Part shown: positions 1-64,000 of the stretch, piece by piece
Numbering within the stretch: position 1 is the first letter of the stretch
Layout of the letters: the number at the start of each line of letters is the position of its first letter
NCBI GenBank assembly: GCA_022711765.1
Contig: JAKLEB010000002.1
Coordinates: forward strand, 422,368 to 486,367
Length of the DNA stretch: 64,000 bases
DNA from: Candidatus Krumholzibacteriota bacterium
GTDB lineage: Bacteria > Krumholzibacteriota > Krumholzibacteriia > LZORAL124-64-63
Reading direction: 5' to 3'
Translations under genes and position numbers: made by a program
Notes under the pieces: generated by a model
Databases searched by the model: none
Told to the model about the DNA's origin: nothing
The model's input: only the letters and a program-made list of their open reading frames with translations

Positions 1-2
1 AC

Positions 3-680
3 GCGATCACCGAGAACCACCCCGAAGTCCACCTCATCGTGCTGTTGATCGACGAGCGGCCCGAGGAAGTCACGGACATGGCCCGGTCGGTCCACGGCGA
101 GGTCATCAGCTCGACCTTCGACGAACCCGCCGAGCGCCACGTCCAGGTGGCGAACATGGTGCTGGCCAAGAGCCGCCGGCTCGTCGAGAGCGGCAAGGAC
201 GTGGTGATCCTCCTCGATTCCATCACCCGCCTCGCGCGCGCCCACAACGCGGTGGTGCCCCATTCCGGCAAGATCCTCTCCGGCGGCGTCGATTCCAACG
301 CCCTGCAGAAGCCCAAGCGGTTCTTCGGCGCGGCCCGCAACATCGAGGACGGCGGCTCGCTCACGATCATCGCGACCGCGCTCATCGAGACGGGCAGCCG
401 CATGGACGAGGTGATCTTCGAGGAATTCAAGGGCACGGGCAACATGGAGCTCGTCCTGGACCGCAAGATCGCCGACCGGCGCATCTATCCGGCCATCGAC
501 ATCTTCAAGAGCGGCACCCGCAAGGACGAGTTGCTGCTCGATCCCAAGGACCTCTCGAAGATCTGGGTCCTGCGCAAGTACCTGAGCGACTACTCGCCGG
601 TCGAGGCCATGGAATTCCTGCTCGACAAGCTCGGCAAGACCAAGGACAACAAGCAATTCCTGGCAGCGATGAACGCCTGA
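3..680 (+). CDS. rho: Transcription termination factor Rho (5'-truncated by window edge)
   Basis: [84 protein letters not shown]; frame is open from nt 3. Confidence 0.98.
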
Positions 681-787
681 GCCGGGGCGCCTGGCGATCG
701 ATCCCGAAATTCGCCCTTGCTCTCGGGCTCCCGGTTGATTTCCTTGTGGCTTCCTGGGAACAGGTCAGCAACCGAGGTCAGAGGACG

Positions 788-1009
788 ATGAAGCAGAACA
801 TCCACCCCAAGTACGTCGACTGCGACATCACTTGCCTCTGCGGCAACGTGATCAAGACGAAGTCAACGAAGCCCAAGATCAACGTCGAAATCTGCTCGAA
901 TTGCCACCCGTTCTTCACGGGACAGCAGAAGATCGTCGACACCGCCGGCCGCGTGGAGCGCTTCCGCAAGCGGTACGAAGGGGTCAAGTACGGCGGCAAG
1001 AAGAAGTAG
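788..1009 (+). CDS. rpmE: 50S ribosomal protein L31 (Zn-binding C+ type)
   Basis: [38 protein letters not shown]; GAGG RBS before ATG 788. Confidence 0.97.
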
Positions 1010-1144
1010 GCCGCGGCCCGCGGCGCCGGGCCGGACCGCCGCCCCTCTGAGTTTTCCGCGAGGGCGCCGGGCTGCTGACCCGGTGCCCTCGTGTCTTTGC
1101 CGGACGGTCGGCCGGCGTCCGACGTTCGTGATCTGGAGCACCGT

Positions 1145-2175
1145 ATGAAGGACCTTCGCCCCGTCGCGCAGCCCGCCGCCGACCTCGACCGGCCAGGCAT
1201 CGAGGTCGCGCGGAAGCTCGACCTCGCCGTCGGCGGCCAGGCCGTCATCGAAGGCGTGATGATGCGCAGCCCGACCGCGATCGCGACCGCCGTCCGCAAC
1301 CCCGAGGGCCGCATCGTCATCCGGAAGAAACCGTTCCACAGCATCGTCGCGCGGCACCGCTGGCTCAGCGTCCCGGTCTTCCGCGGCGGTGTCCACCTGA
1401 TCGAGACCATGGGCCTGGGCATCGACGCGCTCATGTTCTCGGCCGACCAGGCCGTGAGCGAGGAGCGGATCAAGGACAAGAAGTCGTCGCTCAAGGATCA
1501 GGTCTGGATGTGGGGGACGATCGGGATCGCGTTCCTGCTCAGCCTCGGCCTGTTCTTCTACCTGCCGCTGATGCTGACCCACTGGCTCGGCGTCGAGGGC
1601 TCGATCTGGTTCAACGTGGTCGATGGCGTCATCCGGGTCGCGCTCTTCGTGCTCTACCTGTGGGCGATCAGCCTGATGAAGGACATGGCCCGCGTCTTCG
1701 AGTACCACGGGGCCGAGCACAAGTCGATCCACGCCTTCGAGAACGGACGCTCGCTCGACGCCGACGGCGCGCGGCCCTTCACGACGCTGCATCCTCGTTG
1801 CGGCACCAGCTTCCTGTTCTTCGTGATGATCATCTCGATCCTGGTCTTCGTCTTCCTGGGCAAGCCCGAGACGATCGGCGAACGGCTGTTGCGCCTCGCG
1901 TTCGTCCCCGTGATCGGCGGCCTCGCGTACGAGGCGATCAAGCTGTCGGGCAAGTACTGCAACGCCTGGTGGCTCAAGCCGGCCATCCAGCCGGGGCTCT
2001 GGCTGCAGAAGATCACCACGAGCCAGCCGGACGATTCGCAGCTCGAGGTGGCGATGGCCGCCCTGCGCGCGGTCCTCACCCCCGAGGCCGAGGGTTTCAA
2101 GACGCGGATCTACTACGAGCTGCCGGAGGGTGAATCGGAGGCCGCCGCGCCCACCGGCAGCGGCGGAGGCCAGGT

Positions 2176-2179
<4 letters not shown>
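1145..2179 (+). CDS. DUF1385 family membrane protein
   Basis: [43 protein letters not shown]; usual position between rpmE and prfA; start could be 1091. Confidence 0.85.
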
Positions 2180-3249
<1,070 letters not shown>

Positions 3250-3283
3250 CGGCCCCGGCTCCCCTCACCCCGGCGGAGACCGC

Positions 3284-4162
3284 GTGAAGACCGTCCGCGA
3301 ACTCATCGCGCTTTCCGGCGAGTATCTCGCCGAGAAGGGCATCGAGTCCGCCCGCCTCAACGCGGAACGGCTGCTCGGCGACGTCCTGGGCCTCTCGCGC
3401 ATCGAGCTCTACCTGCAGGCCGATCGCCCGGTCGCGGGCGCCGAGCTGGACCGCTACCGCGATCTCGTCCGCCGCCGGGGCGCGGGCGAGCCCTTGCAGA
3501 CCATCATCGGCACGACCGGTTTCTACTCCCGCGAGTTCAAGGTCGAGGAGGGCGTGTTCATCCCGCGCCCGGAGACGGAGCGTCTCGTCGAGACCGTGAT
3601 CGGGCTGTTGACGCCACCGGACCGCCGCCTGATCGCGCCCCGCGTGGCCGAGGTGGGTTGCGGCAGCGGCGTGATCGCGGTGAGCCTCGCGGTCGAGATT
3701 CCGACCGTGGAGGCGTGGGCGACCGACCCGAATCCGCGGGCGGTGGAGCTGACCCGCCGCAACGCCCACCGGCACGGCGTCGACGCCCGGGTCCACGTCC
3801 TGCACGGCGAGCTGCTGCACCCGGTGCCCGCCCACCTGCGCGGCAAGATCGACGTGCTCGTGAGCAACCCGCCGTACGTGCGCCGCGACGAGCTGGCGGG
3901 CCTGCCGGCCGAGGTCCGGCACGACCCTGCCGACGCGCTCGACGGCGGGGACGACGGGCTCGACGTCCACCGCGCCCTGGCCGCCGCGGCCCCGCGCTGG
4001 CTCGCGCCGGGCGGCTGGCTCGCCGTGGAGATCGGGGCCGACCAGGGCGAGACGGTGCCTCGGCTCTTCGCCGCGGCCGGCCTGGCCGAGGTGACCATGA
4101 CGCGCGATTACAACGACCTGCCCCGGGTGGTCGTGGGCCGCTGGCCAGGAGGCGACGCCTGA
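3284..4162 (+). CDS. prmC: Release factor glutamine methyltransferase
   Basis: GEPLQTIIG, FIPRPETE, EVGCGSGVIA, SNPPY; follows prfA; GTG start after GGAG. Confidence 0.95.
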   Translation: MKTVRELIALSGEYLAEKGIESARLNAERLLGDVLGLSRIELYLQADRPVAGAELDRYRDLVRRRGAGEPLQTIIGTTGFYSREFKVEEGVFIPRPETERLVETVIGLLTPPDRRLIAPRVAEVGCGSGVIAVSLAVEIPTVEAWATDPNPRAVELTRRNAHRHGVDARVHVLHGELLHPVPAHLRGKIDVLVSNPPYVRRDELAGLPAEVRHDPADALDGGDDGLDVHRALAAAAPRWLAPGGWLAVEIGADQGETVPRLFAAAGLAEVTMTRDYNDLPRVVVGRWPGGDA

Positions 4163-4163
4163 C

Positions 4164-5423
4164 ATGGACTATTTCGTGATCGAGGGGCCGACCCCGCTTG
4201 ACGGCGACGTCCGCGTGGCGGGCGCCAAGAACGCCGTGCTGCCGCTCATGGCGGCCGCCCTGCTGTGCCGCGGCGAGTCGGTCATCACCAACGTCCCCGA
4301 CCTGCGCGACACGCGGTTCTTTCTGGACCTCCTGCGCGAGCTCGGCGTCGCCGGCGAGCTCGGTGCGGGCACCCTGCGGCTCGAGACCGCGAGCGGCGTC
4401 CGGTCGGTGACCGCGCCCTACGACATCGTCCGCAAGATGCGCGCGAGCATCTACGTGCTCGGTCCCCTGCTCGCCGCGTGCGGCGAGGCGCGCGTGTCCA
4501 AGCCGGGCGGCTGCGCTTGGGGTCCGCGGCCGGTCGACCTGCACGTGGCGGGCCTCGCCGCCCTCGGCGCGGAGATGAGCGAGGAGCACGGCTACATCGT
4601 AGCCCGCGCGCCCGGCGGCCTGCGCGGGGGGCGTTACCGCTTCGAGCCGGTCTCCGTGGGCGCGACCTGCAACGTGCTCATGGCCGCGGCGCTCGCGCGC
4701 GGCGAGACGACGCTCGAGAACTGCGCCTGCGAGCCGGAGGTCGTGCAGCTCGGCGAGGCGCTGGTCGGCGCCGGCGCGCGCGTCGAGGGCCTCGGCACGC
4801 GGACGCTGCACATCCAGGGCGTCGACGAGCTGCAGCCCCTGCGCTGCGCCGTGATCCCGGACCGCATCGAGGCCGGCACGTTCCTCGCCGCGGTCGCCGT
4901 GGCGGGTGGGCGGATCCGCCTGGCCGGCTGCCGGCTGGACCACGTCGCGCCGATTCTCGGCGTGCTGCGCGACCTCGGCTGCGAGATCCGCGCCGAAGGC
5001 GACCTGCTCGTGGCCGAGCGGTCGGGGCCGCTGCGGCCGGTGAAGGTGGAGACCGAGCCGTTCCCGGGCTTCCCGACCGACATGCAGGCCCAGGTCATGG
5101 CCGCGGCCGCGCTCGCCGATGGAGTCAGCTTCATCACCGACACGATCTACCCCGACCGCTTCACGCACGCGGCGGAGCTGGAACGCCTGGGCGCGAACAT
5201 CGAGGTCAAGAACGGCACGGCGACCGTGATCGGCGTCGCGGCCCTGCAGGGGGCGCCGGTGATGGCGACGGACCTGCGGGCGTCGGCGGCGCTGGTGCTC
5301 GCGGGCATCGCGGCGCGCGGGCGGACCGAGGTGCGGCGGGTCTACCACATCGATCGCGGCTACGAGCGGATCGAGGAGCGTTTGGCGGCGCTGGGAGCTC
5401 GGATCGAGAGGGTCGCGGGGTGA
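4164..5423 (+). CDS. murA: UDP-N-acetylglucosamine 1-carboxyvinyltransferase
   Basis: GAKNAVLP, MRASIYVLGPL, PGGCAWGPRPVDLH (catalytic Cys), PGFPTDMQAQ, TDLRASAAL, HIDRGYE. Confidence 0.97.
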   Translation: MDYFVIEGPTPLDGDVRVAGAKNAVLPLMAAALLCRGESVITNVPDLRDTRFFLDLLRELGVAGELGAGTLRLETASGVRSVTAPYDIVRKMRASIYVLGPLLAACGEARVSKPGGCAWGPRPVDLHVAGLAALGAEMSEEHGYIVARAPGGLRGGRYRFEPVSVGATCNVLMAAALARGETTLENCACEPEVVQLGEALVGAGARVEGLGTRTLHIQGVDELQPLRCAVIPDRIEAGTFLAAVAVAGGRIRLAGCRLDHVAPILGVLRDLGCEIRAEGDLLVAERSGPLRPVKVETEPFPGFPTDMQAQVMAAAALADGVSFITDTIYPDRFTHAAELERLGANIEVKNGTATVIGVAALQGAPVMATDLRASAALVLAGIAARGRTEVRRVYHIDRGYERIEERLAALGARIERVAG

Positions 5424-5501
5424 CGGCGTCGGCCGGCCCGGCGCGCGGTGCGGCGGCGCTTGCTGTTCCTCGCATTCGACGCCGGGTGGTCCGCGCCCGC
5501 A

Positions 5502-5523
5502 CCGTCGCGGATCCGCGCGACGG
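5502..5523 (+). terminator. Perfect 8-bp hairpin in murA-selB intergenic region (terminator or leader structure)
   Basis: CCGTCGCG-GATCCG-CGCGACGG; no U-tract. Confidence 0.3.
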
Positions 5524-5652
5524 GGGTCTGGCTGTCCTCTCCGCGCCCCGGCGCCGGCGCGGCCGCGCGTCCATCCCCGCCCTGGCTGCTCCCGCTGCCG
5601 CCGTGTTATCTTCGGTCCGTTCCCCAACCCGGTCCCCGCCGCGAGGTTCCCC

Positions 5653-7563
5653 ATGTCCGACCCCCGCCACTACATCCTCGGCGCCGCCGGCCACGTCGAT
5701 CACGGCAAGACCGCCCTGATCACGGCCCTGACCGGCACCAACACCGACCGCCTCAAGGAGGAGCAGGAGCGCGGCATCAGCATCGAGCTGGGCTTCGCCG
5801 AGCTGGACCTGGGCGATGGACTCACCCTCGGCGTCGTGGACATGCCCGGCCACGAGCGCTTCGTCAAGCAGATGGTCGCCGGCGCGGGCGGCGTCGACCT
5901 GGCGTTCCTGCTGGTGGCGGCCGACGAGGGCGTGATGCCGCAGACCGTCGAGCACCTGGCGATCCTCGACACCCTCGGCGTGCGCGGTGGCGTCGTGGTG
6001 ATCGCCAAGATCGACATGGTCGACGACGAGATGCAGGAGCTCGCGACCGAGGAGGCGCGCGAGCTCGTCAAGGGCACCTTCCTCGAAGGCCGGCCTATCG
6101 TGCCGGTCTCGGCCCACCAGCGGATCGGGCTCGAGGCGCTCCAGGACGCGCTGCGCGCCGAGGCCGCGGCGCTGCCGGTCCGGAGCGAAAGCGAGCCGTT
6201 CCGGCTGCCGGTCGATCGCATCTTCACCATGCCCGGCGCCGGCGTCGTGGTCACGGGGACCTGCTGGGGCGGGCGCGTGGCGGTCGGCGACCAGCTCGCC
6301 CTCGAGCCGGGCGGCTTCAAGGTTCGCGTGCGCGAGGTCCAGGCCCACGGCCGCAAGGTCGCTGCCGGCGGCGCCGGCCAGCGCCTCGCGCTCGCGCTGC
6401 ACGGCGTCAAGAAGGACGACGTCGAGCGCGGCCACCAGGTGCTGGCCCCGGATTCGGCGCCCGTGACGCGCCTGGTGGACGTGCGCGTCGACCTCTTCCC
6501 GCACTATCCGGGCGTCCTCAAGAACCGGCAACGCCTGCACGTGCACCACGCCGGCCGCGAGGTGCTCGGCCGGATCGTGCTCCTGGACATGGAGGAGCTC
6601 GGCGGCGACGGCCCCCGCTCGGGCCTGTGCCAGCTGCACCTCGAGGAGCCGCTCGTCCCGCGGCGCGGCGACCGCCTCGTGCTGCGCTTCTATTCTCCGG
6701 TCACGAGCATGGCCGGCGGCACGGTCCTCGACCCGGCCCCGCGGCGGCACAAGCGGTTCCAGGACGAGGTGGTCGAGCGCCTCGAGGTCATGGAGGAGGG
6801 CGACCCGGTCGCGCTGTTCCGCCAGAGCCTGCACGCGGCGGGGTTGCAGGGCCTCGCCGTCGCGGACGCGCTGGGTCGAGAGGGCGATCCGGCCGCGCTC
6901 GTGGTGGGCAGGCGCGTGTACGAGCGCGCGCTGCTCGAGGCGGAGGCGGCCGCGGTCGGCGAGGCCGTGCGGGCCTACGCCGAGAAGTTCCCGCTGCGCC
7001 TGGGCATGCCGCGCGAGGAGGTCCGCCGCCGGCGCAAGTTCGGCGGGACCACGCCCGAGTGGAACGCCCTCCTGCAGGTGCTGGCCCCGCTGGGCGGCTG
7101 GGCGGTCGTGGCCGACCGCATCGCCGTGACCCCGGACGGGCCGCCTCTCGGGGCCGGCCTCGCGGCCGGCGCCGCGGCGCGCGAGGCCGCCCTGCGCGCG
7201 TGCGGGCTCGACTGGCCTGGCCTCGACGCGTTCGCGGACAAGGTCCGCTCAGCGCCGCCGCCGCCCACGGGCCAGGGCGAGGAGGAGTATCTCCGCCACC
7301 TCGTGGACCACGGCCGGGCGGTCCAGATCGCCTCCGACTACCTTGTCCACCGCGAGGCGCTGGACGACCTGCTCCATCGCCTGCGCCGGCACTTCGCCGC
7401 CAAGGCGGAGCTGACCTTCGCCGAGTTCCGGGAGCTGAGCGGCCTGACGCGCAAGCTCGGCATCCCGATGCTCGAGTACCTGGACCAGACCGGCCGCACG
7501 CTGCGCACGGGCGATCTGCGCGTGGCGGGGCCGGCGCTCGCGGAGACCACCGACCGGCCATGA
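5653..7563 (+). CDS. selB: Selenocysteine-specific translation elongation factor
   Basis: GAAGHVDHGKT, DRLKEEQERGISIELGFA, VDMPGHERFVKQM, FRLPVDRIF, C-terminal winged helix FRELSGLTRKLGIPMLEYLD. Confidence 0.95.
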   Translation: MSDPRHYILGAAGHVDHGKTALITALTGTNTDRLKEEQERGISIELGFAELDLGDGLTLGVVDMPGHERFVKQMVAGAGGVDLAFLLVAADEGVMPQTVEHLAILDTLGVRGGVVVIAKIDMVDDEMQELATEEARELVKGTFLEGRPIVPVSAHQRIGLEALQDALRAEAAALPVRSESEPFRLPVDRIFTMPGAGVVVTGTCWGGRVAVGDQLALEPGGFKVRVREVQAHGRKVAAGGAGQRLALALHGVKKDDVERGHQVLAPDSAPVTRLVDVRVDLFPHYPGVLKNRQRLHVHHAGREVLGRIVLLDMEELGGDGPRSGLCQLHLEEPLVPRRGDRLVLRFYSPVTSMAGGTVLDPAPRRHKRFQDEVVERLEVMEEGDPVALFRQSLHAAGLQGLAVADALGREGDPAALVVGRRVYERALLEAEAAAVGEAVRAYAEKFPLRLGMPREEVRRRRKFGGTTPEWNALLQVLAPLGGWAVVADRIAVTPDGPPLGAGLAAGAAAREAALRACGLDWPGLDAFADKVRSAPPPPTGQGEEEYLRHLVDHGRAVQIASDYLVHREALDDLLHRLRRHFAAKAELTFAEFRELSGLTRKLGIPMLEYLDQTGRTLRTGDLRVAGPALAETTDRP

Positions 7564-8663
7564 GCGAGTTCACCCCCCGGGACACCGGCCAGCACCGGCC
7601 CACCTGCCGCCCGCGCCGCCCGACCCGGTCCGTGCAGGTCGGCCGCGTGCAGATCGGCGGCCTGGCGCCGGTCGCCGTGCAGTCGATGACCTGCACCCGC
7701 ACCCACGACGTCGAGGGCACGCTCGGGCAGATCCGCGAGCTCGCGTCGGCGGGCGCCGATCTCGTGCGCGTCACGGTGAACGACGAGGCCGCCGCGGCCG
7801 CCCTGCCGGCCATCGTCCGCGAGGCGAACGTGCCGCTCGTGGCGGATATCCACTACGACCACAAGATGGCGCTGGCCGCGCTCGCCGCGGGGATCGCCAA
7901 GCTGCGCATCAATCCCGGCAACATCGGCGGCGAAGACAAGGTGCGCGAGGTCGCGCGCGCGGCGAAGGACCGCGGGGTGCCGATCCGCGTCGGGGTCAAC
8001 CGCGGCAGCCTGCACAAGCGATACCGCGACCTGCGCATGATCGACCCCGCGGGCGCCCTGGTGCAGAGCGCGCTCGACGAACTCGAGGTGCTCGCGTCGG
8101 TCGGCTTCGACGACGTGGTCGTGAGCCTCAAGAGCAGCGAACCGCACGAGGTCATCGAGGCCTGCCGCCGCTTCAGCGAGGTCTGCGACGTGCCGCAGCA
8201 CCTGGGCGTGACCGAGGCCGGCACGCTGCACGCCGGCACGGCGCGCAGCACCGCCACCCTGGGCGTGCTGTTGAGCGAGGGCATCGGCGACACTCTGCGG
8301 ATCAGCCTCGCCGCCGACCCGGTGCACGAGGTCCGGGCCGCGTTCCACATGCTCCAGGCGCTCGGCCTGCGGGAAGGCTACGCCCGGGTGGTCGCCTGCC
8401 CGACCTGCGGGCGGGTCGAGGTGGACGTGATGAGCCTCGCCGCTAAGGTCGAGGAGCTCGCGAAGGACCTGCCGCCCGACAAGGTCATCTCGGTCATGGG
8501 CTGCATCGTCAACGGACCCGGCGAGGCCAAGAGCGCCGACCTCGGGATCGCCGCCGGCAAGAGCAAGGTGGCGATCTACCGGCAGGGCGAGCTGCACCGC
8601 AATATCGACAAGGAGGACCTCGAGGCGGTCCTGCTCGAGGAGATCGCGCGCCTGCGTCGATGA
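7560..8663 (+). CDS. ispG: HMB-PP synthase IspG (GcpE)
   Basis: PVAVQSMT, ADIHYDHK, RINPGNIG, HLGVTEAG, GIGDTLRISL, ACPTCGR, SVMGCIVNGPGEA; ATGA overlap with selB. Confidence 0.97.
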   Translation: MSEFTPRDTGQHRPTCRPRRPTRSVQVGRVQIGGLAPVAVQSMTCTRTHDVEGTLGQIRELASAGADLVRVTVNDEAAAAALPAIVREANVPLVADIHYDHKMALAALAAGIAKLRINPGNIGGEDKVREVARAAKDRGVPIRVGVNRGSLHKRYRDLRMIDPAGALVQSALDELEVLASVGFDDVVVSLKSSEPHEVIEACRRFSEVCDVPQHLGVTEAGTLHAGTARSTATLGVLLSEGIGDTLRISLAADPVHEVRAAFHMLQALGLREGYARVVACPTCGRVEVDVMSLAAKVEELAKDLPPDKVISVMGCIVNGPGEAKSADLGIAAGKSKVAIYRQGELHRNIDKEDLEAVLLEEIARLRR

Positions 8664-8760
8664 AGCCTCAGGTCCCGGCCGATCCGGCCGATCCCTACCC
8701 CGGAACCTCGCCCAGGTCCAGCAACGACTGCGGGGACCCGCACCGCTGTCCGGGGTATCG

Positions 8761-9984
8761 ATGGACGTCATCCTTCCCGACCAGCTGCCAGGCTTCATCG
8801 CCGAGCGAGACCGCGTCGCCGCCGCGACCGTGCTCGAACCGGCGGTTCCCGATCTGGTCCGCTTCTCCCAGCAGCTGCGCGCGCTCAGCTCGCTGAACGC
8901 ACGCCTGATCTGCATGGAGGCGGACCATCCGGTCTACGGCGAGATGGTCCGCGGCATCAGTCGGATCCTCAACATCGATATGTGCGCCCTGTTCATGCGC
9001 GAACCGGCCGGCGCGCACCTCGTGCTGGAAGGCATCGCCGGAGCGGCGAGGCCGGCCGGCCGCTGCTTGCTCGGGCTGGACGAGCTGCAGCGGCCGGCCG
9101 TCCAGGCTTTCCTCGAGGAATACCTCGTCCACGTGCCCGACACCGACTCGGTCCAGGGGGCGCAATCGCTCGTGGGCGGACACCGCAGCCTGCTCGCCAT
9201 GCCCATCATGGGTCGCGAAGGTCCGGTCGGGGCGTTCGAGTTCGCGCGCCGCGCGGCCGGCGGCTTCGCGACCGCGGAGATCGACCTGGCGACCATGCTG
9301 GTCGACCAGATGTCCTACCAGCTCGAGAACTACCGGCTCGTCCGGCAGCTGTCGACCAGCCGCGACGCGGTGATCCACGGCATGGCGCGGCTCGCGGAAT
9401 CGCGCGGCGGGAACATCGGCGGCCACCTCGACCGCATCTGCGCGTACTCGCAGCGGCTGGCGAGGACGCTGCAGGGCCGGCCGGGCTACGTGGGCGTGGT
9501 CACCGACGAGTGGATCGCGACCCTGACCCGAGCGGCCGCCTTGCACGACATCGGCAAGGTCGGCATCCCCGACCGCATCCTGCTGAAGCCCGGCGCGCTG
9601 GACGAGGACGAGTTCGAGGTCATGCGCACGCATGCCCGGCTCGGCGGCGAGATCCTGCAGGACCTGATGGTCAGCCACGGCACGTTCCCGATGCTGGAGA
9701 TGGGAATGGAGGTCGCCCTCGGGCACCACGAGCGCTGGGACGGTTCCGGCTATCCCAACGGCGTCGGCGGGAAGCGGATCCCGCTGTCGGCGCGGATCGT
9801 CGCGGTGACCGACGTCTATGACGCCCTCACGAGCGCCCGGGTCTACAAAGCGGCCTGGTCGCAGAAGGACACCATCGCCCAGGTGTTGGGGCTCGCCGGC
9901 TCGCACTTCGACCCGGACCTCGTGCGAGCGTTTCTGCAGGACACCGACGAATTGCTGCAGATCCAGCGGCGATTCCCCGACTGA
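8761..9984 (+). CDS. GAF + HD-GYP cyclic-dinucleotide phosphodiesterase
   Basis: N-terminal GAF-like segment (LLAMPIMGREGPVGAF); LHDIGKVGIPD, HHERWDGSGYP, RIVAVTDVYDAL. Confidence 0.9.
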   Translation: MDVILPDQLPGFIAERDRVAAATVLEPAVPDLVRFSQQLRALSSLNARLICMEADHPVYGEMVRGISRILNIDMCALFMREPAGAHLVLEGIAGAARPAGRCLLGLDELQRPAVQAFLEEYLVHVPDTDSVQGAQSLVGGHRSLLAMPIMGREGPVGAFEFARRAAGGFATAEIDLATMLVDQMSYQLENYRLVRQLSTSRDAVIHGMARLAESRGGNIGGHLDRICAYSQRLARTLQGRPGYVGVVTDEWIATLTRAAALHDIGKVGIPDRILLKPGALDEDEFEVMRTHARLGGEILQDLMVSHGTFPMLEMGMEVALGHHERWDGSGYPNGVGGKRIPLSARIVAVTDVYDALTSARVYKAAWSQKDTIAQVLGLAGSHFDPDLVRAFLQDTDELLQIQRRFPD

Positions 9985-9999
9985 CCTCGCCGGGCGGCG

Positions 10000-11451
10000 C
10001 TACGCGGGCTCCACCCCCGGAGCCACCCCCGGCTCCACGAACAGGCTCTCTTCTCTCAGGCACACGGCGATGCCCGGCGCCGCCTTGCGCGGACGGCGGA
10101 CGTAGCGGCGTTCGGTGTAGACCACCGGGACCAGACCGCTGTGACGCGCCTTGCTGTGCAGGGCCGCCAGGGCCGCGGCTCTCGCCAGCACCGCGCGAGG
10201 CACGGCGTCGGGCCGGCCGCCGGTCCGCAGCACGACGTGGCTGCCGGCCACGCCCTGGGCGTGCAGCCAGAGGTCGCGCGGGTGGCTCGCCCGGTGCGTC
10301 AGCTCGTCGTTCTCCTCGCTGCTGCGGCCGACCCACACCTCCCAACGATCGTCGATGCGGTAGCGACGGAACGGCCGGCTCGGCTCGTCGGGCGCTCGTC
10401 CGCCGGGGCCGTTCGTCTCGCGCAGCAGATCGGCGCCGGCCGCGGCGAACGCCTGGAGGGCGGCGAGGCGCGCCAGGACGACCGCCGGGAGCTCAGCGTC
10501 GGGGGAGCCGGGACGCGGCCCTGCGCGCAGCGGCGCGAGGTCGGCCAGGGCGCCCGCCGCGCTCGCTTGCTCGGCCCGCGCGGCCTCTAGCCGCTCGGCG
10601 ATGACGCTGCGGCCGCGCGCCGCCTTGCGCGCGAGCCGGAACAGCCGCTCGAGGTTGGCGTGCGGCGCCAGCGCCGGGTCGAGCGCGAGCGTGCGCGGGC
10701 GACCGTCGCGCGGGTCGGTCAGCGTGATCATCGACGTGCCGCGCTTCACGGTGGACAGGTGGGCCGCGAGGGTCTCGGCGTCGCGGCGCCTCGCCTCGCC
10801 GTCGTCGGCGCGCGCGAGGTCGCCGGCCAGGTTGGCGACGAGTCGGTCGGCGGCGGCGAGGCGTCGCGCGAGAGCGCGTTCGAGCTGATCGCCGAGCGCG
10901 GTCTCGCGCTGCCTCGCCAGCCGGGCCAGGCCGAGCGCGGTCCAGTCGGCGAGCCCGGCCGGCGCGGGCGAGGCGGGCGCAGCGAGCGGCGCGGCGACGT
11001 CGAGCAGGCAGGGATGCGGCGACGGGTGCAGGGTCCACAGCAGGCGGCCCGAGTCCTCGATGACGACCGCGCCGCCCCGGCTGCCGAAGAGCTGATGTCG
11101 CAGGTAGCGCGGCCCCGCCGCGGTCGCGAACTCGAGATGCACGACCAGGTCGCCGCTCAGCAGCCCGACGTCGGCGAGCCGGGCGTCGCTCAGCAGGTCG
11201 GCGAGCGGATCGCCGCGGCGGGCCGGCAGCGCCTCGCGCAGCGGCCCGGGCAGGGGCCCCGGGCAGGGGAAGACGAGCACCGCGCCCGGCAGCGCGCCGA
11301 GGAAGAGACTGTCGCGAGGGTCGCCCGCGAGCTGCAGGTTCGCCCAGCCCGGGCCGGTCACGGCGCGGTGCAGCGCCCTCCCGGCGGCCCGTTCCCGCCA
11401 GGCCGCCAAGAGAGGGGCCAGCCGATCGCGGTCGCGCCAGGTGGCGGGCAT
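10000..11451 (-). CDS. NFACT (RqcH/FbpA-like) protein with NFACT-R RNA-binding domain
   Basis: LDPALAPHANLERLF coiled-coil loop; C-terminal VWVGRSSEENDELT..DLWLHAQGVAGSHVVL..AALHSKAR..VVYTERRYVRRP. Confidence 0.85.
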   Translation of the reverse strand: MPATWRDRDRLAPLLAAWRERAAGRALHRAVTGPGWANLQLAGDPRDSLFLGALPGAVLVFPCPGPLPGPLREALPARRGDPLADLLSDARLADVGLLSGDLVVHLEFATAAGPRYLRHQLFGSRGGAVVIEDSGRLLWTLHPSPHPCLLDVAAPLAAPASPAPAGLADWTALGLARLARQRETALGDQLERALARRLAAADRLVANLAGDLARADDGEARRRDAETLAAHLSTVKRGTSMITLTDPRDGRPRTLALDPALAPHANLERLFRLARKAARGRSVIAERLEAARAEQASAAGALADLAPLRAGPRPGSPDAELPAVVLARLAALQAFAAAGADLLRETNGPGGRAPDEPSRPFRRYRIDDRWEVWVGRSSEENDELTHRASHPRDLWLHAQGVAGSHVVLRTGGRPDAVPRAVLARAAALAALHSKARHSGLVPVVYTERRYVRRPRKAAPGIAVCLREESLFVEPGVAPGVEPA

Positions 11452-11471
11452 GCCAGGATTCCGATCGCCGG

Positions 11472-11933
11472 CTAGAAGAACGTGAGACCCGCGGTGAGCT
11501 TCACGGTCGGCGCGTCCTCGACGCCCAGGCGGATCTCGGTCAGAAGCTCGCGAGACTGCGTCAGGTCGTAGGTGGCGCCGACGACCAGGTTCAGCGCGAA
11601 GTCGGTGGAATCGTGACCGTCTTTCGTGTAGTGGCCCAGCATCGGACCGCCGCCGGCGTAGAAACTCCAGCCGTTGCTGGCGTACTCGGTGAATTCGTAG
11701 ACGACGTCGCCGTTGGCGGCGAACAGGGTGCCGTCGCCGACGCCCACCTCGAGCGACGGGACGATGTGCACGTTGGCCGTCAGGTTGGCGAGCATCGCGT
11801 GCCCGCCGAAATGGAACTGGTCGAAGCCGGAATCGTGGGTGAAGCCCGCGCGCGGTCCGAAGGCGACGTCGGCGGCGGTCGCCGTCGCCGCGGCGATCAG
11901 CAGGGTCGCGAGGCAGGTGCAGACGGTTTTCAT
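11472..11933 (-). CDS. Small outer-membrane beta-barrel protein
   Basis: Signal peptide, alternating beta-strands (FYAGGGP, LNLVVGATY), C-terminal LTAGLTFF; strong AGGAGG RBS. Confidence 0.7.
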   Translation of the reverse strand: MKTVCTCLATLLIAAATATAADVAFGPRAGFTHDSGFDQFHFGGHAMLANLTANVHIVPSLEVGVGDGTLFAANGDVVYEFTEYASNGWSFYAGGGPMLGHYTKDGHDSTDFALNLVVGATYDLTQSRELLTEIRLGVEDAPTVKLTAGLTFF

Positions 11934-12052
11934 GGCTCCTCCTGGTCGGACTCGGGGTCGGCGCGGGAGATCATGTCCTGGAACGCGGAGCCGGGCAACG
12001 AGGTTTCCGCGCGGCGGCGGGTGGCGGGCGGCTCCGTCCGCCCATCGATGGT

Positions 12053-12484
12053 TCAACCGCGGACGGCTCGTCGCGCCGGCACGCCGAAGACCTCGCGCAC
12101 CCGAGCGACGATTTGCGGGTCCGTGAGCCGGTCGGCGTTCTCCAGCGAGAGCGGGCGGGAGGCGAGCGCCTTGTGCGAGGCGATCTTGCGCTTGAGCTCG
12201 TGCTTGGCCTGGCCTGGACCGAGGATGTGGATCTGCTCGGCGTCGCCGAGGCGCGCGATGATGGCGTCGTAGAAGCGGTCGAGGTAGTGGGACAGTCGCG
12301 CGTCCTGGCGATCGTCGGGGCCCACGCCGTGAGCCGACTGTCCTGGTGCGGCGCGCAGGCCTCCTCCGGAATGCGCTGGCGGCGGGACTTCCAGTTCGAT
12401 GGTTTCGGAGGAGAAGGTCTGGTCGCGGACGGTGACGAGGACGGCGCGCTTGCGGTCGAGCCAGAGGCCGATCTTCTGGCGCAT
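12053..12484 (-). CDS. Small eRF1/pelota-domain-2-like (host-attachment/baeRF-like) protein
   Basis: IGLWLDRKRAVLV start and FYDAII..L.DAEQIHILGPGQAKHEL pattern; GGAGG RBS. Confidence 0.55.
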   Translation of the reverse strand: MRQKIGLWLDRKRAVLVTVRDQTFSSETIELEVPPPAHSGGGLRAAPGQSAHGVGPDDRQDARLSHYLDRFYDAIIARLGDAEQIHILGPGQAKHELKRKIASHKALASRPLSLENADRLTDPQIVARVREVFGVPARRAVRG

Positions 12485-12663
12485 GGAGGCCTCCTTTCAC
12501 GATCGACAGGACTGTCGCTGCGCACAAGATACTCCAGCCTGCCGGTTCCGTCAGCTAGCCTTCGCTTGCTGGCCGCGGGCAGGTCGCCTAAGGTTAGCCT
12601 GCCGGCGCCGCGCGGCAGGCGAGACGCGCTTTCGGGCGCGCGGGCCGGGGAAAGGACCCCGCC

Positions 12664-13545
12664 ATGATGAGCATGACCGGATTCGGCAGCGGCGAGGCCG
12701 TGGCCGGTCCCGTGACCGTGACGGTGGAGCTGCGGTCGGTGAATCACCGTTTTCTCGACGCGTCGATCAAGCTGCCCGGTTCGCTGCAGTTCCTCGAAAT
12801 CGACCTGCGCAACCGGCTCAAGGACGGCATCGCCCGCGGCCGCGTGACCTGCGCGGCGACGGCGACCATCGATCCCGCCGCCTCCGCTCCCCGCCTCGAG
12901 CCCGGCCGGCTCGACGCGGCGCTGGCACTCCTGCTCGACGCCGCCGCCCGCGTGGAGCGGCAGACCGGCGAGCCCCAGGACGTGACGCTCGATCACCTCC
13001 TGCGGGTGCCCGACCTCTTCACGCCCGCGCAGGCGGAGCTGTCCCGCGACGACCTGCAGGCGGCGTTCTTCACGGCATTCGACCGGGCGCTCGCCGGACT
13101 GCAGGCGATGAAGCGGCAGGAAGGGTCGAAGCTGGTGACGGAGATGCAGGATCGCCTCGCGGCCATCGCCGACGGGCTGGTCGAGGTCCGCGCGCTCGCT
13201 CCCCGCGCGGCCGAGGAGGCCCACCGCAAGCTCAGCGAGCGGCTGATGGAGCTGATCGGCAGCGAGGTCGACCCGCAGCGGCTCGCGCAGGAGGCCGCCT
13301 TCCTCGCCGACAAGGCCAACATCAACGAGGAGTGCGAGCGGCTCGCGATCCACCTGCAGCACGCGCGCGACGACCTCGCGGCCGGCGGCCAGGTCGCGAA
13401 GCGGCTCAATTTCCTGCTGCAGGAGATGCACCGCGAGGTCAACACGATGGGCGCGAAGACCAACCTCATGGAGATCACCCAGCTCGTGATCGGCATGAAG
13501 GACGAGGTGGAATCGCTGCGCGAGCAGGTCCAGAACCTGGAGTAG
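12664..13545 (+). CDS. yicC: YicC/YloC family endoribonuclease
   Basis: MMSMTGFG, ELRSVNHRFLD, RLAQEAAFLADKANINEE, KRLNFLLQEMHREVNTMGAK, ESLREQVQNLE. Confidence 0.95.
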   Translation: MMSMTGFGSGEAVAGPVTVTVELRSVNHRFLDASIKLPGSLQFLEIDLRNRLKDGIARGRVTCAATATIDPAASAPRLEPGRLDAALALLLDAAARVERQTGEPQDVTLDHLLRVPDLFTPAQAELSRDDLQAAFFTAFDRALAGLQAMKRQEGSKLVTEMQDRLAAIADGLVEVRALAPRAAEEAHRKLSERLMELIGSEVDPQRLAQEAAFLADKANINEECERLAIHLQHARDDLAAGGQVAKRLNFLLQEMHREVNTMGAKTNLMEITQLVIGMKDEVESLREQVQNLE

Positions 13546-13549
13546 GGCG

Positions 13550-14155
13550 ATGATCCTGCTGATCTCGGGGCCCTCGGGCGCCGGCAAGAGCACCGTCTAC
13601 CACGAGCTGTTGCGGCGCGACCCGCGGCTCGGCTTCTCGGTGTCGACGACCACGCGGCCCGCGCGCGCCGGGGAGAAGGACGGCGTCGACTACGACTTCG
13701 TCGACGACGCGGAGTTCGACCGCCTGGTGGCGGCCGGCGCCTTCCTCGAATGGGCTCGCGTCCACGACCGCCGTTACGGCACGCGCCGCGACCAGGTGGC
13801 CGCGCTGGAGGCGGCCGGCAGGATCCCCCTGCTGGACATCGACGTGCAGGGCGGCGTGCAGGTGCTCGACCAGGTCGGCGTCGAGGTGGTGTCGGTCTTC
13901 GTCTGGCCGCCGTCCTGGGCGGCGCTCGAGGCGCGGCTGCGGGAGCGCGGGACCGACAGCGACGCCGTGATCGCGACGCGCCTGAAGAACGCGCGGTGGG
14001 AGATCGGGTACGCCGACCGGTACGCGTACTGGGTCGTGAACGACGAGGTCGAGGCTGCGGTCCGGCGGCTGGAGGCGATCCTGGTGGCGGAAGGGTGCCG
14101 CCGGGAGCGGTGGGGCGCAGCGCCGGTGCAGGCGCCGGCGCGCGAGCTGGAGTGA
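13550..14155 (+). CDS. gmk: Guanylate kinase
   Basis: SGPSGAGKST, SVSTTTRPAR.GEKDGVDYDF, FLEWARVHDRRYGT, LLDIDVQG. Confidence 0.96.
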   Translation: MILLISGPSGAGKSTVYHELLRRDPRLGFSVSTTTRPARAGEKDGVDYDFVDDAEFDRLVAAGAFLEWARVHDRRYGTRRDQVAALEAAGRIPLLDIDVQGGVQVLDQVGVEVVSVFVWPPSWAALEARLRERGTDSDAVIATRLKNARWEIGYADRYAYWVVNDEVEAAVRRLEAILVAEGCRRERWGAAPVQAPARELE

Positions 14156-14225
14156 ACGGCGACGCACGGACCGAGCCCCTGGCGTCCGCGCTTCGCTGTC
14201 AGCGACCACCGGCACGAGCCGTCGG

Positions 14226-15212
14226 TCACCGCGCCGCCGGCACCGCCGCGCGGTCGGGCCGTGGCGTCGCCACCCCGCGCGCGAGATGGCGCGCGAGCGT
14301 GGCGGCGATCGGCAGGCCGGTCGCCATCTCCACGTAGAGGAACTGGCCCGCGGGGTTGATCTCCAGGAACACGTATTCGCCGCCGGGAGTGAGCCGCAGA
14401 TCGATGGCGCCGTACTCGAGGCCGAGCCGGCGCATGAGGGCGAGCAGCCGCGCCGAGACCGCCGGCGGCAATTCGTGCGCCCGGTACTCGATCTGCGAGT
14501 TGAACCGCACGTCCACCTTGTACTCGCCGGTCTGGGAGTGGGCCTCGGCGGCCAGGAGCTCCTCGCCGACGGCCGTGACCCGCAGGTCGACGACGGCCGG
14601 GATGTACTCCTGGAAGATGACAGGCGCGAGGCGGATCGCCTCGGCGTACGCCTCCTCTTCATCGCGCAGGATCCTGGTCTCGCGCCAGGCGTGGAAGTTC
14701 GCGAGGAACTGCTTGTAGACGACCTGGCCCGGGCGGTCGCGCCAAAAGGCGCGGGCCGCCTCCGGGTCGTTGGTCATGAGCGTCTCGGGAATGGCGAGCC
14801 CGACCTCCTTGGCGACCGCCAGCTGCCACGGCTTGTGGGCGGCCGCGGTGTCCGCGAAGATGTCGTTCACCCAGAGCGCGGCGCTGGTCTGCCACATCCC
14901 CTGGAACGCGGTGGCGGCTTCGCTCATCGCGAAGTGGCGCATCGCCGGATCCGACACCGCGGCAGGGATCCCGAATCCCTGGGGCCGGCGCCACCAGAAC
15001 GCCTTCACCTCGTCGAGCCCCACCCGCATCCCGTCGGGGAACGTCAGGGAGAGGTCGCGGGTACCGTTGCGGCCGAACCGCATGCCGAGGCTCATACGCA
15101 GGGGGAATTCGCCGAGGTCGAGGATCCGCACGCGGGTCTCGCCCAGGAGGGCCAGCTCCCGCATGACGGCCTGCGCGTGGATGTCCTCGGGGGCGGAGAT
15201 GATGAGGATCAT
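14226..15212 (-). CDS. RimK-like ATP-grasp peptide ligase, graspetide (MvdC/MvdD-like) macrocyclase
   Basis: FWWRRP, WVND...AAHKPWQL..AKEVGLAIPETLMTNDP, VVYKQF, APVIFQEYIP..DLRVTAVG, YGAIDL..TPGGEYVFLEINPAGQFL; directly downstream of a Thr/Lys/Asp/Glu repeat protein. Confidence 0.9.
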   Translation of the reverse strand: MILIISAPEDIHAQAVMRELALLGETRVRILDLGEFPLRMSLGMRFGRNGTRDLSLTFPDGMRVGLDEVKAFWWRRPQGFGIPAAVSDPAMRHFAMSEAATAFQGMWQTSAALWVNDIFADTAAAHKPWQLAVAKEVGLAIPETLMTNDPEAARAFWRDRPGQVVYKQFLANFHAWRETRILRDEEEAYAEAIRLAPVIFQEYIPAVVDLRVTAVGEELLAAEAHSQTGEYKVDVRFNSQIEYRAHELPPAVSARLLALMRRLGLEYGAIDLRLTPGGEYVFLEINPAGQFLYVEMATGLPIAATLARHLARGVATPRPDRAAVPAAR

Positions 15213-15264
15213 GACGGCCTTTCCGGTGAAGCGGGGGGCGCCTCCGCCGAGGCGCCCCGCTCGA

Positions 15265-16152
15265 TCAGAACATCATGCCGGGGAGGTTCCACTGAGGCGG
15301 TTGATAGCCGCCCCCGGGCTGCTCGACGAGCGTGCCGCCGCCGACCTCGACCCAGGTGATCGGGTCCTGGATCGGGTCCTTGGTGAGTTCCTTGATGGTG
15401 GGCTGCTGGTCGAAGTAAGGGAACGTGCGGATGTCGACCAGCGGTGTCGTGTGCGGCTGGTCGAAGAAGTGGACCGTCTGCGGCTGATCCAGCGTCGGGA
15501 TCGTGGCGACCATGTCGAGCGCCACGGCTGTCGCGGCCTGGGCCTGGGCCTGCGCCTGGAACTGCGGCAGGCCGGCGGCCGCCGCTTGCCGCGCGATCAC
15601 CTCCGGCGGCGCGTGATGCGGCGTGGCCATCACGAACGGGATCGTGCCAAACTGACCCGGATCGATGGGATCGCCGAGTTGCTTGCCGGGGCCGATCACC
15701 TCCTGGATCGTGATCGGATCCTGGATCGGGTCCTTCGTCAATTCCTTGACCGTGTCGAAGGGCTGCTCCTTGATCGTGTCCCAGGGCTGTTCCTTGATCG
15801 TGTCGATGATCGGATCCTTGGGCTGTTCCTTGATTGTGTCGATCGGCGCTTCCTTGATGGTGTCGATCGGCCCCTTGGCGATGAGATCGCGAATCCGCGC
15901 CGGATCCAGCTTGAGCTCGAGGATCTTCTGCGTCCCGGTCTCCTGGACGATGCGGTACGACTCGACCGCGGCGACCGGCAGCTCGATGGTCTGGCCGCCG
16001 GTCATCAGGATGAACTGGTCGTTCTTGGACGATCTCATGACGGCGCCGACCATGGTCACCGGGCCCGTGACCTCGCGCGCCTCGGGCGCCTGGCGCAGGT
16101 AGTCGGCGAACGGCTTGTCTCCGCGCCCCGCCGACGGGTTCTTCTCGGGCAT
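15265..16152 (-). CDS. Putative multicore graspetide precursor (295 aa)
   Basis: GAGGAG RBS + ATG 16152; DT[IV]KE x5, KELTKDPIQDPIT x2, PFVMATPHH, TxxxxD x4; 52 bp upstream of the ATP-grasp gene. Confidence 0.8.
   Translation of the reverse strand: MPEKNPSAGRGDKPFADYLRQAPEAREVTGPVTMVGAVMRSSKNDQFILMTGGQTIELPVAAVESYRIVQETGTQKILELKLDPARIRDLIAKGPIDTIKEAPIDTIKEQPKDPIIDTIKEQPWDTIKEQPFDTVKELTKDPIQDPITIQEVIGPGKQLGDPIDPGQFGTIPFVMATPHHAPPEVIARQAAAAGLPQFQAQAQAQAATAVALDMVATIPTLDQPQTVHFFDQPHTTPLVDIRTFPYFDQQPTIKELTKDPIQDPITWVEVGGGTLVEQPGGGYQPPQWNLPGMMF
15742..15870 (-). repeat. Coding tandem repeat, ~24-bp unit (xDTIKEQP) x5
   Basis: Repeated GGCTG[TC]TCCTTGA[TC]xGTGTC on + strand, in frame in the precursor. 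Confidence 0.9.
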
Positions 16153-16383
16153 GGCACACACTCCTCGGGGTAGCTTCCGTGTTGGTCTATGACGCGGCGG
16201 CGCCGCGCCGGACGCGAGCCGAGCCGAAGCTGACGATTCGAGGAGATCCGGTGGGAAGCGCAGCGATCTTCTCGGGTGCGGGAGGTTCCGACGAGGGCCA
16301 TCGAAACGGGCGAGTCCCCACGGCCACCTGAACGCCGATCCGGCTCCTGCACGTGCGTCGAAGATGCTGGCTGAGCCGAAATT

Positions 16384-16412
16384 AGAATATTTCAATCCTA
16401 TTTGCTTGTCAA
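16384..16412 (-). promoter_or_regulatory. Sigma70-type promoter of the precursor/ATP-grasp operon
   Basis: Minus strand TTGACA-17 bp-TATTCT in an AT-rich patch ~230 nt upstream of ATG 16152. Confidence 0.75.
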
Positions 16413-16502
16413 CGGACTCTCGCGACTCCCCGCGGCCGGCGCGGCCTTGGACCGACGACCCGCGCGCACCTCGGGTAGCCGGCGGTACCGTCGTGCCCGC
16501 GG

Positions 16503-18794
16503 TCAGGCCTCGCCGACCCGCTTGCGCAGCTCGTCCAGGTTCAGATCGATGGACGTGCGGGATCGCAACAGGTTCTCGAGGACCTCGTCCGGCGGGCGGC
16601 GGCTCGCCTCGCCCGGCGGCAGATCGCCCAGGCGGCGGTTCAGGCTCTCCCAGACGTCCCGAGGCAGCACGCTCTCGAGATACTCCAGGCTGGTCCCGCG
16701 CAGCACGACGTCGCTGGTGAGCAGGCCCTTGTAGGAGATCTGCAGCGGCTCGCGCGGCAGCACCAGCGAGAGCAGCGTGAAGACGTATTCGAGGCTGCGG
16801 CTGCTGCGCGCGCGAAGCGTCGCGTCGCCGGCGATGGTCGATTCCGCCGGCGGCGGGTCGTCGATGAGCCGCCGGTTCTCCCACAGGCCCTTCTCGACGC
16901 GCGCTTCCCGCAAGACCGCCGCGTAGACGGACCTGCCGTCGACGGCGAGGGACGGCTCGCGCTCGCGCAGGCTCGCGAGCGCGGCGGCCGCCCGGAAGCG
17001 GACCTCGAAACGCTGGTCGTCCAGAGCCGCCGTCAATCCGGCGCACGCGCGCGCCGTGGCACAGGTGGCGAGGATCCGGGGGATGCGCCGGCGGACGGCG
17101 AAATCCTCGGCGGGGTCGATCAGCCGGTCGATCAGCTGGCCGGTGATCGCCGGCGCCGCTCTCGCGAGCGCTCGCGACGCCCAGGCGGTGACGTCGTCCC
17201 ACGCGAGCAGCGTGGTAACCTGGCCGGCGATGACGGGGCTCACGACGGATAGCTGCCGCAAATGCGCGCGGACGCGGCGCGCGTCGCCCGAGCGCAGCTC
17301 GACCAGGGCCGCGACCTCGGGATCCACGGCCCGCGCGGACCTGTCCGGCGGCGGCGGGTGCAGGGCGGCGGTCTTCCGGTCGGCCTCGTCGACGTTCGCC
17401 GTCGCCGCAAGGACCGTCCGGCGGACGTCGCCCAGCTTGAGGTCGTCGAGGGTCATGGAGAGGTCGAGACCGCTGAACGTCTCCATCAGGCTCGGCATGG
17501 CGTGCGCCTCGCCGGGGTCGAGCTCGAGGACCTTGGCGCGGTTGATCAGGCTCGCCTCGAGCGCGCGGACGTAACCGGGGCGCAGCGCGCGCGTCACGAG
17601 AAACCCGAGGACCGAGATCGCGACCGCGAGCAGCAGGAGCACCTGGCCGGAGGCCGCCGCCGGCAACAGGATGACGGCGCGGACGAGCACGCCGCCGACG
17701 ATGTCGCCGACGCGGTCGGCGCCGACGTCGATGATCGTCCGGGTGGCGCGGCGATCGCCCGGAACGACCGGCGTGAAGAGGAGCTCGTAGCTGGACCGAT
17801 GCAGCGATCCCTGGACCACGGCCTCGAGGCCGCGCAGGAAGCCCAGGCTGGCGAGGCTCACGAAGGGCGCGACGATCAGCCCGCCCACCGACAGCAGGGC
17901 CGGCCGGACCGCCATGCCCGGCGCGATCCCGATCCGTTCGATGAGGCGGCGCGTGACGCCGGCCTGCACGGCGAGCGTGACGAGCGACACGACCGTGTAG
18001 AAGATCGCGAAGAACCGCACGAGCTCGGCGCTGGTCGCGTAGGTCTGCGTCGCCCGGGCCTTGAACAGGAAGTCCACGAGCGTCGCCGCCGCGTTGCCGA
18101 GCAGGACGACCAGGGCCAGGTTGCGCAGGTAGGGGACCCGGCGCAGCACCTGGAAGCCGGACTCGCTCGCCGGGGGCCGGTCGGCGCGGGCCGCCGGCCG
18201 GTCCGACCGCGGCCTGGCGGTCGCGTGATGCGAGGGCAGTTGCCGCAGGAGGGCCGCGCAGACCAGGTGGAAGCCGGCGATGATGGGCAGCACCCAGAGG
18301 ATGCCGAGCGACGCGCTGACCCGGTCGGCGATCATGCCGCCGAACAGTCCGCCCGCCGTGGCGCCGCCGGCGATCCGGCCGATGTTCCGCTTGGCGGTCC
18401 GCGGGTCGAAGCTCTCGTTGATGGTCGACCAGAATCCCGAGATGAGGATCGAGCTGATGACCGCGACGTGCAGGTAGACGACGACAGCCGCGATCCGGAT
18501 GGTCACCGTCGCCAGGAGCCACTCGCCGAGAAGGAGCAGCCCGCTCGCGATGAAGAACGGCGGGATGACGCGCGCCGGTCCGTACCGCGCGACCCACCGC
18601 GCCGCGACCAGCACGGCTCCGATGGAGAGCACCGCCGAGATGACCAGGACCAGCGGCAAGGTCGAGATCGGGTAGTTGGACAGGAACAGCGCGTCCCGCA
18701 CGGCCTTGCCGGCGATCTGGGTGGCGATCATGACCGCGGCGCACGCCGACGCCGTGACGACCGGTGGGGCGGCGGCTGACCGGCGCCCGCTCAT
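16503..18794 (-). CDS. TLC/Npt (ATP/ADP translocase-like) transporter fused to HEAT repeats
   Basis: ~12 TM segments with KAVRDALFL, FWSTINESFDPRTAKR, SSYELLFTP, IIDVGADRVGD; C-terminal helical repeats (LDDQRFEVRFRAAAAL); ATG overlaps kinase stop (ATGA). Confidence 0.75.
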   Translation of the reverse strand: MSGRRSAAAPPVVTASACAAVMIATQIAGKAVRDALFLSNYPISTLPLVLVISAVLSIGAVLVAARWVARYGPARVIPPFFIASGLLLLGEWLLATVTIRIAAVVVYLHVAVISSILISGFWSTINESFDPRTAKRNIGRIAGGATAGGLFGGMIADRVSASLGILWVLPIIAGFHLVCAALLRQLPSHHATARPRSDRPAARADRPPASESGFQVLRRVPYLRNLALVVLLGNAAATLVDFLFKARATQTYATSAELVRFFAIFYTVVSLVTLAVQAGVTRRLIERIGIAPGMAVRPALLSVGGLIVAPFVSLASLGFLRGLEAVVQGSLHRSSYELLFTPVVPGDRRATRTIIDVGADRVGDIVGGVLVRAVILLPAAASGQVLLLLAVAISVLGFLVTRALRPGYVRALEASLINRAKVLELDPGEAHAMPSLMETFSGLDLSMTLDDLKLGDVRRTVLAATANVDEADRKTAALHPPPPDRSARAVDPEVAALVELRSGDARRVRAHLRQLSVVSPVIAGQVTTLLAWDDVTAWASRALARAAPAITGQLIDRLIDPAEDFAVRRRIPRILATCATARACAGLTAALDDQRFEVRFRAAAALASLREREPSLAVDGRSVYAAVLREARVEKGLWENRRLIDDPPPAESTIAGDATLRARSSRSLEYVFTLLSLVLPREPLQISYKGLLTSDVVLRGTSLEYLESVLPRDVWESLNRRLGDLPPGEASRRPPDEVLENLLRSRTSIDLNLDELRKRVGEA

Positions 18795-20446
18795 GGGTCG
18801 AGCGCCGCGGATTCGACGGCCGCGAACGCGCCGTCCGCGGAACCGGCGTAGAGATGCGGCAGGTTGACCCGCCACCACTGCTCGGCGCGCTCTCGCGTCC
18901 ACGGCGGCAGCGTCGCCGCCACCTCGGCGAGCATCACGCTGAGTTCTTCGGCCGAACCCGGCCGGTCGTCCGGATCCTTGGCCAGGCAAGCCCGCACGAT
19001 CGCCTCCAGGCGCGGCGGGACCTCGATCTCGCTGCGCGCGCTCATGGCCGGCGGCGTCTCCTTCACGTGCTGCACGAGGACCGACACGGGGGTGCCCGAG
19101 AACACCATCTGACCGGTCAAGAGCCAGTAAGCGACACAGCCCAGTCCGTAGATGTCGGCGCGCGGGCCGGCCGCGTGGTCGCCGAGGATCGCCTCCGGCG
19201 CCATGAATCCGGGAGTGCCGCTGGTGAGTCCGGCGCCGCCGAACCGGGTGGTCGCGTCGGTCGATTCCCCGACGTTCCGGACGAGTCCGAAGTCGAGCAC
19301 CTTCAGGACGTCGAACTCGCGGCCCCGCCGGCAGGTGAACAGGTTCGCCGGCTTGACGTCGCGGTGGATCAGGCCCCGATGGTGGGCGTCGGCGAGGGAA
19401 TCGCAGGCGGCCCGCAGGAAGTGGATCGCCCGCTCCGCCGGCACGGGTCCGTTCTCCTGTACGAGCGTCTTGAGGTCGCGCCCCTCGAGGAGTTCCATGA
19501 CGTAGTAGAACACGCCGTCGTCGCCGGTGCCGAAGTCGTAGAGCACGATGGAATGCGGAGACGAGAGCATCGCCGTCGCCTGCGCCTCGCGCTCGAAGCG
19601 CCGCAGCCCCGTCGCCCCGCCGTCGTCGCCGTTGGCGCCGGCGCGATCGGGCCGGATCAGCTTGACGGCGGCGGGCCGCCGGAGCATCCGGTGCTTGGCC
19701 GTCCAGACCTCGCCCATCCCGCCCGCGCCGATCTTGCGGACGAGCTGATAGGCGCCCAGGCGCTGTGCCTTGGACACGCTCCGGGCGAGGTGGAACACGC
19801 GGGATGCGCACGCGTAGCCGATGCCGACGCAGATGAAGACGGTCGTGGCGAGCCGCGCCAGCGCGATGTACGGCGATCCCACGAACTCGGCCGGAGTGCC
19901 GTGGACGAGGACCGACAGGGTGGCCGTGGCCGGCAGCGTCGCCGCGGCGAGGAGCGACGCCACGAGGATCTGCCGGGGCGGCAGGGTCACCACGCTGGCG
20001 TACATGACGATCCACACGCCGAGCCAGCTGACGCCGAACTCGAACGCGTGGTTCGTGAACGTGCTTTCCCAGCGCCAGGACCGGGCCGCGATCCCGAGGG
20101 ATGACACGATCAGGAAGATCGTCGCCAGGCGGCAGTAAGCGAGGCTCGAGCAGCGGTCGCACCGGCACCGGAACGCGACGAAGGACGCGCACCCGATCGC
20201 GCCCAGCGCGATCACGGCGTCGAACGCCGGCGGGAGCTGGAACTCGCGGACCGCCGCCAGCGAGATGAGCCAGCTCGACAGGAACACGACGGCATAGCCC
20301 ACGGCGTAGGTCGTGGCGGCCGCGGCGAGGGCCCGCAGGGCGCTCGCCTGCGTCTCGCGGTCCAGTTCGACGAAGCGGGACGGGCCGCTGGTCTCGTTCG
20401 ACTCGGCCCTGGGTCGGATGGCGATCGGCACGACCACGCTGAGCAC
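18791..20446 (-). CDS. Membrane-anchored Hanks-type Ser/Thr protein kinase
   Basis: N-terminal TM helices; IGAGGMGEVW, AAVKLI, FEREA, HRDVKPANL, KVLDFGL, GTPGFMAPE, DIYGLG; start approximate. Confidence 0.92.
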   Translation of the reverse strand: MLSVVVPIAIRPRAESNETSGPSRFVELDRETQASALRALAAAATTYAVGYAVVFLSSWLISLAAVREFQLPPAFDAVIALGAIGCASFVAFRCRCDRCSSLAYCRLATIFLIVSSLGIAARSWRWESTFTNHAFEFGVSWLGVWIVMYASVVTLPPRQILVASLLAAATLPATATLSVLVHGTPAEFVGSPYIALARLATTVFICVGIGYACASRVFHLARSVSKAQRLGAYQLVRKIGAGGMGEVWTAKHRMLRRPAAVKLIRPDRAGANGDDGGATGLRRFEREAQATAMLSSPHSIVLYDFGTGDDGVFYYVMELLEGRDLKTLVQENGPVPAERAIHFLRAACDSLADAHHRGLIHRDVKPANLFTCRRGREFDVLKVLDFGLVRNVGESTDATTRFGGAGLTSGTPGFMAPEAILGDHAAGPRADIYGLGCVAYWLLTGQMVFSGTPVSVLVQHVKETPPAMSARSEIEVPPRLEAIVRACLAKDPDDRPGSAEELSVMLAEVAATLPPWTRERAEQWWRVNLPHLYAGSADGAFAAVESAALDP

Positions 20447-20675
20447 CCCATCGTTCCGTCGGCCGCGCCCGGGGCGGCGCGCCGGCGTTGGTCGCCAGGT
20501 TACGCAGGGAACGCGAATCGAGCAAACGGCTCACGGGTCCGGCGCCGTCGGCCGCGATGGCGGCGTCCGGTGGGCGAAGCTATCCTCGGCGGGCGCGGGA
20601 TCGCCGCGCGGCCGTTCGAGGTGACGTTGCGCTGTCGTCGAGGCCCGAACCTCGCCAACCCCGAGAGTCCGATCC

Positions 20676-23228
20676 ATGCTTCGCTTCCCGGTCGGTTGCC
20701 TGGCGTTCGCGGCCCTGTGCGGATCGGTGTCGCCGCCCGGCGCGCCCGGCCGGGAGCCGCTGCCCTCGCCGGCGGATTCGGTCGTGGTGCGGCCGATCGC
20801 GGATCGGTACGCCGCGGGCTGGCTGCACCGCGCGCTGTTCGGCAGCGACTATCGCGACCTCTGGACGGCGCCGATCGCGGTGCCGGTCCTCGACCTCGCG
20901 ACCTTCGGCGGCGGCGTCGTGCCCATCTCGCGCGGGGGCGGTCAGCAGACGACGTCCCTGCGACTGCGCGCGGCCGACGGCCAGGAGTACTACTTCCGTT
21001 CGATCGACAAGAATCCAGCCGCGGGCTTGCCGCCGGAGCTGGTCGACACCGTCGTCGCCTCGGTGGTCCAGGATCAGACGTGCGCGACGTTTCCAGCCGG
21101 AGCCCTGCTGGTGGCTCCCCTGCTCGCGGCGGCCGGCGTGCTGCATGGCGAGCCGCGCCTGTACGTCCTGCCGGACGACGAACGCCTCGGCGAGTTTCGC
21201 GACCTGGCCGGACTCGCCGGGATCCTCGAGCCGCGCATCGCGGACGGATGGGGCGGCGCGACCGAGGTCATCGGCGGCGACGAGCTGCTCCGCCGCCTGG
21301 CGGCGAGTCCCGACGACCGGGTCGACGCGCGGGCGTTCCTGAAGGCGCGCCTGCTGGACATCCTGGTCGGCGACTGGGACCGTCACCGCGACCAGTGGTC
21401 GTGGGCCCGGTTCGGGGACGAGCGCCCCCGTCGGTGGCTGCCGGTCCCGCGCGACCGCGACTTCGCCCTGGTCCACTACGAGGGGCTGGTGCTCGCGGCG
21501 GCGCGCATCCGCTTGCCCCAGCTGATCAGGTTCGAAGCCGAGTATCCGGACGTGCTGGGGCTGACCTGGAACGGCCGCGAGCTCGACCGCCGGCTCCTGG
21601 CCGGGGCGGACGCGGCGACCTGGAACGCCGTCGTGGCCGAGGTCCAGGCGGCGATCACCGACGAGGTCATCGCGGACGCCGTGCGCCGGCTGCCGCTGCC
21701 GTTCCAGGCGCTTCGCGGGGCCCGCCTGGCCGACGCGCTCGAGCGGCGGCGCGACGCTCTCGGCGCCGTGGCGCGGCAGTTCTACGCGATGCTGTCCGCC
21801 GAGGCCGAGATCCACGCGACCGACGTCGACGAGACCGCCGTCGTCACCGTGATCGACCGGCGGACCGTCGCCGTCCAGCTCTTCCGGGCCGGCGAACCTG
21901 GCGCGGCGCGCGGCATCCCGTACTTCGCACGGCGGTTCTCCCGCGACGACTCGCGGGAGGTCCGGCTCTTCCTGGGCGGCGGGCAGGATACCGTCCGGGT
22001 CGAAGGCCGGTCGCGACCGGACCTCGAGCTGCGGGTGATCGGCGGCGCCGGCGCGGACGTCGTGCTGGACCCGGGCGCGCTCGGCGGCCTGCGGATGTAC
22101 GACGAGGACCCGGGCACGGTCGTGACCGGCGGGGCGCCGCTGGACAGCCGGCCCTACTCGCCGCCGCCGAAACGCCACGCCAACGAGATCCCGCCCCGCG
22201 ACTGGGGCCACGCCTGGCAGCCGGCGGGTCTGCTCGCCGCGGGGCCGGACATCGGCGTCCTCTTCGGCGTCGGTCGGACCTACACGACGTACGGGTTCCG
22301 CAAGCACCCTTACGCGAGCGAGCAACGGCTCCGGCTCGGGTTCGCGACCGAGCCGGCGACCTTCCGGGCTGACTATCGCCTCCGGCTGCGGCGCGCCCAT
22401 TCGTCCCGGGTGACCCAGCTCGCGCTGCGGGCCTCCGGCTTCGAGGTCCTCCGCTTCCATGGCTTCGGGAACGAGGCGCCCGCGACCGGCGACGAGCGGT
22501 ACTACCGCGTCACCCACGAGCACTACGGGATGTGGTTGTCGGTCGTGGCGCCGCTCGGGCGTCTCGGCGAGATGACGGCCGGTCCGGTCGCCCGGTACCT
22601 GACGACCGACGATCGGCCCGACCGCTTCCTGGCGACGCTCGACCCCTACGGAGCGGGCCGGTTCGGGCAGATCGGCGCCCGGCTGGACGTCTCGCTGGGC
22701 GGCGCCGGCCGATCCGACGCCGCCTGGCCGAAATTGCGGGTCGACGTCGGGGGCAGCGTCTATCCACCGTGGTGGGACGTCTCGCGCAGCTACGGCGAGG
22801 TCCACGCCGAGGCCGCCGGAACGCTCCCCTTCACGGCGCCCCTCGATCCCGCATTGCGCCTGCGGGCCGGCGGCAAGATCCTCTGGGGTCCGTATCCCTT
22901 CTTCGACGCCGCGTTCATCGGCGACCAGGGCACCGTCCGCCTCGGCCGCCAGAACCGGTACGCGGGCGACGCGTCGAGCTACGGATCCGGCGAGCTGCGC
23001 CTCACGCTCGGCCGGGTGTTCCTGGGCGCGCCGTCGGACGTCGGGGTCTTCGGCCTGGTGGATACGGGACGCGTCTATCTCGAGGGCGAACGATCGCGAC
23101 GCTGGCACACCGCGACCGGCGGCGGCGTGTGGGTCGCGATCCTGGACCGCGCCAACACCATCAGCCTCGCCCTGGCCGGCAGCGAGGAGCGCACGGTCCT
23201 TTACTTCCAGGGCGGTTTCGGTTTCTGA
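20676..23228 (+). CDS. Outer-membrane Omp85/TamA-type barrel with N-terminal atypical kinase-like domain
   Basis: Signal-like N-terminus; SRGGGQQTTSLRL..YYFRSIDK, GDWDRHRDQW, PRDRDFAL; C-terminal strands RNRYAGD, VGVFGLVDTGRVY, LYFQGGFGF. Confidence 0.7.
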   Translation: MLRFPVGCLAFAALCGSVSPPGAPGREPLPSPADSVVVRPIADRYAAGWLHRALFGSDYRDLWTAPIAVPVLDLATFGGGVVPISRGGGQQTTSLRLRAADGQEYYFRSIDKNPAAGLPPELVDTVVASVVQDQTCATFPAGALLVAPLLAAAGVLHGEPRLYVLPDDERLGEFRDLAGLAGILEPRIADGWGGATEVIGGDELLRRLAASPDDRVDARAFLKARLLDILVGDWDRHRDQWSWARFGDERPRRWLPVPRDRDFALVHYEGLVLAAARIRLPQLIRFEAEYPDVLGLTWNGRELDRRLLAGADAATWNAVVAEVQAAITDEVIADAVRRLPLPFQALRGARLADALERRRDALGAVARQFYAMLSAEAEIHATDVDETAVVTVIDRRTVAVQLFRAGEPGAARGIPYFARRFSRDDSREVRLFLGGGQDTVRVEGRSRPDLELRVIGGAGADVVLDPGALGGLRMYDEDPGTVVTGGAPLDSRPYSPPPKRHANEIPPRDWGHAWQPAGLLAAGPDIGVLFGVGRTYTTYGFRKHPYASEQRLRLGFATEPATFRADYRLRLRRAHSSRVTQLALRASGFEVLRFHGFGNEAPATGDERYYRVTHEHYGMWLSVVAPLGRLGEMTAGPVARYLTTDDRPDRFLATLDPYGAGRFGQIGARLDVSLGGAGRSDAAWPKLRVDVGGSVYPPWWDVSRSYGEVHAEAAGTLPFTAPLDPALRLRAGGKILWGPYPFFDAAFIGDQGTVRLGRQNRYAGDASSYGSGELRLTLGRVFLGAPSDVGVFGLVDTGRVYLEGERSRRWHTATGGGVWVAILDRANTISLALAGSEERTVLYFQGGFGF

Positions 23229-23263
23229 TGGCATCCGGAGATCCCGCCCGGGCAGGAGTCGTC

Positions 23264-24118
23264 ATGTCGCGAACGCCGCAGCCGCGCCTGCTGGCCGCCG
23301 TCCTCGTCGCGGTCCTGGCCCTCGCCGACGCGCCGGGCGCGCGCGCCGATGGCCACCTCGAGGCCGGGGAGGTGGCTGCCCTGGCGGCCGCGCCGGCCGC
23401 GCTGCTCTGGCTCGGCTCGGCGATCCACGGGTCCCAGGCCGATCGGCCGCCCCGCTGGACCGAGCCTCCGGGCATCGATCGGTGGGCAGCCGTCCACCTG
23501 GCGCCAGCGCCGCGCGCGACGCCGGCGAACTTCATGGACTCGGACCTGGCCGGCGCGATCGACGTCGTCGCCATGGGCGCCGCGGTCGGCTGGCTGGACG
23601 CGACCTATCCGTGGGACGATCCCGGTCGCGACTTCCTGCAGGGTCAACTCGTGTACTGGTCGGGCTACGGCAGCATGGTGGGTGTGCAGGAGGGAGTGAA
23701 GTCCCTGGTCGGGCGCCAGCGGCCGCTGTGGCGCCAGGCGCCCGAGGTCGCCGCCCTTCGTCGCGACGTCTCGCCGAGCCACCACCGCCAGTCGTTCTGG
23801 TCGGGACACGCCGCGGGCGCGTTCTACGGGGCGACCTTCCTGAACCTCCGCCTGCGCGCGGTGATGCGCGGGGAGCTGTCGGCCGGACAGTGGAAGTCCT
23901 GGAACTGGGTGCCGCCGGCGGTGCTCTTCACGTGGGCGTCGTGGGTCGGCTACAGCCGGATCCACGCTCACCAGCATTACCTGACCGACGTGCTCGTTGG
24001 CGCGGGGGTCGGGGCGGCCGCCGCGGCGCTCTTCGCGTCCTTCGACGACGGACGCGAGGATTCCCGCAGGTCCAGCCCGCAGCCCGTGCCGCTCGTCACA
24101 TTCGCGCTTCCTTTCTGA
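23264..24118 (+). CDS. PAP2-family phosphatase with signal peptide
   Basis: KSLVGRQRP, SFWSGH, SRIHAHQHYLTDV (PAP2 motifs C1-C3); CAGGAG RBS; alternative start 23228. Confidence 0.85.
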   Translation: MSRTPQPRLLAAVLVAVLALADAPGARADGHLEAGEVAALAAAPAALLWLGSAIHGSQADRPPRWTEPPGIDRWAAVHLAPAPRATPANFMDSDLAGAIDVVAMGAAVGWLDATYPWDDPGRDFLQGQLVYWSGYGSMVGVQEGVKSLVGRQRPLWRQAPEVAALRRDVSPSHHRQSFWSGHAAGAFYGATFLNLRLRAVMRGELSAGQWKSWNWVPPAVLFTWASWVGYSRIHAHQHYLTDVLVGAGVGAAAAALFASFDDGREDSRRSSPQPVPLVTFALPF

Positions 24119-25505
24119 GATCGCCGGCGATCTCGACGGCCTCGACCCGCCGGGCGCGTCTCATGGCGTGGTGGCGGCGCCCGACCGCCACGGACAGCGC
24201 GAGCCAGACGGCGACGAACGCGGCGTTTACCACCGCGAACGCTTGGGTCGAGAGCCCGACGGCCGTCCCGCCCACGACGACGCCGGCCGATGCCACGTCG
24301 CCGGCGCGCACGAAGAAGGTGTCGACGGCCTGCTTCCCCTTGTACTTGATCTCCGCCGGCGTCGGCAGGAACAGCGCGTGGCGCACCGTGTTCTGCAGCG
24401 AGTAGTCGGTCGCGTTCTCGACGGCCTTCACCAGGCGGATCAGCAGCAGGGCGGGGGCGGCCGCGAGCACCGCGTAGCCGGCCAGCGCGAGGACCGGCAG
24501 CACGAGGATGGCGCCCCGGACGCCGAGCCAGCCGATGGCCCGCGAGACGACGAAGAACTGCAGCGCGGCGGCGAGCACGTTGACCAGGGTGAAGTAGTGG
24601 GCGTAGAACGAGCCGACGAAGGCGTTGAGCTCCGCCTCCGTGCCCGCCGGGACCGCGACCGCCGCCGCCTGGCGGACTGTCCGGCCGAGGATGTACTCGC
24701 CCGTGGAGTTCACGAGGTTCAACACCAGCAGCATCAGGCCGATCAGCAGCAGGTAGCGGCTGCGCAGGACGAGGGCGAAGCCGGAGCGCGCGCTCTCGTC
24801 GTGCAGAGGCCGCAGCCGTCGGTTCGCCGCGACCGCCGCGAGCCGCGCCCGCTCGCGCCGCTGCACGACCGCGGTGATCGCGACGCTGGCCAGCAAGGCC
24901 ACGGCCGCGATCAGCATCAGCTCGTGCACGCCGATCCCGGCATCGAGCAGCCAGCCCGCGAACCAGGCGCCGGCGATGGCCCCGACCGAGCTGCCGATCG
25001 CGATCAGGGCGAACAGCCGCTTGCCCTGCTCGGGGGTGTAGAGGTCGTTCGCGAAGGACCAGAGCTGGGAGATCACCATCAGGCTGAAGATCCCCACCCA
25101 GATGAAGAACGGGACGCCGAGGTACGGCACGTCGAGCCGCGCCAGCGCGTAGAAGAGCGCGATGTTGCCGACGAAGAAGAGCCCGATGCGGTTGATCAGG
25201 CGCACGCGGCCGACGCGATTCACGAGCGCGCTGTACGTCGGGACGATCAACAGCAGCAGGAGCGTCTGCACCGCCGACGCGTAGCTCTTCACCTCGGCGC
25301 CGCCGCTGACGAGGACGAGCGGCTCCCGCACGGTCTTCAGGAGGTAGTAGGACGTCAACAGCAGGAACAGGGCCGCCATGAGCAGGAGCACGGTGCCGCC
25401 CTCGCCCGGCTCCACGCGCGCGAACGGGCGCAGGACGAGCGCGAGGCGATCCGGTCTCGCCCGGCCGGCGCCCGGGTCCGGTCGCGTGCCCCTGTCGATC
25501 GTCAT
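24096..25505 (-). CDS. TLC/Npt family NTP/NDP exchange transporter
   Basis: SYYLLKTVREPL, WSFANDLYTPEQGKRLF, DYSLQNTVRHALFLP, KYKGKQAVDTFFVRAGD; ~12 TM. Confidence 0.85.
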   Translation of the reverse strand: MTIDRGTRPDPGAGRARPDRLALVLRPFARVEPGEGGTVLLLMAALFLLLTSYYLLKTVREPLVLVSGGAEVKSYASAVQTLLLLLIVPTYSALVNRVGRVRLINRIGLFFVGNIALFYALARLDVPYLGVPFFIWVGIFSLMVISQLWSFANDLYTPEQGKRLFALIAIGSSVGAIAGAWFAGWLLDAGIGVHELMLIAAVALLASVAITAVVQRRERARLAAVAANRRLRPLHDESARSGFALVLRSRYLLLIGLMLLVLNLVNSTGEYILGRTVRQAAAVAVPAGTEAELNAFVGSFYAHYFTLVNVLAAALQFFVVSRAIGWLGVRGAILVLPVLALAGYAVLAAAPALLLIRLVKAVENATDYSLQNTVRHALFLPTPAEIKYKGKQAVDTFFVRAGDVASAGVVVGGTAVGLSTQAFAVVNAAFVAVWLALSVAVGRRHHAMRRARRVEAVEIAGDLRKEARM

Positions 25506-25680
25506 GGGTCCCCCTGGTCGCCGATCGTCGCCGTTTCCGGCAGGGTAGCCGCCCGCGTCCCTGGCCGCCCGCATAGCGGATAATATTTATCTGAATATCT
25601 TTTCCGGCAATTCCCATCATCCCCGCGTCAGCCGGAACGCCAGCCGGCGACCCGGATCGACCCTGGCCAGGAGGATCCCC

Positions 25681-26253
25681 ATGCGCATTTCGAGAACGGT
25701 GACTCTGCTGCTCGCCGCCGCCGCCGCCGCCGCCGCGACCGCCCAGGCTGCGCCGGACGGTGCGATCGGCGGGCGGATCGCGCTCAGCCGCCTCGTCCCG
25801 GACATCGTCATCCCCGCCGAATGGGGTGGCATCTGGGACGTCACCAGCACGACCTACGACTGCGAGACGAACGCCGTGACCGGTTCCGACGCCTACGCCG
25901 ACACGCTCTGCGCCGGCACCGTCCTCGATTTCGGCGACCCCGGCTTCGAGATCACCTGCACCGGCTCCGCCGACGGCAACACCATCACGTCCCATTGCAC
26001 GGGCTCGCTCGCGCTGAGCGACGACTGCACGATGAATTTCGACCTGCAGTCCACGACGACGCGCACCGGCGACACCTACGAGTCCGTCTCGACCATCAAC
26101 ACGACCTACGACGGCGCGGAGTGCGAATTCCTGCCCGATTCCTGCGACCGCGTGGAGACCACGGGCACGCGGACCGCGCCCGAGCCGGTCCCGTGCGGCA
26201 ACACGCCCGTCGAGACGGTCAGCTGGGGAACGGTCAAATCCCTGTACCGCTGA
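25681..26253 (+). CDS. Secreted Cys-rich protein with C-terminal TPVETVSWGTVKSLYR motif
   Basis: AGGAGG RBS, Ala-rich signal peptide, 8 Cys, Thr-rich beta content. Confidence 0.75.
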   Translation: MRISRTVTLLLAAAAAAAATAQAAPDGAIGGRIALSRLVPDIVIPAEWGGIWDVTSTTYDCETNAVTGSDAYADTLCAGTVLDFGDPGFEITCTGSADGNTITSHCTGSLALSDDCTMNFDLQSTTTRTGDTYESVSTINTTYDGAECEFLPDSCDRVETTGTRTAPEPVPCGNTPVETVSWGTVKSLYR

Positions 26254-26274
26254 TCCGGAGCGATCTCGTGGCGC

Positions 26275-26302
26275 GGGCCGTCTCCCACCAGGGAGGCGGC
26301 CC
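26275..26302. terminator. Hairpin between convergent genes
   Basis: GGGCCGTCTCCC-ACCA-GGGAGGCGGCCC, 12 bp with one wobble. Confidence 0.6.
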
Positions 26303-26352
26303 GGCATTCAGTCAGGTGGGCGGCCGCCGGCGCGCGCGCCGGCCCGGCGGCG

Positions 26353-28071
26353 TCACCGCACCAGCACCAGCTTCACCTGCCGGCTCGTCCCTCCGCCGCT
26401 CAGCCGCGCCAGGTACACCCCGCTCGGCATCTCGCGGCCGGCCTGATCGCGTCCGTCCCACGTCGCCGAGTGCCGGCCGATCGCGAGGACGCCCGACTGC
26501 AGCCGCCGCACGCAGCGCCCCCGCACGTCCAGGACCTCGAGGTCGACCGCGAGCGGGCGCGCCACCGAGAACGCGAGCCGCGTCAGGGGGTTGAACGGAT
26601 TCGGCCACGCCGGAGCCAGGGCGATGGGCGCCGCGGCGACCGGGCCGGCCGGCGCCGCCGTGACGTCCAGGTACTGGACCGCGGCCAGCGCGTCGAGGAT
26701 TCCCCAGCCGTAGTCGTTGTCCGGCGCGCCCGCGTGGTCGGCCGTGCTGCGCAGGGCCTCGCGCAGCCGGAAGGGGCTGGTTCCGGGATGGGCGCACAGC
26801 ACGAGCGCGCCGACGCCCGCGGCGAGCGGGCACGAGAAGCTGGTGCCCGACGCGTTCCCGTACTCGCTGAGCGACCCCGGCAACACGACGTGGTTGTTCA
26901 CGCCCAGGGCGCTGACGTCCGGCTTGATGCGGCCATCGGCCGTCGGGCCCGGCGAGCTGAAGTAGGCGATGTTACCCGAGAGGTCGACCGCGCCGACGGC
27001 GATCACGCTGTCCCCGTCGGCCGGCGCGGCGATCGTGCCGGTCGACTGGCGGTAGTTGCCGGCGCTGTTGAACACGGCGACGCCGAGAGCCGCGGCCTGG
27101 TCGGCGGCGATGGTGGTCGTGCAGGTGTTGCCGTCGAAGTCCGCGAACGTGTACCAGTCGTCGTACGCGAGGCTCGAGCTCACGAGGTCGCAGCCGTTGG
27201 CCTCGAGCCATTCGAGGCCCTCGACCCAGAAGTCCTCCTCCGCGGGCACCTCCTGGCCGATGTCCTCGGTCTTGGCGAGGTAGAAGGCCGCGGCGTAGGC
27301 GGGCCCGATGAGCGAGCCGGGCGCGTAGCCGCCGATCGTCGAGAGCGTCATCGTGCCGTGGTTGTCCTGGCCGCTGGGGTCGCCCGGCTCGTCGACCACG
27401 ACCGGGTCGTCGTTGACGAAATCCCAGGCGCCCCGCAGATCGAGGCTGGCGAAGGCCAGGTGGCTGGTGTCGAACCCCGAATCGAGCATGCCGATCACCA
27501 CGCCCTCGCCGTGGAACCCCAGGTCGTGGACGGGCGGGACGTTGACCTGCGCGAGCTCCGGCAGGCTCTCGCCGTACTCGAGGCGATCGGCACGGGGGCT
27601 CGCGGGCGCCGCGGGCTCGAGGACCGGGAGCGGCTCGCGCGGCGCGGCGCCCCTGACCGGCTCGAGCCGCGCGACGAACGGAAGGGCGGCCACGCGCGCC
27701 AGCTCGTCGGCGCCGAGGATCACGCTCGCCGCCGCGAGCCAGCGGCTCTCGGCGCGGATCTCGAGGCCGAGCGCGCGCAGCCCGGCGAGGTAGTCCGGGT
27801 CGTTCGGCAGGTCGATCGCGGTGACGAGCGGCAGGTCGCCCCGCGCACGCGCGCGACGCTCGAGCGACCGTTCGCTCAGCCGCTCGCCCGCAGCGACGAG
27901 GGCGGCGGGATCGCGCTCGAGGTCGCCCTTGTCGGCGAAGAAGACCCAGACCGGCCGCGGCCCCGATTCGAGAAGGGCCGGCAGTTCCTCCGCCACGTTG
28001 GCCGCGCGGGTCGCCGCGGCCGCCAGGCCGACCAGGGAGACCAGACCCAGCGCGCCGAAGATCCTCTGCAT
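26353..28071 (-). CDS. Secreted S8 (subtilisin-like) peptidase with FlgD-Ig/T9SS-like C-terminal domain
   Basis: Triad motifs MLDSGF, DNHGTMT, GTSFSCP; AWPNPFNP..WDGRDQAGREMPSGVYLARL. Confidence 0.9.
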   Translation of the reverse strand: MQRIFGALGLVSLVGLAAAATRAANVAEELPALLESGPRPVWVFFADKGDLERDPAALVAAGERLSERSLERRARARGDLPLVTAIDLPNDPDYLAGLRALGLEIRAESRWLAAASVILGADELARVAALPFVARLEPVRGAAPREPLPVLEPAAPASPRADRLEYGESLPELAQVNVPPVHDLGFHGEGVVIGMLDSGFDTSHLAFASLDLRGAWDFVNDDPVVVDEPGDPSGQDNHGTMTLSTIGGYAPGSLIGPAYAAAFYLAKTEDIGQEVPAEEDFWVEGLEWLEANGCDLVSSSLAYDDWYTFADFDGNTCTTTIAADQAAALGVAVFNSAGNYRQSTGTIAAPADGDSVIAVGAVDLSGNIAYFSSPGPTADGRIKPDVSALGVNNHVVLPGSLSEYGNASGTSFSCPLAAGVGALVLCAHPGTSPFRLREALRSTADHAGAPDNDYGWGILDALAAVQYLDVTAAPAGPVAAAPIALAPAWPNPFNPLTRLAFSVARPLAVDLEVLDVRGRCVRRLQSGVLAIGRHSATWDGRDQAGREMPSGVYLARLSGGGTSRQVKLVLVR

Positions 28072-28129
28072 GACATCCTCGTTTCGTTCGCCGGCCGGCC
28101 CCGCCGCCGTCGCTCCCGACGGTCCCGGG

Positions 28130-29686
28130 TCACCGCACCAGGCTCACCTTCCGCGTGATCTCGACCCTGCCGGCCCGCAGGCGCAGCAGGTACGTTCCGG
28201 CGGGCGCCGCCCGCCCCGCCGCGTCCCGGCCGTCCCAGACCGCAGGCTGCGGACCGCCGTCGCGCCATCCGCTCACGAGCCGCGCGACGAGCCGGCCCGC
28301 GAGGTCGTACACGCCGAGGTCGACCGGGCCGGCGCGCGCCAGCGAGAAGCTCACCGCGCACCCCGGACTGGCCGGATTCGGCGCGGGGTCGCCGAGCGCC
28401 GTCACGCCCGCAAGCGGCACCGCCGTCGGGGCCTCGACCAGGGGCCAGCTCGCGAACCCGCTCACGGGCCACGACACCTCCTGCTCCGCCTCGTTCACGA
28501 ACCGGAACCGCGATCCCCACTGGCCGACCTCGAGGACGACGAGGCTCACGGTGTAAGGGCGGCCCACGGTGAGGTCGCCCTCGCCCGCGGCGAGCGCGTG
28601 CACGGTCTCGCGGCCGCCGGGGTCGCGCAGCACGAGGGTGGCCGTGACCGGCGCGTCCGCCTCGGCGTCGCTGTAGGTCACGGTCCAGGCGACCGTGCCG
28701 CCGGGGCTCGCCACGGCGGGCTCGCAGCCGGCGGCGTCGAGCTGCGGTCGCAGGTTGAGCTCGCGGGGCTGCCAGGTGTCCGAGCCGAAGCCGGTCCCGC
28801 TGTCGTAGGCGATCCAGAAGTAACCGAAGAGGCCGAAACGCTCGCCCCAGCTGTTCTTGGCGAGCCAGGCCTGGCGCGCGTCGTCGTAGCCCACGATCGC
28901 GACCGAGTGGCCGCCGTCGGGCGGGCTCACGCCGTCCCAGACGTAGATGCCCTCGGCGTAGGCGTAGAAATCCGTGTAGACCTGGAAGTTCGTGACCAGC
29001 GGGCCGTCCTGCAGCGCCAGGTTGATCGCGTCCGGGTCGATCGCGCCGGCCGTGACCTGCGCGTAGTCGCCGAGGTAGACGAGCCGGCCCAGGACGTCGG
29101 GGCAGGCGGCGTCGCAGGGCACCGCGTGGTCGGCCTGGTAGGGGAAGCAGGCCTCGTCGCAGATCCCGTCGGTCGTGAGGAACGCGAGCGCGCGGTCGCA
29201 CCACCCGCCGAAGCAGCTGCCGGCCGTGATGCAGGAGAGGACCCACTGCTCGGAGAGGTCGAGGTCGTCCTGGCCAGGCTCGCCGCTCGTGATCATCAAC
29301 CACGATTCCATCGCCGCGACGGCCGAGAAGTCCCAGCACGAGCCGCAATCCTCCTGGTTGCGGATCGGCGTGACCCAGTCGCCGCCCAGGTCCCGCCAGT
29401 CCAGGAGCACGGGGAGGTCGCGCGCGAGGCCGCTTCGCTCGGGACCGCGCCAGCCGACGGGCGCGGGCGAGCCGTTGCGGCGGCTGCGCTCGCCGGGAGG
29501 GAGGCGGAAGATGGGGTTGTCGCCGGCCTGCCAGGGCAGATCGAGACGCTCGATGTTCGCCTGGATGCGGGCGAGCTCGGCGGCCTGCGCCGGGGTGAGC
29601 GGCGGGGCGGCGGCGGGCGCCGCAGCCGAAACCGCCAGGCAGGCGGCCAGCAGCAGGACGTGGCGGTCGATCGCGGTCAGACGCAT
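28130..29686 (-). CDS. Secreted C1A (papain-like) cysteine peptidase with FlgD-Ig C-terminal domain
   Basis: NQEDCGSCWDFS, GHSVAIVGYD, WLAKNSWG; PAPNPASP..WDGRDAAGRAAPAGTYLLRL. Confidence 0.9.
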   Translation of the reverse strand: MRLTAIDRHVLLLAACLAVSAAAPAAAPPLTPAQAAELARIQANIERLDLPWQAGDNPIFRLPPGERSRRNGSPAPVGWRGPERSGLARDLPVLLDWRDLGGDWVTPIRNQEDCGSCWDFSAVAAMESWLMITSGEPGQDDLDLSEQWVLSCITAGSCFGGWCDRALAFLTTDGICDEACFPYQADHAVPCDAACPDVLGRLVYLGDYAQVTAGAIDPDAINLALQDGPLVTNFQVYTDFYAYAEGIYVWDGVSPPDGGHSVAIVGYDDARQAWLAKNSWGERFGLFGYFWIAYDSGTGFGSDTWQPRELNLRPQLDAAGCEPAVASPGGTVAWTVTYSDAEADAPVTATLVLRDPGGRETVHALAAGEGDLTVGRPYTVSLVVLEVGQWGSRFRFVNEAEQEVSWPVSGFASWPLVEAPTAVPLAGVTALGDPAPNPASPGCAVSFSLARAGPVDLGVYDLAGRLVARLVSGWRDGGPQPAVWDGRDAAGRAAPAGTYLLRLRAGRVEITRKVSLVR

Positions 29687-29853
29687 CCAGCGACAACTCC
29701 CGGCGTCGAGTGGGAATTCGATGATACCACGAATCGGCGCGGGGATACTACCTCGGCCGCGGTCCGGTATGGTATCGTCGGCCAGGCGATCTGACACAGA
29801 CAGCACTCCGGAGGCCGACGAGAGACGGAGAGCGAGCCCAGGGAGGAATCGGG

Positions 29854-30399
29854 ATGGTCGGGATGAGAATCCGGGCCGCGATCGCGGTGGTCGCCTGGCT
29901 CATCGCCCACGCCGCGACGACGGCGGCCGAGTCTCCGCCGGAATCCCCGGCCGAGAACGGCTTCACCTGCCTCGGGCCCGACAGCGTGACGGTCCAGACC
30001 ATGCTCGAGCCGCTGCCGGCCGACAGCACCGCCCTCGAAACCTACCTCTGGGACCATTTCATCGGCAGCGACCTCTGCGGCCGGTTCGACTGCCTCGTCC
30101 ACCGCTGGCGCGAGCTGTGGCCGGCGTACGCGGAGACGCTGGTGGTCCGGGCGGAAGCGGCCGGACTCGACGGAGCGTCGTTGCGGACCTGTCTGGCCGC
30201 GGTCCGTGACGATGTCGGGCGCAACGCCTACCTGCCGATCGGCGCGAGCCGGGCGGTGCTCCGCGGCGAGCCGGTGTGGGTGATCCTCGTGAAGTGGGAA
30301 TGGGCGGACGCATCGTTGCGCGAGGTCCTGGGCCACACTCGGGCCTACGTGCTGGACGCGAAGGACGGCCGCCGGATCTTCCTCGCGTCCTGCAGCTAG
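29854..30399 (+). CDS. Hypothetical exported protein
   Basis: GGAGG RBS region, signal peptide, host-like codon usage. Confidence 0.6.
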   Translation: MVGMRIRAAIAVVAWLIAHAATTAAESPPESPAENGFTCLGPDSVTVQTMLEPLPADSTALETYLWDHFIGSDLCGRFDCLVHRWRELWPAYAETLVVRAEAAGLDGASLRTCLAAVRDDVGRNAYLPIGASRAVLRGEPVWVILVKWEWADASLREVLGHTRAYVLDAKDGRRIFLASCS

Positions 30400-30547
30400 G
30401 CGCCTGGCTGGCGGATCGAACGGCTCCTCCGTGCCTCCCGCCGGGAGACTCATTCGCCGACCCCCTCCCACCCGGGTGCCAACCTCCACCCTTCCCGCAG
30501 TGTCGGCCTGCGGCGAGATCCTTGGGATTGCCCTCCTCGATCCGCCC

Positions 30548-30575
30548 TTGAAAATTCCGCGAAGTCGACTATACT
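30548..30575 (+). promoter_or_regulatory. Sigma70-type promoter of rpoZ-coaBC-udg
   Basis: TTGAAA-16 bp-TATACT, 80 nt before ATG 30655. Confidence 0.65.
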
Positions 30576-30654
30576 TCATCGGTTGCCCGCCAGGGTCGGG
30601 GTCGCCGTACGCTCCGGCCGTCGCGTCACATCCCCTGGAAAAGGTTCTGCGCCA

Positions 30655-30897
30655 ATGACCTACATTCCGCGTCAGAAGGTGACCGACCTCATCCCCAACA
30701 AGTTCGAGGCCATCCGGGTGGCCGCCCTCGAGGCGCGCCGGCTGAACGCCCGCGCGCGGACCCTCGACGTGAGCCTGCCCGGCAAGATCACGAGCCTCGC
30801 CGTCAAGCGCCTGCTCACCGGCAAGGTGAGCTGGTTCGACAAGCGCGAGCGCGAAGCCCAGCTCAAGCAGGAGGCCGCGCAGGAACAGGGAGAGTGA
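30655..30897 (+). CDS. rpoZ: RNA polymerase omega subunit
   Basis: IPNKFEAIRVAALEARRLN..KITSLAVKRL; 80 aa, immediately upstream of coaBC. Confidence 0.8.
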   Translation: MTYIPRQKVTDLIPNKFEAIRVAALEARRLNARARTLDVSLPGKITSLAVKRLLTGKVSWFDKREREAQLKQEAAQEQGE

Positions 30898-30901
30898 TCC
30901 C

Positions 30902-32140
30902 ATGGCCGGCGGCCGCGTACTGCTCCTGGTCTCCGGTGGGATCGCTGCCTACAAGGCCTGCTACCTGACCCGCCTGCTCCGGCAGGCGGGTCTTGACGTC
31001 AAGGTGGCGATGACGGACGCCGCGCAGCGCTTCGTCACGCCGATGACGTTCCAGGTCCTCAGCGAGAATCCCGTGGCCAGCGACCTCTGGGGCGAAGGCC
31101 AGAGCCGCGCCCTCGATCACATCGAGTACGCCCGCTGGGCCGACGTGGCGGTGATCGCGCCCGCGACCGCGAACGTCCTGGCGAAGCTCGCGCACGGCAT
31201 CGCGGACGACATCGTCTCGACCCTCCTGCTCGCGCATCCGGGGCCCCTGATCGCCGCGCCGGCCATGAACGACAACATGTGGGCCCACCCGGCGACCCAG
31301 GCCAACCTCGCCGTCCTGCGGGCGCGCGGCGTGCACCTCATCGAGCCGGGCGAGGGCTGGCTCGCCTGCGGCATCGAGAGCAAGGGGCGGCTTGCCGAGC
31401 CGGAGACGATCCTCGCCGAGGTCCGGCGCGTGCTCGACGAGCGCCGTGCCGACCGGCCGGCGCGCCGTTTCTGGGCGGGCAAGAAGGTGGCCGTGACCGC
31501 GGGACCGACCTGCGAGGCGGTCGACGCCGTCCGCTTCCTCAGCAACCGGTCGACGGGGACGATGGGCGCGGCGATCGCTCGCCGGCTCGCCGCGCTCGGC
31601 GCGGAGGTCACGCTCATCGCGGGGCCGGGCGCCGCGCCCAGGCCGGCCGGGCTCGTGGACTACCTGCCGGTCGTGTCGGCGGCGGAGATGGCGCGCGCGG
31701 TGGCGGCGGTCCTCGACCGCGGCTGCGACTGGCTCTTCATGGCGGCCGCCGTCGCCGACTACGCGCCGCGCGAGGTCGCGCCGGGCAAGATCAAGAAGGA
31801 AGACCAGGGCGACACCTGGACCCTCGAGCTCGTGCGCACGCCGGACATCCTGCGCGAGGTCGTCGCGCCGCGTCGCGCCGGGCTCACGGTCGTGGGGTTC
31901 GCGCTGGAAACGGACCGGCTGCTCGAGCGCGCCGCTGCCAAGCTCGCCCGCAAGGGCATGGACTGGGTCGTCGCGAACGACCCCACCGCCGCCGGCTCCG
32001 GTTTCGGCGACGCGCCGCACTCGGTGCACCTCCTGGGCCCCGGCGGCGAGGTCTGGGCGAACGAGCGGCCACTCGGCAAGGACGACCTCGCCGGCGAGCT
32101 GCTCGATCGGCTCGCGGCCGCCGCGGAGGGCGCCGCGTGA
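30902..32140 (+). CDS. coaBC: Phosphopantothenoylcysteine decarboxylase/ligase
   Basis: VSGGIAAYK, HIEYARWAD, APATANVLAK, APAMNDNM, TAGPTCEAVDAVRFLSNRSTG, AAVADY, VGFALET. Confidence 0.96.
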   Translation: MAGGRVLLLVSGGIAAYKACYLTRLLRQAGLDVKVAMTDAAQRFVTPMTFQVLSENPVASDLWGEGQSRALDHIEYARWADVAVIAPATANVLAKLAHGIADDIVSTLLLAHPGPLIAAPAMNDNMWAHPATQANLAVLRARGVHLIEPGEGWLACGIESKGRLAEPETILAEVRRVLDERRADRPARRFWAGKKVAVTAGPTCEAVDAVRFLSNRSTGTMGAAIARRLAALGAEVTLIAGPGAAPRPAGLVDYLPVVSAAEMARAVAAVLDRGCDWLFMAAAVADYAPREVAPGKIKKEDQGDTWTLELVRTPDILREVVAPRRAGLTVVGFALETDRLLERAAAKLARKGMDWVVANDPTAAGSGFGDAPHSVHLLGPGGEVWANERPLGKDDLAGELLDRLAAAAEGAA

Positions 32141-33084
32141 CGGCCGGGCTCCAGGCGTTGCTGGACGACCTCGCCCGCTACCTCGTCCAGCAGCAGGCAG
32201 CCGGCTCGACGTTCATCTGGCGCGAGCCCGAGTCGAGTTCGGCGGCCGCGCCGGCTCCGGCGGCCGCGCCGACTCCGGCTCCGGCGCCATCGCCGGCTGC
32301 ACCGCCGCCACGGCAGACGCCCGGGACGAAGCAGGAACGCGAGTTGCTGTTCCAGCGCGAGTGCGCCGGCTTCGTGCGGGACAGCCTCGCGCTGATCGCC
32401 CGGACGCGCGCGCATGCCGCCGAGCCGACGGGATCGGCCCAGTCGGAGATGTTCGGCTCCGCGCCGGCGGTCGCGCTCCCGCCGCCGCCGCCGGTGTACG
32501 AGACCGTGGCCGAGAAGACCGCCGCCCTCGAGGCGATCGCGGCCGAGGCGCGCGCCTGCACCCGCTGTCCACTGCACGCGGGCCGCACCAACGCGGTGCC
32601 GGGCGCCGGCAATCCGGGCGCCGGCCTGGTGCTGATCGGCGAGGCTCCCGGCCAGGAGGAAGACCGTCAGGGTCTGCCGTTCGTCGGACGCAGCGGCCAG
32701 CTCCTGACCGACATCCTGCGGGCCATCGGCTTCACGCGGGACGAGGTCTTCATCTGCAACATCCTGAAGTGCCGCCCGCCCGGCAACCGCGATCCCGAGC
32801 GCCAGGAGGTCACGGCCTGCGAGCCGTACCTGCGCCGGCAGCTCGCGGTGATCCGGCCGCGGCTCGTCCTCTGCCTCGGGCGGGTCGCCGCCCACACCCT
32901 GCTCGGCACCTCGGCGCCGCTCGGCGCCCTGCGCCGGACGATCCATTTCTATGCCGGCGTGCCGGTCATGGCGACGTTCCACCCGGCCTCGCTGCTGCGC
33001 AATCCGGGCCAGAAGCGGGATACCTGGGACGACGTCCGCAAGGTCCGCGCGCTCTACGACGCGCTGGCCGCGATCGATGCGTGA
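32137..33084 (+). CDS. Uracil-DNA glycosylase family 4 (Fe-S) with Pro/Ala-rich N-terminal extension
   Basis: CTRCPLH, IGEAPGQEED, PFVGRSGQLL, NILKCRPPGNRDP, TFHPASLLR; GTGA overlap with coaBC. Confidence 0.92.
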   Translation: MTAGLQALLDDLARYLVQQQAAGSTFIWREPESSSAAAPAPAAAPTPAPAPSPAAPPPRQTPGTKQERELLFQRECAGFVRDSLALIARTRAHAAEPTGSAQSEMFGSAPAVALPPPPPVYETVAEKTAALEAIAAEARACTRCPLHAGRTNAVPGAGNPGAGLVLIGEAPGQEEDRQGLPFVGRSGQLLTDILRAIGFTRDEVFICNILKCRPPGNRDPERQEVTACEPYLRRQLAVIRPRLVLCLGRVAAHTLLGTSAPLGALRRTIHFYAGVPVMATFHPASLLRNPGQKRDTWDDVRKVRALYDALAAIDA

Positions 33085-33159
33085 CCCTCGCCTGACGATC
33101 GCGGCGCCGCCGACAACCGGCGGTCACGGCCAAGACGGTCCGCCGCGAAACGTTCGCCG

Positions 33160-34050
33160 CTAGAGACGCCGGCGCGCCACGACCATCGGGAACTCGAAGC
33201 GCTCGTCCACGCCGGTGATCGGCGGGAAGAACCGCGCACGGTCGAATCCGGCCGCCGCGAGCAACTCGGCCAGCTCGCGGTCGGTGTACGCCTGGTGGCA
33301 CTGCGCGTACCGGTCGAGTCGGCCGCTCGCAGGGTCGAGGATCCAGTGGACCGTGATCTCGGCGCGCGCCTCCTCGTCCCAGGCGAATTCCTGGAGCCAG
33401 AGGTGCGGTCCGGTCGCGAACACCGAGTCCTCGGCGACCGACCAGCTGGTCGAGTTCTCGCGGGGGAAGAGGTCCCAGGGCTGGTACTCGATCACGAGCA
33501 GGCCGTCCGCCGGCACCGCGGCGGCGACGGCGCTCACCATGGCGCGCGCCACCTCCGGCGGGAAGCTGGAGAACTCGCCGAACCAGAAGGTCACGACGTC
33601 GACGGGGCCGAGGCGGTCGATGAGGTCGCTCGCCAGGCTGGTCAGGTCGGCCTCCAGGATCGCGACCGAGTCCAGCCCGGCGTCAGCGGCCAGGCGCCGG
33701 GCGTGGGCCACCGCGGCGGGGGAGAAGTCGATGCCGGTCACGCGCAGGCCGGCCTGGGCGAGGGGCACCGCGTAGAGTCCGGGCCCGCAGCCGAGGTCGA
33801 GCACGTGGCGAGGGCGGCCGACCGGCGGCGGCTCGGCGCTGAGCAGCTCGCGGAGCCAGGTCACGTGCTCGGCGATGACGTCCGGGGTGCGGCTCGCCAT
33901 GTGCGTCGAGGGATCGAGGTGCACGGACAGGACGCGGCGGCTGAACTCGGGGTCGTTCCAGGGGATCTGCCGTCCGTCGCGCCAGGGCCGCGGGGGCCGG
34001 GGGCGGTCGGCGATCCGGCGCAGGGCGTCGCGGATCCACGCATCGGTCAT
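33160..34050 (-). CDS. Class I SAM-dependent methyltransferase
   Basis: VLDLGCGPGLYA, VTGIDFS, LEADLT. Confidence 0.85.
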   Translation of the reverse strand: MTDAWIRDALRRIADRPRPPRPWRDGRQIPWNDPEFSRRVLSVHLDPSTHMASRTPDVIAEHVTWLRELLSAEPPPVGRPRHVLDLGCGPGLYAVPLAQAGLRVTGIDFSPAAVAHARRLAADAGLDSVAILEADLTSLASDLIDRLGPVDVVTFWFGEFSSFPPEVARAMVSAVAAAVPADGLLVIEYQPWDLFPRENSTSWSVAEDSVFATGPHLWLQEFAWDEEARAEITVHWILDPASGRLDRYAQCHQAYTDRELAELLAAAGFDRARFFPPITGVDERFEFPMVVARRRL

Positions 34051-34080
34051 GGCGGGTCTTCCGGTTGCTGGTGTTCCCAG

Positions 34081-34220
34081 TTATCCACGGCGGGCGACCC
34101 CGCGCTCCGCCCGATCCAGCGCGGGCTTGCGGACGAGCGGCGCCGGCCGCCGCCGAGTTTTCCACCGCCGGCGCGAGTTGTCCACCGGGTTGTTCTCAGG
34201 ATGTCCCCGGTCTATCCACG
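34081..34220 (+). promoter_or_regulatory. Cluster of DnaA-box-like 9-mers upstream of dnaB
   Basis: TTATCCACG 34081, TTTTCCACC 34158, TTGTCCACC 34178, TTGTTCTCA 34190, ATGTCCCCG 34201, CTATCCACG 34212, all in the same orientation. Confidence 0.5.
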
Positions 34221-34331
34221 GGAATCGGCGTCGCGACGCGACATCGCGCCTGCTCGCGCATGCCGGATGTGCTACAGTGTCCGATCTTCCCACCCACGAC
34301 CGCGGCTCGAGTCCTCGCGAGGTGCGATTCC

Positions 34332-35711
34332 TTGGAAGCCAGCCTGCAACCGCAATCCGCTCCGGCCGGGCGGCGGCCGCCGTGCAACCTGGACGCCGAG
34401 CGCGCCATCCTCGGCGCCGCGCTGCTCGATCGCGAAGCGATCGGCCTGGCCCGCGAGGTGCTGCAGGGCGACGAGTTCTACCTCAAGGAACACCGCTTGC
34501 TCTTCCAGGCCATGCTCGAGCTCTACGAGGGCGATCAGGCCATCGACCCGATCACGGTCGGCGACCGGCTGCGCAAATCGGGCACGCTCGAGGCGGCGGG
34601 CGGCCTGGACTACGTGACCGATCTGCAGGCCATGGTCGCCACGGCGGCCCACGTGACCTATCACGCGGGCATCGTGCGCGAGAAGGCGGTGCTGCGCGAG
34701 CTGATCTCCGCCGCCGGCGAGACCGTCACCGACGCGATGGCCGGCGAGGGCGAGGCGGCCGAGATCCTCGACCGCGCTCAGGGCCGCTTCTTCGCGATCG
34801 GCGAGGAGGCGCGCCGGGGCGGATTCGTCGGCCTGGACGCCGTCGTGCCGAAGACCTTCCAGTCGATCGAGGCCGCGTTCCGCAACCAGAGCGACGTGAC
34901 CGGGCTGCGCACGGGCTTCGCGCAGATGGACTACATGACGAGCGGCCTGCAGAAGGGCGACCTGCTCGTGCTCGCCGCGCGGCCCTCGATGGGCAAGACC
35001 AGCCTCGCGCTCAACGTGGCCTACAACATCGCGGCCAAGTCCGACGTCGGCGTGGCGCTCTTCTCGCTGGAGATGAGCAAGGAGCAACTCGTGCTGCGCC
35101 TGCTCTGCTCGGCCACCGGCTTCAACCTGCACCACGTGCGCCGCGGCAAGCTGCGGCCCGAAGACTGGCCGCGCCTGACCCGCGCGTGCGATCAGCTCTC
35201 GCGCACGCCGATCTACATCGACGACTCGCCGGGGATCACGGTCCTCGAGATGAAGTCGAAGGCGCGCCGTCTGCAGCAGCAGCACGGGATCGGGCTCGTG
35301 ATCATCGACTACCTGCAGATGATGACCGGCTCGGCGCGGGCGGAGAACCGGCAGCAGGAGATCAGCCAGATCAGCCGCTCGCTCAAGGGCATGGCCAAGG
35401 ACCTCGACGTGCCGGTCCTCGCCCTGAGCCAGCTCTCGCGCGCCGTCGAGGCGCGCAGCGACCACAAGCCCATGCTCAGCGACCTGCGCGAGTCGGGGTC
35501 GATCGAGCAGGACGCCGACGTCGTGATGTTCATCTTCCGCGAGGAGTACTACAACCCCGACGACCCGTCGGTCCAGAACCTGGCGACGATCATCGTCGGC
35601 AAGCAGAGAAACGGTCCCACAGGCGAGTTCGACCTTCATTTCCACAAGGAGTTCACCCGGTTCAGCGATCTTGCGCCCGCGGCGCAGGAGGCGCCGCCGC
35701 CGGGGATCTGA
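34332..35711 (+). CDS. dnaB: Replicative DNA helicase
   Basis: PPCNLDAERAILG, GDLLVLAARPSMGKT, IIDYLQMM, LSQLSRAVE, DLRESGSIEQDAD, KQRNGPTG; TTG start after GAGGT. Confidence 0.97.
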   Translation: MEASLQPQSAPAGRRPPCNLDAERAILGAALLDREAIGLAREVLQGDEFYLKEHRLLFQAMLELYEGDQAIDPITVGDRLRKSGTLEAAGGLDYVTDLQAMVATAAHVTYHAGIVREKAVLRELISAAGETVTDAMAGEGEAAEILDRAQGRFFAIGEEARRGGFVGLDAVVPKTFQSIEAAFRNQSDVTGLRTGFAQMDYMTSGLQKGDLLVLAARPSMGKTSLALNVAYNIAAKSDVGVALFSLEMSKEQLVLRLLCSATGFNLHHVRRGKLRPEDWPRLTRACDQLSRTPIYIDDSPGITVLEMKSKARRLQQQHGIGLVIIDYLQMMTGSARAENRQQEISQISRSLKGMAKDLDVPVLALSQLSRAVEARSDHKPMLSDLRESGSIEQDADVVMFIFREEYYNPDDPSVQNLATIIVGKQRNGPTGEFDLHFHKEFTRFSDLAPAAQEAPPPGI

Positions 35712-35740
35712 GGGCGAACGCGAGAGGGTGGGATCCGTGG

Positions 35741-35767
35741 CGGGGCGCGGCTTGAGGCCGCGCCCCG
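35741..35767. terminator. Hairpin between convergent dnaB and downstream gene
   Basis: CGGGGCGCGGC-TTGAG-GCCGCGCCCCG, perfect 11 bp. Confidence 0.65.
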
Positions 35768-35798
35768 TTGGTCCATGGCCGGTCGCCCGGGCGGCGCG

Positions 35799-37709
35799 CT
35801 ACTTCAGCAGCGTGCACTTCCGGCTCAGCTCGACCGCGCCCGCGCGCAGGCGGTAGACGTACGTCCCCGACGGCAGGTCCCGCGGCTGCCATGCGACGCG
35901 GTGCGGGCCGGCCGGCAAGTCGCCGTCCACCAGCCGCGCGACCTCGCGTCCGGCGAGGTCGTAGACCGTGAGCGACACCCGCGCCGCCTGCTCGAGGCCG
36001 AACGCGATGTCGGTCGCCGGGTTGAACGGATTGGGGCTGTTCTGCGCGAGCGCGACGGCCGCGGGCGCGTCGGGCGCTCCGGTGGTCGCGATCGTCTCGG
36101 CGATGAGGACGGCGCGCGAGACGAGGCCGTCGCCCACGCAGTGGTAGGTTCCCCAGTCGTCGGCGCCCACGGTCGCGAAGAGGAGGCTCGCCGCGGTCGC
36201 GCCGGGGATCGGCTGGCCGTCCCGGTACCACTGGTAGCTCGCCGCGTCGAGGCCGGATTCCAGGACGAACTCCGCGACAGCCAGGCCCGTGGCGCCCGTG
36301 CCCACGGCCTGGTCCGCCGTGCCCGCGAGCACGACCCGCAGGTTCTTGAAGGTGCCGGTGTTCGCGAGGTCGCCCAGGGCCGTGATCCGGACCGGATGCG
36401 CGCCGTCCTGGATGGTGCCCTCGTTGCGGAGCAGGCCCTCGACGACGACGTCCGCCTCGTCGTAGGTCCAGCTCGTCAACGTGCCGGTCACGGTGAGTCC
36501 GTCGGTGCACAGGACGTCGCCGGCCATGGCGACCTGGTCGGCGATCACCCCGCGGTCGATCGTCACGAACTGGACATAGCCGGTCCCGTCGACGCTGATC
36601 GCGTTGCCGTTCGCGAGGATCGTTCCCGACCCGATCGCGCCGTACCCCGTGAACCGCAGCGAGCAGCCCGGCTGCAGGACGAGCGAGCCCACGCCGAGGC
36701 CCAGCCCGCCGGCGAATCGCACCGGCGTGTCGGCGACGAGCGTGGCGGCCTGGAATTCGGGCAGGAAGATCGTGGCGCTGATGACCGCGCTGGGTCCCAT
36801 GCTCAGGTGGTGGACGGCGCCGACGCCGACGAGCTCGAGCTGGGGATTGGTGATCGAACCGTCGTTCTCGATGTTCCCGTGGACGCGGATCGGGAAGCTG
36901 TACTGGACGTTGCGGATCGTGCCGTGATTGATGAGATCGCCCTCGACCGTGACGGAGCCGCCGCCGGTGAACGTCGTGTTCTGCAGGATGTCCTCGACCG
37001 TGACGCGGGTCGTGAACGTCGCCGAGGCGACGTTGACCTCGCCGGCGAGCACCACGTCGTCGATCGTGCAGCCCTGGAGGTAGGACCAGCCGAGGACATG
37101 CATCGTGTTGCCGCCGGCCGCCAGGCTGCCGCTGAACGCGCCGATGTCGAGGCTGAACGGGCAGCCCGGCTCGAGGACCAGGCGGCCGCCGGTCATGTCC
37201 ACGTCGCCGGTCACGGACAGCGGCGTGGTGGCGATCAGATCGCCCGACGAGCCCGGGCCGTACGCGAAGTCGGTGGCGAACCCGTGGGTCGGCTCATGGC
37301 TCACGGACCGCGGCGCGGGGCCCGTGAGCGTCGTCTGGTAATTGGCCCAGACGCCCGCGTTGTGCAGGTCGCCGCCCACTTCGAGGAACAGATTGAACGA
37401 ACCGTCGTCGATCACGCCGTCGTTCGTGACCGCGCCGCTCACCTGGAGCTTGTTGCTGGGGCCGGCGAACGCGCCGGCCAGGGATCCGGACTGGTTGACG
37501 GCGAGGCTCCGGCAGATTGCCGTGCCGGCGATCGTGACGGGCCCGGCGAGCACGACGTCGTCGCCGCTGCCGGGAACGATGCCGCCGATCCACGTCGCGT
37601 TCGCGGACCAGAGGCCGCCCGCGGCGGTCGAGGTGATGGTCGCCGCCGCGGCGACGGTTGCTCCGAACGCGAGGACGAGGGCTAACGGAAGGATACGCGC
37701 GTGCGCCAT
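35799..37709 (-). CDS. Secreted beta-rich protein (G8-like start, Ig-like domain) with FlgD-Ig C-terminal domain
   Basis: Signal peptide, ITSTAAGGLWSANATW, YQWYRDGQPIPGAT, NSPNPFNP..PSGTYVYRL. Confidence 0.75.
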   Translation of the reverse strand: MAHARILPLALVLAFGATVAAAATITSTAAGGLWSANATWIGGIVPGSGDDVVLAGPVTIAGTAICRSLAVNQSGSLAGAFAGPSNKLQVSGAVTNDGVIDDGSFNLFLEVGGDLHNAGVWANYQTTLTGPAPRSVSHEPTHGFATDFAYGPGSSGDLIATTPLSVTGDVDMTGGRLVLEPGCPFSLDIGAFSGSLAAGGNTMHVLGWSYLQGCTIDDVVLAGEVNVASATFTTRVTVEDILQNTTFTGGGSVTVEGDLINHGTIRNVQYSFPIRVHGNIENDGSITNPQLELVGVGAVHHLSMGPSAVISATIFLPEFQAATLVADTPVRFAGGLGLGVGSLVLQPGCSLRFTGYGAIGSGTILANGNAISVDGTGYVQFVTIDRGVIADQVAMAGDVLCTDGLTVTGTLTSWTYDEADVVVEGLLRNEGTIQDGAHPVRITALGDLANTGTFKNLRVVLAGTADQAVGTGATGLAVAEFVLESGLDAASYQWYRDGQPIPGATAASLLFATVGADDWGTYHCVGDGLVSRAVLIAETIATTGAPDAPAAVALAQNSPNPFNPATDIAFGLEQAARVSLTVYDLAGREVARLVDGDLPAGPHRVAWQPRDLPSGTYVYRLRAGAVELSRKCTLLK

Positions 37710-37764
37710 GGTCTTCCCCCTGGTTCTGGTGGTCTGCCTGGGAAGATCCGGCCGGGGCCGCGAT

Positions 37765-37793
37765 ATCGTACCATATTTATCCGATTTAATCAA
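37765..37793 (-). promoter_or_regulatory. Sigma70-type promoter for 35799..37709
   Basis: Minus strand TTGATT-17 bp-TACGAT. Confidence 0.6.
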
Positions 37794-37971
37794 TCGGCCC
37801 GGCGGGGTCCGGCGGCGGACGCCGGCCGGCGGGCGCCAGTGGCGAGATCGGCAGCTCGGCCCTACAGATGGAGGTCGGCGGCGTCGCGAACCGCGCGGTC
37901 CGCCTTGGAGTTGCGGCGCCGGCGGCCTATCTTGGCCCGGCCACCCGGCGCTCGCGCCGTCCCGGAGGACC

Positions 37972-38889
37972 ATGCTCCCGCAGCTCGATCTCATCGACCT
38001 CGATCAGCCCGCGCTCGAGGGATACCGTCGCTTCGTCTCCTGCTGGCTGAGCCGAGGCGAGGGCCCCGCGTTCCTCGTCGATCCGGGTCCGACCTCGACG
38101 GCGCCGCGGTTGATCGAGCGGCTCCGGGCGCTCGGCGTGGCTCGCCTGGACTTCATCCTGCTCACCCACATCCACCTCGACCACGCCGGCGGGACCGCGC
38201 TGCTCGTCGACGCGTTTCCGGACGCGCGGGTCTTCTGTCACCAGAACGGCCGGCAGCACCTCGTCGAGCCGGCCCGGCTCTGGGAGGGGTCGCGCGCGGT
38301 GCTCGGCGAGGTGGCCGACCACTTCGGGGCGCCGCGACCGGTCCCCGACCGGGCGTTCGCCAGCCAGGCCGATCTCACGTCCGCCGGCATCGCGGTGGTC
38401 CCGACCCCCGGCCACGCGCCGCATCACCTGAGCTTCCTTCACGAGGGCACGCTCTTCGCCGGCGAGGCCGCCGGCACCTACCTCGAGCTTGCGCGCGGAC
38501 TCTGGTACTTGCGGCCGGCGACGCCGCCGCGCTTCTTCCTCGAGACGGCGCTGGCGAGCCTCGACCGGATGGTGGCCCTGACCCCGGAGCCGGCTCGACT
38601 CGCCTTCGCCCATCACGGGCTGCACGAGGGCCGGGTCCGCGATCTTTTGCGGCTCGCCGGCGAGCAGCTGGCGCAGTGGGTGCAGGCCGTGCGCCACGCG
38701 CTCGCCGAGGCGCCGCGGGCGGAATTCGCGGCGTTGCGGGAGACGGTCGTGGCGCGGCTCGCCGCGGCCGATCCCCATTTCGCGCTGCGCGCGGAATTGC
38801 CGCCGGACATCCGGGCGCGCGAAGAGGCCTTCACGACTCAGACTCTCCGGGGTATGGTCCAGTACGTTGCCGAGTGCGCGGGCCGCTAG
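37972..38889 (+). CDS. MBL-fold metallo-hydrolase
   Basis: LVDPGP, THIHLDHAGG, TPGHAPHH, FAGEAAG; GGAGG RBS. Confidence 0.9.
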   Translation: MLPQLDLIDLDQPALEGYRRFVSCWLSRGEGPAFLVDPGPTSTAPRLIERLRALGVARLDFILLTHIHLDHAGGTALLVDAFPDARVFCHQNGRQHLVEPARLWEGSRAVLGEVADHFGAPRPVPDRAFASQADLTSAGIAVVPTPGHAPHHLSFLHEGTLFAGEAAGTYLELARGLWYLRPATPPRFFLETALASLDRMVALTPEPARLAFAHHGLHEGRVRDLLRLAGEQLAQWVQAVRHALAEAPRAEFAALRETVVARLAAADPHFALRAELPPDIRAREEAFTTQTLRGMVQYVAECAGR

Positions 38890-38914
38890 GCTCGGGATCG
38901 AGGACGGGGTGAGG

Positions 38915-39700
38915 ATGGACGTGTTCCGCAGGATCGGCGAGGCGACGCTCGGCATGGTCGCGGGCATGGGCCGGGGATTCCTCATGCTCTGCGGCGTCGT
39001 GTGCAACCTGCAGGCCACCTGGAAGCGCCACCGCGAGGTCATCGAGCAGATGCACATCCTGGTGATCGGCTCGCTGCCGCTCGTCGCGACGACCGCGGCG
39101 TTCACGGGCGCGATCACGGCGGTGCAGACCGGCTACCAGATGAAGGCCTACGTGCCGATGATCTTCCTGGGCACCGTCGTGACCAAGAGCGTGATCCTCG
39201 AGATGGGGCCGGTGCTGGCGGCGCTCGTCGTGGGCAGCCGCCTATCGGCCAACTACGCCGCCGAGCTGGGCACGATGAAGGTGACCGAGCAGCTCGACGC
39301 CATGGAGATCATGGCCATCGAGCCGATCCAGTACCTCGGCCTGCCGCGGTTCGTGGCGGCGGTCCTGATGATGCCCGTGATCACCGTGATCGCCGACCTG
39401 ATCGCCATCCTGGGCGGCCTCGTGGTCTCGGTGATCACCCTCGACGTCACCGTGCAGACGTTCGCCGAGGGCATGCGCATGTTCTGGACGGTCGGCGACG
39501 TGATCACCGGCGTCGGCAAGACCTTCTTCTTCGGCGGCATCATCGCCATGAGCGGCATCTACCACGGTTTCAACACGCAGGGCGGCGCCGAGGGCGTCGG
39601 CCGGGCGACGATGCAGGCGGTGGTGGGCACCTGCCTGAGCGTGCTGATCGCCGACTACCTGCTCAACACGGTCTTCATGCAGATCATCTTCAAGGGCTGA
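38915..39700 (+). CDS. mlaE: MlaE-family ABC permease
   Basis: ILEMGPVLAALVVGSR, AAELGTMKVTEQLDAM, GGAEGVGRAT. Confidence 0.92.
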   Translation: MDVFRRIGEATLGMVAGMGRGFLMLCGVVCNLQATWKRHREVIEQMHILVIGSLPLVATTAAFTGAITAVQTGYQMKAYVPMIFLGTVVTKSVILEMGPVLAALVVGSRLSANYAAELGTMKVTEQLDAMEIMAIEPIQYLGLPRFVAAVLMMPVITVIADLIAILGGLVVSVITLDVTVQTFAEGMRMFWTVGDVITGVGKTFFFGGIIAMSGIYHGFNTQGGAEGVGRATMQAVVGTCLSVLIADYLLNTVFMQIIFKG

Positions 39701-39705
39701 GATCG

Positions 39706-40512
39706 ATGGACGCGCGCGAACATTCGACAGTCGACCTGCGACTCGCGGATCCCGCCGCGTTTGCGGGCATCGCCGTGCAGGGTCTCAGCAAGAGTTTCGG
39801 CCCCAAGGTCGTGCTCGACCGCTGCGATCTGACGATCCGCAAGGGCGAGACCCTGGTCATCATCGGCCGCAGCGGCCAGGGCAAGTCCGTGCTGCTGAAG
39901 CTGATGGTCCGGCTCCTGGAGCCCGACGCCGGCCGGGTCTGGGTGGAAGGCCAGGAACTCACGGCGCTCGGGCGCCGGCCGCTCATGGAGCTGCGCAAGA
40001 ACTTCGGGATGCTGTTCCAGGGCGCGGCGCTGTTCGACTCGATGACCGTCGGCGAGAACGTCGGGTTGATCCTCCAGGAGCACCGGGACTGGAGCGAGGA
40101 GCGGATCCGCGCCCGCGCCCGCGAGTGCCTGGAGCTGGTCGGCCTGGTCGGGACCGACGACAAGCTGCCGAGCGCGCTGTCGGGGGGCATGAAGAAGCGG
40201 GCCGGCCTGGCGCGCGCCATCGTCATGCAGCCGCAGTACATCCTCTACGACGAGCCGACGACGGGGCTCGATCCCATCACCGCCGACGCGATCAACGACC
40301 TGATCATCAAGCTGCAACGGGAGCTGCGAGTCACCAGCATCGTCGTCACCCACGACATGCAGAGCGCCTACAAGGTCGCCGACCGCATGGTCATGCTCAA
40401 CGACGGGCGCATCATCTTCGACGGCACGGTGGACGAGGTCCGCGGGACGGACCACCCGGCCGTGCGGCAGTTCATCGAGGGCCGGGCCGAGGGGCCGCTG
40501 GGGGTCTTCTGA
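39706..40512 (+). CDS. mlaF: MlaF/Mkl ABC ATPase
   Basis: GRSGQGKS, FQGAALFDS, LSGGMKKR, LYDEPTTGLDP, VVTHD. Confidence 0.92.
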   Translation: MDAREHSTVDLRLADPAAFAGIAVQGLSKSFGPKVVLDRCDLTIRKGETLVIIGRSGQGKSVLLKLMVRLLEPDAGRVWVEGQELTALGRRPLMELRKNFGMLFQGAALFDSMTVGENVGLILQEHRDWSEERIRARARECLELVGLVGTDDKLPSALSGGMKKRAGLARAIVMQPQYILYDEPTTGLDPITADAINDLIIKLQRELRVTSIVVTHDMQSAYKVADRMVMLNDGRIIFDGTVDEVRGTDHPAVRQFIEGRAEGPLGVF

Positions 40513-40544
40513 CGGCGCGCGCGGGCGCGGACACGGAGAGAGGC

Positions 40545-41435
40545 ATGGACAGGGAACGCAAGCGCGAGATCCAGGTGGGCGTGATGGTCGTGGTCGCCGT
40601 GCTGGTCCTGATCGGGGGCCTGATGTTCTTCAAGCGGATCAGCCTGAGGTCCGACATGGTGTCCTACGCGGTGGACATCCCCGTCGTCGAGGGCCTGCGC
40701 AAGGGCGACCGCGTCCAGGTCCGCGGCATCCGGGTCGGCCAGGTCACGCGTTTCGAGATCATGCCCAACACGGTCCGCGTGTTCATCGAGGTCGAGGACT
40801 GGGTCGAGCTGCACAACGACGCCGTGGTGACCCTGGTCATGAAGGGCCTCGTGGGCGAGGTGCTCCTGGAGATCGAGCCGGGCGACGGCTCCCGGGTCGC
40901 GCCCGACTACGTCTTCACGGGCCGCAACACGGCGTCCATGATGGCCCTGGGCGACCGGGTCAACGAATCGCTCGGCCAGATGTCGGCGCTCAGCGAGGAG
41001 GTGCGCCTGTTCATCTCGGAGATGCGGGCGGAGGGCCAGCTCGTCGGCCCGCTCGCGGCCGCCGAGCGCACCTTCCTCGAGACCGAGGGCATGCTGAAGG
41101 AGAATCGCGAGGAGATCCGGCACCTGCTCCTGAACCTGAACACCCTGGTCCGCGCCCTCGAGGGCGCGCTGGGCGATGGGCAGCTCGACAGCCTCCTCGT
41201 CACCACCCGGCAGGCCGCGACCAGCCTCGACAGCACCATGGTCGAGCTGCGCGCGACGACCGGCCACGCGCGCACCCTGCTCGCCGGACTCGAGCGGGGC
41301 GAGGGCACCGTCGGGCGCCTCCTCAACGATCCCGGCCTCTACGACCGGGCGGACAGCACCCTCGATTCGCTCGATCGCCTGCTGGACCAGATGCGGCGCA
41401 ATCCGAAGTCGATGTTCAAGGTCTCGGTGTTCTGA
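40545..41435 (+). CDS. mlaD: MlaD/MCE family protein with helical C-terminus
   Basis: N-terminal TM, EGLRKGDRVQVRGIRVGQV, GTVGRLLNDPGLY. Confidence 0.88.
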   Translation: MDRERKREIQVGVMVVVAVLVLIGGLMFFKRISLRSDMVSYAVDIPVVEGLRKGDRVQVRGIRVGQVTRFEIMPNTVRVFIEVEDWVELHNDAVVTLVMKGLVGEVLLEIEPGDGSRVAPDYVFTGRNTASMMALGDRVNESLGQMSALSEEVRLFISEMRAEGQLVGPLAAAERTFLETEGMLKENREEIRHLLLNLNTLVRALEGALGDGQLDSLLVTTRQAATSLDSTMVELRATTGHARTLLAGLERGEGTVGRLLNDPGLYDRADSTLDSLDRLLDQMRRNPKSMFKVSVF

Positions 41436-41507
41436 CCGGCGGCGAATCCCGGCGGCCCTTCCCGGGTACCTCGCGCGTTCGCCCCCGCAACACCGGAGGT
41501 TCTCGCC

Positions 41508-42191
41508 ATGACCGATCCCGCGCTGCGACTGCCGGAGGAGATCCTGCTCTTGGCCCTCGACGACGCGAAGGGCACCATCGAGTTCGGGAGCCTGTGGCAG
41601 CACGCCGCCGGCGGCGCCATCGTCGCCGAGCTCCTGCTCGGCGGCCGCCTGCGTACGAGCGACCACAAGCGACCCCGGCTCGAGGTCGTCGACGCGACGC
41701 CGCTCGGCGACCCGGTCCTCGACGACGCGCTGCGCGAGATCGGCGCCGCCCGCAAGCCGAAAGCAGGCGCCGACTGGGTCAGCAAGCTGGGCGGCCGCCG
41801 CGACCTGAAGGAGCGCCTCACGGCCGGCCTCGTCGTGCGCGGCGTGCTCGCCGAGCGCGAGGGCAAGGTGCTGGGAGTCTTCCCCCGGACGCAGTATCCC
41901 GCGCGCGACGGCCGGCCGGAAACGGAGGTCGTGGCGCGGCTCGAGCGGGCCATCTTCACCGAAACGCGCGAACTCGCCCCGCGCACGGTCGTGCTGGTGG
42001 CGCTCGCGAACGCCGCCGGCCTCTTGCCGAACGTCTTCGCGAAGCGGCGGCTCAAGGACCGCAAGGAACGCCTCCAGCGGATCACCACCAGCGACGCGGC
42101 CGGCGCCATGACCCGCGAGGCCATCGAGGCGATGCAGGCCGCCCTCGCGGTCGCCGCCATCATACCGGTCTTCTTCGTGACCACGACCTGA
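41508..42191 (+). CDS. GPP34 (GOLPH3/Vps74-like) family protein
   Basis: LRLPEEILLLALDD, GGAIVAELLLGGRL, LGDPVLDDAL, GKVLGVFPRTQYP. Confidence 0.8.
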   Translation: MTDPALRLPEEILLLALDDAKGTIEFGSLWQHAAGGAIVAELLLGGRLRTSDHKRPRLEVVDATPLGDPVLDDALREIGAARKPKAGADWVSKLGGRRDLKERLTAGLVVRGVLAEREGKVLGVFPRTQYPARDGRPETEVVARLERAIFTETRELAPRTVVLVALANAAGLLPNVFAKRRLKDRKERLQRITTSDAAGAMTREAIEAMQAALAVAAIIPVFFVTTT

Positions 42192-42284
42192 CGCTGGCGC
42201 CGCCGCGCCGCCGCCGTATCTTGATCCCCACCACGACCGGCGACCGCCGCGCCCTTGCGGCGGTCGCTTCGCCGAGAGGGACCG

Positions 42285-43424
42285 ATGCGCCGACTCCGCC
42301 TGCTTTTGACCTGGCTCGCGCTCGTCCCGCTCGCCGGCACGACCGCGCCCGCCCGAGCCCAGACGCCGGAACCCAGCGAGGCCATGCGCGCGGTGCCGGC
42401 CGATTCGGCCGCCGACGTCGCCGAGACGCCGCCGCGCAGCGGTTGGTACTACGTGCTGCCGGTCGTCGCCTATTCGCCGGAGACGAAGTTCGCGTTCGGG
42501 GCGACCGCGGCGCGCTACTACCGCTTGAGCGACGAGCCTGACGCGCGGCCGACCACCATCTCGCCGCTCGCGATGGTGACGACCAACAGCCAGATCATAC
42601 TCGGCCTGTTCGGCGACCTGTGGTGGTCGGACGATCGCTGGCACCTCGCCACGAACCTGAGCTTCAGCAAGTACCCGACGCAATTCTACGGGATCGGCGA
42701 CGACACGCCGGCGTCCGCGGAGGAGGACTACACGCCGCGCACGGCCGAGCTGTTCGTGGATGTCTCGCGCGCGCTGTCGGGCGCGTTCTACCTGGGCGCG
42801 ATCGTGAATGCCAAGCACACGACCCTTCGGGACCTCGCGGATGGCGGCCTGCTCGCCGCGGGCGGCATCGCCGGCGCGGAAGGTGGCGCCCTCGTCGGCG
42901 CCGGCATCTCGGCCGCCTGGGACACGCGCGACGCCGTGCACTACCCGACCCGGGGCTGGTACCACCGCCTGGCCTGCGTCCGTTATCTGGACGGTCTCGG
43001 CAGCGACTTCACCTACACGGCGGTCGACCTGACGCTCACTCGCTACTGGTCGCTGGGCGGGGCCCGCGTCCTCGCCCTGAACCTCGCCGGAGCGTCGCTC
43101 GCCGGCGACCCCGTGCCGTTCTACGAGCTGAGCCGGCTCCGACTGCGCGGCTACTTCGAGGAACGCTACCTCGAGCGCCACGCCGTGCGGGCCCAGCTCG
43201 AGTTCCGGACCCCGGTCTGGCGCCGCCTCGGCGCCGCGGTCTTCGTGGGCGCCGGTGAGCTTGCCGCGCGCCTCGACCGGCTGCGCCTGGATGAGGTCTA
43301 CCCGGCGGCCGGCTGCGGCGTCCGCTACAACCTGGGGGGCGAGCAGCGGGCCAACCTGCGCCTCGACGTCGGGTTCGGCGACGGGGATAGCGGCGTCTAC
43401 GTCCGTTTCGCGGAGGCGTTCTAG
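42285..43424 (+). CDS. Omp85/TamA-type outer-membrane barrel (no obvious POTRA domains)
   Basis: Signal peptide, WDTRDAVHYPTRG, LRGYFEERY, NLRLDVGFG, C-terminal FAEAF. Confidence 0.8.
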   Translation: MRRLRLLLTWLALVPLAGTTAPARAQTPEPSEAMRAVPADSAADVAETPPRSGWYYVLPVVAYSPETKFAFGATAARYYRLSDEPDARPTTISPLAMVTTNSQIILGLFGDLWWSDDRWHLATNLSFSKYPTQFYGIGDDTPASAEEDYTPRTAELFVDVSRALSGAFYLGAIVNAKHTTLRDLADGGLLAAGGIAGAEGGALVGAGISAAWDTRDAVHYPTRGWYHRLACVRYLDGLGSDFTYTAVDLTLTRYWSLGGARVLALNLAGASLAGDPVPFYELSRLRLRGYFEERYLERHAVRAQLEFRTPVWRRLGAAVFVGAGELAARLDRLRLDEVYPAAGCGVRYNLGGEQRANLRLDVGFGDGDSGVYVRFAEAF

Positions 43425-43769
43425 CCGGGGTATGCGCGGGTTCCGAGCGGTCAGCGCCAACGGAGCGGTCCGACGTCGCTCATCCACAAACGGAATTGCA
43501 GCAGCACAGCACGCACATTCGCATTTGCGCACCACCGGATGACAGGTGGCGCGTCAATCGGTCGTCGGAGCCCACCGTCCGACTCTCCGAACGATAGGGC
43601 GAGGCGCGGCCGACCTCGAGTACGACGATGACCGCGGATTCGACCACTCAACTGCAACTCCGCGCCGGCTCCCCCGCCTCCCGCTGAACAGATCCTCCCG
43701 CTGCGGCCGCAGGCGTGATATCATCAGACTGCTATAGGACTTCGAGGTCGAATAGGGGAGAGAATTCCC

Positions 43770-44951
43770 GTGATTGCCAGGTTGACCGCGGTGCTGGTGG
43801 GGGTGCTGTCGATAGCGGCGGCCCCGACAGCCGCGCGGACATGGCACGTGGAAAAGGACGGTTCCGGGGACTACACGGTTATCTACGAGGCAGTGGACGC
43901 CGCCGCCGCCGGGGACACGATCCTGATTGGACCGGGGAGATTCGAAGAATACCGTCTCGAACCGGATTATGCCTCTGAGACCTACTGCTGTGTGCACGTT
44001 ACGACGTCCGATCTAACGCTCATCGGTAGTGGTGCGGAGGCAACCACGATCGGGCTGGATTACTTCGACCCGCATTACGAATACTACGTAATAGGAATCT
44101 CCAGTCTTGAGGTAGACGTCAATATTGAGAATTTAGCGGTGAATGGTGTCTTCGAGGGAGTCCATTTCGAAGGATCGAATTTGTATGTCCAGCATTGCGA
44201 CTTTGTCGATTGCGACGGCGGTGTCGTTACGTGGAGTGTTTCGGAGACCACAGTCAATCGGTGCCGCTTTATCGGCACTGTACATAATGGACTCTTTGGT
44301 GCCCACGCTAACGGAGTATCGGTTTCTGAGTGCGAATTTACGAATGTATCCAGGTATGCAATAACGGGCGTTGGAGGAGTAGGATGGGTAGTCCGCGATA
44401 CACAGTTCCACGACGGTAGCGGGGGCATACAGTTTGAGCAAGGAGCCACGGGGATTGTTGAAAGATGCTGCGTTCGAGTTGCCGGGGGGAATCCGCCGGC
44501 GATCGGCCTTCTCGATGGAACGTGTTTTGTTCTTCACGATAACGAATTTCAAGGTGAAACGTGGGCGGCAGGTTTTGCCACGGGCGGAACAACAGTTACG
44601 GCAAGAAACAACGTCTTCATTGGCGGAACGGGCACGACAATAGAGATCAACCGTACGCCGATGGACTTCCACCAGAACGACATCATCAACGGCGGCGGTC
44701 TGTCGGTCATCGCGAAATGGGAACGGGGATCCCTCGACGTACCCTACGATCTCGACCTCACTGGTAACTACTGGGGGACGGATAACCCAGCTCAGATCTC
44801 GGAGTGGATTGAGGATTACGGTGACCACGGCCCTATGGAGCTCTGGTGGTACGTGACAGTGCGCTACGATCCGTACGCGAGCGAATCAACCCCTGTCGAG
44901 TCTCACACGTGGACCGAGGTGAAGCAGATGTTCAGGCCGTCCGGGAGGTAG
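43770..44951 (+). CDS. Secreted right-handed parallel beta-helix protein with C-terminal TPVESHTWTEVKQMFR motif
   Basis: Signal peptide, WHVEKDGSGDYTVIYEAVDAAAAGDTILIGPG, beta-helix repeats, DLTGNYWGT; low-GC core. Confidence 0.8.
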   Translation: MIARLTAVLVGVLSIAAAPTAARTWHVEKDGSGDYTVIYEAVDAAAAGDTILIGPGRFEEYRLEPDYASETYCCVHVTTSDLTLIGSGAEATTIGLDYFDPHYEYYVIGISSLEVDVNIENLAVNGVFEGVHFEGSNLYVQHCDFVDCDGGVVTWSVSETTVNRCRFIGTVHNGLFGAHANGVSVSECEFTNVSRYAITGVGGVGWVVRDTQFHDGSGGIQFEQGATGIVERCCVRVAGGNPPAIGLLDGTCFVLHDNEFQGETWAAGFATGGTTVTARNNVFIGGTGTTIEINRTPMDFHQNDIINGGGLSVIAKWERGSLDVPYDLDLTGNYWGTDNPAQISEWIEDYGDHGPMELWWYVTVRYDPYASESTPVESHTWTEVKQMFRPSGR

Positions 44952-45196
44952 GGCGGGGCGCGGCCAACGTCTCCTTCCCTTCCATAGAGCGGGCTGTCAA
45001 GACGCCCGCGATACCGGCTTGATACCAGCTTCCGCGCCGCGATCGCCAGCCGCGCTTTGCGCGCGCGGTAGCTTTGCTGCACGCGCCCCCGACAAGCGGC
45101 TTGGACCATGCCCGGCATTGTGTTTTCGTCCGCGACCGCTATCATTCCCGTTCCAGCGATTCCACCGCCGCGACCCGGCCTCTGCGAGGAAGAGCC

Positions 45197-47614
45197 ATGG
45201 CCTACGACCCCTCCGCCATCGAGCCCCGGTGGCAACGCTACTGGGACGAGCACGGGACGTTCCGCACGCCCGACTCGAGCGATCGGCCCAAGTACTACGT
45301 CCTCGACATGTTCCCCTATCCGTCGGGACAGGGCCTACACGTCGGCCATCCCGAAGGGTACACGGCGACCGACATCCTGGCGCGCTACAAGCGGATGCGC
45401 GGCTTCAACGTGCTGCACCCGATGGGTTGGGACGCTTTCGGCCTGCCGGCGGAGAACTACGCGGTGCGCACGGGAACCCACCCGGCGATCACCACGCGGC
45501 GGAACATCGAGACCTTCAAGCGCCAGCTCAAGATGTTCGGGTTCAGCTACGACTGGGAGCGCGAGATCGCGACGACCCATCCCGAGTACTACCGCTGGAC
45601 CCAGTGGATCTTTACCCTGCTCTACCGCCAGGGGCTGGCGTACGAGGCGGAGGTTCCGGTGAACTGGTGCCCGGAACTGGGCACCGTCCTCGCCAACGAG
45701 GAGGTCACCGACGGCAAGAGCGAGATCGGCGGCCACCCGGTGATCCGCAAGCCGATGAAGCAGTGGATGCTGCGGATCACCGCCTACGCCGAGCGCCTCC
45801 TTGCCGACCTCGAGGGCCTCGACTGGCCCGAATCGATCAAGGACCTCCAGCGCAACTGGATCGGCCGCAGCGAGGGCGCCGAGGTCGACTTCCCCGTCGT
45901 CGGCTCCGGGCGCAAGCTGCGGATCTTCACGACCCGGCCGGACACCATGTTCGGGGCGACCTACATGGTGATCAGCCCCGAGCACCCCTGGGTCGACGAG
46001 CTCGCGACGGCCGGCGCCCGCCAGTCCGTCGCGGCCTACCGGGCCGAATCCGCCGCCAAGAGCGACCGCGATCGCCAGACCGCGAAGGAGAAGACCGGCG
46101 TCTTCACCGGTACCTACTGCCGCAACCCGGCCAACGGCCAGCGGATCCCGATCTGGGTCGCCGACTACGTGATGATGGGCTACGGAACCGGCGCGATCAT
46201 GGCGGTGCCCGGGCAGGACGAGCGCGACTGGGAGTTCGCCGAGGTCCACGGCCTGCCGATCGTGCGGACGGTGCAGCCGCCCACCGACTTCACGGGCAAG
46301 GCCTACGTCGGCGACGGTCCCGCGATCAACAGCGGCTTCCTCGACGGCCTCGGCGTCGCCGAGGCCAAGGAGCGGATGACCGCCTGGGTCGAGGCGCAGG
46401 GCGTCGGCGAGCGCAAGATCAACTACAAGCTGCGCGACTGGCTGTTCAGCCGGCAGCGCTACTGGGGCGAACCGTTCCCGCTCTTGAAGCTGGCGGACGG
46501 CACCGTCCGCGTGCTCGAGCCGGACGAGCTGCCGCTCATGCTCCCGCAGGTCGACACCTACAAGCCGGCGGGCACCGGCGAGGGTCCGCTGGCGACGATC
46601 GCGGACTGGATCCACACGACCGATCCGGTGACCGGCCAGACGGCCTCGCGCGAGAGCAACACGATGCCGCAGTGGGCCGGGTCGTGCTGGTACTACCTGC
46701 GCTTCGTCGATCCGCGCAACCGGCAGCGGGCCTGGGACCCGGACAGGGAACGCTACTGGTTGCCGGTCGACCTCTACCTCGGCGGCACCGAGCACGCGGT
46801 CCTGCACCTGCTCTACGCGCGTTTCTGGCACAAGGTCCTCTACGATCTCGGCCTCGTGTCGACGAACGAGCCGTTCCAGTGCCTGCGCAACCAGGGCATG
46901 ATCCTCGGCGAGAACGGGGAGAAGATGTCCAAGAGCCGCGGCAACGTCGTGAATCCGGACGACGTCATCGCGGACCACGGCGCCGACGCGCTGCGCATGT
47001 TCCTGATGTTCCTGGGACCCCTGGACCGCGACAAGCCGTGGAACCCGCGCGGCATCGAGGGCCTGCACCGGTTCCTGGACCGGGTCTGGCGGCTGTTCTG
47101 CGACGAGGGCGAGACCCTCTCGGCGCGGGTGCAGGACGTTGCGCCCGACGACGCGTCGCTGCGCGCCCTCCATCGCTGCATCGCCGACGTCACGGAGCGG
47201 ACCGAGAAGCTGAACTTCAACACCGCGATCAGCGCGATGATGATCCTCGTCAACGAGCTGACCCAGCGCGACGCGCGGCCGCGCGCCGTGCTCGAGCCGT
47301 GCGTGTTGCTGCTGGCACCCTACGCGCCGCACCTGGCCGAGGAGCTGTGGCGCCTGCTGGGCCACGGCGAGTCCCTGGCCTATGCGCCGTGGCCCCGGAG
47401 CGACGAGCGGTACCTCGTCCAGGCGACCGTGACCTACGTGGTCCAGATCAACGGCAAGGTCCGCGAGCGGCTCGAGGCGCCCGCCGACGCGGGCGAGGAC
47501 GAGGTGCGCGCGCTGGCCCTCGCGAGCGAGCGGGTCCAGAAGTGGCTCGAGGGCAAGCAGGTCCGCAAGACGGTCTTCGTGCCGGGCAAGCTCGTGGGGC
47601 TCGTGGTCGGCTGA
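45197..47614 (+). CDS. leuS: Leucyl-tRNA synthetase
   Basis: [45 protein letters not shown]. Confidence 0.98.
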
Positions 47615-47625
47615 GACCGCTCGAG

Positions 47626-49113
47626 CTAGACCGGGATCGCCGGCTCGAGCGCGGCCAGCCCGGCCGCCAGGACCACCTCCTTGATCATGCGCGCGTGCTC
47701 GGCGGGGTCCGCCCACCGGCGGCGGCCCTCGGCGGGCAGCCGGTCCAGCGGGTCGAAGTAGACGTAGTAGCGCCCGGGGTCGACGCTCGGGCTGCGGTAG
47801 ACGCTGATGCCCGTCGTCTCGTCGTAGCGCTCGTAGCTGTGCAGGTCCCGCTTGCCGCCGCCGCCAGGGGCGTCCATCACGAAGGTCGGCGTGTTGAAGC
47901 CGGCCGTCGCGCCGCGGACCCAGCGTTCCAGCTCGATCGACTCGGCGAGGCTCGTGCGCAGCTCCTCCACTCCCTTGACCATGTCGTGCTGGTAGACGTA
48001 GTACGGCTGCACGTTGATTGCGGACAGCCGGCGCACGAGGTGGATCATACGCCGCGCGTCGTCGTTGACGCCGCGGATCAGCACGGTCTGGTTGCGGACC
48101 TTCACGCCCCGGCTGAACAGCAGGTTCATCGCCTGCCGCGTGATGAAGGTCATCTCCTCGGGCGAGTTGACGTGCGTGTGCAGGCAGACCTCCTGGCCGT
48201 GCGCGCGGCCGTGGTCCACGGCGTCGCACAGCGCGTCGGTCCACGCGCGGTCGCGCAGGATCTTCATCGGCATGACCGCCGGACCCTTGCTCGCCACCCG
48301 GACGCGCCGGACGTGGGGGATCGCCAAAAGCGCCATCAGCAGCTCGCTCAGCATCCGGGCGGGCAGCATGAAGGCGTCGCCTCCGGAGAGGACGACGTCC
48401 TCGATCTCCGGCCGCGAGGCCACGTACGCCAGGCCGGCCTGCCACCGGCTCGGCTGCGGTTTGAAGCCCTGTTTGCGCACGGTGGACGTGCTGCCGCCGA
48501 TCGCATAGCTGCGGGTGCAGAACCGGCAGTAGACCGGGCAGACGTCCAGCGCCAGGAAGAGGGCCTTGTCGGGGTACCGGTGCACGAGTCCCGGGGTCGG
48601 CGAGTCCGCCTGCTCGTGAAGCGAGTCGAAGGCGAGCCGCGGGTGGTCCGGCACGCGCGTCGACGCCGTCGGCAGGAACTGCCGGCGGACTGGGTCCCCG
48701 TAGGGCTCGCGCCAGTCGATCCGCGAGAGAACGTACGGCGACAGCCGCATGTTCATCGGCGCCTCGCGGAGACCGGCCTCCACGTCGTCGAGGAACGCCT
48801 CGGCGACGAGGGAGCCCACCGCCTCGCGCAGGCCCGCGGCGCTCGTGACGGTGTGCCGGTTCTGGAAGGCGGGATCGAGGAACGTGTCGAGGTCGATCGA
48901 GGCGAACCGGGGGATCCGTTGCCAGAACGGGTCCTCCGGGAAGTCGCGGTGGCCGAGGTCCGCCACGGCGACGGCCGGCTTGAGCGCCGGGGGGATTGCG
49001 AGGTCGAGCAGGGCTGACGAAGGAGGCTCCTCCGCCGCGGCGGACGGGACATCGGCGACGCTCTGGGCGCCGCCGCCAGCGGGATTCGCGGCACGCTGGG
49101 TCCGTGGCTTCAT
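47626..49113 (-). CDS. kamA: KamA-family radical SAM/PLP 2,3-aminomutase
   Basis: GLVHRYPDKALF, CPVYCRFC, DVVLSGGD, NQTVLIRGVND, QPYYVYQHD, DAPGGGGK (PLP lysine). Confidence 0.88.
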   Translation of the reverse strand: MKPRTQRAANPAGGGAQSVADVPSAAAEEPPSSALLDLAIPPALKPAVAVADLGHRDFPEDPFWQRIPRFASIDLDTFLDPAFQNRHTVTSAAGLREAVGSLVAEAFLDDVEAGLREAPMNMRLSPYVLSRIDWREPYGDPVRRQFLPTASTRVPDHPRLAFDSLHEQADSPTPGLVHRYPDKALFLALDVCPVYCRFCTRSYAIGGSTSTVRKQGFKPQPSRWQAGLAYVASRPEIEDVVLSGGDAFMLPARMLSELLMALLAIPHVRRVRVASKGPAVMPMKILRDRAWTDALCDAVDHGRAHGQEVCLHTHVNSPEEMTFITRQAMNLLFSRGVKVRNQTVLIRGVNDDARRMIHLVRRLSAINVQPYYVYQHDMVKGVEELRTSLAESIELERWVRGATAGFNTPTFVMDAPGGGGKRDLHSYERYDETTGISVYRSPSVDPGRYYVYFDPLDRLPAEGRRRWADPAEHARMIKEVVLAAGLAALEPAIPV

Positions 49114-49297
49114 CGTCTGACTCCTTCCGGTTGGACACCGATGGCGCGCAACGTCGCGCCAGAGATATACGAACTCGGACTAAATTGGTAGTAATAAATT
49201 GCCTCCGGCCCGAACTTTTTTCGGCCCGGGGTGGACGCCGCCGGCGGGTCCGCCGACCATGGACGCGGCGGCGCGCGGGCGCCGCCGGAAGGATGGG

Positions 49298-50518
49298 ATG
49301 ATGCGCTCGCCATCGGTCCGCGCCATCGCGCTCGCCGCGTGCCTGGCGGCCGGCGTCCCCGTCCGCTGGGTGGCCCAGGCCGCCGAACCGGCCTGGCCCT
49401 ACGAGGACGGCTTCACCGAGGACCTGCTGCACGTCCATCCCGAGGTGAACTACGCGCTGCACCCCGACTGGCTCGCCGCCTGGGAACGGGACCGGCTCGG
49501 GACCGGCGCCTTCCGCGGCGCCTTCGGCAGCACCGCGACCGACGAGCTGCTCGTGGATGCCCAGTGGGCGCTCGATCCCGAGCTCGCGCCGGGCTTGCGG
49601 TTCCGCAGCGACCTCCTCTGGCAGGAGCAGCGCCACCTGCCGACGGAGCGGCGCGACCTCTGGCTGGGATTCGAGCAGCGCGCCTGCCGGTCCATCGGCG
49701 TGGTCGTCCAGGTGGCTCCCGCCGAGGACAAGGAGACCATCGACCTGCGGCTGGGCGGACTGTGGACGGCCGCCGACCGCACCAGCTACGTGCAGGTCCT
49801 GTACGTCCTGGAGGACCTGGTCCACGACGAGAAGGACGAACGCCGCGGCGAGACCCTCGCCGCGCCGCGGGGGGTCGACTGGCTCCTGCGGCTCGCCCGC
49901 GGACCATGGTCCCTGTTCAGCCAGGGGCACTGGGTGCGCGCCTTCGCCCGCACGTACCCGGATCCGGTCCGCTCGCCCGACCTCGCGGCCCACGACCGCG
50001 CCGCGAACGATCTCGCCGTGCGGGCGCGCTGGCAGCCGAACGCGCGCGCGCAGCTGGAACTCGCCTGGCGCCAGGTCGAGGACGCCGAGGCGCGTGCCTA
50101 CCGGGGAGCCGACTCGGTCCACGACCACGACTACGGCGGCTGGTATCGCGTGGCGTCCGCCCGCGGCGTGATGCCGCTCGGCGGGCGCTGGCGCCTGCGC
50201 GCCGAGCTGCACGATCTCCGCCGCCGGGCGACGGCGTCCGGCTGGCGCGCCTTCGCCTACCGCCGCACCGAGATCATGCCCGCGGTCCGCGCCGAGTGGC
50301 ACTGGGGCGGCCGCCACTGGATCGAGGTCGGCTACCTCGGCACGCGCTACCGCTGGCGGTACGACGGCGAGGACGAACGGTCGGGTTTCGCGGACAAGGT
50401 CGAGATGGCCGTGGTCTGCGGCCTGCGCGGCGAGTCGGTGCTCGAGGTCTCCCTGAGCCACGAGGTCTCGCTCGACCGGTTCGGCGGCGGGAGCGTGCGC
50501 ATGGTCACGAGATTCTGA
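49298..50518 (+). CDS. Hypothetical outer-membrane beta-barrel protein
   Basis: Signal peptide, amphipathic Trp/Tyr-rich strands, C-terminal VRMVTRF. Confidence 0.6.
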   Translation: MMRSPSVRAIALAACLAAGVPVRWVAQAAEPAWPYEDGFTEDLLHVHPEVNYALHPDWLAAWERDRLGTGAFRGAFGSTATDELLVDAQWALDPELAPGLRFRSDLLWQEQRHLPTERRDLWLGFEQRACRSIGVVVQVAPAEDKETIDLRLGGLWTAADRTSYVQVLYVLEDLVHDEKDERRGETLAAPRGVDWLLRLARGPWSLFSQGHWVRAFARTYPDPVRSPDLAAHDRAANDLAVRARWQPNARAQLELAWRQVEDAEARAYRGADSVHDHDYGGWYRVASARGVMPLGGRWRLRAELHDLRRRATASGWRAFAYRRTEIMPAVRAEWHWGGRHWIEVGYLGTRYRWRYDGEDERSGFADKVEMAVVCGLRGESVLEVSLSHEVSLDRFGGGSVRMVTRF

Positions 50519-50633
50519 GCACCGCGGCGGCGCGTAAGCGATTCGTCCTTTGACAGGCGGCGGCCGATCCTCCAGATTCGCCGCGACGACCCGTCCCGCG
50601 CCGACCGCGGCCGGATTCACCATTCCCGCGAAG

Positions 50634-51767
50634 ATGTCGATGACGATCGCTCGCCTCGGATCCGTCTGCCTCCTCGCCCTGGCCGCCGGGGCGACGGCGC
50701 CCTGTGTCCGCGCGCAACCGGCGGCGGACGCGGCTGTTCCCGTCGAGGAATACTACTTCTACCACGCCCGGGATTACGGCTCCGAGAGCCTGGTCAACCC
50801 CCTGCGCCTGATCACGAACGGCGGCTTCGGCATCCTGCAGATCGAGAGCCGCTCGAACCAGCTCGATGAGATCCACTGGCGCGACGGCTGGCGGAATCTC
50901 TGGAAGAACCTCGGCAGCCCGCTCGCGGCGATCGAGCAGAAGGGCTGGTGGGACTTCCTCTCGACCGAGGTCATCCCGGTCAGCATCAACGGCGGGAACG
51001 CCCAGTACTGGCCGAACTACATGAACCACCTGCTCGGCGGCGGCATGAGCTATCGCCTGATGCGCGAGTGGTACCGTTACCACGGAGTCCGCGGCGAGGT
51101 CCCCTGGGCCCTGGCCACGCTCGCCGCCTACCACGTCCTGAACGAGACGGTCGAGATGGACGACAAGACGGGCTGGCGGGTCGACCCCATCGCGGACATG
51201 TACATCTTCAACGTGGCGGGCGTCCTGGTCTTCTCCTCCGACGGCGTCTGTCGTTTCTTCGCCCGGACGCTGCACCTGGCGGACTGGTCGCTGCAGCCGT
51301 TCTACGACCCGCGGCGCGGGAGGCTCGAGAACGCCGGCCAGAACTACATGATCCGCCTCGGCCTGCGCCGCGAGTCGCCGTGGTACCTGTTCTATCACTG
51401 GGGCAACAGCGGCGAGCTGGGTCTCTCGCGCCGGCTCGGCGGCGGCCACCACCTCAGCGGCGGCGCGGGCTTCGTCGCCAAGAACCTGCGGGACGTCGAC
51501 GGCATCAGCGAGACCGTGGACCTCGCGACGACCTTCGGCCTCTTCTGGGACCGCGACGGGAGCCTGCTGGCCTCGGCGCTCTACTCGCGCGAGAAAGACA
51601 ACCGCTGGCGTTTCAACCTGTATCCGGGAGTCCTGGAGGTGGGGCCGCTGCGCCCGGGCCTGACCTTCATCGTGAGCCGGCAGAACGACCTGATCGCGGG
51701 CGTCACGTTCGGCAGCGTGCCGATGGTGCCGGTGGGCCTGGGGGCGAAGGTCGGCGACAATCCCTGA
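50634..51767 (+). CDS. Hypothetical exported/outer-membrane protein (DUF3943-like, uncertain)
   Basis: Signal peptide, NYMNHLLGGGMSYR helix, then beta-strand-rich C-terminal half. Confidence 0.55.
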   Translation: MSMTIARLGSVCLLALAAGATAPCVRAQPAADAAVPVEEYYFYHARDYGSESLVNPLRLITNGGFGILQIESRSNQLDEIHWRDGWRNLWKNLGSPLAAIEQKGWWDFLSTEVIPVSINGGNAQYWPNYMNHLLGGGMSYRLMREWYRYHGVRGEVPWALATLAAYHVLNETVEMDDKTGWRVDPIADMYIFNVAGVLVFSSDGVCRFFARTLHLADWSLQPFYDPRRGRLENAGQNYMIRLGLRRESPWYLFYHWGNSGELGLSRRLGGGHHLSGGAGFVAKNLRDVDGISETVDLATTFGLFWDRDGSLLASALYSREKDNRWRFNLYPGVLEVGPLRPGLTFIVSRQNDLIAGVTFGSVPMVPVGLGAKVGDNP

Positions 51768-51795
51768 GCCGTGACGGCCCCGCCGCGCAATGCGA

Positions 51796-51821
51796 ACCGC
51801 CGCCCCCGAGGGAGCGGCGGT
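51796..51821. terminator. Hairpin between convergent genes
   Basis: ACCGCCGC-N10-GCGGCGGT. Confidence 0.5.
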
Positions 51822-51846
51822 CGGATTCGAGGCGAGGTCGTCGTCC

Positions 51847-52227
51847 CTACCAGCCCTGGCTGCTCTCCAGCTTCTCCTGGGCCTTCACGCTCAGGCGCGC
51901 CGTGGGCAGGGCGCGCAGGCGGTCGAGCCCGATCGGTTCGCCGGTCATCTCGCAGATCCCGTACGTGCCGTCCTCGATGCGCTGGAGCGCCTCGTCGATC
52001 TCGCGCAGGTATTCCATCTGGGTCGCCGAGAGCAGCAGCTTGGTCTCGTACTCGGCCTCGTCGCTGCCCTGGTCCGCGAGGTGATTGCTGTGGGCGCGCC
52101 CGGCGCCACTCTCCGACTCGCCGTCGGCATGGCGAATGGCCTTCTCGTTCCGCTGCACGTCCTTGAGCAAGCGCGCGCGCTCGTTCAAGAGGATCTCGCG
52201 GAACTTCGCCAGGTTTCTCTTGTCCAT
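51847..52227 (-). CDS. DksA/TraR family transcription factor, one-Cys type
   Basis: HLADQGSD coiled-coil tip, EIDEALQRIEDGTYGICEMTGEPI..RL.ALP.ARLSVKA; AGGAGG RBS. Confidence 0.88.
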   Translation of the reverse strand: MDKRNLAKFREILLNERARLLKDVQRNEKAIRHADGESESGAGRAHSNHLADQGSDEAEYETKLLLSATQMEYLREIDEALQRIEDGTYGICEMTGEPIGLDRLRALPTARLSVKAQEKLESSQGW

Positions 52228-52373
52228 GGCTCCTCCTGGAAAACACCGGGGTCCGGGGCGAATCGTGACCCGGGGGCGATAGATTAATCGCTGGCGGCGG
52301 GTTCGCAAGGTCGAATCGCGTTCCATTGACAGGGTCGGTATCGATCGTCGGCGGGACGGGGCCCGGCGGGAGG

Positions 52374-53309
52374 CTAGATGCCGCCGCCGAAGAGGCTGCC
52401 CACCCGGCGGATCGCCTGCGCGACCGGCGATTGCCGCAGCGCCCAGAGCCGCTCGAGTTCCGGGAGCGCGGCCCGGGCGGCCTCGTACCCGATGTCGCGA
52501 ATCGCTTCGCCCGACCGGAAATCGGCCCAGTGGTAGAGCTCGAGGCCGGGTCGGATGAGCAGGTCGGCCTGCGCGCACACGAAATCGTTGAGCCGATCCA
52601 GCGCGACCGCGTTGCTGCGCATACCCAGGTCGAAGCCCGTGCGCAACTCGTGCTCGTGATAGGCGGGGATGTCGACCGCGACCACGAAGTCCGCGCCGAG
52701 GTCGCGCACCGCCTCGACCGGGACGCGGAAAGGCCCGCCGCCGTCGACGATCACCATCGCGCCGCGCACGACGGGCGGGAACACCCCGGGGATCGCGCAG
52801 CTCGCATACAGGCCCTCGAGCAGCGAGCCTTCGCGCTGGGCGACCATCCTGCCCGTGGTGAGGTCCAGGGCCACCGCCGCGAACGGTACCTTCAACTCCG
52901 CGAACGACCCGGTGCCGGCGAACAGGCGGGCCAGCGGGTCGTACAGGCGCGCGCGGGACTCGGCGGCGCGCAGGGCCACGGCCTTGACCGCGATGCGGCC
53001 GCGGTGCATGAAGTCGAAGAGGCCGTCCCAGCGGCGGGCGCCTTCGCGGTCCTCGGCCGTGCGGCGGGGCAGGAAGGTCGCCCAGTGGTCGGCGAACTCG
53101 CGGTCCTCGACGTAGGCGACGAGGTGCTGCCACGTGGCGGCCGGGTCGGGATCCCGGGCGTAGAGCGCCCCGACGATCGCGCCCATGCTCGTGCCCGCGA
53201 TGGCGTCGACCGGCAGGCCGGCCTCGTGGATCGCCTGCAACACGCCGCAATGAGCGAGGCCGCGAGCGCCGCCGCTGCCGAGCGCAAGGCCGAGGAGGGG
53301 TCGGTTCAT
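52374..53309 (-). CDS. Patatin-like phospholipase
   Basis: LGSGGARGLAHCGV, AGTSMGA, SCAIPGVF, VDGGG. Confidence 0.92.
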   Translation of the reverse strand: MNRPLLGLALGSGGARGLAHCGVLQAIHEAGLPVDAIAGTSMGAIVGALYARDPDPAATWQHLVAYVEDREFADHWATFLPRRTAEDREGARRWDGLFDFMHRGRIAVKAVALRAAESRARLYDPLARLFAGTGSFAELKVPFAAVALDLTTGRMVAQREGSLLEGLYASCAIPGVFPPVVRGAMVIVDGGGPFRVPVEAVRDLGADFVVAVDIPAYHEHELRTGFDLGMRSNAVALDRLNDFVCAQADLLIRPGLELYHWADFRSGEAIRDIGYEAARAALPELERLWALRQSPVAQAIRRVGSLFGGGI

Positions 53310-53343
53310 CGGGGGTGCTCCGGGGCTGGGACGCTTGGCGAGG

Positions 53344-53372
53344 ATGGTACAGCCGCCGGCCGCGATTGCCAA
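53344..53372 (-). promoter_or_regulatory. Sigma70-type promoter of the patatin gene; a divergent TATAAT at 53400-53405 may serve the S8 gene
   Basis: Minus strand TTGGCA-17 bp-TACCAT. Confidence 0.55.
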
Positions 53373-53454
53373 GGGCAGCCGCGCCCGCCCGTTCTTTAGT
53401 ATAATGATCCATCGAGGGGGGTGGACGATGTCCCCGTCGCCGGAGACCCTGGCC

Positions 53455-56400
53455 GTGAAGAGGTTCTTGCTCGCGTGCGCGCTCGCCTCCGTGGTCGTGC
53501 CGGCGCTGGCCCAGGAGTTGCCGGCCGGCGTCGCCGGACGCCTCGCGCGGGCGCTCGCCGACCCCGGCGGGACCATGCGGCACGCGGATGGCTCGTACGC
53601 GGTCTGGGTCCGCTTCACCGACAGGGCGATCGCGGCCGACCGGCTGGCCGGCGCCCTCGCCGCCGCCGAGGCGGCGCTGCCCGCGCGCACCCTGGCGCGC
53701 CGCGCCAAGGTGGCGCGCCCCGGTGAACGGACCGTCGACGCGCGAGACCTGCCGGTCGCGCCCGCGTACCTGGCGGCGGTCGCGGCCACGGGCGCACGGT
53801 TGCGGCACGAGTCGCGCTGGCTGAACGCCGCGAGCGTCGACGCGGATCGCGACCAGATCGCGGCCATCGCGCGGTTGCCGTTCGTCGCCTCGGTCGACCT
53901 CGTCGCGCGCTTCCGCCGGCCGGCCCCCCCGGCCGAACCCGCGGAGCGCGAAGCGGCGCGGCAGGCGGCCGAGACGGCGAGGGCCGCGTCCAGTGAACAC
54001 TGGACCCTGGGCTATGGCGGCAGCCTCGCCGGTCTCGAGCAGATCAACGTGCCGCCGGTGCACGAGCTCGGCGTGACCGGCCAGGGTGTCGTGATCGGCC
54101 TGCTCGACTCGGGGTTCCGGACCACCCACGAGGCGCTCGCGGGGATCTCCGTGCTCGCGCGGCACGATTTCGTCCAGGACGACGACGTGGTCGAGAACGA
54201 GCCCGGCGACGGGCCGAACCAGCACGACCACGGCACCAGGACCCTGTCTCTCGTGGCGGGATTCCGCGCCGGCAGGCTCGCGGGCGCGGCCTTCGGGGCC
54301 AGCGTGATCCTGGCCAAGACGGAGGACGTCTCGCACGAGGCGCCGATCGAGGAGGACCGGTGGGTGGCGGGCCTGGAATGGGTCGAGCGGCTCGGGGCGG
54401 ACGTGGTGACCAGCAGCCTCGGCTACCACGACTGGTACGAGTTCGCCGACCTGGACGGCAACACCGCCGTGACCACGATCGCCGCCGACCTCGCCGCGGG
54501 CCGCGGCCTGGTCGTGGTAAACGCCGCCGGCAACGAGCGCCGCACCAGCTTCGGACACCTCATCGCGCCGGCCGACGGCGACAGCGTGATCGCGGTCGGC
54601 GCGGTCAACCTGGCCGGCGCGGTCGCGAACTTCAGCTCGCCGGGCCCGACCTTCGACGGCCGCATCAAGCCGGACGTCGTGGCGCAAGGCGTCGCCAACC
54701 ACGTCGCCTCCGCGATCACCGACGACGACTACGCGACGGCCGACGGCACGAGCTACTCGTGCCCCCTGGCCGCGGGGGTCGCGGCCCTCGTCCTCGCGCG
54801 CGTGCCGCAGCTGACGCCCCTGCAGGTCCACGAGGCGCTGCGGATGACCGCCGACCGCGCGGACGCTCCCGACAACGACTACGGCTGGGGCGTTCTCGAC
54901 GCGCTCGCCGCCGTGACCTACTGGGGCGCGTCGATCGACCACGCCCCGCTCGCGGACACCGAGGATACGGTGGGACCGTACGTCGTCGCGGCCAGGATCA
55001 CCGGCCGCCTGCCGGTCGACCCCGCGCGGATGTTCGCGGCCTGGCGCGCGGGCGACGGGGCGTGGCAGTCGGCGCCGCTCGTCGAGTCCAGCGGCGGGCG
55101 CTGGCACGCCCTGTTGCCTGGCCAGCCGGGCGGGACCGAGGTCGCGTACTACCTCGAGGTCACCGACAGCGCCGGCATCACGATGCGGTCGCCCGCGGCG
55201 GGCGCCGCGGCCCCTCTCGTCTTCACGGTCGGGCCGGATGAGACGCCGCCGGCGGTCGCGCACGCGCCGCTCGGCGATCAGCCCCTCGCGATCTGGCCGC
55301 CCCTGGTGTCGGCGATCGTCACGGACAACCTGGGGGTCGAGCGCGTCGAGCTGCATTTCACGCGCAATGGCGGCGCTGAGCAGGGACCGTACCCGCTCGC
55401 CGGCGCCGGCGACGTCTACGCGCGCGCGTTCCCGCTCGCCGCCGGCCAGGTCGCGGTCGGCGACGCGATCAGCTACCGGGTGGACGCCTGGGACCGCGCG
55501 GAGGTCCCCAACCGCACGACGAGCGGCCCGCACGCGTTCTCCGTCGTCTCGACCCGGGGCGTCGTCCTCGTGATCGACGACAGCGACGCGGGCGTTCGCG
55601 ACGAGAAGGTCGACGAGCGGAAGGCCGTGGTGTCCGCGCAGGTCGGCCGATCCTCGGCGGCCGAGTTCGCGCAATGGCTGGTCGAGGCCGGTTACACGGT
55701 GGAGGTGATCCCGGCCGGTGCGGTCACGCCGGAGAGCTTCGCCGGCTTCGAGGTCGTGGTCCATTCGGCCGGCAATTCGCCCGCGCCGCTGGCGAGCCCG
55801 GCCCTGCGCGAGGCGCTCATCGGCTGGACCGCCGGCGGCGGCCGCATCCTCGTCGAGGGCGGCGAGGTCGGCTACGACGTGCTCAGCTTCCCTGGCTACC
55901 CCGCGTTCGCCGATTCCGTCCTCCACGCGGGCGCCTGGCGGACCGACGCCGCCGGGGCCCTGCAGGTCGTGCCGGCTCAGGCGGGCCACCCGCTGCTGAA
56001 CCTGCCGCACGCGCTGCCGGCCGCCATTCCGCTCAGTTACGGCGGCTACGGCGACCAGGACGCGGTCGACCCCGCGGCCGGCGCGACGGTGGTCTTCGCG
56101 CCGGTGGTCCATCCGGCGTCCGCGGGCGTGCTCATCCACGACGACAACGAGGCTCCGGCCGCCGGTCAGGTCGTCTACTTCGCGTTCAACGTGCGCGCGA
56201 TCGGCGCGGAGACGGGCCGCCAGCTCGCCGAGAACGCCGTCGCTTACCTCCTGGCGGCGGAGGCGCCGCCGACGGCCTCGATCGCCGGTACGGTCGAGCT
56301 GCCGGGCGCCGGCGACGCGGCGGGCGTGGTCGTGAGCTGCGGGCCTGGCCACAGCGTCGTGACCGGACCGGACGGCTCGTACCTGCTCGATTCGCTCTAC

Positions 56401-57210
56401 GGCGGCGACTACGTCGTCACCGCGAGCAGGCCGGGCTACGCCACGGGGACCGCTGCCGTCAGCCTCGACGAGGGGGAGCAGCTCGCCGGGGTCGACTTCA
56501 TGCTCGTGCCGGTCGCCGAGGTCCACGTGGCGGCCGCGCCTCATCAGGAGATCCCCGACAACAGCGGACCCGGTCTGACGAGCCAGATCATGGTCGACGT
56601 GAGCGGCGAGCTGGTCGACGTCACGGTCGACATCGAGCTGGCGCATACCTGGATCGGCGACCTCGTCGTGCGCCTGACGAGCCCGGCCGGCACCGAGGTC
56701 ACGCTGCACAACCGGTCCGGCGGCAGCATGAACGACATCGTCGGCACCTGGCCGACCACGCTCTCGGTCGACGGCCCCGGCACGCTCGCGGATTACCTCG
56801 GCGAGGAGATCCACGGTCTCTGGACGCTCCTGGTCAGCGACCAGGCGAGCAACGACACCGGCACGCTCCACGTCTGGGGCCTGAACTTCCTGGTGCCGCA
56901 GCCGCCGGTGTCGCCGACCGAGACCCTGCCGTCGGCGACGCGGCTGGTGGGTTGCGTCCCCAATCCGTTCAATCCGCTGACCGAGGTCGTCTTCGACCTG
57001 GCCCGCGGCGGTCCGGTCCAGCTCGCCGTCTACGACCTGCGTGGTCGCCTCGTGCGCCGGCTGCTGGACGATGCGGTCGAGCCGGGCCGCCATCGCCTGC
57101 GCTGGGACGGCCGCGACGAGGGCGGCCGCGAGACGCCGAGCGGGGTCTACGTCTGCCGGTTCCGCGGGGATGGCACGACCGAGCGGTACAAGCTGACGCT
57201 GGTGCGGTAG
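53455..57210 (+). CDS. Large secreted multidomain S8 peptidase (Ig-like, carboxypeptidase-regulatory-like, P-domain, FlgD-Ig CTD)
   Basis: LLDSGF, DHGTRT, GTSYSCP; P-domain HTWIGDLVVRLTSPAG; VPNPFNP..WDGRDEGG; start GTG 53455 or ATG 53428. Confidence 0.9.
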   Translation: MKRFLLACALASVVVPALAQELPAGVAGRLARALADPGGTMRHADGSYAVWVRFTDRAIAADRLAGALAAAEAALPARTLARRAKVARPGERTVDARDLPVAPAYLAAVAATGARLRHESRWLNAASVDADRDQIAAIARLPFVASVDLVARFRRPAPPAEPAEREAARQAAETARAASSEHWTLGYGGSLAGLEQINVPPVHELGVTGQGVVIGLLDSGFRTTHEALAGISVLARHDFVQDDDVVENEPGDGPNQHDHGTRTLSLVAGFRAGRLAGAAFGASVILAKTEDVSHEAPIEEDRWVAGLEWVERLGADVVTSSLGYHDWYEFADLDGNTAVTTIAADLAAGRGLVVVNAAGNERRTSFGHLIAPADGDSVIAVGAVNLAGAVANFSSPGPTFDGRIKPDVVAQGVANHVASAITDDDYATADGTSYSCPLAAGVAALVLARVPQLTPLQVHEALRMTADRADAPDNDYGWGVLDALAAVTYWGASIDHAPLADTEDTVGPYVVAARITGRLPVDPARMFAAWRAGDGAWQSAPLVESSGGRWHALLPGQPGGTEVAYYLEVTDSAGITMRSPAAGAAAPLVFTVGPDETPPAVAHAPLGDQPLAIWPPLVSAIVTDNLGVERVELHFTRNGGAEQGPYPLAGAGDVYARAFPLAAGQVAVGDAISYRVDAWDRAEVPNRTTSGPHAFSVVSTRGVVLVIDDSDAGVRDEKVDERKAVVSAQVGRSSAAEFAQWLVEAGYTVEVIPAGAVTPESFAGFEVVVHSAGNSPAPLASPALREALIGWTAGGGRILVEGGEVGYDVLSFPGYPAFADSVLHAGAWRTDAAGALQVVPAQAGHPLLNLPHALPAAIPLSYGGYGDQDAVDPAAGATVVFAPVVHPASAGVLIHDDNEAPAAGQVVYFAFNVRAIGAETGRQLAENAVAYLLAAEAPPTASIAGTVELPGAGDAAGVVVSCGPGHSVVTGPDGSYLLDSLYGGDYVVTASRPGYATGTAAVSLDEGEQLAGVDFMLVPVAEVHVAAAPHQEIPDNSGPGLTSQIMVDVSGELVDVTVDIELAHTWIGDLVVRLTSPAGTEVTLHNRSGGSMNDIVGTWPTTLSVDGPGTLADYLGEEIHGLWTLLVSDQASNDTGTLHVWGLNFLVPQPPVSPTETLPSATRLVGCVPNPFNPLTEVVFDLARGGPVQLAVYDLRGRLVRRLLDDAVEPGRHRLRWDGRDEGGRETPSGVYVCRFRGDGTTERYKLTLVR

Positions 57211-57291
57211 CGAGATCTCGTCGACGGGTAGACGGCCGCGCGCGGCGGCCGTATCCTGCCGGGACGCGAGACGCCCAGCGGGAGGTTGACC

Positions 57292-58188
57292 GTGACCCGC
57301 AGCGAGAAGATCCTGATCGTGATCGCTCTGTCGACCGCCGCCGCCGGGATCTGCGGCGCCCAGGTCGGCGGGGAAGGAGCGGCGTTGGACCTCCTGTTCA
57401 TCCACCACTCCTGCGGCGGCCAGCTGCTCGCCGACCAGGGACCGCTCGCCGGTGGCGGGCGCGATTCCGCCGAGCGCTGCATCCACGAGAGCCACCCCAA
57501 CGGCGGCGGCCTGCGCGCGCAGCTCGAGCAGGCCGGGTACCGGGTCCACGAGGCGAGTTACGGGTCCGTGATCGGCGAGGACACCGACGTCTGCCACTGG
57601 CGCGACAAGTTCGCCACGCAGATGGACCGCATCCTGCGCACCGAACGGCAGGACAGTCTGTTGCCCGAGGGCAGGACCAACCGGATCGTCTGCTTCAAGA
57701 GCTGCTTCCCCAACAACGGCTTCACGGCCCGCGGCGAGGAGCCCGGCGACCCCGACGCCTGCGAGCGGACCGTCGCCAACGCGAAAGCCGCCTACCGAGC
57801 GGTGCTGCCCCTGCTGCGCGAGCGGCCGGACGTGCTGTTCGTCGCGTTCACGGCGCCGCCGCTCGCCGAGCCGAAGCCGGCCGGTCTGGGCGCGACGATC
57901 AAGAGCTGGTTCAAGGGCAAGGACAGGAGCGGCGAGCTCGCTCGCGAGTTCGCCACCTGGCTCGCCGATCCCCAGCGGGGCTGGCTGGCGGGCTACGACC
58001 TGCCCAACGTCGTCGTCTTCGACCACTACGACGTCCTGACCCGGCACGGCGCGACCGACTACGCGGCGTTCGCGACGCACGGCGGCCGCGACAGCCATCC
58101 CAGCAGCGATGGCAACCGGCAGGCCGCGGCGGCGTTCGTGCCGTTCCTCGCCTCGGCGGTGTCGGCGATGGGCTGGCCGACCCCGTGA
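57292..58188 (+). CDS. Exported SGNH-like hypothetical protein
   Basis: Signal peptide, FIHHSCG, FKSCFPNN, RDSHP (DxH); start 57286 or 57292. Confidence 0.5.
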   Translation: MTRSEKILIVIALSTAAAGICGAQVGGEGAALDLLFIHHSCGGQLLADQGPLAGGGRDSAERCIHESHPNGGGLRAQLEQAGYRVHEASYGSVIGEDTDVCHWRDKFATQMDRILRTERQDSLLPEGRTNRIVCFKSCFPNNGFTARGEEPGDPDACERTVANAKAAYRAVLPLLRERPDVLFVAFTAPPLAEPKPAGLGATIKSWFKGKDRSGELAREFATWLADPQRGWLAGYDLPNVVVFDHYDVLTRHGATDYAAFATHGGRDSHPSSDGNRQAAAAFVPFLASAVSAMGWPTP

Positions 58189-59294
58189 CCGGGCCGGTCG
58201 CCATCATCGCCGCCGGCGAGCTCTTCGGCGGTGCCGAGCGCCACGTCCTGGGCCTCGGCGCCTTCCTGCGCGGCGCCGGCCTCGACCCGCGCGTCATCCT
58301 GTTCCACGACCGCGAGCTCGCGGCGCGCTGCCGGGACGGGGGATTGCCGGTCGACGTGCTGCCGGCGACCTCGGCGCTGGATCCGGCGGGACCGCGCCGG
58401 CTCGGGGCGCTCTGCGCGGACCTCGGCGTTCGCCTCGTCCACGTGCACGGCTACAAGGCCGCAGCCAACGCGGCGCTCGCGCCGGGACGCTTCGCGATGG
58501 TCTCGACCCTGCACGGCCAGGGCGAGCCCGACTGGCGCCGGCCGCGGGAATTCCTCCGGGACCGTCTGTACCGCAACCTCGAGGTCCAGGCCTGCCGACG
58601 TCGGCGCGCCGCGGTATGCTTCGTGACCGAGGATCTGCGGCGGCGGCACGGCCGGCGGTACGGCGCGTTGCCGCTCTTCACGGTCCCCAACGGCATCGCG
58701 CCGCTCGAACCCGAGGATTACCCGCAACGGCCGCCGGACCTGCCGCCCGACCGGTTGCACGCGGTGATGGTCGGCCGGCTCACGCCGGTGAAGGGCATCG
58801 ATCTTGCGCTCGCCGCCCTGGCGGCCGCGCCACCCGAGGTGCCGTGGCACCTGGACGTGATCGGCGACGGGAAGCTCCGCGACGCGCTGGAAGCCCAGGC
58901 GCGCGAGCTGGGCGTGGGCGATCGCGTCACGTTCCACGGGTTCCGCCGGGACGTCTACGCGGTGCTCGCCCACAGCGACCTCCTGGTGATGTCGTCGCAT
59001 CACGAGGGGCTGCCCTATACGCTGCTGGAGGCGATGTCGCTCGGCTTGCCGACCCTCGCCTCCGACGTCGGCGGACTCGCCGAGGTGTTGCGCCACGAGG
59101 AAACGGGTCTCCTCGTGCCGGTGGGCGATGTCGCTGGCCTCGCGGCGGCGCTCGCCCGGCTCGGCCGCGACGCCGAGCTACGCCGGCGCCTGGGCCGGAA
59201 CGCCGCGCTCCGCCAGCGCCGAGACTATACCCTGCAGGCGATGGGCGAAGGATACCTCGCCGCCTACCGCGCGTCAGCCGGCACCTTGCGGTAG
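58185..59294 (+). CDS. Glycosyltransferase family 4
   Basis: GGAERHV, VPNGI, GRLTPVKG, GDG, FHGFRRD, SSHHEGLPYTLLEAM; GTGA overlap with upstream gene. Confidence 0.92.
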   Translation: MTGPVAIIAAGELFGGAERHVLGLGAFLRGAGLDPRVILFHDRELAARCRDGGLPVDVLPATSALDPAGPRRLGALCADLGVRLVHVHGYKAAANAALAPGRFAMVSTLHGQGEPDWRRPREFLRDRLYRNLEVQACRRRRAAVCFVTEDLRRRHGRRYGALPLFTVPNGIAPLEPEDYPQRPPDLPPDRLHAVMVGRLTPVKGIDLALAALAAAPPEVPWHLDVIGDGKLRDALEAQARELGVGDRVTFHGFRRDVYAVLAHSDLLVMSSHHEGLPYTLLEAMSLGLPTLASDVGGLAEVLRHEETGLLVPVGDVAGLAAALARLGRDAELRRRLGRNAALRQRRDYTLQAMGEGYLAAYRASAGTLR

Positions 59295-59773
59295 CGCAAC
59301 GTGACGAGTGCGAGCCAGCCCAGCACGAACCCGGCGTAGACCGCGAGGTCGAGCCAGAAACCCTCCAGGCTCGCCGCGCGGCCCAGGTTCACGCGCACGG
59401 TGCGGTGGAAGTAGTCGAAGATCAGCAGCTGGGACGCGGCGCCGAGCCAGAGCAGCCGGGCCGTCAGATCGAGGCGGGTCAGGCGCTCGCGCTCGGCGGC
59501 GAACCACCACGCTCGATGCGGCAGGTTGAGCCAGCGCGCGGGCGTCTTCAGGACGAGCCCGGCCAGGATCAGGAACGCGGCCGCGACCGCGACGATCACG
59601 GTGAGGTGGACGTCGATGAGGGTGTCGCGGGCGGTCAAGGCGACGGGGACTCCGGTCAGGTCGAAACGGCTCGCGACCTCGTCGGGCAGCTGGATGGAGG
59701 AGCAGAGGGTGTGGCAGAGGCCGAGCGCGACGGACACCCCGAAGGCCAGGCTGGCGAGGTGGCGACGGTCCAT
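59264..59773 (-). CDS. DUF1648/SdpI-like membrane protein
   Basis: LPDEVASRFDLTGVP, WLNLPHRAWW; three to four TM segments. Confidence 0.65.
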   Translation of the reverse strand: MDRRHLASLAFGVSVALGLCHTLCSSIQLPDEVASRFDLTGVPVALTARDTLIDVHLTVIVAVAAAFLILAGLVLKTPARWLNLPHRAWWFAAERERLTRLDLTARLLWLGAASQLLIFDYFHRTVRVNLGRAASLEGFWLDLAVYAGFVLGWLALVTLRYRKVPADAR

Positions 59774-59934
59774 GGGCGATCTCCATCGTGCGTGGGCGTC
59801 GGTCGGGGGCCGAGCATCGCGACTACCCGGCGCGGGCGGCGATTGTTCCCGGCGGATTGACCGCCGTCCCCCCGCCCGGTAACCTGTCACCTCGCGGCGC
59901 CGGATGCCGTCCGGCGGGAACGGAGAGCGACACC

Positions 59935-61374
59935 ATGGCCCGGGCCAGCACGAACTACGTCTGCGGCGACTGCGGCCACGCGGAGGTCCGCTGGTACGGG
60001 CGCTGTCCGTCCTGCGGGGCGTTCGGGACGTTCCGGGAGTTCCGCGAGGCGTCGCCGGCGAGCGCGGGCCGCGGCTCGCGGGGGTTCCGGTCGTCCGGCG
60101 CCGATCCGGCGAACCTGCGCCCCGTGCCGCTGCGCGAGGTCGACGCCGCCCGCGCGGCGCGGCTGCCGGTCGAGCCGGCCGAGATCGCCCGCGTGCTTGG
60201 GGGCGGGCTGGTGGAGGGGTCGGTCGTGCTGCTGGGCGGCGAGCCCGGCGTCGGCAAGTCGACCCTCCTGACGGGGCTCGCGCTGAACTGGTCGCGGCGC
60301 GGCGTGCGGGTCCTGTACGTCGCCGGCGAGGAATCGCCGCCGCAGATCCGCCTGCGGGCCGAACGGCTGGGATTCAAGCCGGACGAGGAGGCCGGTTTCG
60401 AGATCCTGGCCGAGGTCCGGCTCGAGCCGCTGCTGGCGGCGCTCGAGGACGCGCTCGCGGGCCAGGCCGGCCCCGCGGTGATCATCGCCGACTCGGTGCA
60501 GACCCTGCACGGCGAGCAGGTCGACGCCTACCCCGGCTCGCCGACCCAGATCCGCTACTGCGGCGGCACGCTCGCCGACTTCGCCCGCCGCCACGGCTGT
60601 CCCGTGTTCCTGGTGGGCCACGTGACCAAGACGGGCGACCTCGCCGGCCCCAAGCTCCTCGAGCACATGGTCGACACGGTCCTGTACTTCGAGGGCTCGG
60701 GCGGCGGCGCGATCCGCCTCGTCCGCGCGGTCAAGAACCGCTTCGGGACGACCGGCGAGCTGGCCGTGCTCGAGATGCGGCAGGATGGCCTGGTGCCGGT
60801 CGACGACGCGGGCGTGCTCTTCCTCGGCGGCCGCGAGGGCCGCGAGCCGGGCGCCGCGGTGTGCGCCGTGCGCAACGGGTCCCGGATCTTCCTCGTGGAG
60901 GTGCAGGCGCTCGTGGCAGGGTCGCGTTACGGCACGCCGCAGCGCGTCGTCCAGGGCGTGGACGGCAAGCGCGTGGCCCTGCTCGCCGCTATCCTGGAGA
61001 AGCGGGCCGGGCTTGACCTCTCCGGTTGCGACGTGTTCGTCAAGGTCGCGGGCGGCGGCCGCCTCGACGACCCCGCCGCCGACCTCGCGATCCTCGCCGC
61101 GATCGCCTCGAGCCTGCGCGAGCGGCCGGTTCCCGCGGGAACGCTGATCCTGGGCGAGGTCGGCCTGACGGGCGAGGTGAGGCCCGCCACCGCCGAGAGC
61201 GAGCGCCTGCGCGAAGCCTCCCGCCACGGATTCACGCGCGCAGTGTGCGCGCGGCCCGCGGATGGGCGCGATCGGCCCCGACCGCCGCGCGGTCTCTCGG
61301 TCGCCGCGGCCGAGAGCGTGGAGGAGGCGGTCGCCCTGGCCCTGAGCGCGCACCACGACGCGGAGGAAGGATGA
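59935..61374 (+). CDS. radA: DNA repair protein RadA/Sms
   Basis: CGDCG..WYGRCPSCG, GGEPGVGKSTLL, GHVTKTGDLAGPKLLEHMVD, KNRFG, GEVGLTGEVR. Confidence 0.97.
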   Translation: MARASTNYVCGDCGHAEVRWYGRCPSCGAFGTFREFREASPASAGRGSRGFRSSGADPANLRPVPLREVDAARAARLPVEPAEIARVLGGGLVEGSVVLLGGEPGVGKSTLLTGLALNWSRRGVRVLYVAGEESPPQIRLRAERLGFKPDEEAGFEILAEVRLEPLLAALEDALAGQAGPAVIIADSVQTLHGEQVDAYPGSPTQIRYCGGTLADFARRHGCPVFLVGHVTKTGDLAGPKLLEHMVDTVLYFEGSGGGAIRLVRAVKNRFGTTGELAVLEMRQDGLVPVDDAGVLFLGGREGREPGAAVCAVRNGSRIFLVEVQALVAGSRYGTPQRVVQGVDGKRVALLAAILEKRAGLDLSGCDVFVKVAGGGRLDDPAADLAILAAIASSLRERPVPAGTLILGEVGLTGEVRPATAESERLREASRHGFTRAVCARPADGRDRPRPPRGLSVAAAESVEEAVALALSAHHDAEEG

Positions 61375-61384
61375 GCCGCCGGCC

Positions 61385-62176
61385 ATGACCCAGATCCTGC
61401 AGCCCCGGCTCTACCTGGCCATCCTCGCCGGCGGCCAGTCGACCCGCGCCCGCCGCGGCGACAGCAGCGCGCCCAAGCAGTTCCGCGAGGTCGCCGGCGA
61501 GGCGCTCTTCCTCCACGGCCTGCGCGAGCTCGCGCACGCGCCGGGCATCGCCCGTGCGGTCGTGGTCGTGCCCGACGCGTGGCGGCCGATCGCCGAGCAA
61601 TCGCTCGAGGCTGCCGCGCTTCCCCTGCCCGTGACCCTGGCTCCGGCGGGCCGCCACCGCACGGAGTCGGCCTGGCGGGCGCTGCAGGCCCTCGCCGGCC
61701 TGCCGGCCGGCCAGACGCCAGCCCCGAGCGACCTCGTTGCGGTCCATGACGCGGCGCGGCCCTTCGCCACCCGACACCTCCTGGGGCGCCTGGCCCGCGC
61801 CGCCGCGCGCAGCGGCGCCGCCGTGCCCGGTGTGCCGGTGACCGACACGATCGTTCAGCTCGACGCCGAGGCGGTGGCGGCCGACCCGGCCGGATTCGAC
61901 GAGGACGCCGGGCTCGAGGTGCCGGTCGGAGCGTACCTCGAGCGCCGGCTCCTGGTCGCCGTGCAGACCCCGCAGGTCTGCCGCTGGCGGGAGCTGTACG
62001 CGGCCCACGCCTGGGCGGCGGCCGAGCGCCTGAGCTTCACCGACGACGGCGGCCTCGTCGCGGCGCGCGGCGTCGTGCCCGTCGTGGTGATGGGGGAGCG
62101 CGCGAACTGGAAGATCACCACGGAGGACGACTGGCAGCGCGCGGTGGCGCAGCTGCGGCGCGAAGCGGTCCGCTGA
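61385..62176 (+). CDS. ispD: IspD/TarI-family cytidylyltransferase
   Basis: LAGGQSTR, PKQF, VAVHDAARPF, VQTPQ, FTDD, NWKITTEDD; follows radA. Confidence 0.8.
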   Translation: MTQILQPRLYLAILAGGQSTRARRGDSSAPKQFREVAGEALFLHGLRELAHAPGIARAVVVVPDAWRPIAEQSLEAAALPLPVTLAPAGRHRTESAWRALQALAGLPAGQTPAPSDLVAVHDAARPFATRHLLGRLARAAARSGAAVPGVPVTDTIVQLDAEAVAADPAGFDEDAGLEVPVGAYLERRLLVAVQTPQVCRWRELYAAHAWAAAERLSFTDDGGLVAARGVVPVVVMGERANWKITTEDDWQRAVAQLRREAVR

Positions 62177-62194
62177 CGCGCCGCGCCGCGCCGC

Positions 62195-62223
62195 TTGCCT
62201 TGCCGGCGGCGTTCCGTTACCAT
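62195..62223 (+). promoter_or_regulatory. Sigma70-type promoter
   Basis: TTGCCT-17 bp-TACCAT upstream of GTG 62267. Confidence 0.55.
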
Positions 62224-62266
62224 GATAACACAGTGAAATGATAGGCTTTCAACCGGGAGTGACGCC

Positions 62267-62845
62267 GTGTCCCTCGGGCTCCATCGATCGCTCGGTTCGA
62301 CGCTGGCGGTGACGCTCGCGATCCTCGGTCTGGCCGCGCCGGCTGCCGCCCAGTACGTCGTCTTTCCGCGTCTCGGCCTGTCGGCGGCCCCGGACCGCTA
62401 CGAACCGAACATCGAGGTCCACGGCGACGATCCCTTCGACCTCTGGGTCCTCGTCCTGCCGCCCGAGGGCGAGGCGATGCTCGGCAACGAGTACGGCAGC
62501 TTCCACTGGGCGGTGCTCGAGGCCTGCTGCGGGGGCGCCGCGCGGATCGTCGCGCAGGACTACTCGCCGCTCTACCAGCACGAGGGCGACATCCTGTTCG
62601 GCATCGTCTCGTCGGCCCAGGAATGCGGGTCCGGCGACGTCATCGAGCTATGCCGGCTCACCCTCCAGATGACCGTCGACCTGTCGGGCCAGTACTTCAT
62701 CATCGCCGGCCCGCTCTCCCTCGCGTACACCTGCAACTTGGATGGCGTCGTGATGACCGACATGATGGTCTACGTGACCTACGTCGCGGACACGACGCCG
62801 GTCGAGCCGTCGAGCTGGAGCGAGGTCAAGAGCCTGTTCCGGTAG
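62267..62845 (+). CDS. Secreted protein with C-terminal TPVEPSSWSEVKSLFR motif
   Basis: GGGAG RBS + GTG, signal peptide, beta-sandwich-like body, 5 Cys. Confidence 0.75.
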   Translation: MSLGLHRSLGSTLAVTLAILGLAAPAAAQYVVFPRLGLSAAPDRYEPNIEVHGDDPFDLWVLVLPPEGEAMLGNEYGSFHWAVLEACCGGAARIVAQDYSPLYQHEGDILFGIVSSAQECGSGDVIELCRLTLQMTVDLSGQYFIIAGPLSLAYTCNLDGVVMTDMMVYVTYVADTTPVEPSSWSEVKSLFR

Positions 62846-63076
62846 GTGACGGTAGGCGAGACGCGGCGACTAGGCCGATCTCGGCGTCCTGGCGACAGAG
62901 TGCCTCGACCGAGATCCGGATCGACTGCTCGATCGCGACGGCCTTGACCGGAGTTGAGAACCAGAGGACCTCGTCGTCCGGGCCGCATTCGTCGAACCAC
63001 GATAGGGTCGGCGCGGTCGGCAAAGCCTTGTGATCGTGGGCTTCCGATCCCGAGAACCAAGACGGAGGAACAATCC

Positions 63077-63463
63077 ATGCGGATCGCGAAATACGACCTA
63101 CCCGTGAGGATCGACGCCCCGGGTGCCGTGGCCCGGCAGATGACGGATTTCGGCGACGCGAGTGGCTACGGCAAGATCAGCGGCGAGTTCTTCTCGCTCG
63201 GATCCGGCACGGATATCTCGCCGCTGCTCCGGGGACTCGAGGGCGACCTGTGCCATTCGCCGCACTGGGGCTACCTGCTCCAGGGTGAACTCACCGTCAC
63301 CTACGCGGATGGCACCCAGGAGGTGGTCACCCGGGGCGACCTCTTCTATTGGCCGCCTGGACACACGGTCCGTGTCGGCGAAGATGCCGAGATCATCCTG
63401 TTCAGCCCGCAGAAGGAGCACTGCGAGGTCATCGACCACATGCGAGCCAAGATGGCTGGTTGA
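63077..63463 (+). CDS. Cupin domain protein
   Basis: CHSPHWGYLLQGELTVTY, GDLFYWPPGH; GGAGG RBS. Confidence 0.85.
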   Translation: MRIAKYDLPVRIDAPGAVARQMTDFGDASGYGKISGEFFSLGSGTDISPLLRGLEGDLCHSPHWGYLLQGELTVTYADGTQEVVTRGDLFYWPPGHTVRVGEDAEIILFSPQKEHCEVIDHMRAKMAG

Positions 63464-63488
63464 TGGGTCGACATCCGCCGCAACAGTA

Positions 63489-63518
63489 GCCGGGGCCCCG
63501 CGAAATGTGAGCCCCGGC
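63489..63518. terminator. Hairpin between convergent genes
   Basis: GCCGGGGC-N14-GCCCCGGC. Confidence 0.5.
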
Positions 63519-63550
63519 CTGGTCGTTCCGGTTGCGCGGTTGATGCCGCT

Positions 63551-64000
63551 CTATTTGATCATGGTCATGACCCTGGTCGCCTCGAGGTCGCCGACCCGCA
63601 GCCGCGACAGGTAACTGCCGCTCGGCAGTCGGTTGCCGCGGGCGTCTAGCCCGTCGAAGGCGGCCACGTGGCGGCCGACCGCGCCAGCGCCGGAAACGAG
63701 CGTGCGCACGACGCGCCCGCGCAGGTCGAGGACGTCGAGGCGGACCAACCCGCCGTCGCGATCGGCCGGCACCTCGTACGGGATGCTGGTCGAAGGGTTG
63801 AACGGGTTAGGGAAGTTCGCCCCGAGCAGGGTCGCGCTGGCCGGCACGTCCTCGACCGGGGTGCCGGTCGGCAGGCGGTCGATCGCCTGCTGGAGCACGA
63901 TCGTCAGCGCGGGGATGTTCACGCTGCCCCGGTACTGGACGACGCCCTCGCCGTCGATGACGAAGCAGTAGTGGTAGCTGCAGTTGTACATCGACGGAGC
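63551..64000 (-). CDS. Secreted protein with FlgD-Ig C-terminal domain, possibly redoxin-like (5'-truncated)
   Basis: FVIDGEGVVQYRG, TPVE linker, NFPNPFNP..FDGLDARGNRLPSGSYLSRL; frame open to window edge. Confidence 0.75.
   Translation of the reverse strand, partial: APSMYNCSYHYCFVIDGEGVVQYRGSVNIPALTIVLQQAIDRLPTGTPVEDVPASATLLGANFPNPFNPSTSIPYEVPADRDGGLVRLDVLDLRGRVVRTLVSGAGAVGRHVAAFDGLDARGNRLPSGSYLSRLRVGDLEATRVMTMIK

What the first reader, a model, noticed from the sequence alone, without database searches (positions are those of the whole stretch)
25681..26253. Shared 16-residue C-terminal motif on three unrelated secreted proteins: candidate sorting signal
Seen: TPVETVSWGTVKSLYR* (26203-26253), TPVESHTWTEVKQMFR-PSGR* (44889-44951) and TPVEPSSWSEVKSLFR* (62795-62845), with identical spacing; consensus TPVExx[ST]W[GTS]xVKx[LM][FY]R. 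All three have signal peptides but different bodies (Cys-rich beta, beta-helix, beta-sandwich). A TPVE/SPTE-like linker also precedes the long PNPFNP CTD in the 63551 and 53455 proteins. Inference: a short amphipathic-helix tag, an alternative to the long CTD, for secretion, cleavage or surface anchoring. I recall similar 'WGxIK' tails in related candidate phyla but know of no assigned machinery.
Basis: partly seen in the sequence, partly recalled or inferred. Interest (0 to 1): 0.75.

Follow-up and report, generated by a model that had tools for sequence, protein, structure and literature searches.

The report
Short C-terminal tag on secreted proteins
Three unrelated secreted proteins in this window end in the same 16-residue peptide, which proves to be a portable, strictly end-of-protein tag on hundreds of exported protein families in two uncultured phyla (Krumholzibacteriota and Eisenbacteria), and no database or paper I searched describes it.

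Summary
Three + strand ORFs end in TPVExx[ST]WxxVKx[LM][FY]R: 3 matches against 0.00 expected.

The motif is a modular tag, not part of any domain:
- A stop-free DNA pattern found more than 118 loci in about 50 MAGs, mostly Eisenbacteria and Krumholzibacteriia.
- All 122 matches lie within 6 residues of a stop codon.
- A PSSM scan of 1.25 million six-frame positions gave 168 C-terminal hits and 2 others.
- 97 carriers fall into 44 unrelated body clusters.
- 95% have signal-peptide-like N-termini, against 24% of other ORFs.
- Orthologues keep the tail down to 33% identity, while synonymous codons vary freely.
- AlphaFold places it outside the fold on a low-confidence linker.
- Bodies include "choice-of-anchor" families, and some have homologues carrying the long T9SS-type CTD instead.
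- An exhaustive profile search found at least 356 protein clusters, nearly all with the motif at the C-terminus.
- No Pfam or NCBIfam model and no paper searched covers it.

Most likely it is an envelope-targeting tag read by one common, unidentified partner. Whether it is cleaved, docks non-covalently or binds membrane is unresolved. One family carries extra copies at the mature N-terminus or in tandem, which favours docking. The "amphipathic helix" idea is weakly supported.

The parts
25681..26253 (+). Protein A (190 aa): signal peptide, Cys-rich beta-rich body of unknown fold, C-terminal tag
   Evidence: ORF. No Pfam or NCBIfam hit. Orthologues have 8 invariant Cys and all keep the tail. 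AF2 body pLDDT is 85-93 and the tail is below 50. No significant PDB fold match.
25681..25749 (+). Predicted Sec signal peptide of A (MRISRTVTLLLAAAAAAAATAQA|AP); the boundary is approximate
   Evidence: Read from the sequence with a heuristic n/h/c-region test. Not run through a dedicated predictor.
26203..26250 (+). Tag of A: TPVETVSWGTVKSLYR, directly followed by the stop at 26251-26253
43770..44951 (+). Protein B (393 aa): signal peptide, right-handed beta-helix, C-terminal tag plus PSGR
   Evidence: ORF. Beta_helix PF13229 E=7.9e-17 and NosD PF05048. It clusters with tail-bearing L054, L065 and L086. A Krumholzibacteriia orthologue, L133, ends in TPVERRSLSEIKRLFR.
44889..44936 (+). Tag of B: TPVESHTWTEVKQMFR, followed by 4 extra residues (44937-44948) and the stop
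62267..62845 (+). Protein C (192 aa): signal peptide, cohesin-like beta-sandwich, C-terminal tag
   Evidence: ORF. 40 homologues. AF2 mean pLDDT 87.6, with the body ending near residue 173, a coil at 174-183 and a helix at 184-190 at pLDDT about 50. Foldseek matches cohesin modules at E about 4e-5.
62795..62842 (+). Tag of C: TPVEPSSWSEVKSLFR, directly followed by the stop
26356..26607 (-). Long T9SS-type/FlgD_ig C-terminal domain of the S8 peptidase 26353-28071 (the other tag class in the same genome)
   Evidence: PF13860 E=7.7e-10; TIGR04183 at residues 489-569
28133..28381 (-). Long C-terminal domain of the papain-family peptidase 28130-29806
   Evidence: PF13860 E=3.6e-8; TIGR04183 weak
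35802..36035 (-). Long C-terminal domain of the 731-aa protein 35799-37994
   Evidence: TIGR04183 E=1.6e-4; PF13860 E=1e-4
56911..57207 (+). SPTE box (56911-56922) and long C-terminal domain (from about 56959) of the S8/P-domain peptidase 53335-57210
63554..63862 (-). TPVE box (63851-63862) 17 residues before PNPFNP, and the long C-terminal domain of the FlgD_ig protein. The gene runs off the window end.
   Evidence: Orthologues are 198-199 aa.

Best explanation
The 16 residues are a portable, lineage-specific envelope-targeting tag. It has an acidic box (T-P-V-E), two variable residues, then a basic core, [S/T]-W-G-x-[I/V]-K-A-L-[Y/F]-R, followed by the stop.

The tag hangs on a flexible linker at the end of Sec-exported proteins of dozens of unrelated folds in Krumholzibacteriota and Eisenbacteria. 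These proteins have signal-peptidase-I-type signal peptides and are not lipoproteins.

Proposed mechanism: after export across the inner membrane, the exposed tail is read by one common envelope component (a receptor, translocon or peptidase, still unidentified). That component fixes the protein's destination, most likely display or retention at the cell surface, or passage across the outer membrane. This runs in parallel to the long T9SS-type CTD carried by mostly larger proteins in the same genomes.

Shown here:
- modularity;
- terminal position;
- coupling to signal peptides;
- selection at the protein level;
- location outside the fold;
- interchange with the long CTD and with other lineages' anchors.

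Inferred:
- the existence of a single protein partner (from the extreme sequence conservation across unrelated cargo);
- the destination;
- any cleavage at the TPVE box.
For: 1. Position.
- All 122 matches to a stop-free DNA pattern lie within 6 aa of a stop, and 110 lie directly before it.
- A core-only regex found 39 of 40 extra tails within 8 aa of a stop.
- A PSSM gave 143 C-terminal hits against 1 internal in coding-like ORFs, and 168 against 2 in all six frames of 829 kb.
- In a database-wide exhaustive hmmsearch, 356 clusters scored E<=1e-3. In the 143 of 145 listed hits that contain the core, 142 have it within 11 aa of the end; the exception is the four-copy P0074.

2. Modularity.
- 97 carriers form 44 blastp-unrelated clusters.
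- Their domains include Beta_helix, CHRD, CBM96, NIDO, FG-GAP, cupredoxin, Dockerin_1 and Spondin_N.

3. Choice of anchor.
- Some bodies match choice-of-anchor V, DNRLRE, spondin, PEP-CTERM PepA-like and MYXO-CTERM MXAN_6652-like families.
- Homologous bodies in the same phyla carry the long CTD instead: L065 vs L112, L068/L111 vs L005, the L099 pair, and L046 vs L078.

4. Export.
- 116 of 122 tail ORFs have signal-peptide-like N-termini, against 188 of 775 other ORFs (p=5e-54). CTD ORFs score 15 of 17.
- About 1 of 94 has a credible lipobox.

5. Selection on the peptide.
- Orthologues of A and C keep the tail down to 33-34% identity.
- Every codon position shows synonymous variation, including AGY/TCN Ser and CGN/AGR Arg.

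6. Structure.
- The tail lies outside the folded body, after a low-confidence linker, in both models.

7. Architecture analogy.
- C is a single cohesin-like module plus the tag. This resembles anchoring scaffoldins that pair a cohesin with a surface-anchoring signal (for the fold; the ScaE LPXTG comparison is from my own knowledge).
Against: - No partner or machinery was found. Neighbours of tail genes are housekeeping genes in ordinary synteny.
- No experimental or proteomic data were available to me.
- One family carries a second copy at the mature N-terminus, and a lipoprotein-like relative carries four tandem copies. That fits a binding peptide better than a classic cleaved C-terminal signal.
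- 12 of 122 tails have 1-6 extra residues after the terminal R, so a free carboxylate right after R is not required.
- Genome-specific 'dialects', expected if tails co-evolve with one receptor, are only weakly detectable: identity 0.420 vs 0.402, with 17 of 1000 permutations as extreme.
- Some bodies, such as cupredoxin and NosD-like beta-helix, are typically periplasmic, so the destination need not be the cell surface.
Confidence: 0.6

Rival explanations
1. Collapsed T9SS signal ('mini-CTD'). The tag keeps only the two ends of the long CTD, namely the upstream T-[G/P]-V-[D/E] box (the processing site) and a terminal K-x-L-hydrophobic-basic strand. It uses the same type IX machinery and sortase-like peptidase, and is cleaved at the box.
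For: - An [ST][GP][VI][DE] box lies 17-20 residues upstream of PNPFNP in 10 of 24 (10 of 31) long-CTD proteins, against about 0.5% expected. The 10 come from about 6 independent families.
- The box-to-PNPFNP distance (17-18 aa) is close to the tag length (16 aa).
- Both classes end in L/hydrophobic/[KR]-stop.
- Both classes occur in the same genomes, sometimes on adjacent genes such as those in L004 and L058.
- Homologous bodies swap between the two classes.
Against: - Known T9SS signals are folded 70-100-aa beta-sandwiches. A 16-residue peptide cannot adopt that fold.
- No HMM similarity: TIGR04183, PF18962 and PF13860 hit the five neighbouring proteins but none of A, B or C.
- The terminal registers differ by one residue.
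- N-terminal and tandem copies make no sense for a cleaved CTD.
- T9SS core genes were not examined in these genomes.
Confidence: 0.2
2. Partner-free peripheral anchor. The W/I/L/Y plus K/R peptide binds directly to a membrane interface or an anionic envelope polymer (LPS or phospholipid head groups), like the C-terminal amphipathic helices of PBP5/6 or the MinD membrane-targeting sequence.
For: - The composition (invariant Trp, Lys and Arg, plus aliphatics) is typical of interfacial peptides.
- There is a charge dipole: -1.3 on the box half and +2.2 on the core half.
- A short helix is predicted in C.
- Extra copies in tandem or at both ends would raise avidity.
- C-terminal extensions are tolerated.
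Against: - Physicochemical anchors are normally poorly conserved in sequence. This tag has near-invariant T-P-V-E, W, K and R across 44 or more unrelated families and two phyla.
- The hydrophobic moment is not distinctive, with 21% of shuffles equal or higher.
- Mean hydrophobicity is about 0, and the helix is at most 7-9 residues at low confidence, and absent in A.
Confidence: 0.13
3. C-terminal pro-peptide or degron. The tail is recognised by a periplasmic tail-specific or PDZ protease, or by a chaperone, to control maturation or turnover rather than location.
For: It is terminal, flexible and exposed, and a conserved box could be a cleavage site.
Against: - Tail-specific proteases and PDZ domains usually read a free, non-polar C-terminus. 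This tag ends in Arg and tolerates 1-9 extra residues.
- It is hard to see why dozens of unrelated surface-type domains, which elsewhere carry anchoring signals, would share one degron.
- N-terminal copies exist.
Confidence: 0.05
4. Not a tag at all. Either it is the last structural element of one domain family, or it is the by-product of a conserved DNA element (terminator, repeat or mobile-element end) at gene 3' ends.
For: None beyond the repetition itself. TAG is over-used as the stop codon of tail genes: 76% against 49%.
Against: - There are 44 unrelated body clusters with different Pfam domains.
- The tail lies outside the predicted folds.
- Third codon positions and even codon families vary freely while the amino acids stay fixed.
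Confidence: 0.02

Closest known systems
Type IX secretion C-terminal domain (type A CTD; TIGR04183 / PF18962, here also matching PF13860 FlgD_ig)
   Same: - C-terminal.
- Found on Sec-exported proteins of many unrelated families.
- Found in FCB-group bacteria and present in the same genomes.
- Homologous cargo bodies carry either one.
- A T-[G/P]-V-[D/E] box precedes both.
   Different: - The CTD is a folded domain of about 80 residues; this is a 16-residue unstructured or marginally helical peptide.
- No HMM similarity.
- Tag carriers are small (median 277 aa stop-to-stop) and CTD carriers are large (median 882 aa).
Tripartite sortase-type sorting signals (LPXTG/sortase, PEP-CTERM/exosortase, GlyGly-CTERM/rhombosortase, MYXO-CTERM/myxosortase)
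   Same: - Short and C-terminal.
- A signature motif followed by a more hydrophobic stretch and a basic end.
- Many unrelated cargo per genome.
- Cargo include the same 'choice-of-anchor' body families.
   Different: - There is no transmembrane helix. Only 12 residues follow the box, they include an invariant Lys, and mean hydrophobicity is about 0.
- The tag therefore cannot span a membrane to meet an intramembrane sortase.
- The motif sequence is unrelated.
Encapsulin cargo-loading peptides and microcompartment encapsulation peptides
   Same: A short conserved terminal peptide on a flexible linker. It is attached to unrelated cargo and read by one protein partner, and it can sit at either terminus.
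   Different: Those act in the cytoplasm on proteins without signal peptides. Here 95% of carriers have signal peptides.
C-terminal amphipathic-helix membrane anchors (PBP5/PBP6, MinD membrane-targeting sequence)
   Same: A short terminal peptide with Trp/aliphatic and basic residues and no transmembrane segment.
   Different: Those are conserved in character, not in sequence. This tag is nearly invariant across unrelated proteins and is not clearly amphipathic.
Outer-membrane-protein beta-signal read by BamA/Omp85
   Same: A short C-terminal motif with aromatic residues near the end, with lineage-specific variants.
   Different: The beta-signal ends in an aromatic residue and belongs to beta-barrels. 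The tag ends in Arg and sits on soluble folds. True OMPs in this window end in F (20676-23228, 42255-43424, 49199-50518).

Membership tests
T9SS type A C-terminal domain (TIGR04183 / PF18962) | Folded beta-sandwich domain of about 70-100 residues at the C-terminus | tested here: not met
   The tag is 16 residues. The AF2 models show coil or a 7-residue helix at pLDDT 33-57 after the body ends.
T9SS type A C-terminal domain (TIGR04183 / PF18962) | Match to the family HMMs | tested here: not met
   A, B and C get no hit even at E<=10 on isolated tails. Five other window proteins do match.
T9SS type A C-terminal domain (TIGR04183 / PF18962) | Sits on Sec-signal-bearing cargo of many unrelated families | tested here: met
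T9SS type A C-terminal domain (TIGR04183 / PF18962) | Secretion depends on the T9SS translocon and the PorU peptidase | not testable with these tools
   T9SS core genes in these MAGs were not surveyed, and there are no experimental data.
Sortase/exosortase-type tripartite sorting signals (LPXTG, PEP-CTERM, GlyGly-CTERM, MYXO-CTERM) | Conserved signature motif close to the C-terminus | tested here: inconclusive
   A conserved box (TPVE; T 83%, P 95%, V 96%, E 92% in the set found without requiring it) exists at a fixed distance from the end. Its sequence matches none of the known signatures.
Sortase/exosortase-type tripartite sorting signals (LPXTG, PEP-CTERM, GlyGly-CTERM, MYXO-CTERM) | Hydrophobic transmembrane helix (about 15-25 residues) after the motif | tested here: not met
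   Only 12 residues follow the box, they include an invariant Lys, and the mean Eisenberg hydrophobicity of the last 10 is about -0.02.
Sortase/exosortase-type tripartite sorting signals (LPXTG, PEP-CTERM, GlyGly-CTERM, MYXO-CTERM) | Cluster of basic residues at the extreme C-terminus | tested here: inconclusive
   There is a single terminal Arg (131 of 133) plus a Lys four residues earlier, which is not a cluster.
Sortase/exosortase-type tripartite sorting signals (LPXTG, PEP-CTERM, GlyGly-CTERM, MYXO-CTERM) | Cognate processing enzyme co-occurring in the genome | not tested
   This needs whole-genome phylogenetic profiling, which these tools cannot do.
Outer-membrane-protein beta-signal | Terminal aromatic residue, with alternating hydrophobic residues, on a beta-barrel protein | tested here: not met
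   The terminal residue is Arg or Lys in 133 of 133. The bodies are a beta-helix, a cohesin-like sandwich and others.
C-terminal amphipathic-helix anchors (PBP5 type) | Clearly amphipathic helix of about 10-18 residues | tested here: inconclusive
   The helical moment is 0.49-0.56, with 21% of shuffles as high, and the strand moment is similar. AF2 gives a helix in C only, at low confidence.
Encapsulin/microcompartment targeting peptides | Cytoplasmic cargo without a signal peptide | tested here: not met
   116 of 122 carriers have signal-peptide-like N-termini.

The most novel reading that the evidence does not exclude
The tag is the address label of a previously undescribed protein-sorting or display system of diderm bacteria, confined to the Eisenbacteria-Krumholzibacteriota lineage. 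The label would be a 16-residue signal with no transmembrane segment, read by its own dedicated envelope receptor or processing enzyme. That component would be neither a sortase or exosortase relative acting in the membrane nor the type IX machinery. The system would serve tens of mostly small secreted proteins per genome, alongside the long-CTD route.
Probability: 0.4. Interest if true: 0.85.

Novelty: new variant of a known kind. Interest (0 to 1): 0.72.

Why it matters
C-terminal sorting signals such as LPXTG, PEP-CTERM, GlyGly-CTERM and the T9SS CTD have each led to the discovery of a dedicated machine. They are also the main handle for predicting which proteins of uncultured bacteria sit on the cell surface.

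This tag marks at least 356 protein clusters, and about 6% of the genes in this window (3 of about 50). It occurs in two widespread but uncultured phyla. Current annotation calls nearly all carriers 'hypothetical' and gives no localisation.

A defined motif makes three questions directly testable:
- What machinery reads it? This can be approached by phylogenetic profiling.
- Is it cleaved? This can be approached with metaproteomics.
- Do the cohesin-like and dockerin-bearing carriers form surface assemblies?

A 16-residue tag without a transmembrane helix would also be a compact, transferable targeting peptide of a type not yet described for diderm bacteria.

Tried and rejected
- **Literature.** Searches for the motif written as a pattern (WGxIK and similar) or as literal strings (IKALYR, WGSIKA and others), and for Eisenbacteria or Krumholzibacteriota with sorting or T9SS terms, found nothing relevant.
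- **PDB sequence search.** A search with a consensus tail gave only chance-level hits.
- **Word-indexed protein search.** A 40-residue version returned only 15 short gene fragments, because few candidates were retrieved. The exhaustive representative search was the informative one.
- **Gene neighbourhoods.** Recurrent non-tail neighbours are LeuRS, HflK/C-like, SHMT, MltG-like and shadow ORFs. This is ordinary synteny, not machinery.
- **The double-tag family as candidate machinery.** A family-specific DNA pattern hit only 3 contigs. The family is too rare to be a universal component.
- **Lineage-wide W-to-L variant.** Three 11-20 kb orthologous Krumholzibacteria loci held no further tail genes. 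A pattern scan then showed the L/F variant on orthologues of both C and B. That is suggestive but rests on only two families.
- **Amphipathicity.** It is not statistically distinctive.
- **Fold of protein A.** No significant PDB match.
- **DNA-level repeat explanation.** Rejected on codon evidence.

Full report
**1. The observation**

They are the 3' ends of three + strand ORFs:
- A, 25681-26253, 190 aa.
- B, 43770-44951, 393 aa. Its tail is followed by PSGR.
- C, 62267-62845, 192 aa.

A six-frame regex finds the motif nowhere else in the 64 kb, and each copy lies 0-4 residues from a stop. A degenerate DNA pattern for the 16 residues gives 3 matches against 0.00 expected in 100 shuffles.

The window is 71% G+C. 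It comes from a 1.32-Mb metagenomic contig. The only named homologue of C is from Candidatus Krumholzibacteriia.

**2. The three proteins are unrelated**
- A has no Pfam or NCBIfam hit. Its orthologues share eight invariant cysteines. Its model is beta-rich and has no significant PDB neighbour.
- B is a right-handed beta-helix (PF13229).
- C is a beta-sandwich whose best structural neighbours are cohesin modules.
- All three begin with typical n/h/c signal peptides. This is my heuristic reading, not a dedicated predictor.

**3. The motif elsewhere**

I scanned one genome per GTDB species with a degenerate DNA pattern for the 16 residues that did not include the stop codon. These come from about 50 MAGs, mostly labelled Candidatus Eisenbacteria, Krumholzibacteriia, Effluviviaceae or just 'bacterium'. 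Roughly one chance match was expected (my own estimate).
- All 122 matches lie within 6 residues of a stop, and 110 lie directly before it.
- The consensus is TPVExx[ST]WGx[IV]KAL[YF]R.
- To remove the bias of the pattern, I searched the same 829 kb with only the core, W[GSAT]x[IVLM]Kx[LFIM][FYW]. This found 40 further tails, 39 of them within 8 residues of a stop.
- In that less biased set the box is still T 83%, P 95%, V 96% and E 92%, and R ends 131 of 133 tails.
- A PSSM scan gave 143 C-terminal hits and 1 other among 274,375 positions in coding-like ORFs. In all six frames (1.25 million positions) it gave 168 and 2.
- I then ran an exhaustive hmmsearch of 1.84 billion representative proteins, using a profile built from window sequences and database fragments. 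It found 356 clusters at E<=1e-3. This is a lower bound, because a 16-residue motif barely reaches that threshold.
- Among the 145 newly listed best hits, 143 contain the core. In 121 of these only the final residue follows it, and in 142 it lies within 11 residues of the end.

**4. It is a module, not part of a domain**
- After removing the signal peptide and tail, 97 carriers fall into 44 clusters with no blastp similarity at 1e-5.
- Representatives carry Beta_helix, CHRD, CBM96, NIDO, FG-GAP, cupredoxin, Dockerin_1 and Spondin_N domains.
- No model is shared by the carriers, and isolated tails hit nothing in Pfam or NCBIfam even at E<=10.
- In both AlphaFold models the confident body ends 10-20 residues before the C-terminus. 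The tail is coil, or a 7-residue helix, at pLDDT 33-57.

**5. Selection acts on the peptide**
- Orthologues of A (down to 34% identity) and of C (down to 33%) keep the tail.
- At the DNA level every position shows synonymous variation. All four third bases occur for T, P, V, G and A. Ser uses both AGY and TCN, Arg both CGN and AGR, and Leu both CTN and TTR.
- This excludes a conserved DNA element as the cause.

**6. Coupling to export**
- 116 of 122 complete tail ORFs have a signal-peptide-like N-terminus, against 188 of 775 other ORFs under the same heuristic (Fisher p=5e-54). Long-CTD ORFs score 15 of 17.
- Only about one of 94 carriers has a credible lipobox.
- Carriers are small, with a median of 277 aa stop-to-stop. 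Long-CTD proteins have a median of 882 aa.

**7. Equivalence to other anchors**
- Some bodies belong to families that NCBIfam defines by their use of alternative anchors, or that carry other sorting signals elsewhere. These are choice-of-anchor V, DNRLRE, spondin domain, a PEP-CTERM PepA-like body and a MYXO-CTERM MXAN_6652-like body.
- Within the sampled genomes, tail proteins have homologues that end in the long FlgD_ig/T9SS-type CTD instead:
  - L065 vs L112: 39% identity, E=1e-35.
  - L068/L111 vs L005: E=1.6e-49.
  - The two adjacent L099 genes.
  - L046 vs L078.
- Both classes coexist in the same genomes and in this window, which has three tags and five long CTDs.

**8. Link to the long CTD**

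An [ST][GP][VI][DE] box lies 17-20 residues before PNPFNP in 10 of 24 (10 of 31) long-CTD proteins, where about 0.5% would be expected. The ten come from about six independent families.

The box-to-PNPFNP distance is close to the length of the short tag, and both classes end in L/hydrophobic/basic-stop. This allows, but does not show, that the tag is a collapsed CTD using the same processing step.

**9. Clues to mechanism**

The hydrophobic moment does not single out a helix: 0.49-0.56, with 21% of shuffles as high, and the strand moment is similar. A beta-hairpin around the conserved Gly is equally possible (my inference).

The tag has a charge dipole, with an acidic box half and a basic core half.

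Twelve of 122 tails are followed by 1-6 more residues, so a free carboxylate directly after Arg is not required.

One family breaks the C-terminal rule in an informative way:
- L100 and P0070, P0071, P0079 and P0139 have a signal peptide, then a second copy of the motif at the mature N-terminus, an unknown domain of about 160 aa, and the normal C-terminal tag.
- The relative P0074 looks like a lipoprotein and ends in four tandem copies.

The motif therefore works as an autonomous terminal peptide that can be multiplied. This fits a docking ligand better than a classic cleaved signal. The family is rare, so it is not the general machinery.

Tails from unrelated families in the same genome are only slightly more alike than tails from different genomes: 0.420 vs 0.402, with 17 of 1000 permutations as extreme. 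In some Krumholzibacteriia, orthologues of both C and B have Leu or Phe in place of Trp. That is a hint of lineage-wide drift, as expected for a shared reader.

**10. What I could not find**
- No partner. Recurrent neighbours of tail genes are housekeeping genes in ordinary synteny.
- Within the window, an Omp85-family gene (42255-43424) lies directly upstream of B. This pairing did not recur in the neighbour clustering of the sampled loci.
- No paper in the searchable library mentions the motif.

**11. Verdict**

The interpretation as a sorting or anchoring tag that is an alternative to the long CTD is supported by comparative evidence, but not proven. The 'amphipathic helix' detail is weak.

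The tag most resembles known C-terminal sorting signals in logic. It fails the defining features of each known class: no folded CTD, no transmembrane helix, and no terminal aromatic residue. I rate it a new variant of a known kind, with a substantial chance (about 0.4) that it marks a sorting or display system of its own.

Noticed in passing
L100 (JALGZD010000139.1), minus strand, whole contig; proteins P0070, P0071, P0079, P0139, P0097: A 'double-tag' family. It has a signal peptide, then a copy of the motif at the mature N-terminus (for example SDRVEQSSWGSIKLLFRG), an unknown domain of about 160 aa (only a non-significant SnoaL/DUF4440 hint), and then the normal C-terminal tag. P0097 reads domain-motif-domain-motif.
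   Followed up: partly
protein P0074 (272 aa, from the exhaustive search): A lipoprotein-like relative of the double-tag family (its signal ends in SGC). It ends in four tandem copies of the motif, spaced 17-21 residues apart. This could be a multivalent scaffold or a high-avidity binder.
   Followed up: partly
tail genes in L002-L119 and the window: TAG is the stop codon of 76% of tail genes (105 of 138), against 49% of other ORFs in the same loci (p=1e-8). Long-CTD genes are at 63%. Unexplained; it may reflect expression level or the noisy background ORF set.
   Followed up: partly
window 62267-62845 (+); L107 453-1073 and related loci: The body of protein C has a cohesin-like fold. Dockerin-type modules occur in the same lineages: a Dockerin_1 hit in a tail protein, and dockerin-ended proteins next to tail genes. 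A cohesin-dockerin-like surface assembly may exist in these phyla.
   Followed up: partly
long-CTD proteins in the window (63851-63862 -, 56911-56922 +) and in L004, L048, L058, L065, L069, L072, L088, L090, L108: An [ST][GP][VI][DE] box sits at a fixed 17-20 residues upstream of the PNPFNP start of the long CTD, in about a third of cases. It may be a lineage-specific processing site.
   Followed up: yes
L133 1265-1309 (+), L126; P0004, P0010, P0012, P0017 and others: In several Krumholzibacteriia the invariant Trp of the tag is Leu or Phe, and the terminal Arg is often Asp, Glu or Asn. This is seen on orthologues of both C and B, and looks like a divergent dialect of the tag.
   Followed up: partly
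window 24096-25574 (-): A TLC-family ATP/ADP translocase (PF03219) lies directly upstream of protein A. This is the nucleotide transporter family best known from obligate intracellular bacteria and plastids.
   Followed up: no
window 14226-15212 (-): An ATP-grasp protein has an MvdD-type pre-ATP-grasp domain (PF21068), the enzyme type that cyclises microviridin-like peptides. No precursor peptide was looked for.
   Followed up: no
window 20676-23228 (+) and 42255-43424 (+): There are two Omp85-family outer-membrane proteins. The second is 389 aa, has no POTRA region detected, and sits immediately upstream of tail protein B. The pairing did not recur in the neighbour clustering of the sampled loci.
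   Followed up: partly
window 53335-63991; L122, L123, L125: Synteny is conserved across Krumholzibacteria. The order is S8/P-domain peptidase with long CTD, a 300-aa secreted protein, (other genes), IspD, protein C, (other genes), and a 198-aa FlgD_ig protein.
   Followed up: partly
tails in L002-L119: Cys is enriched two to three residues before the TPVE box (19 of 133 at position -17). The folded body therefore often ends in a disulfide right before the linker.
   Followed up: no
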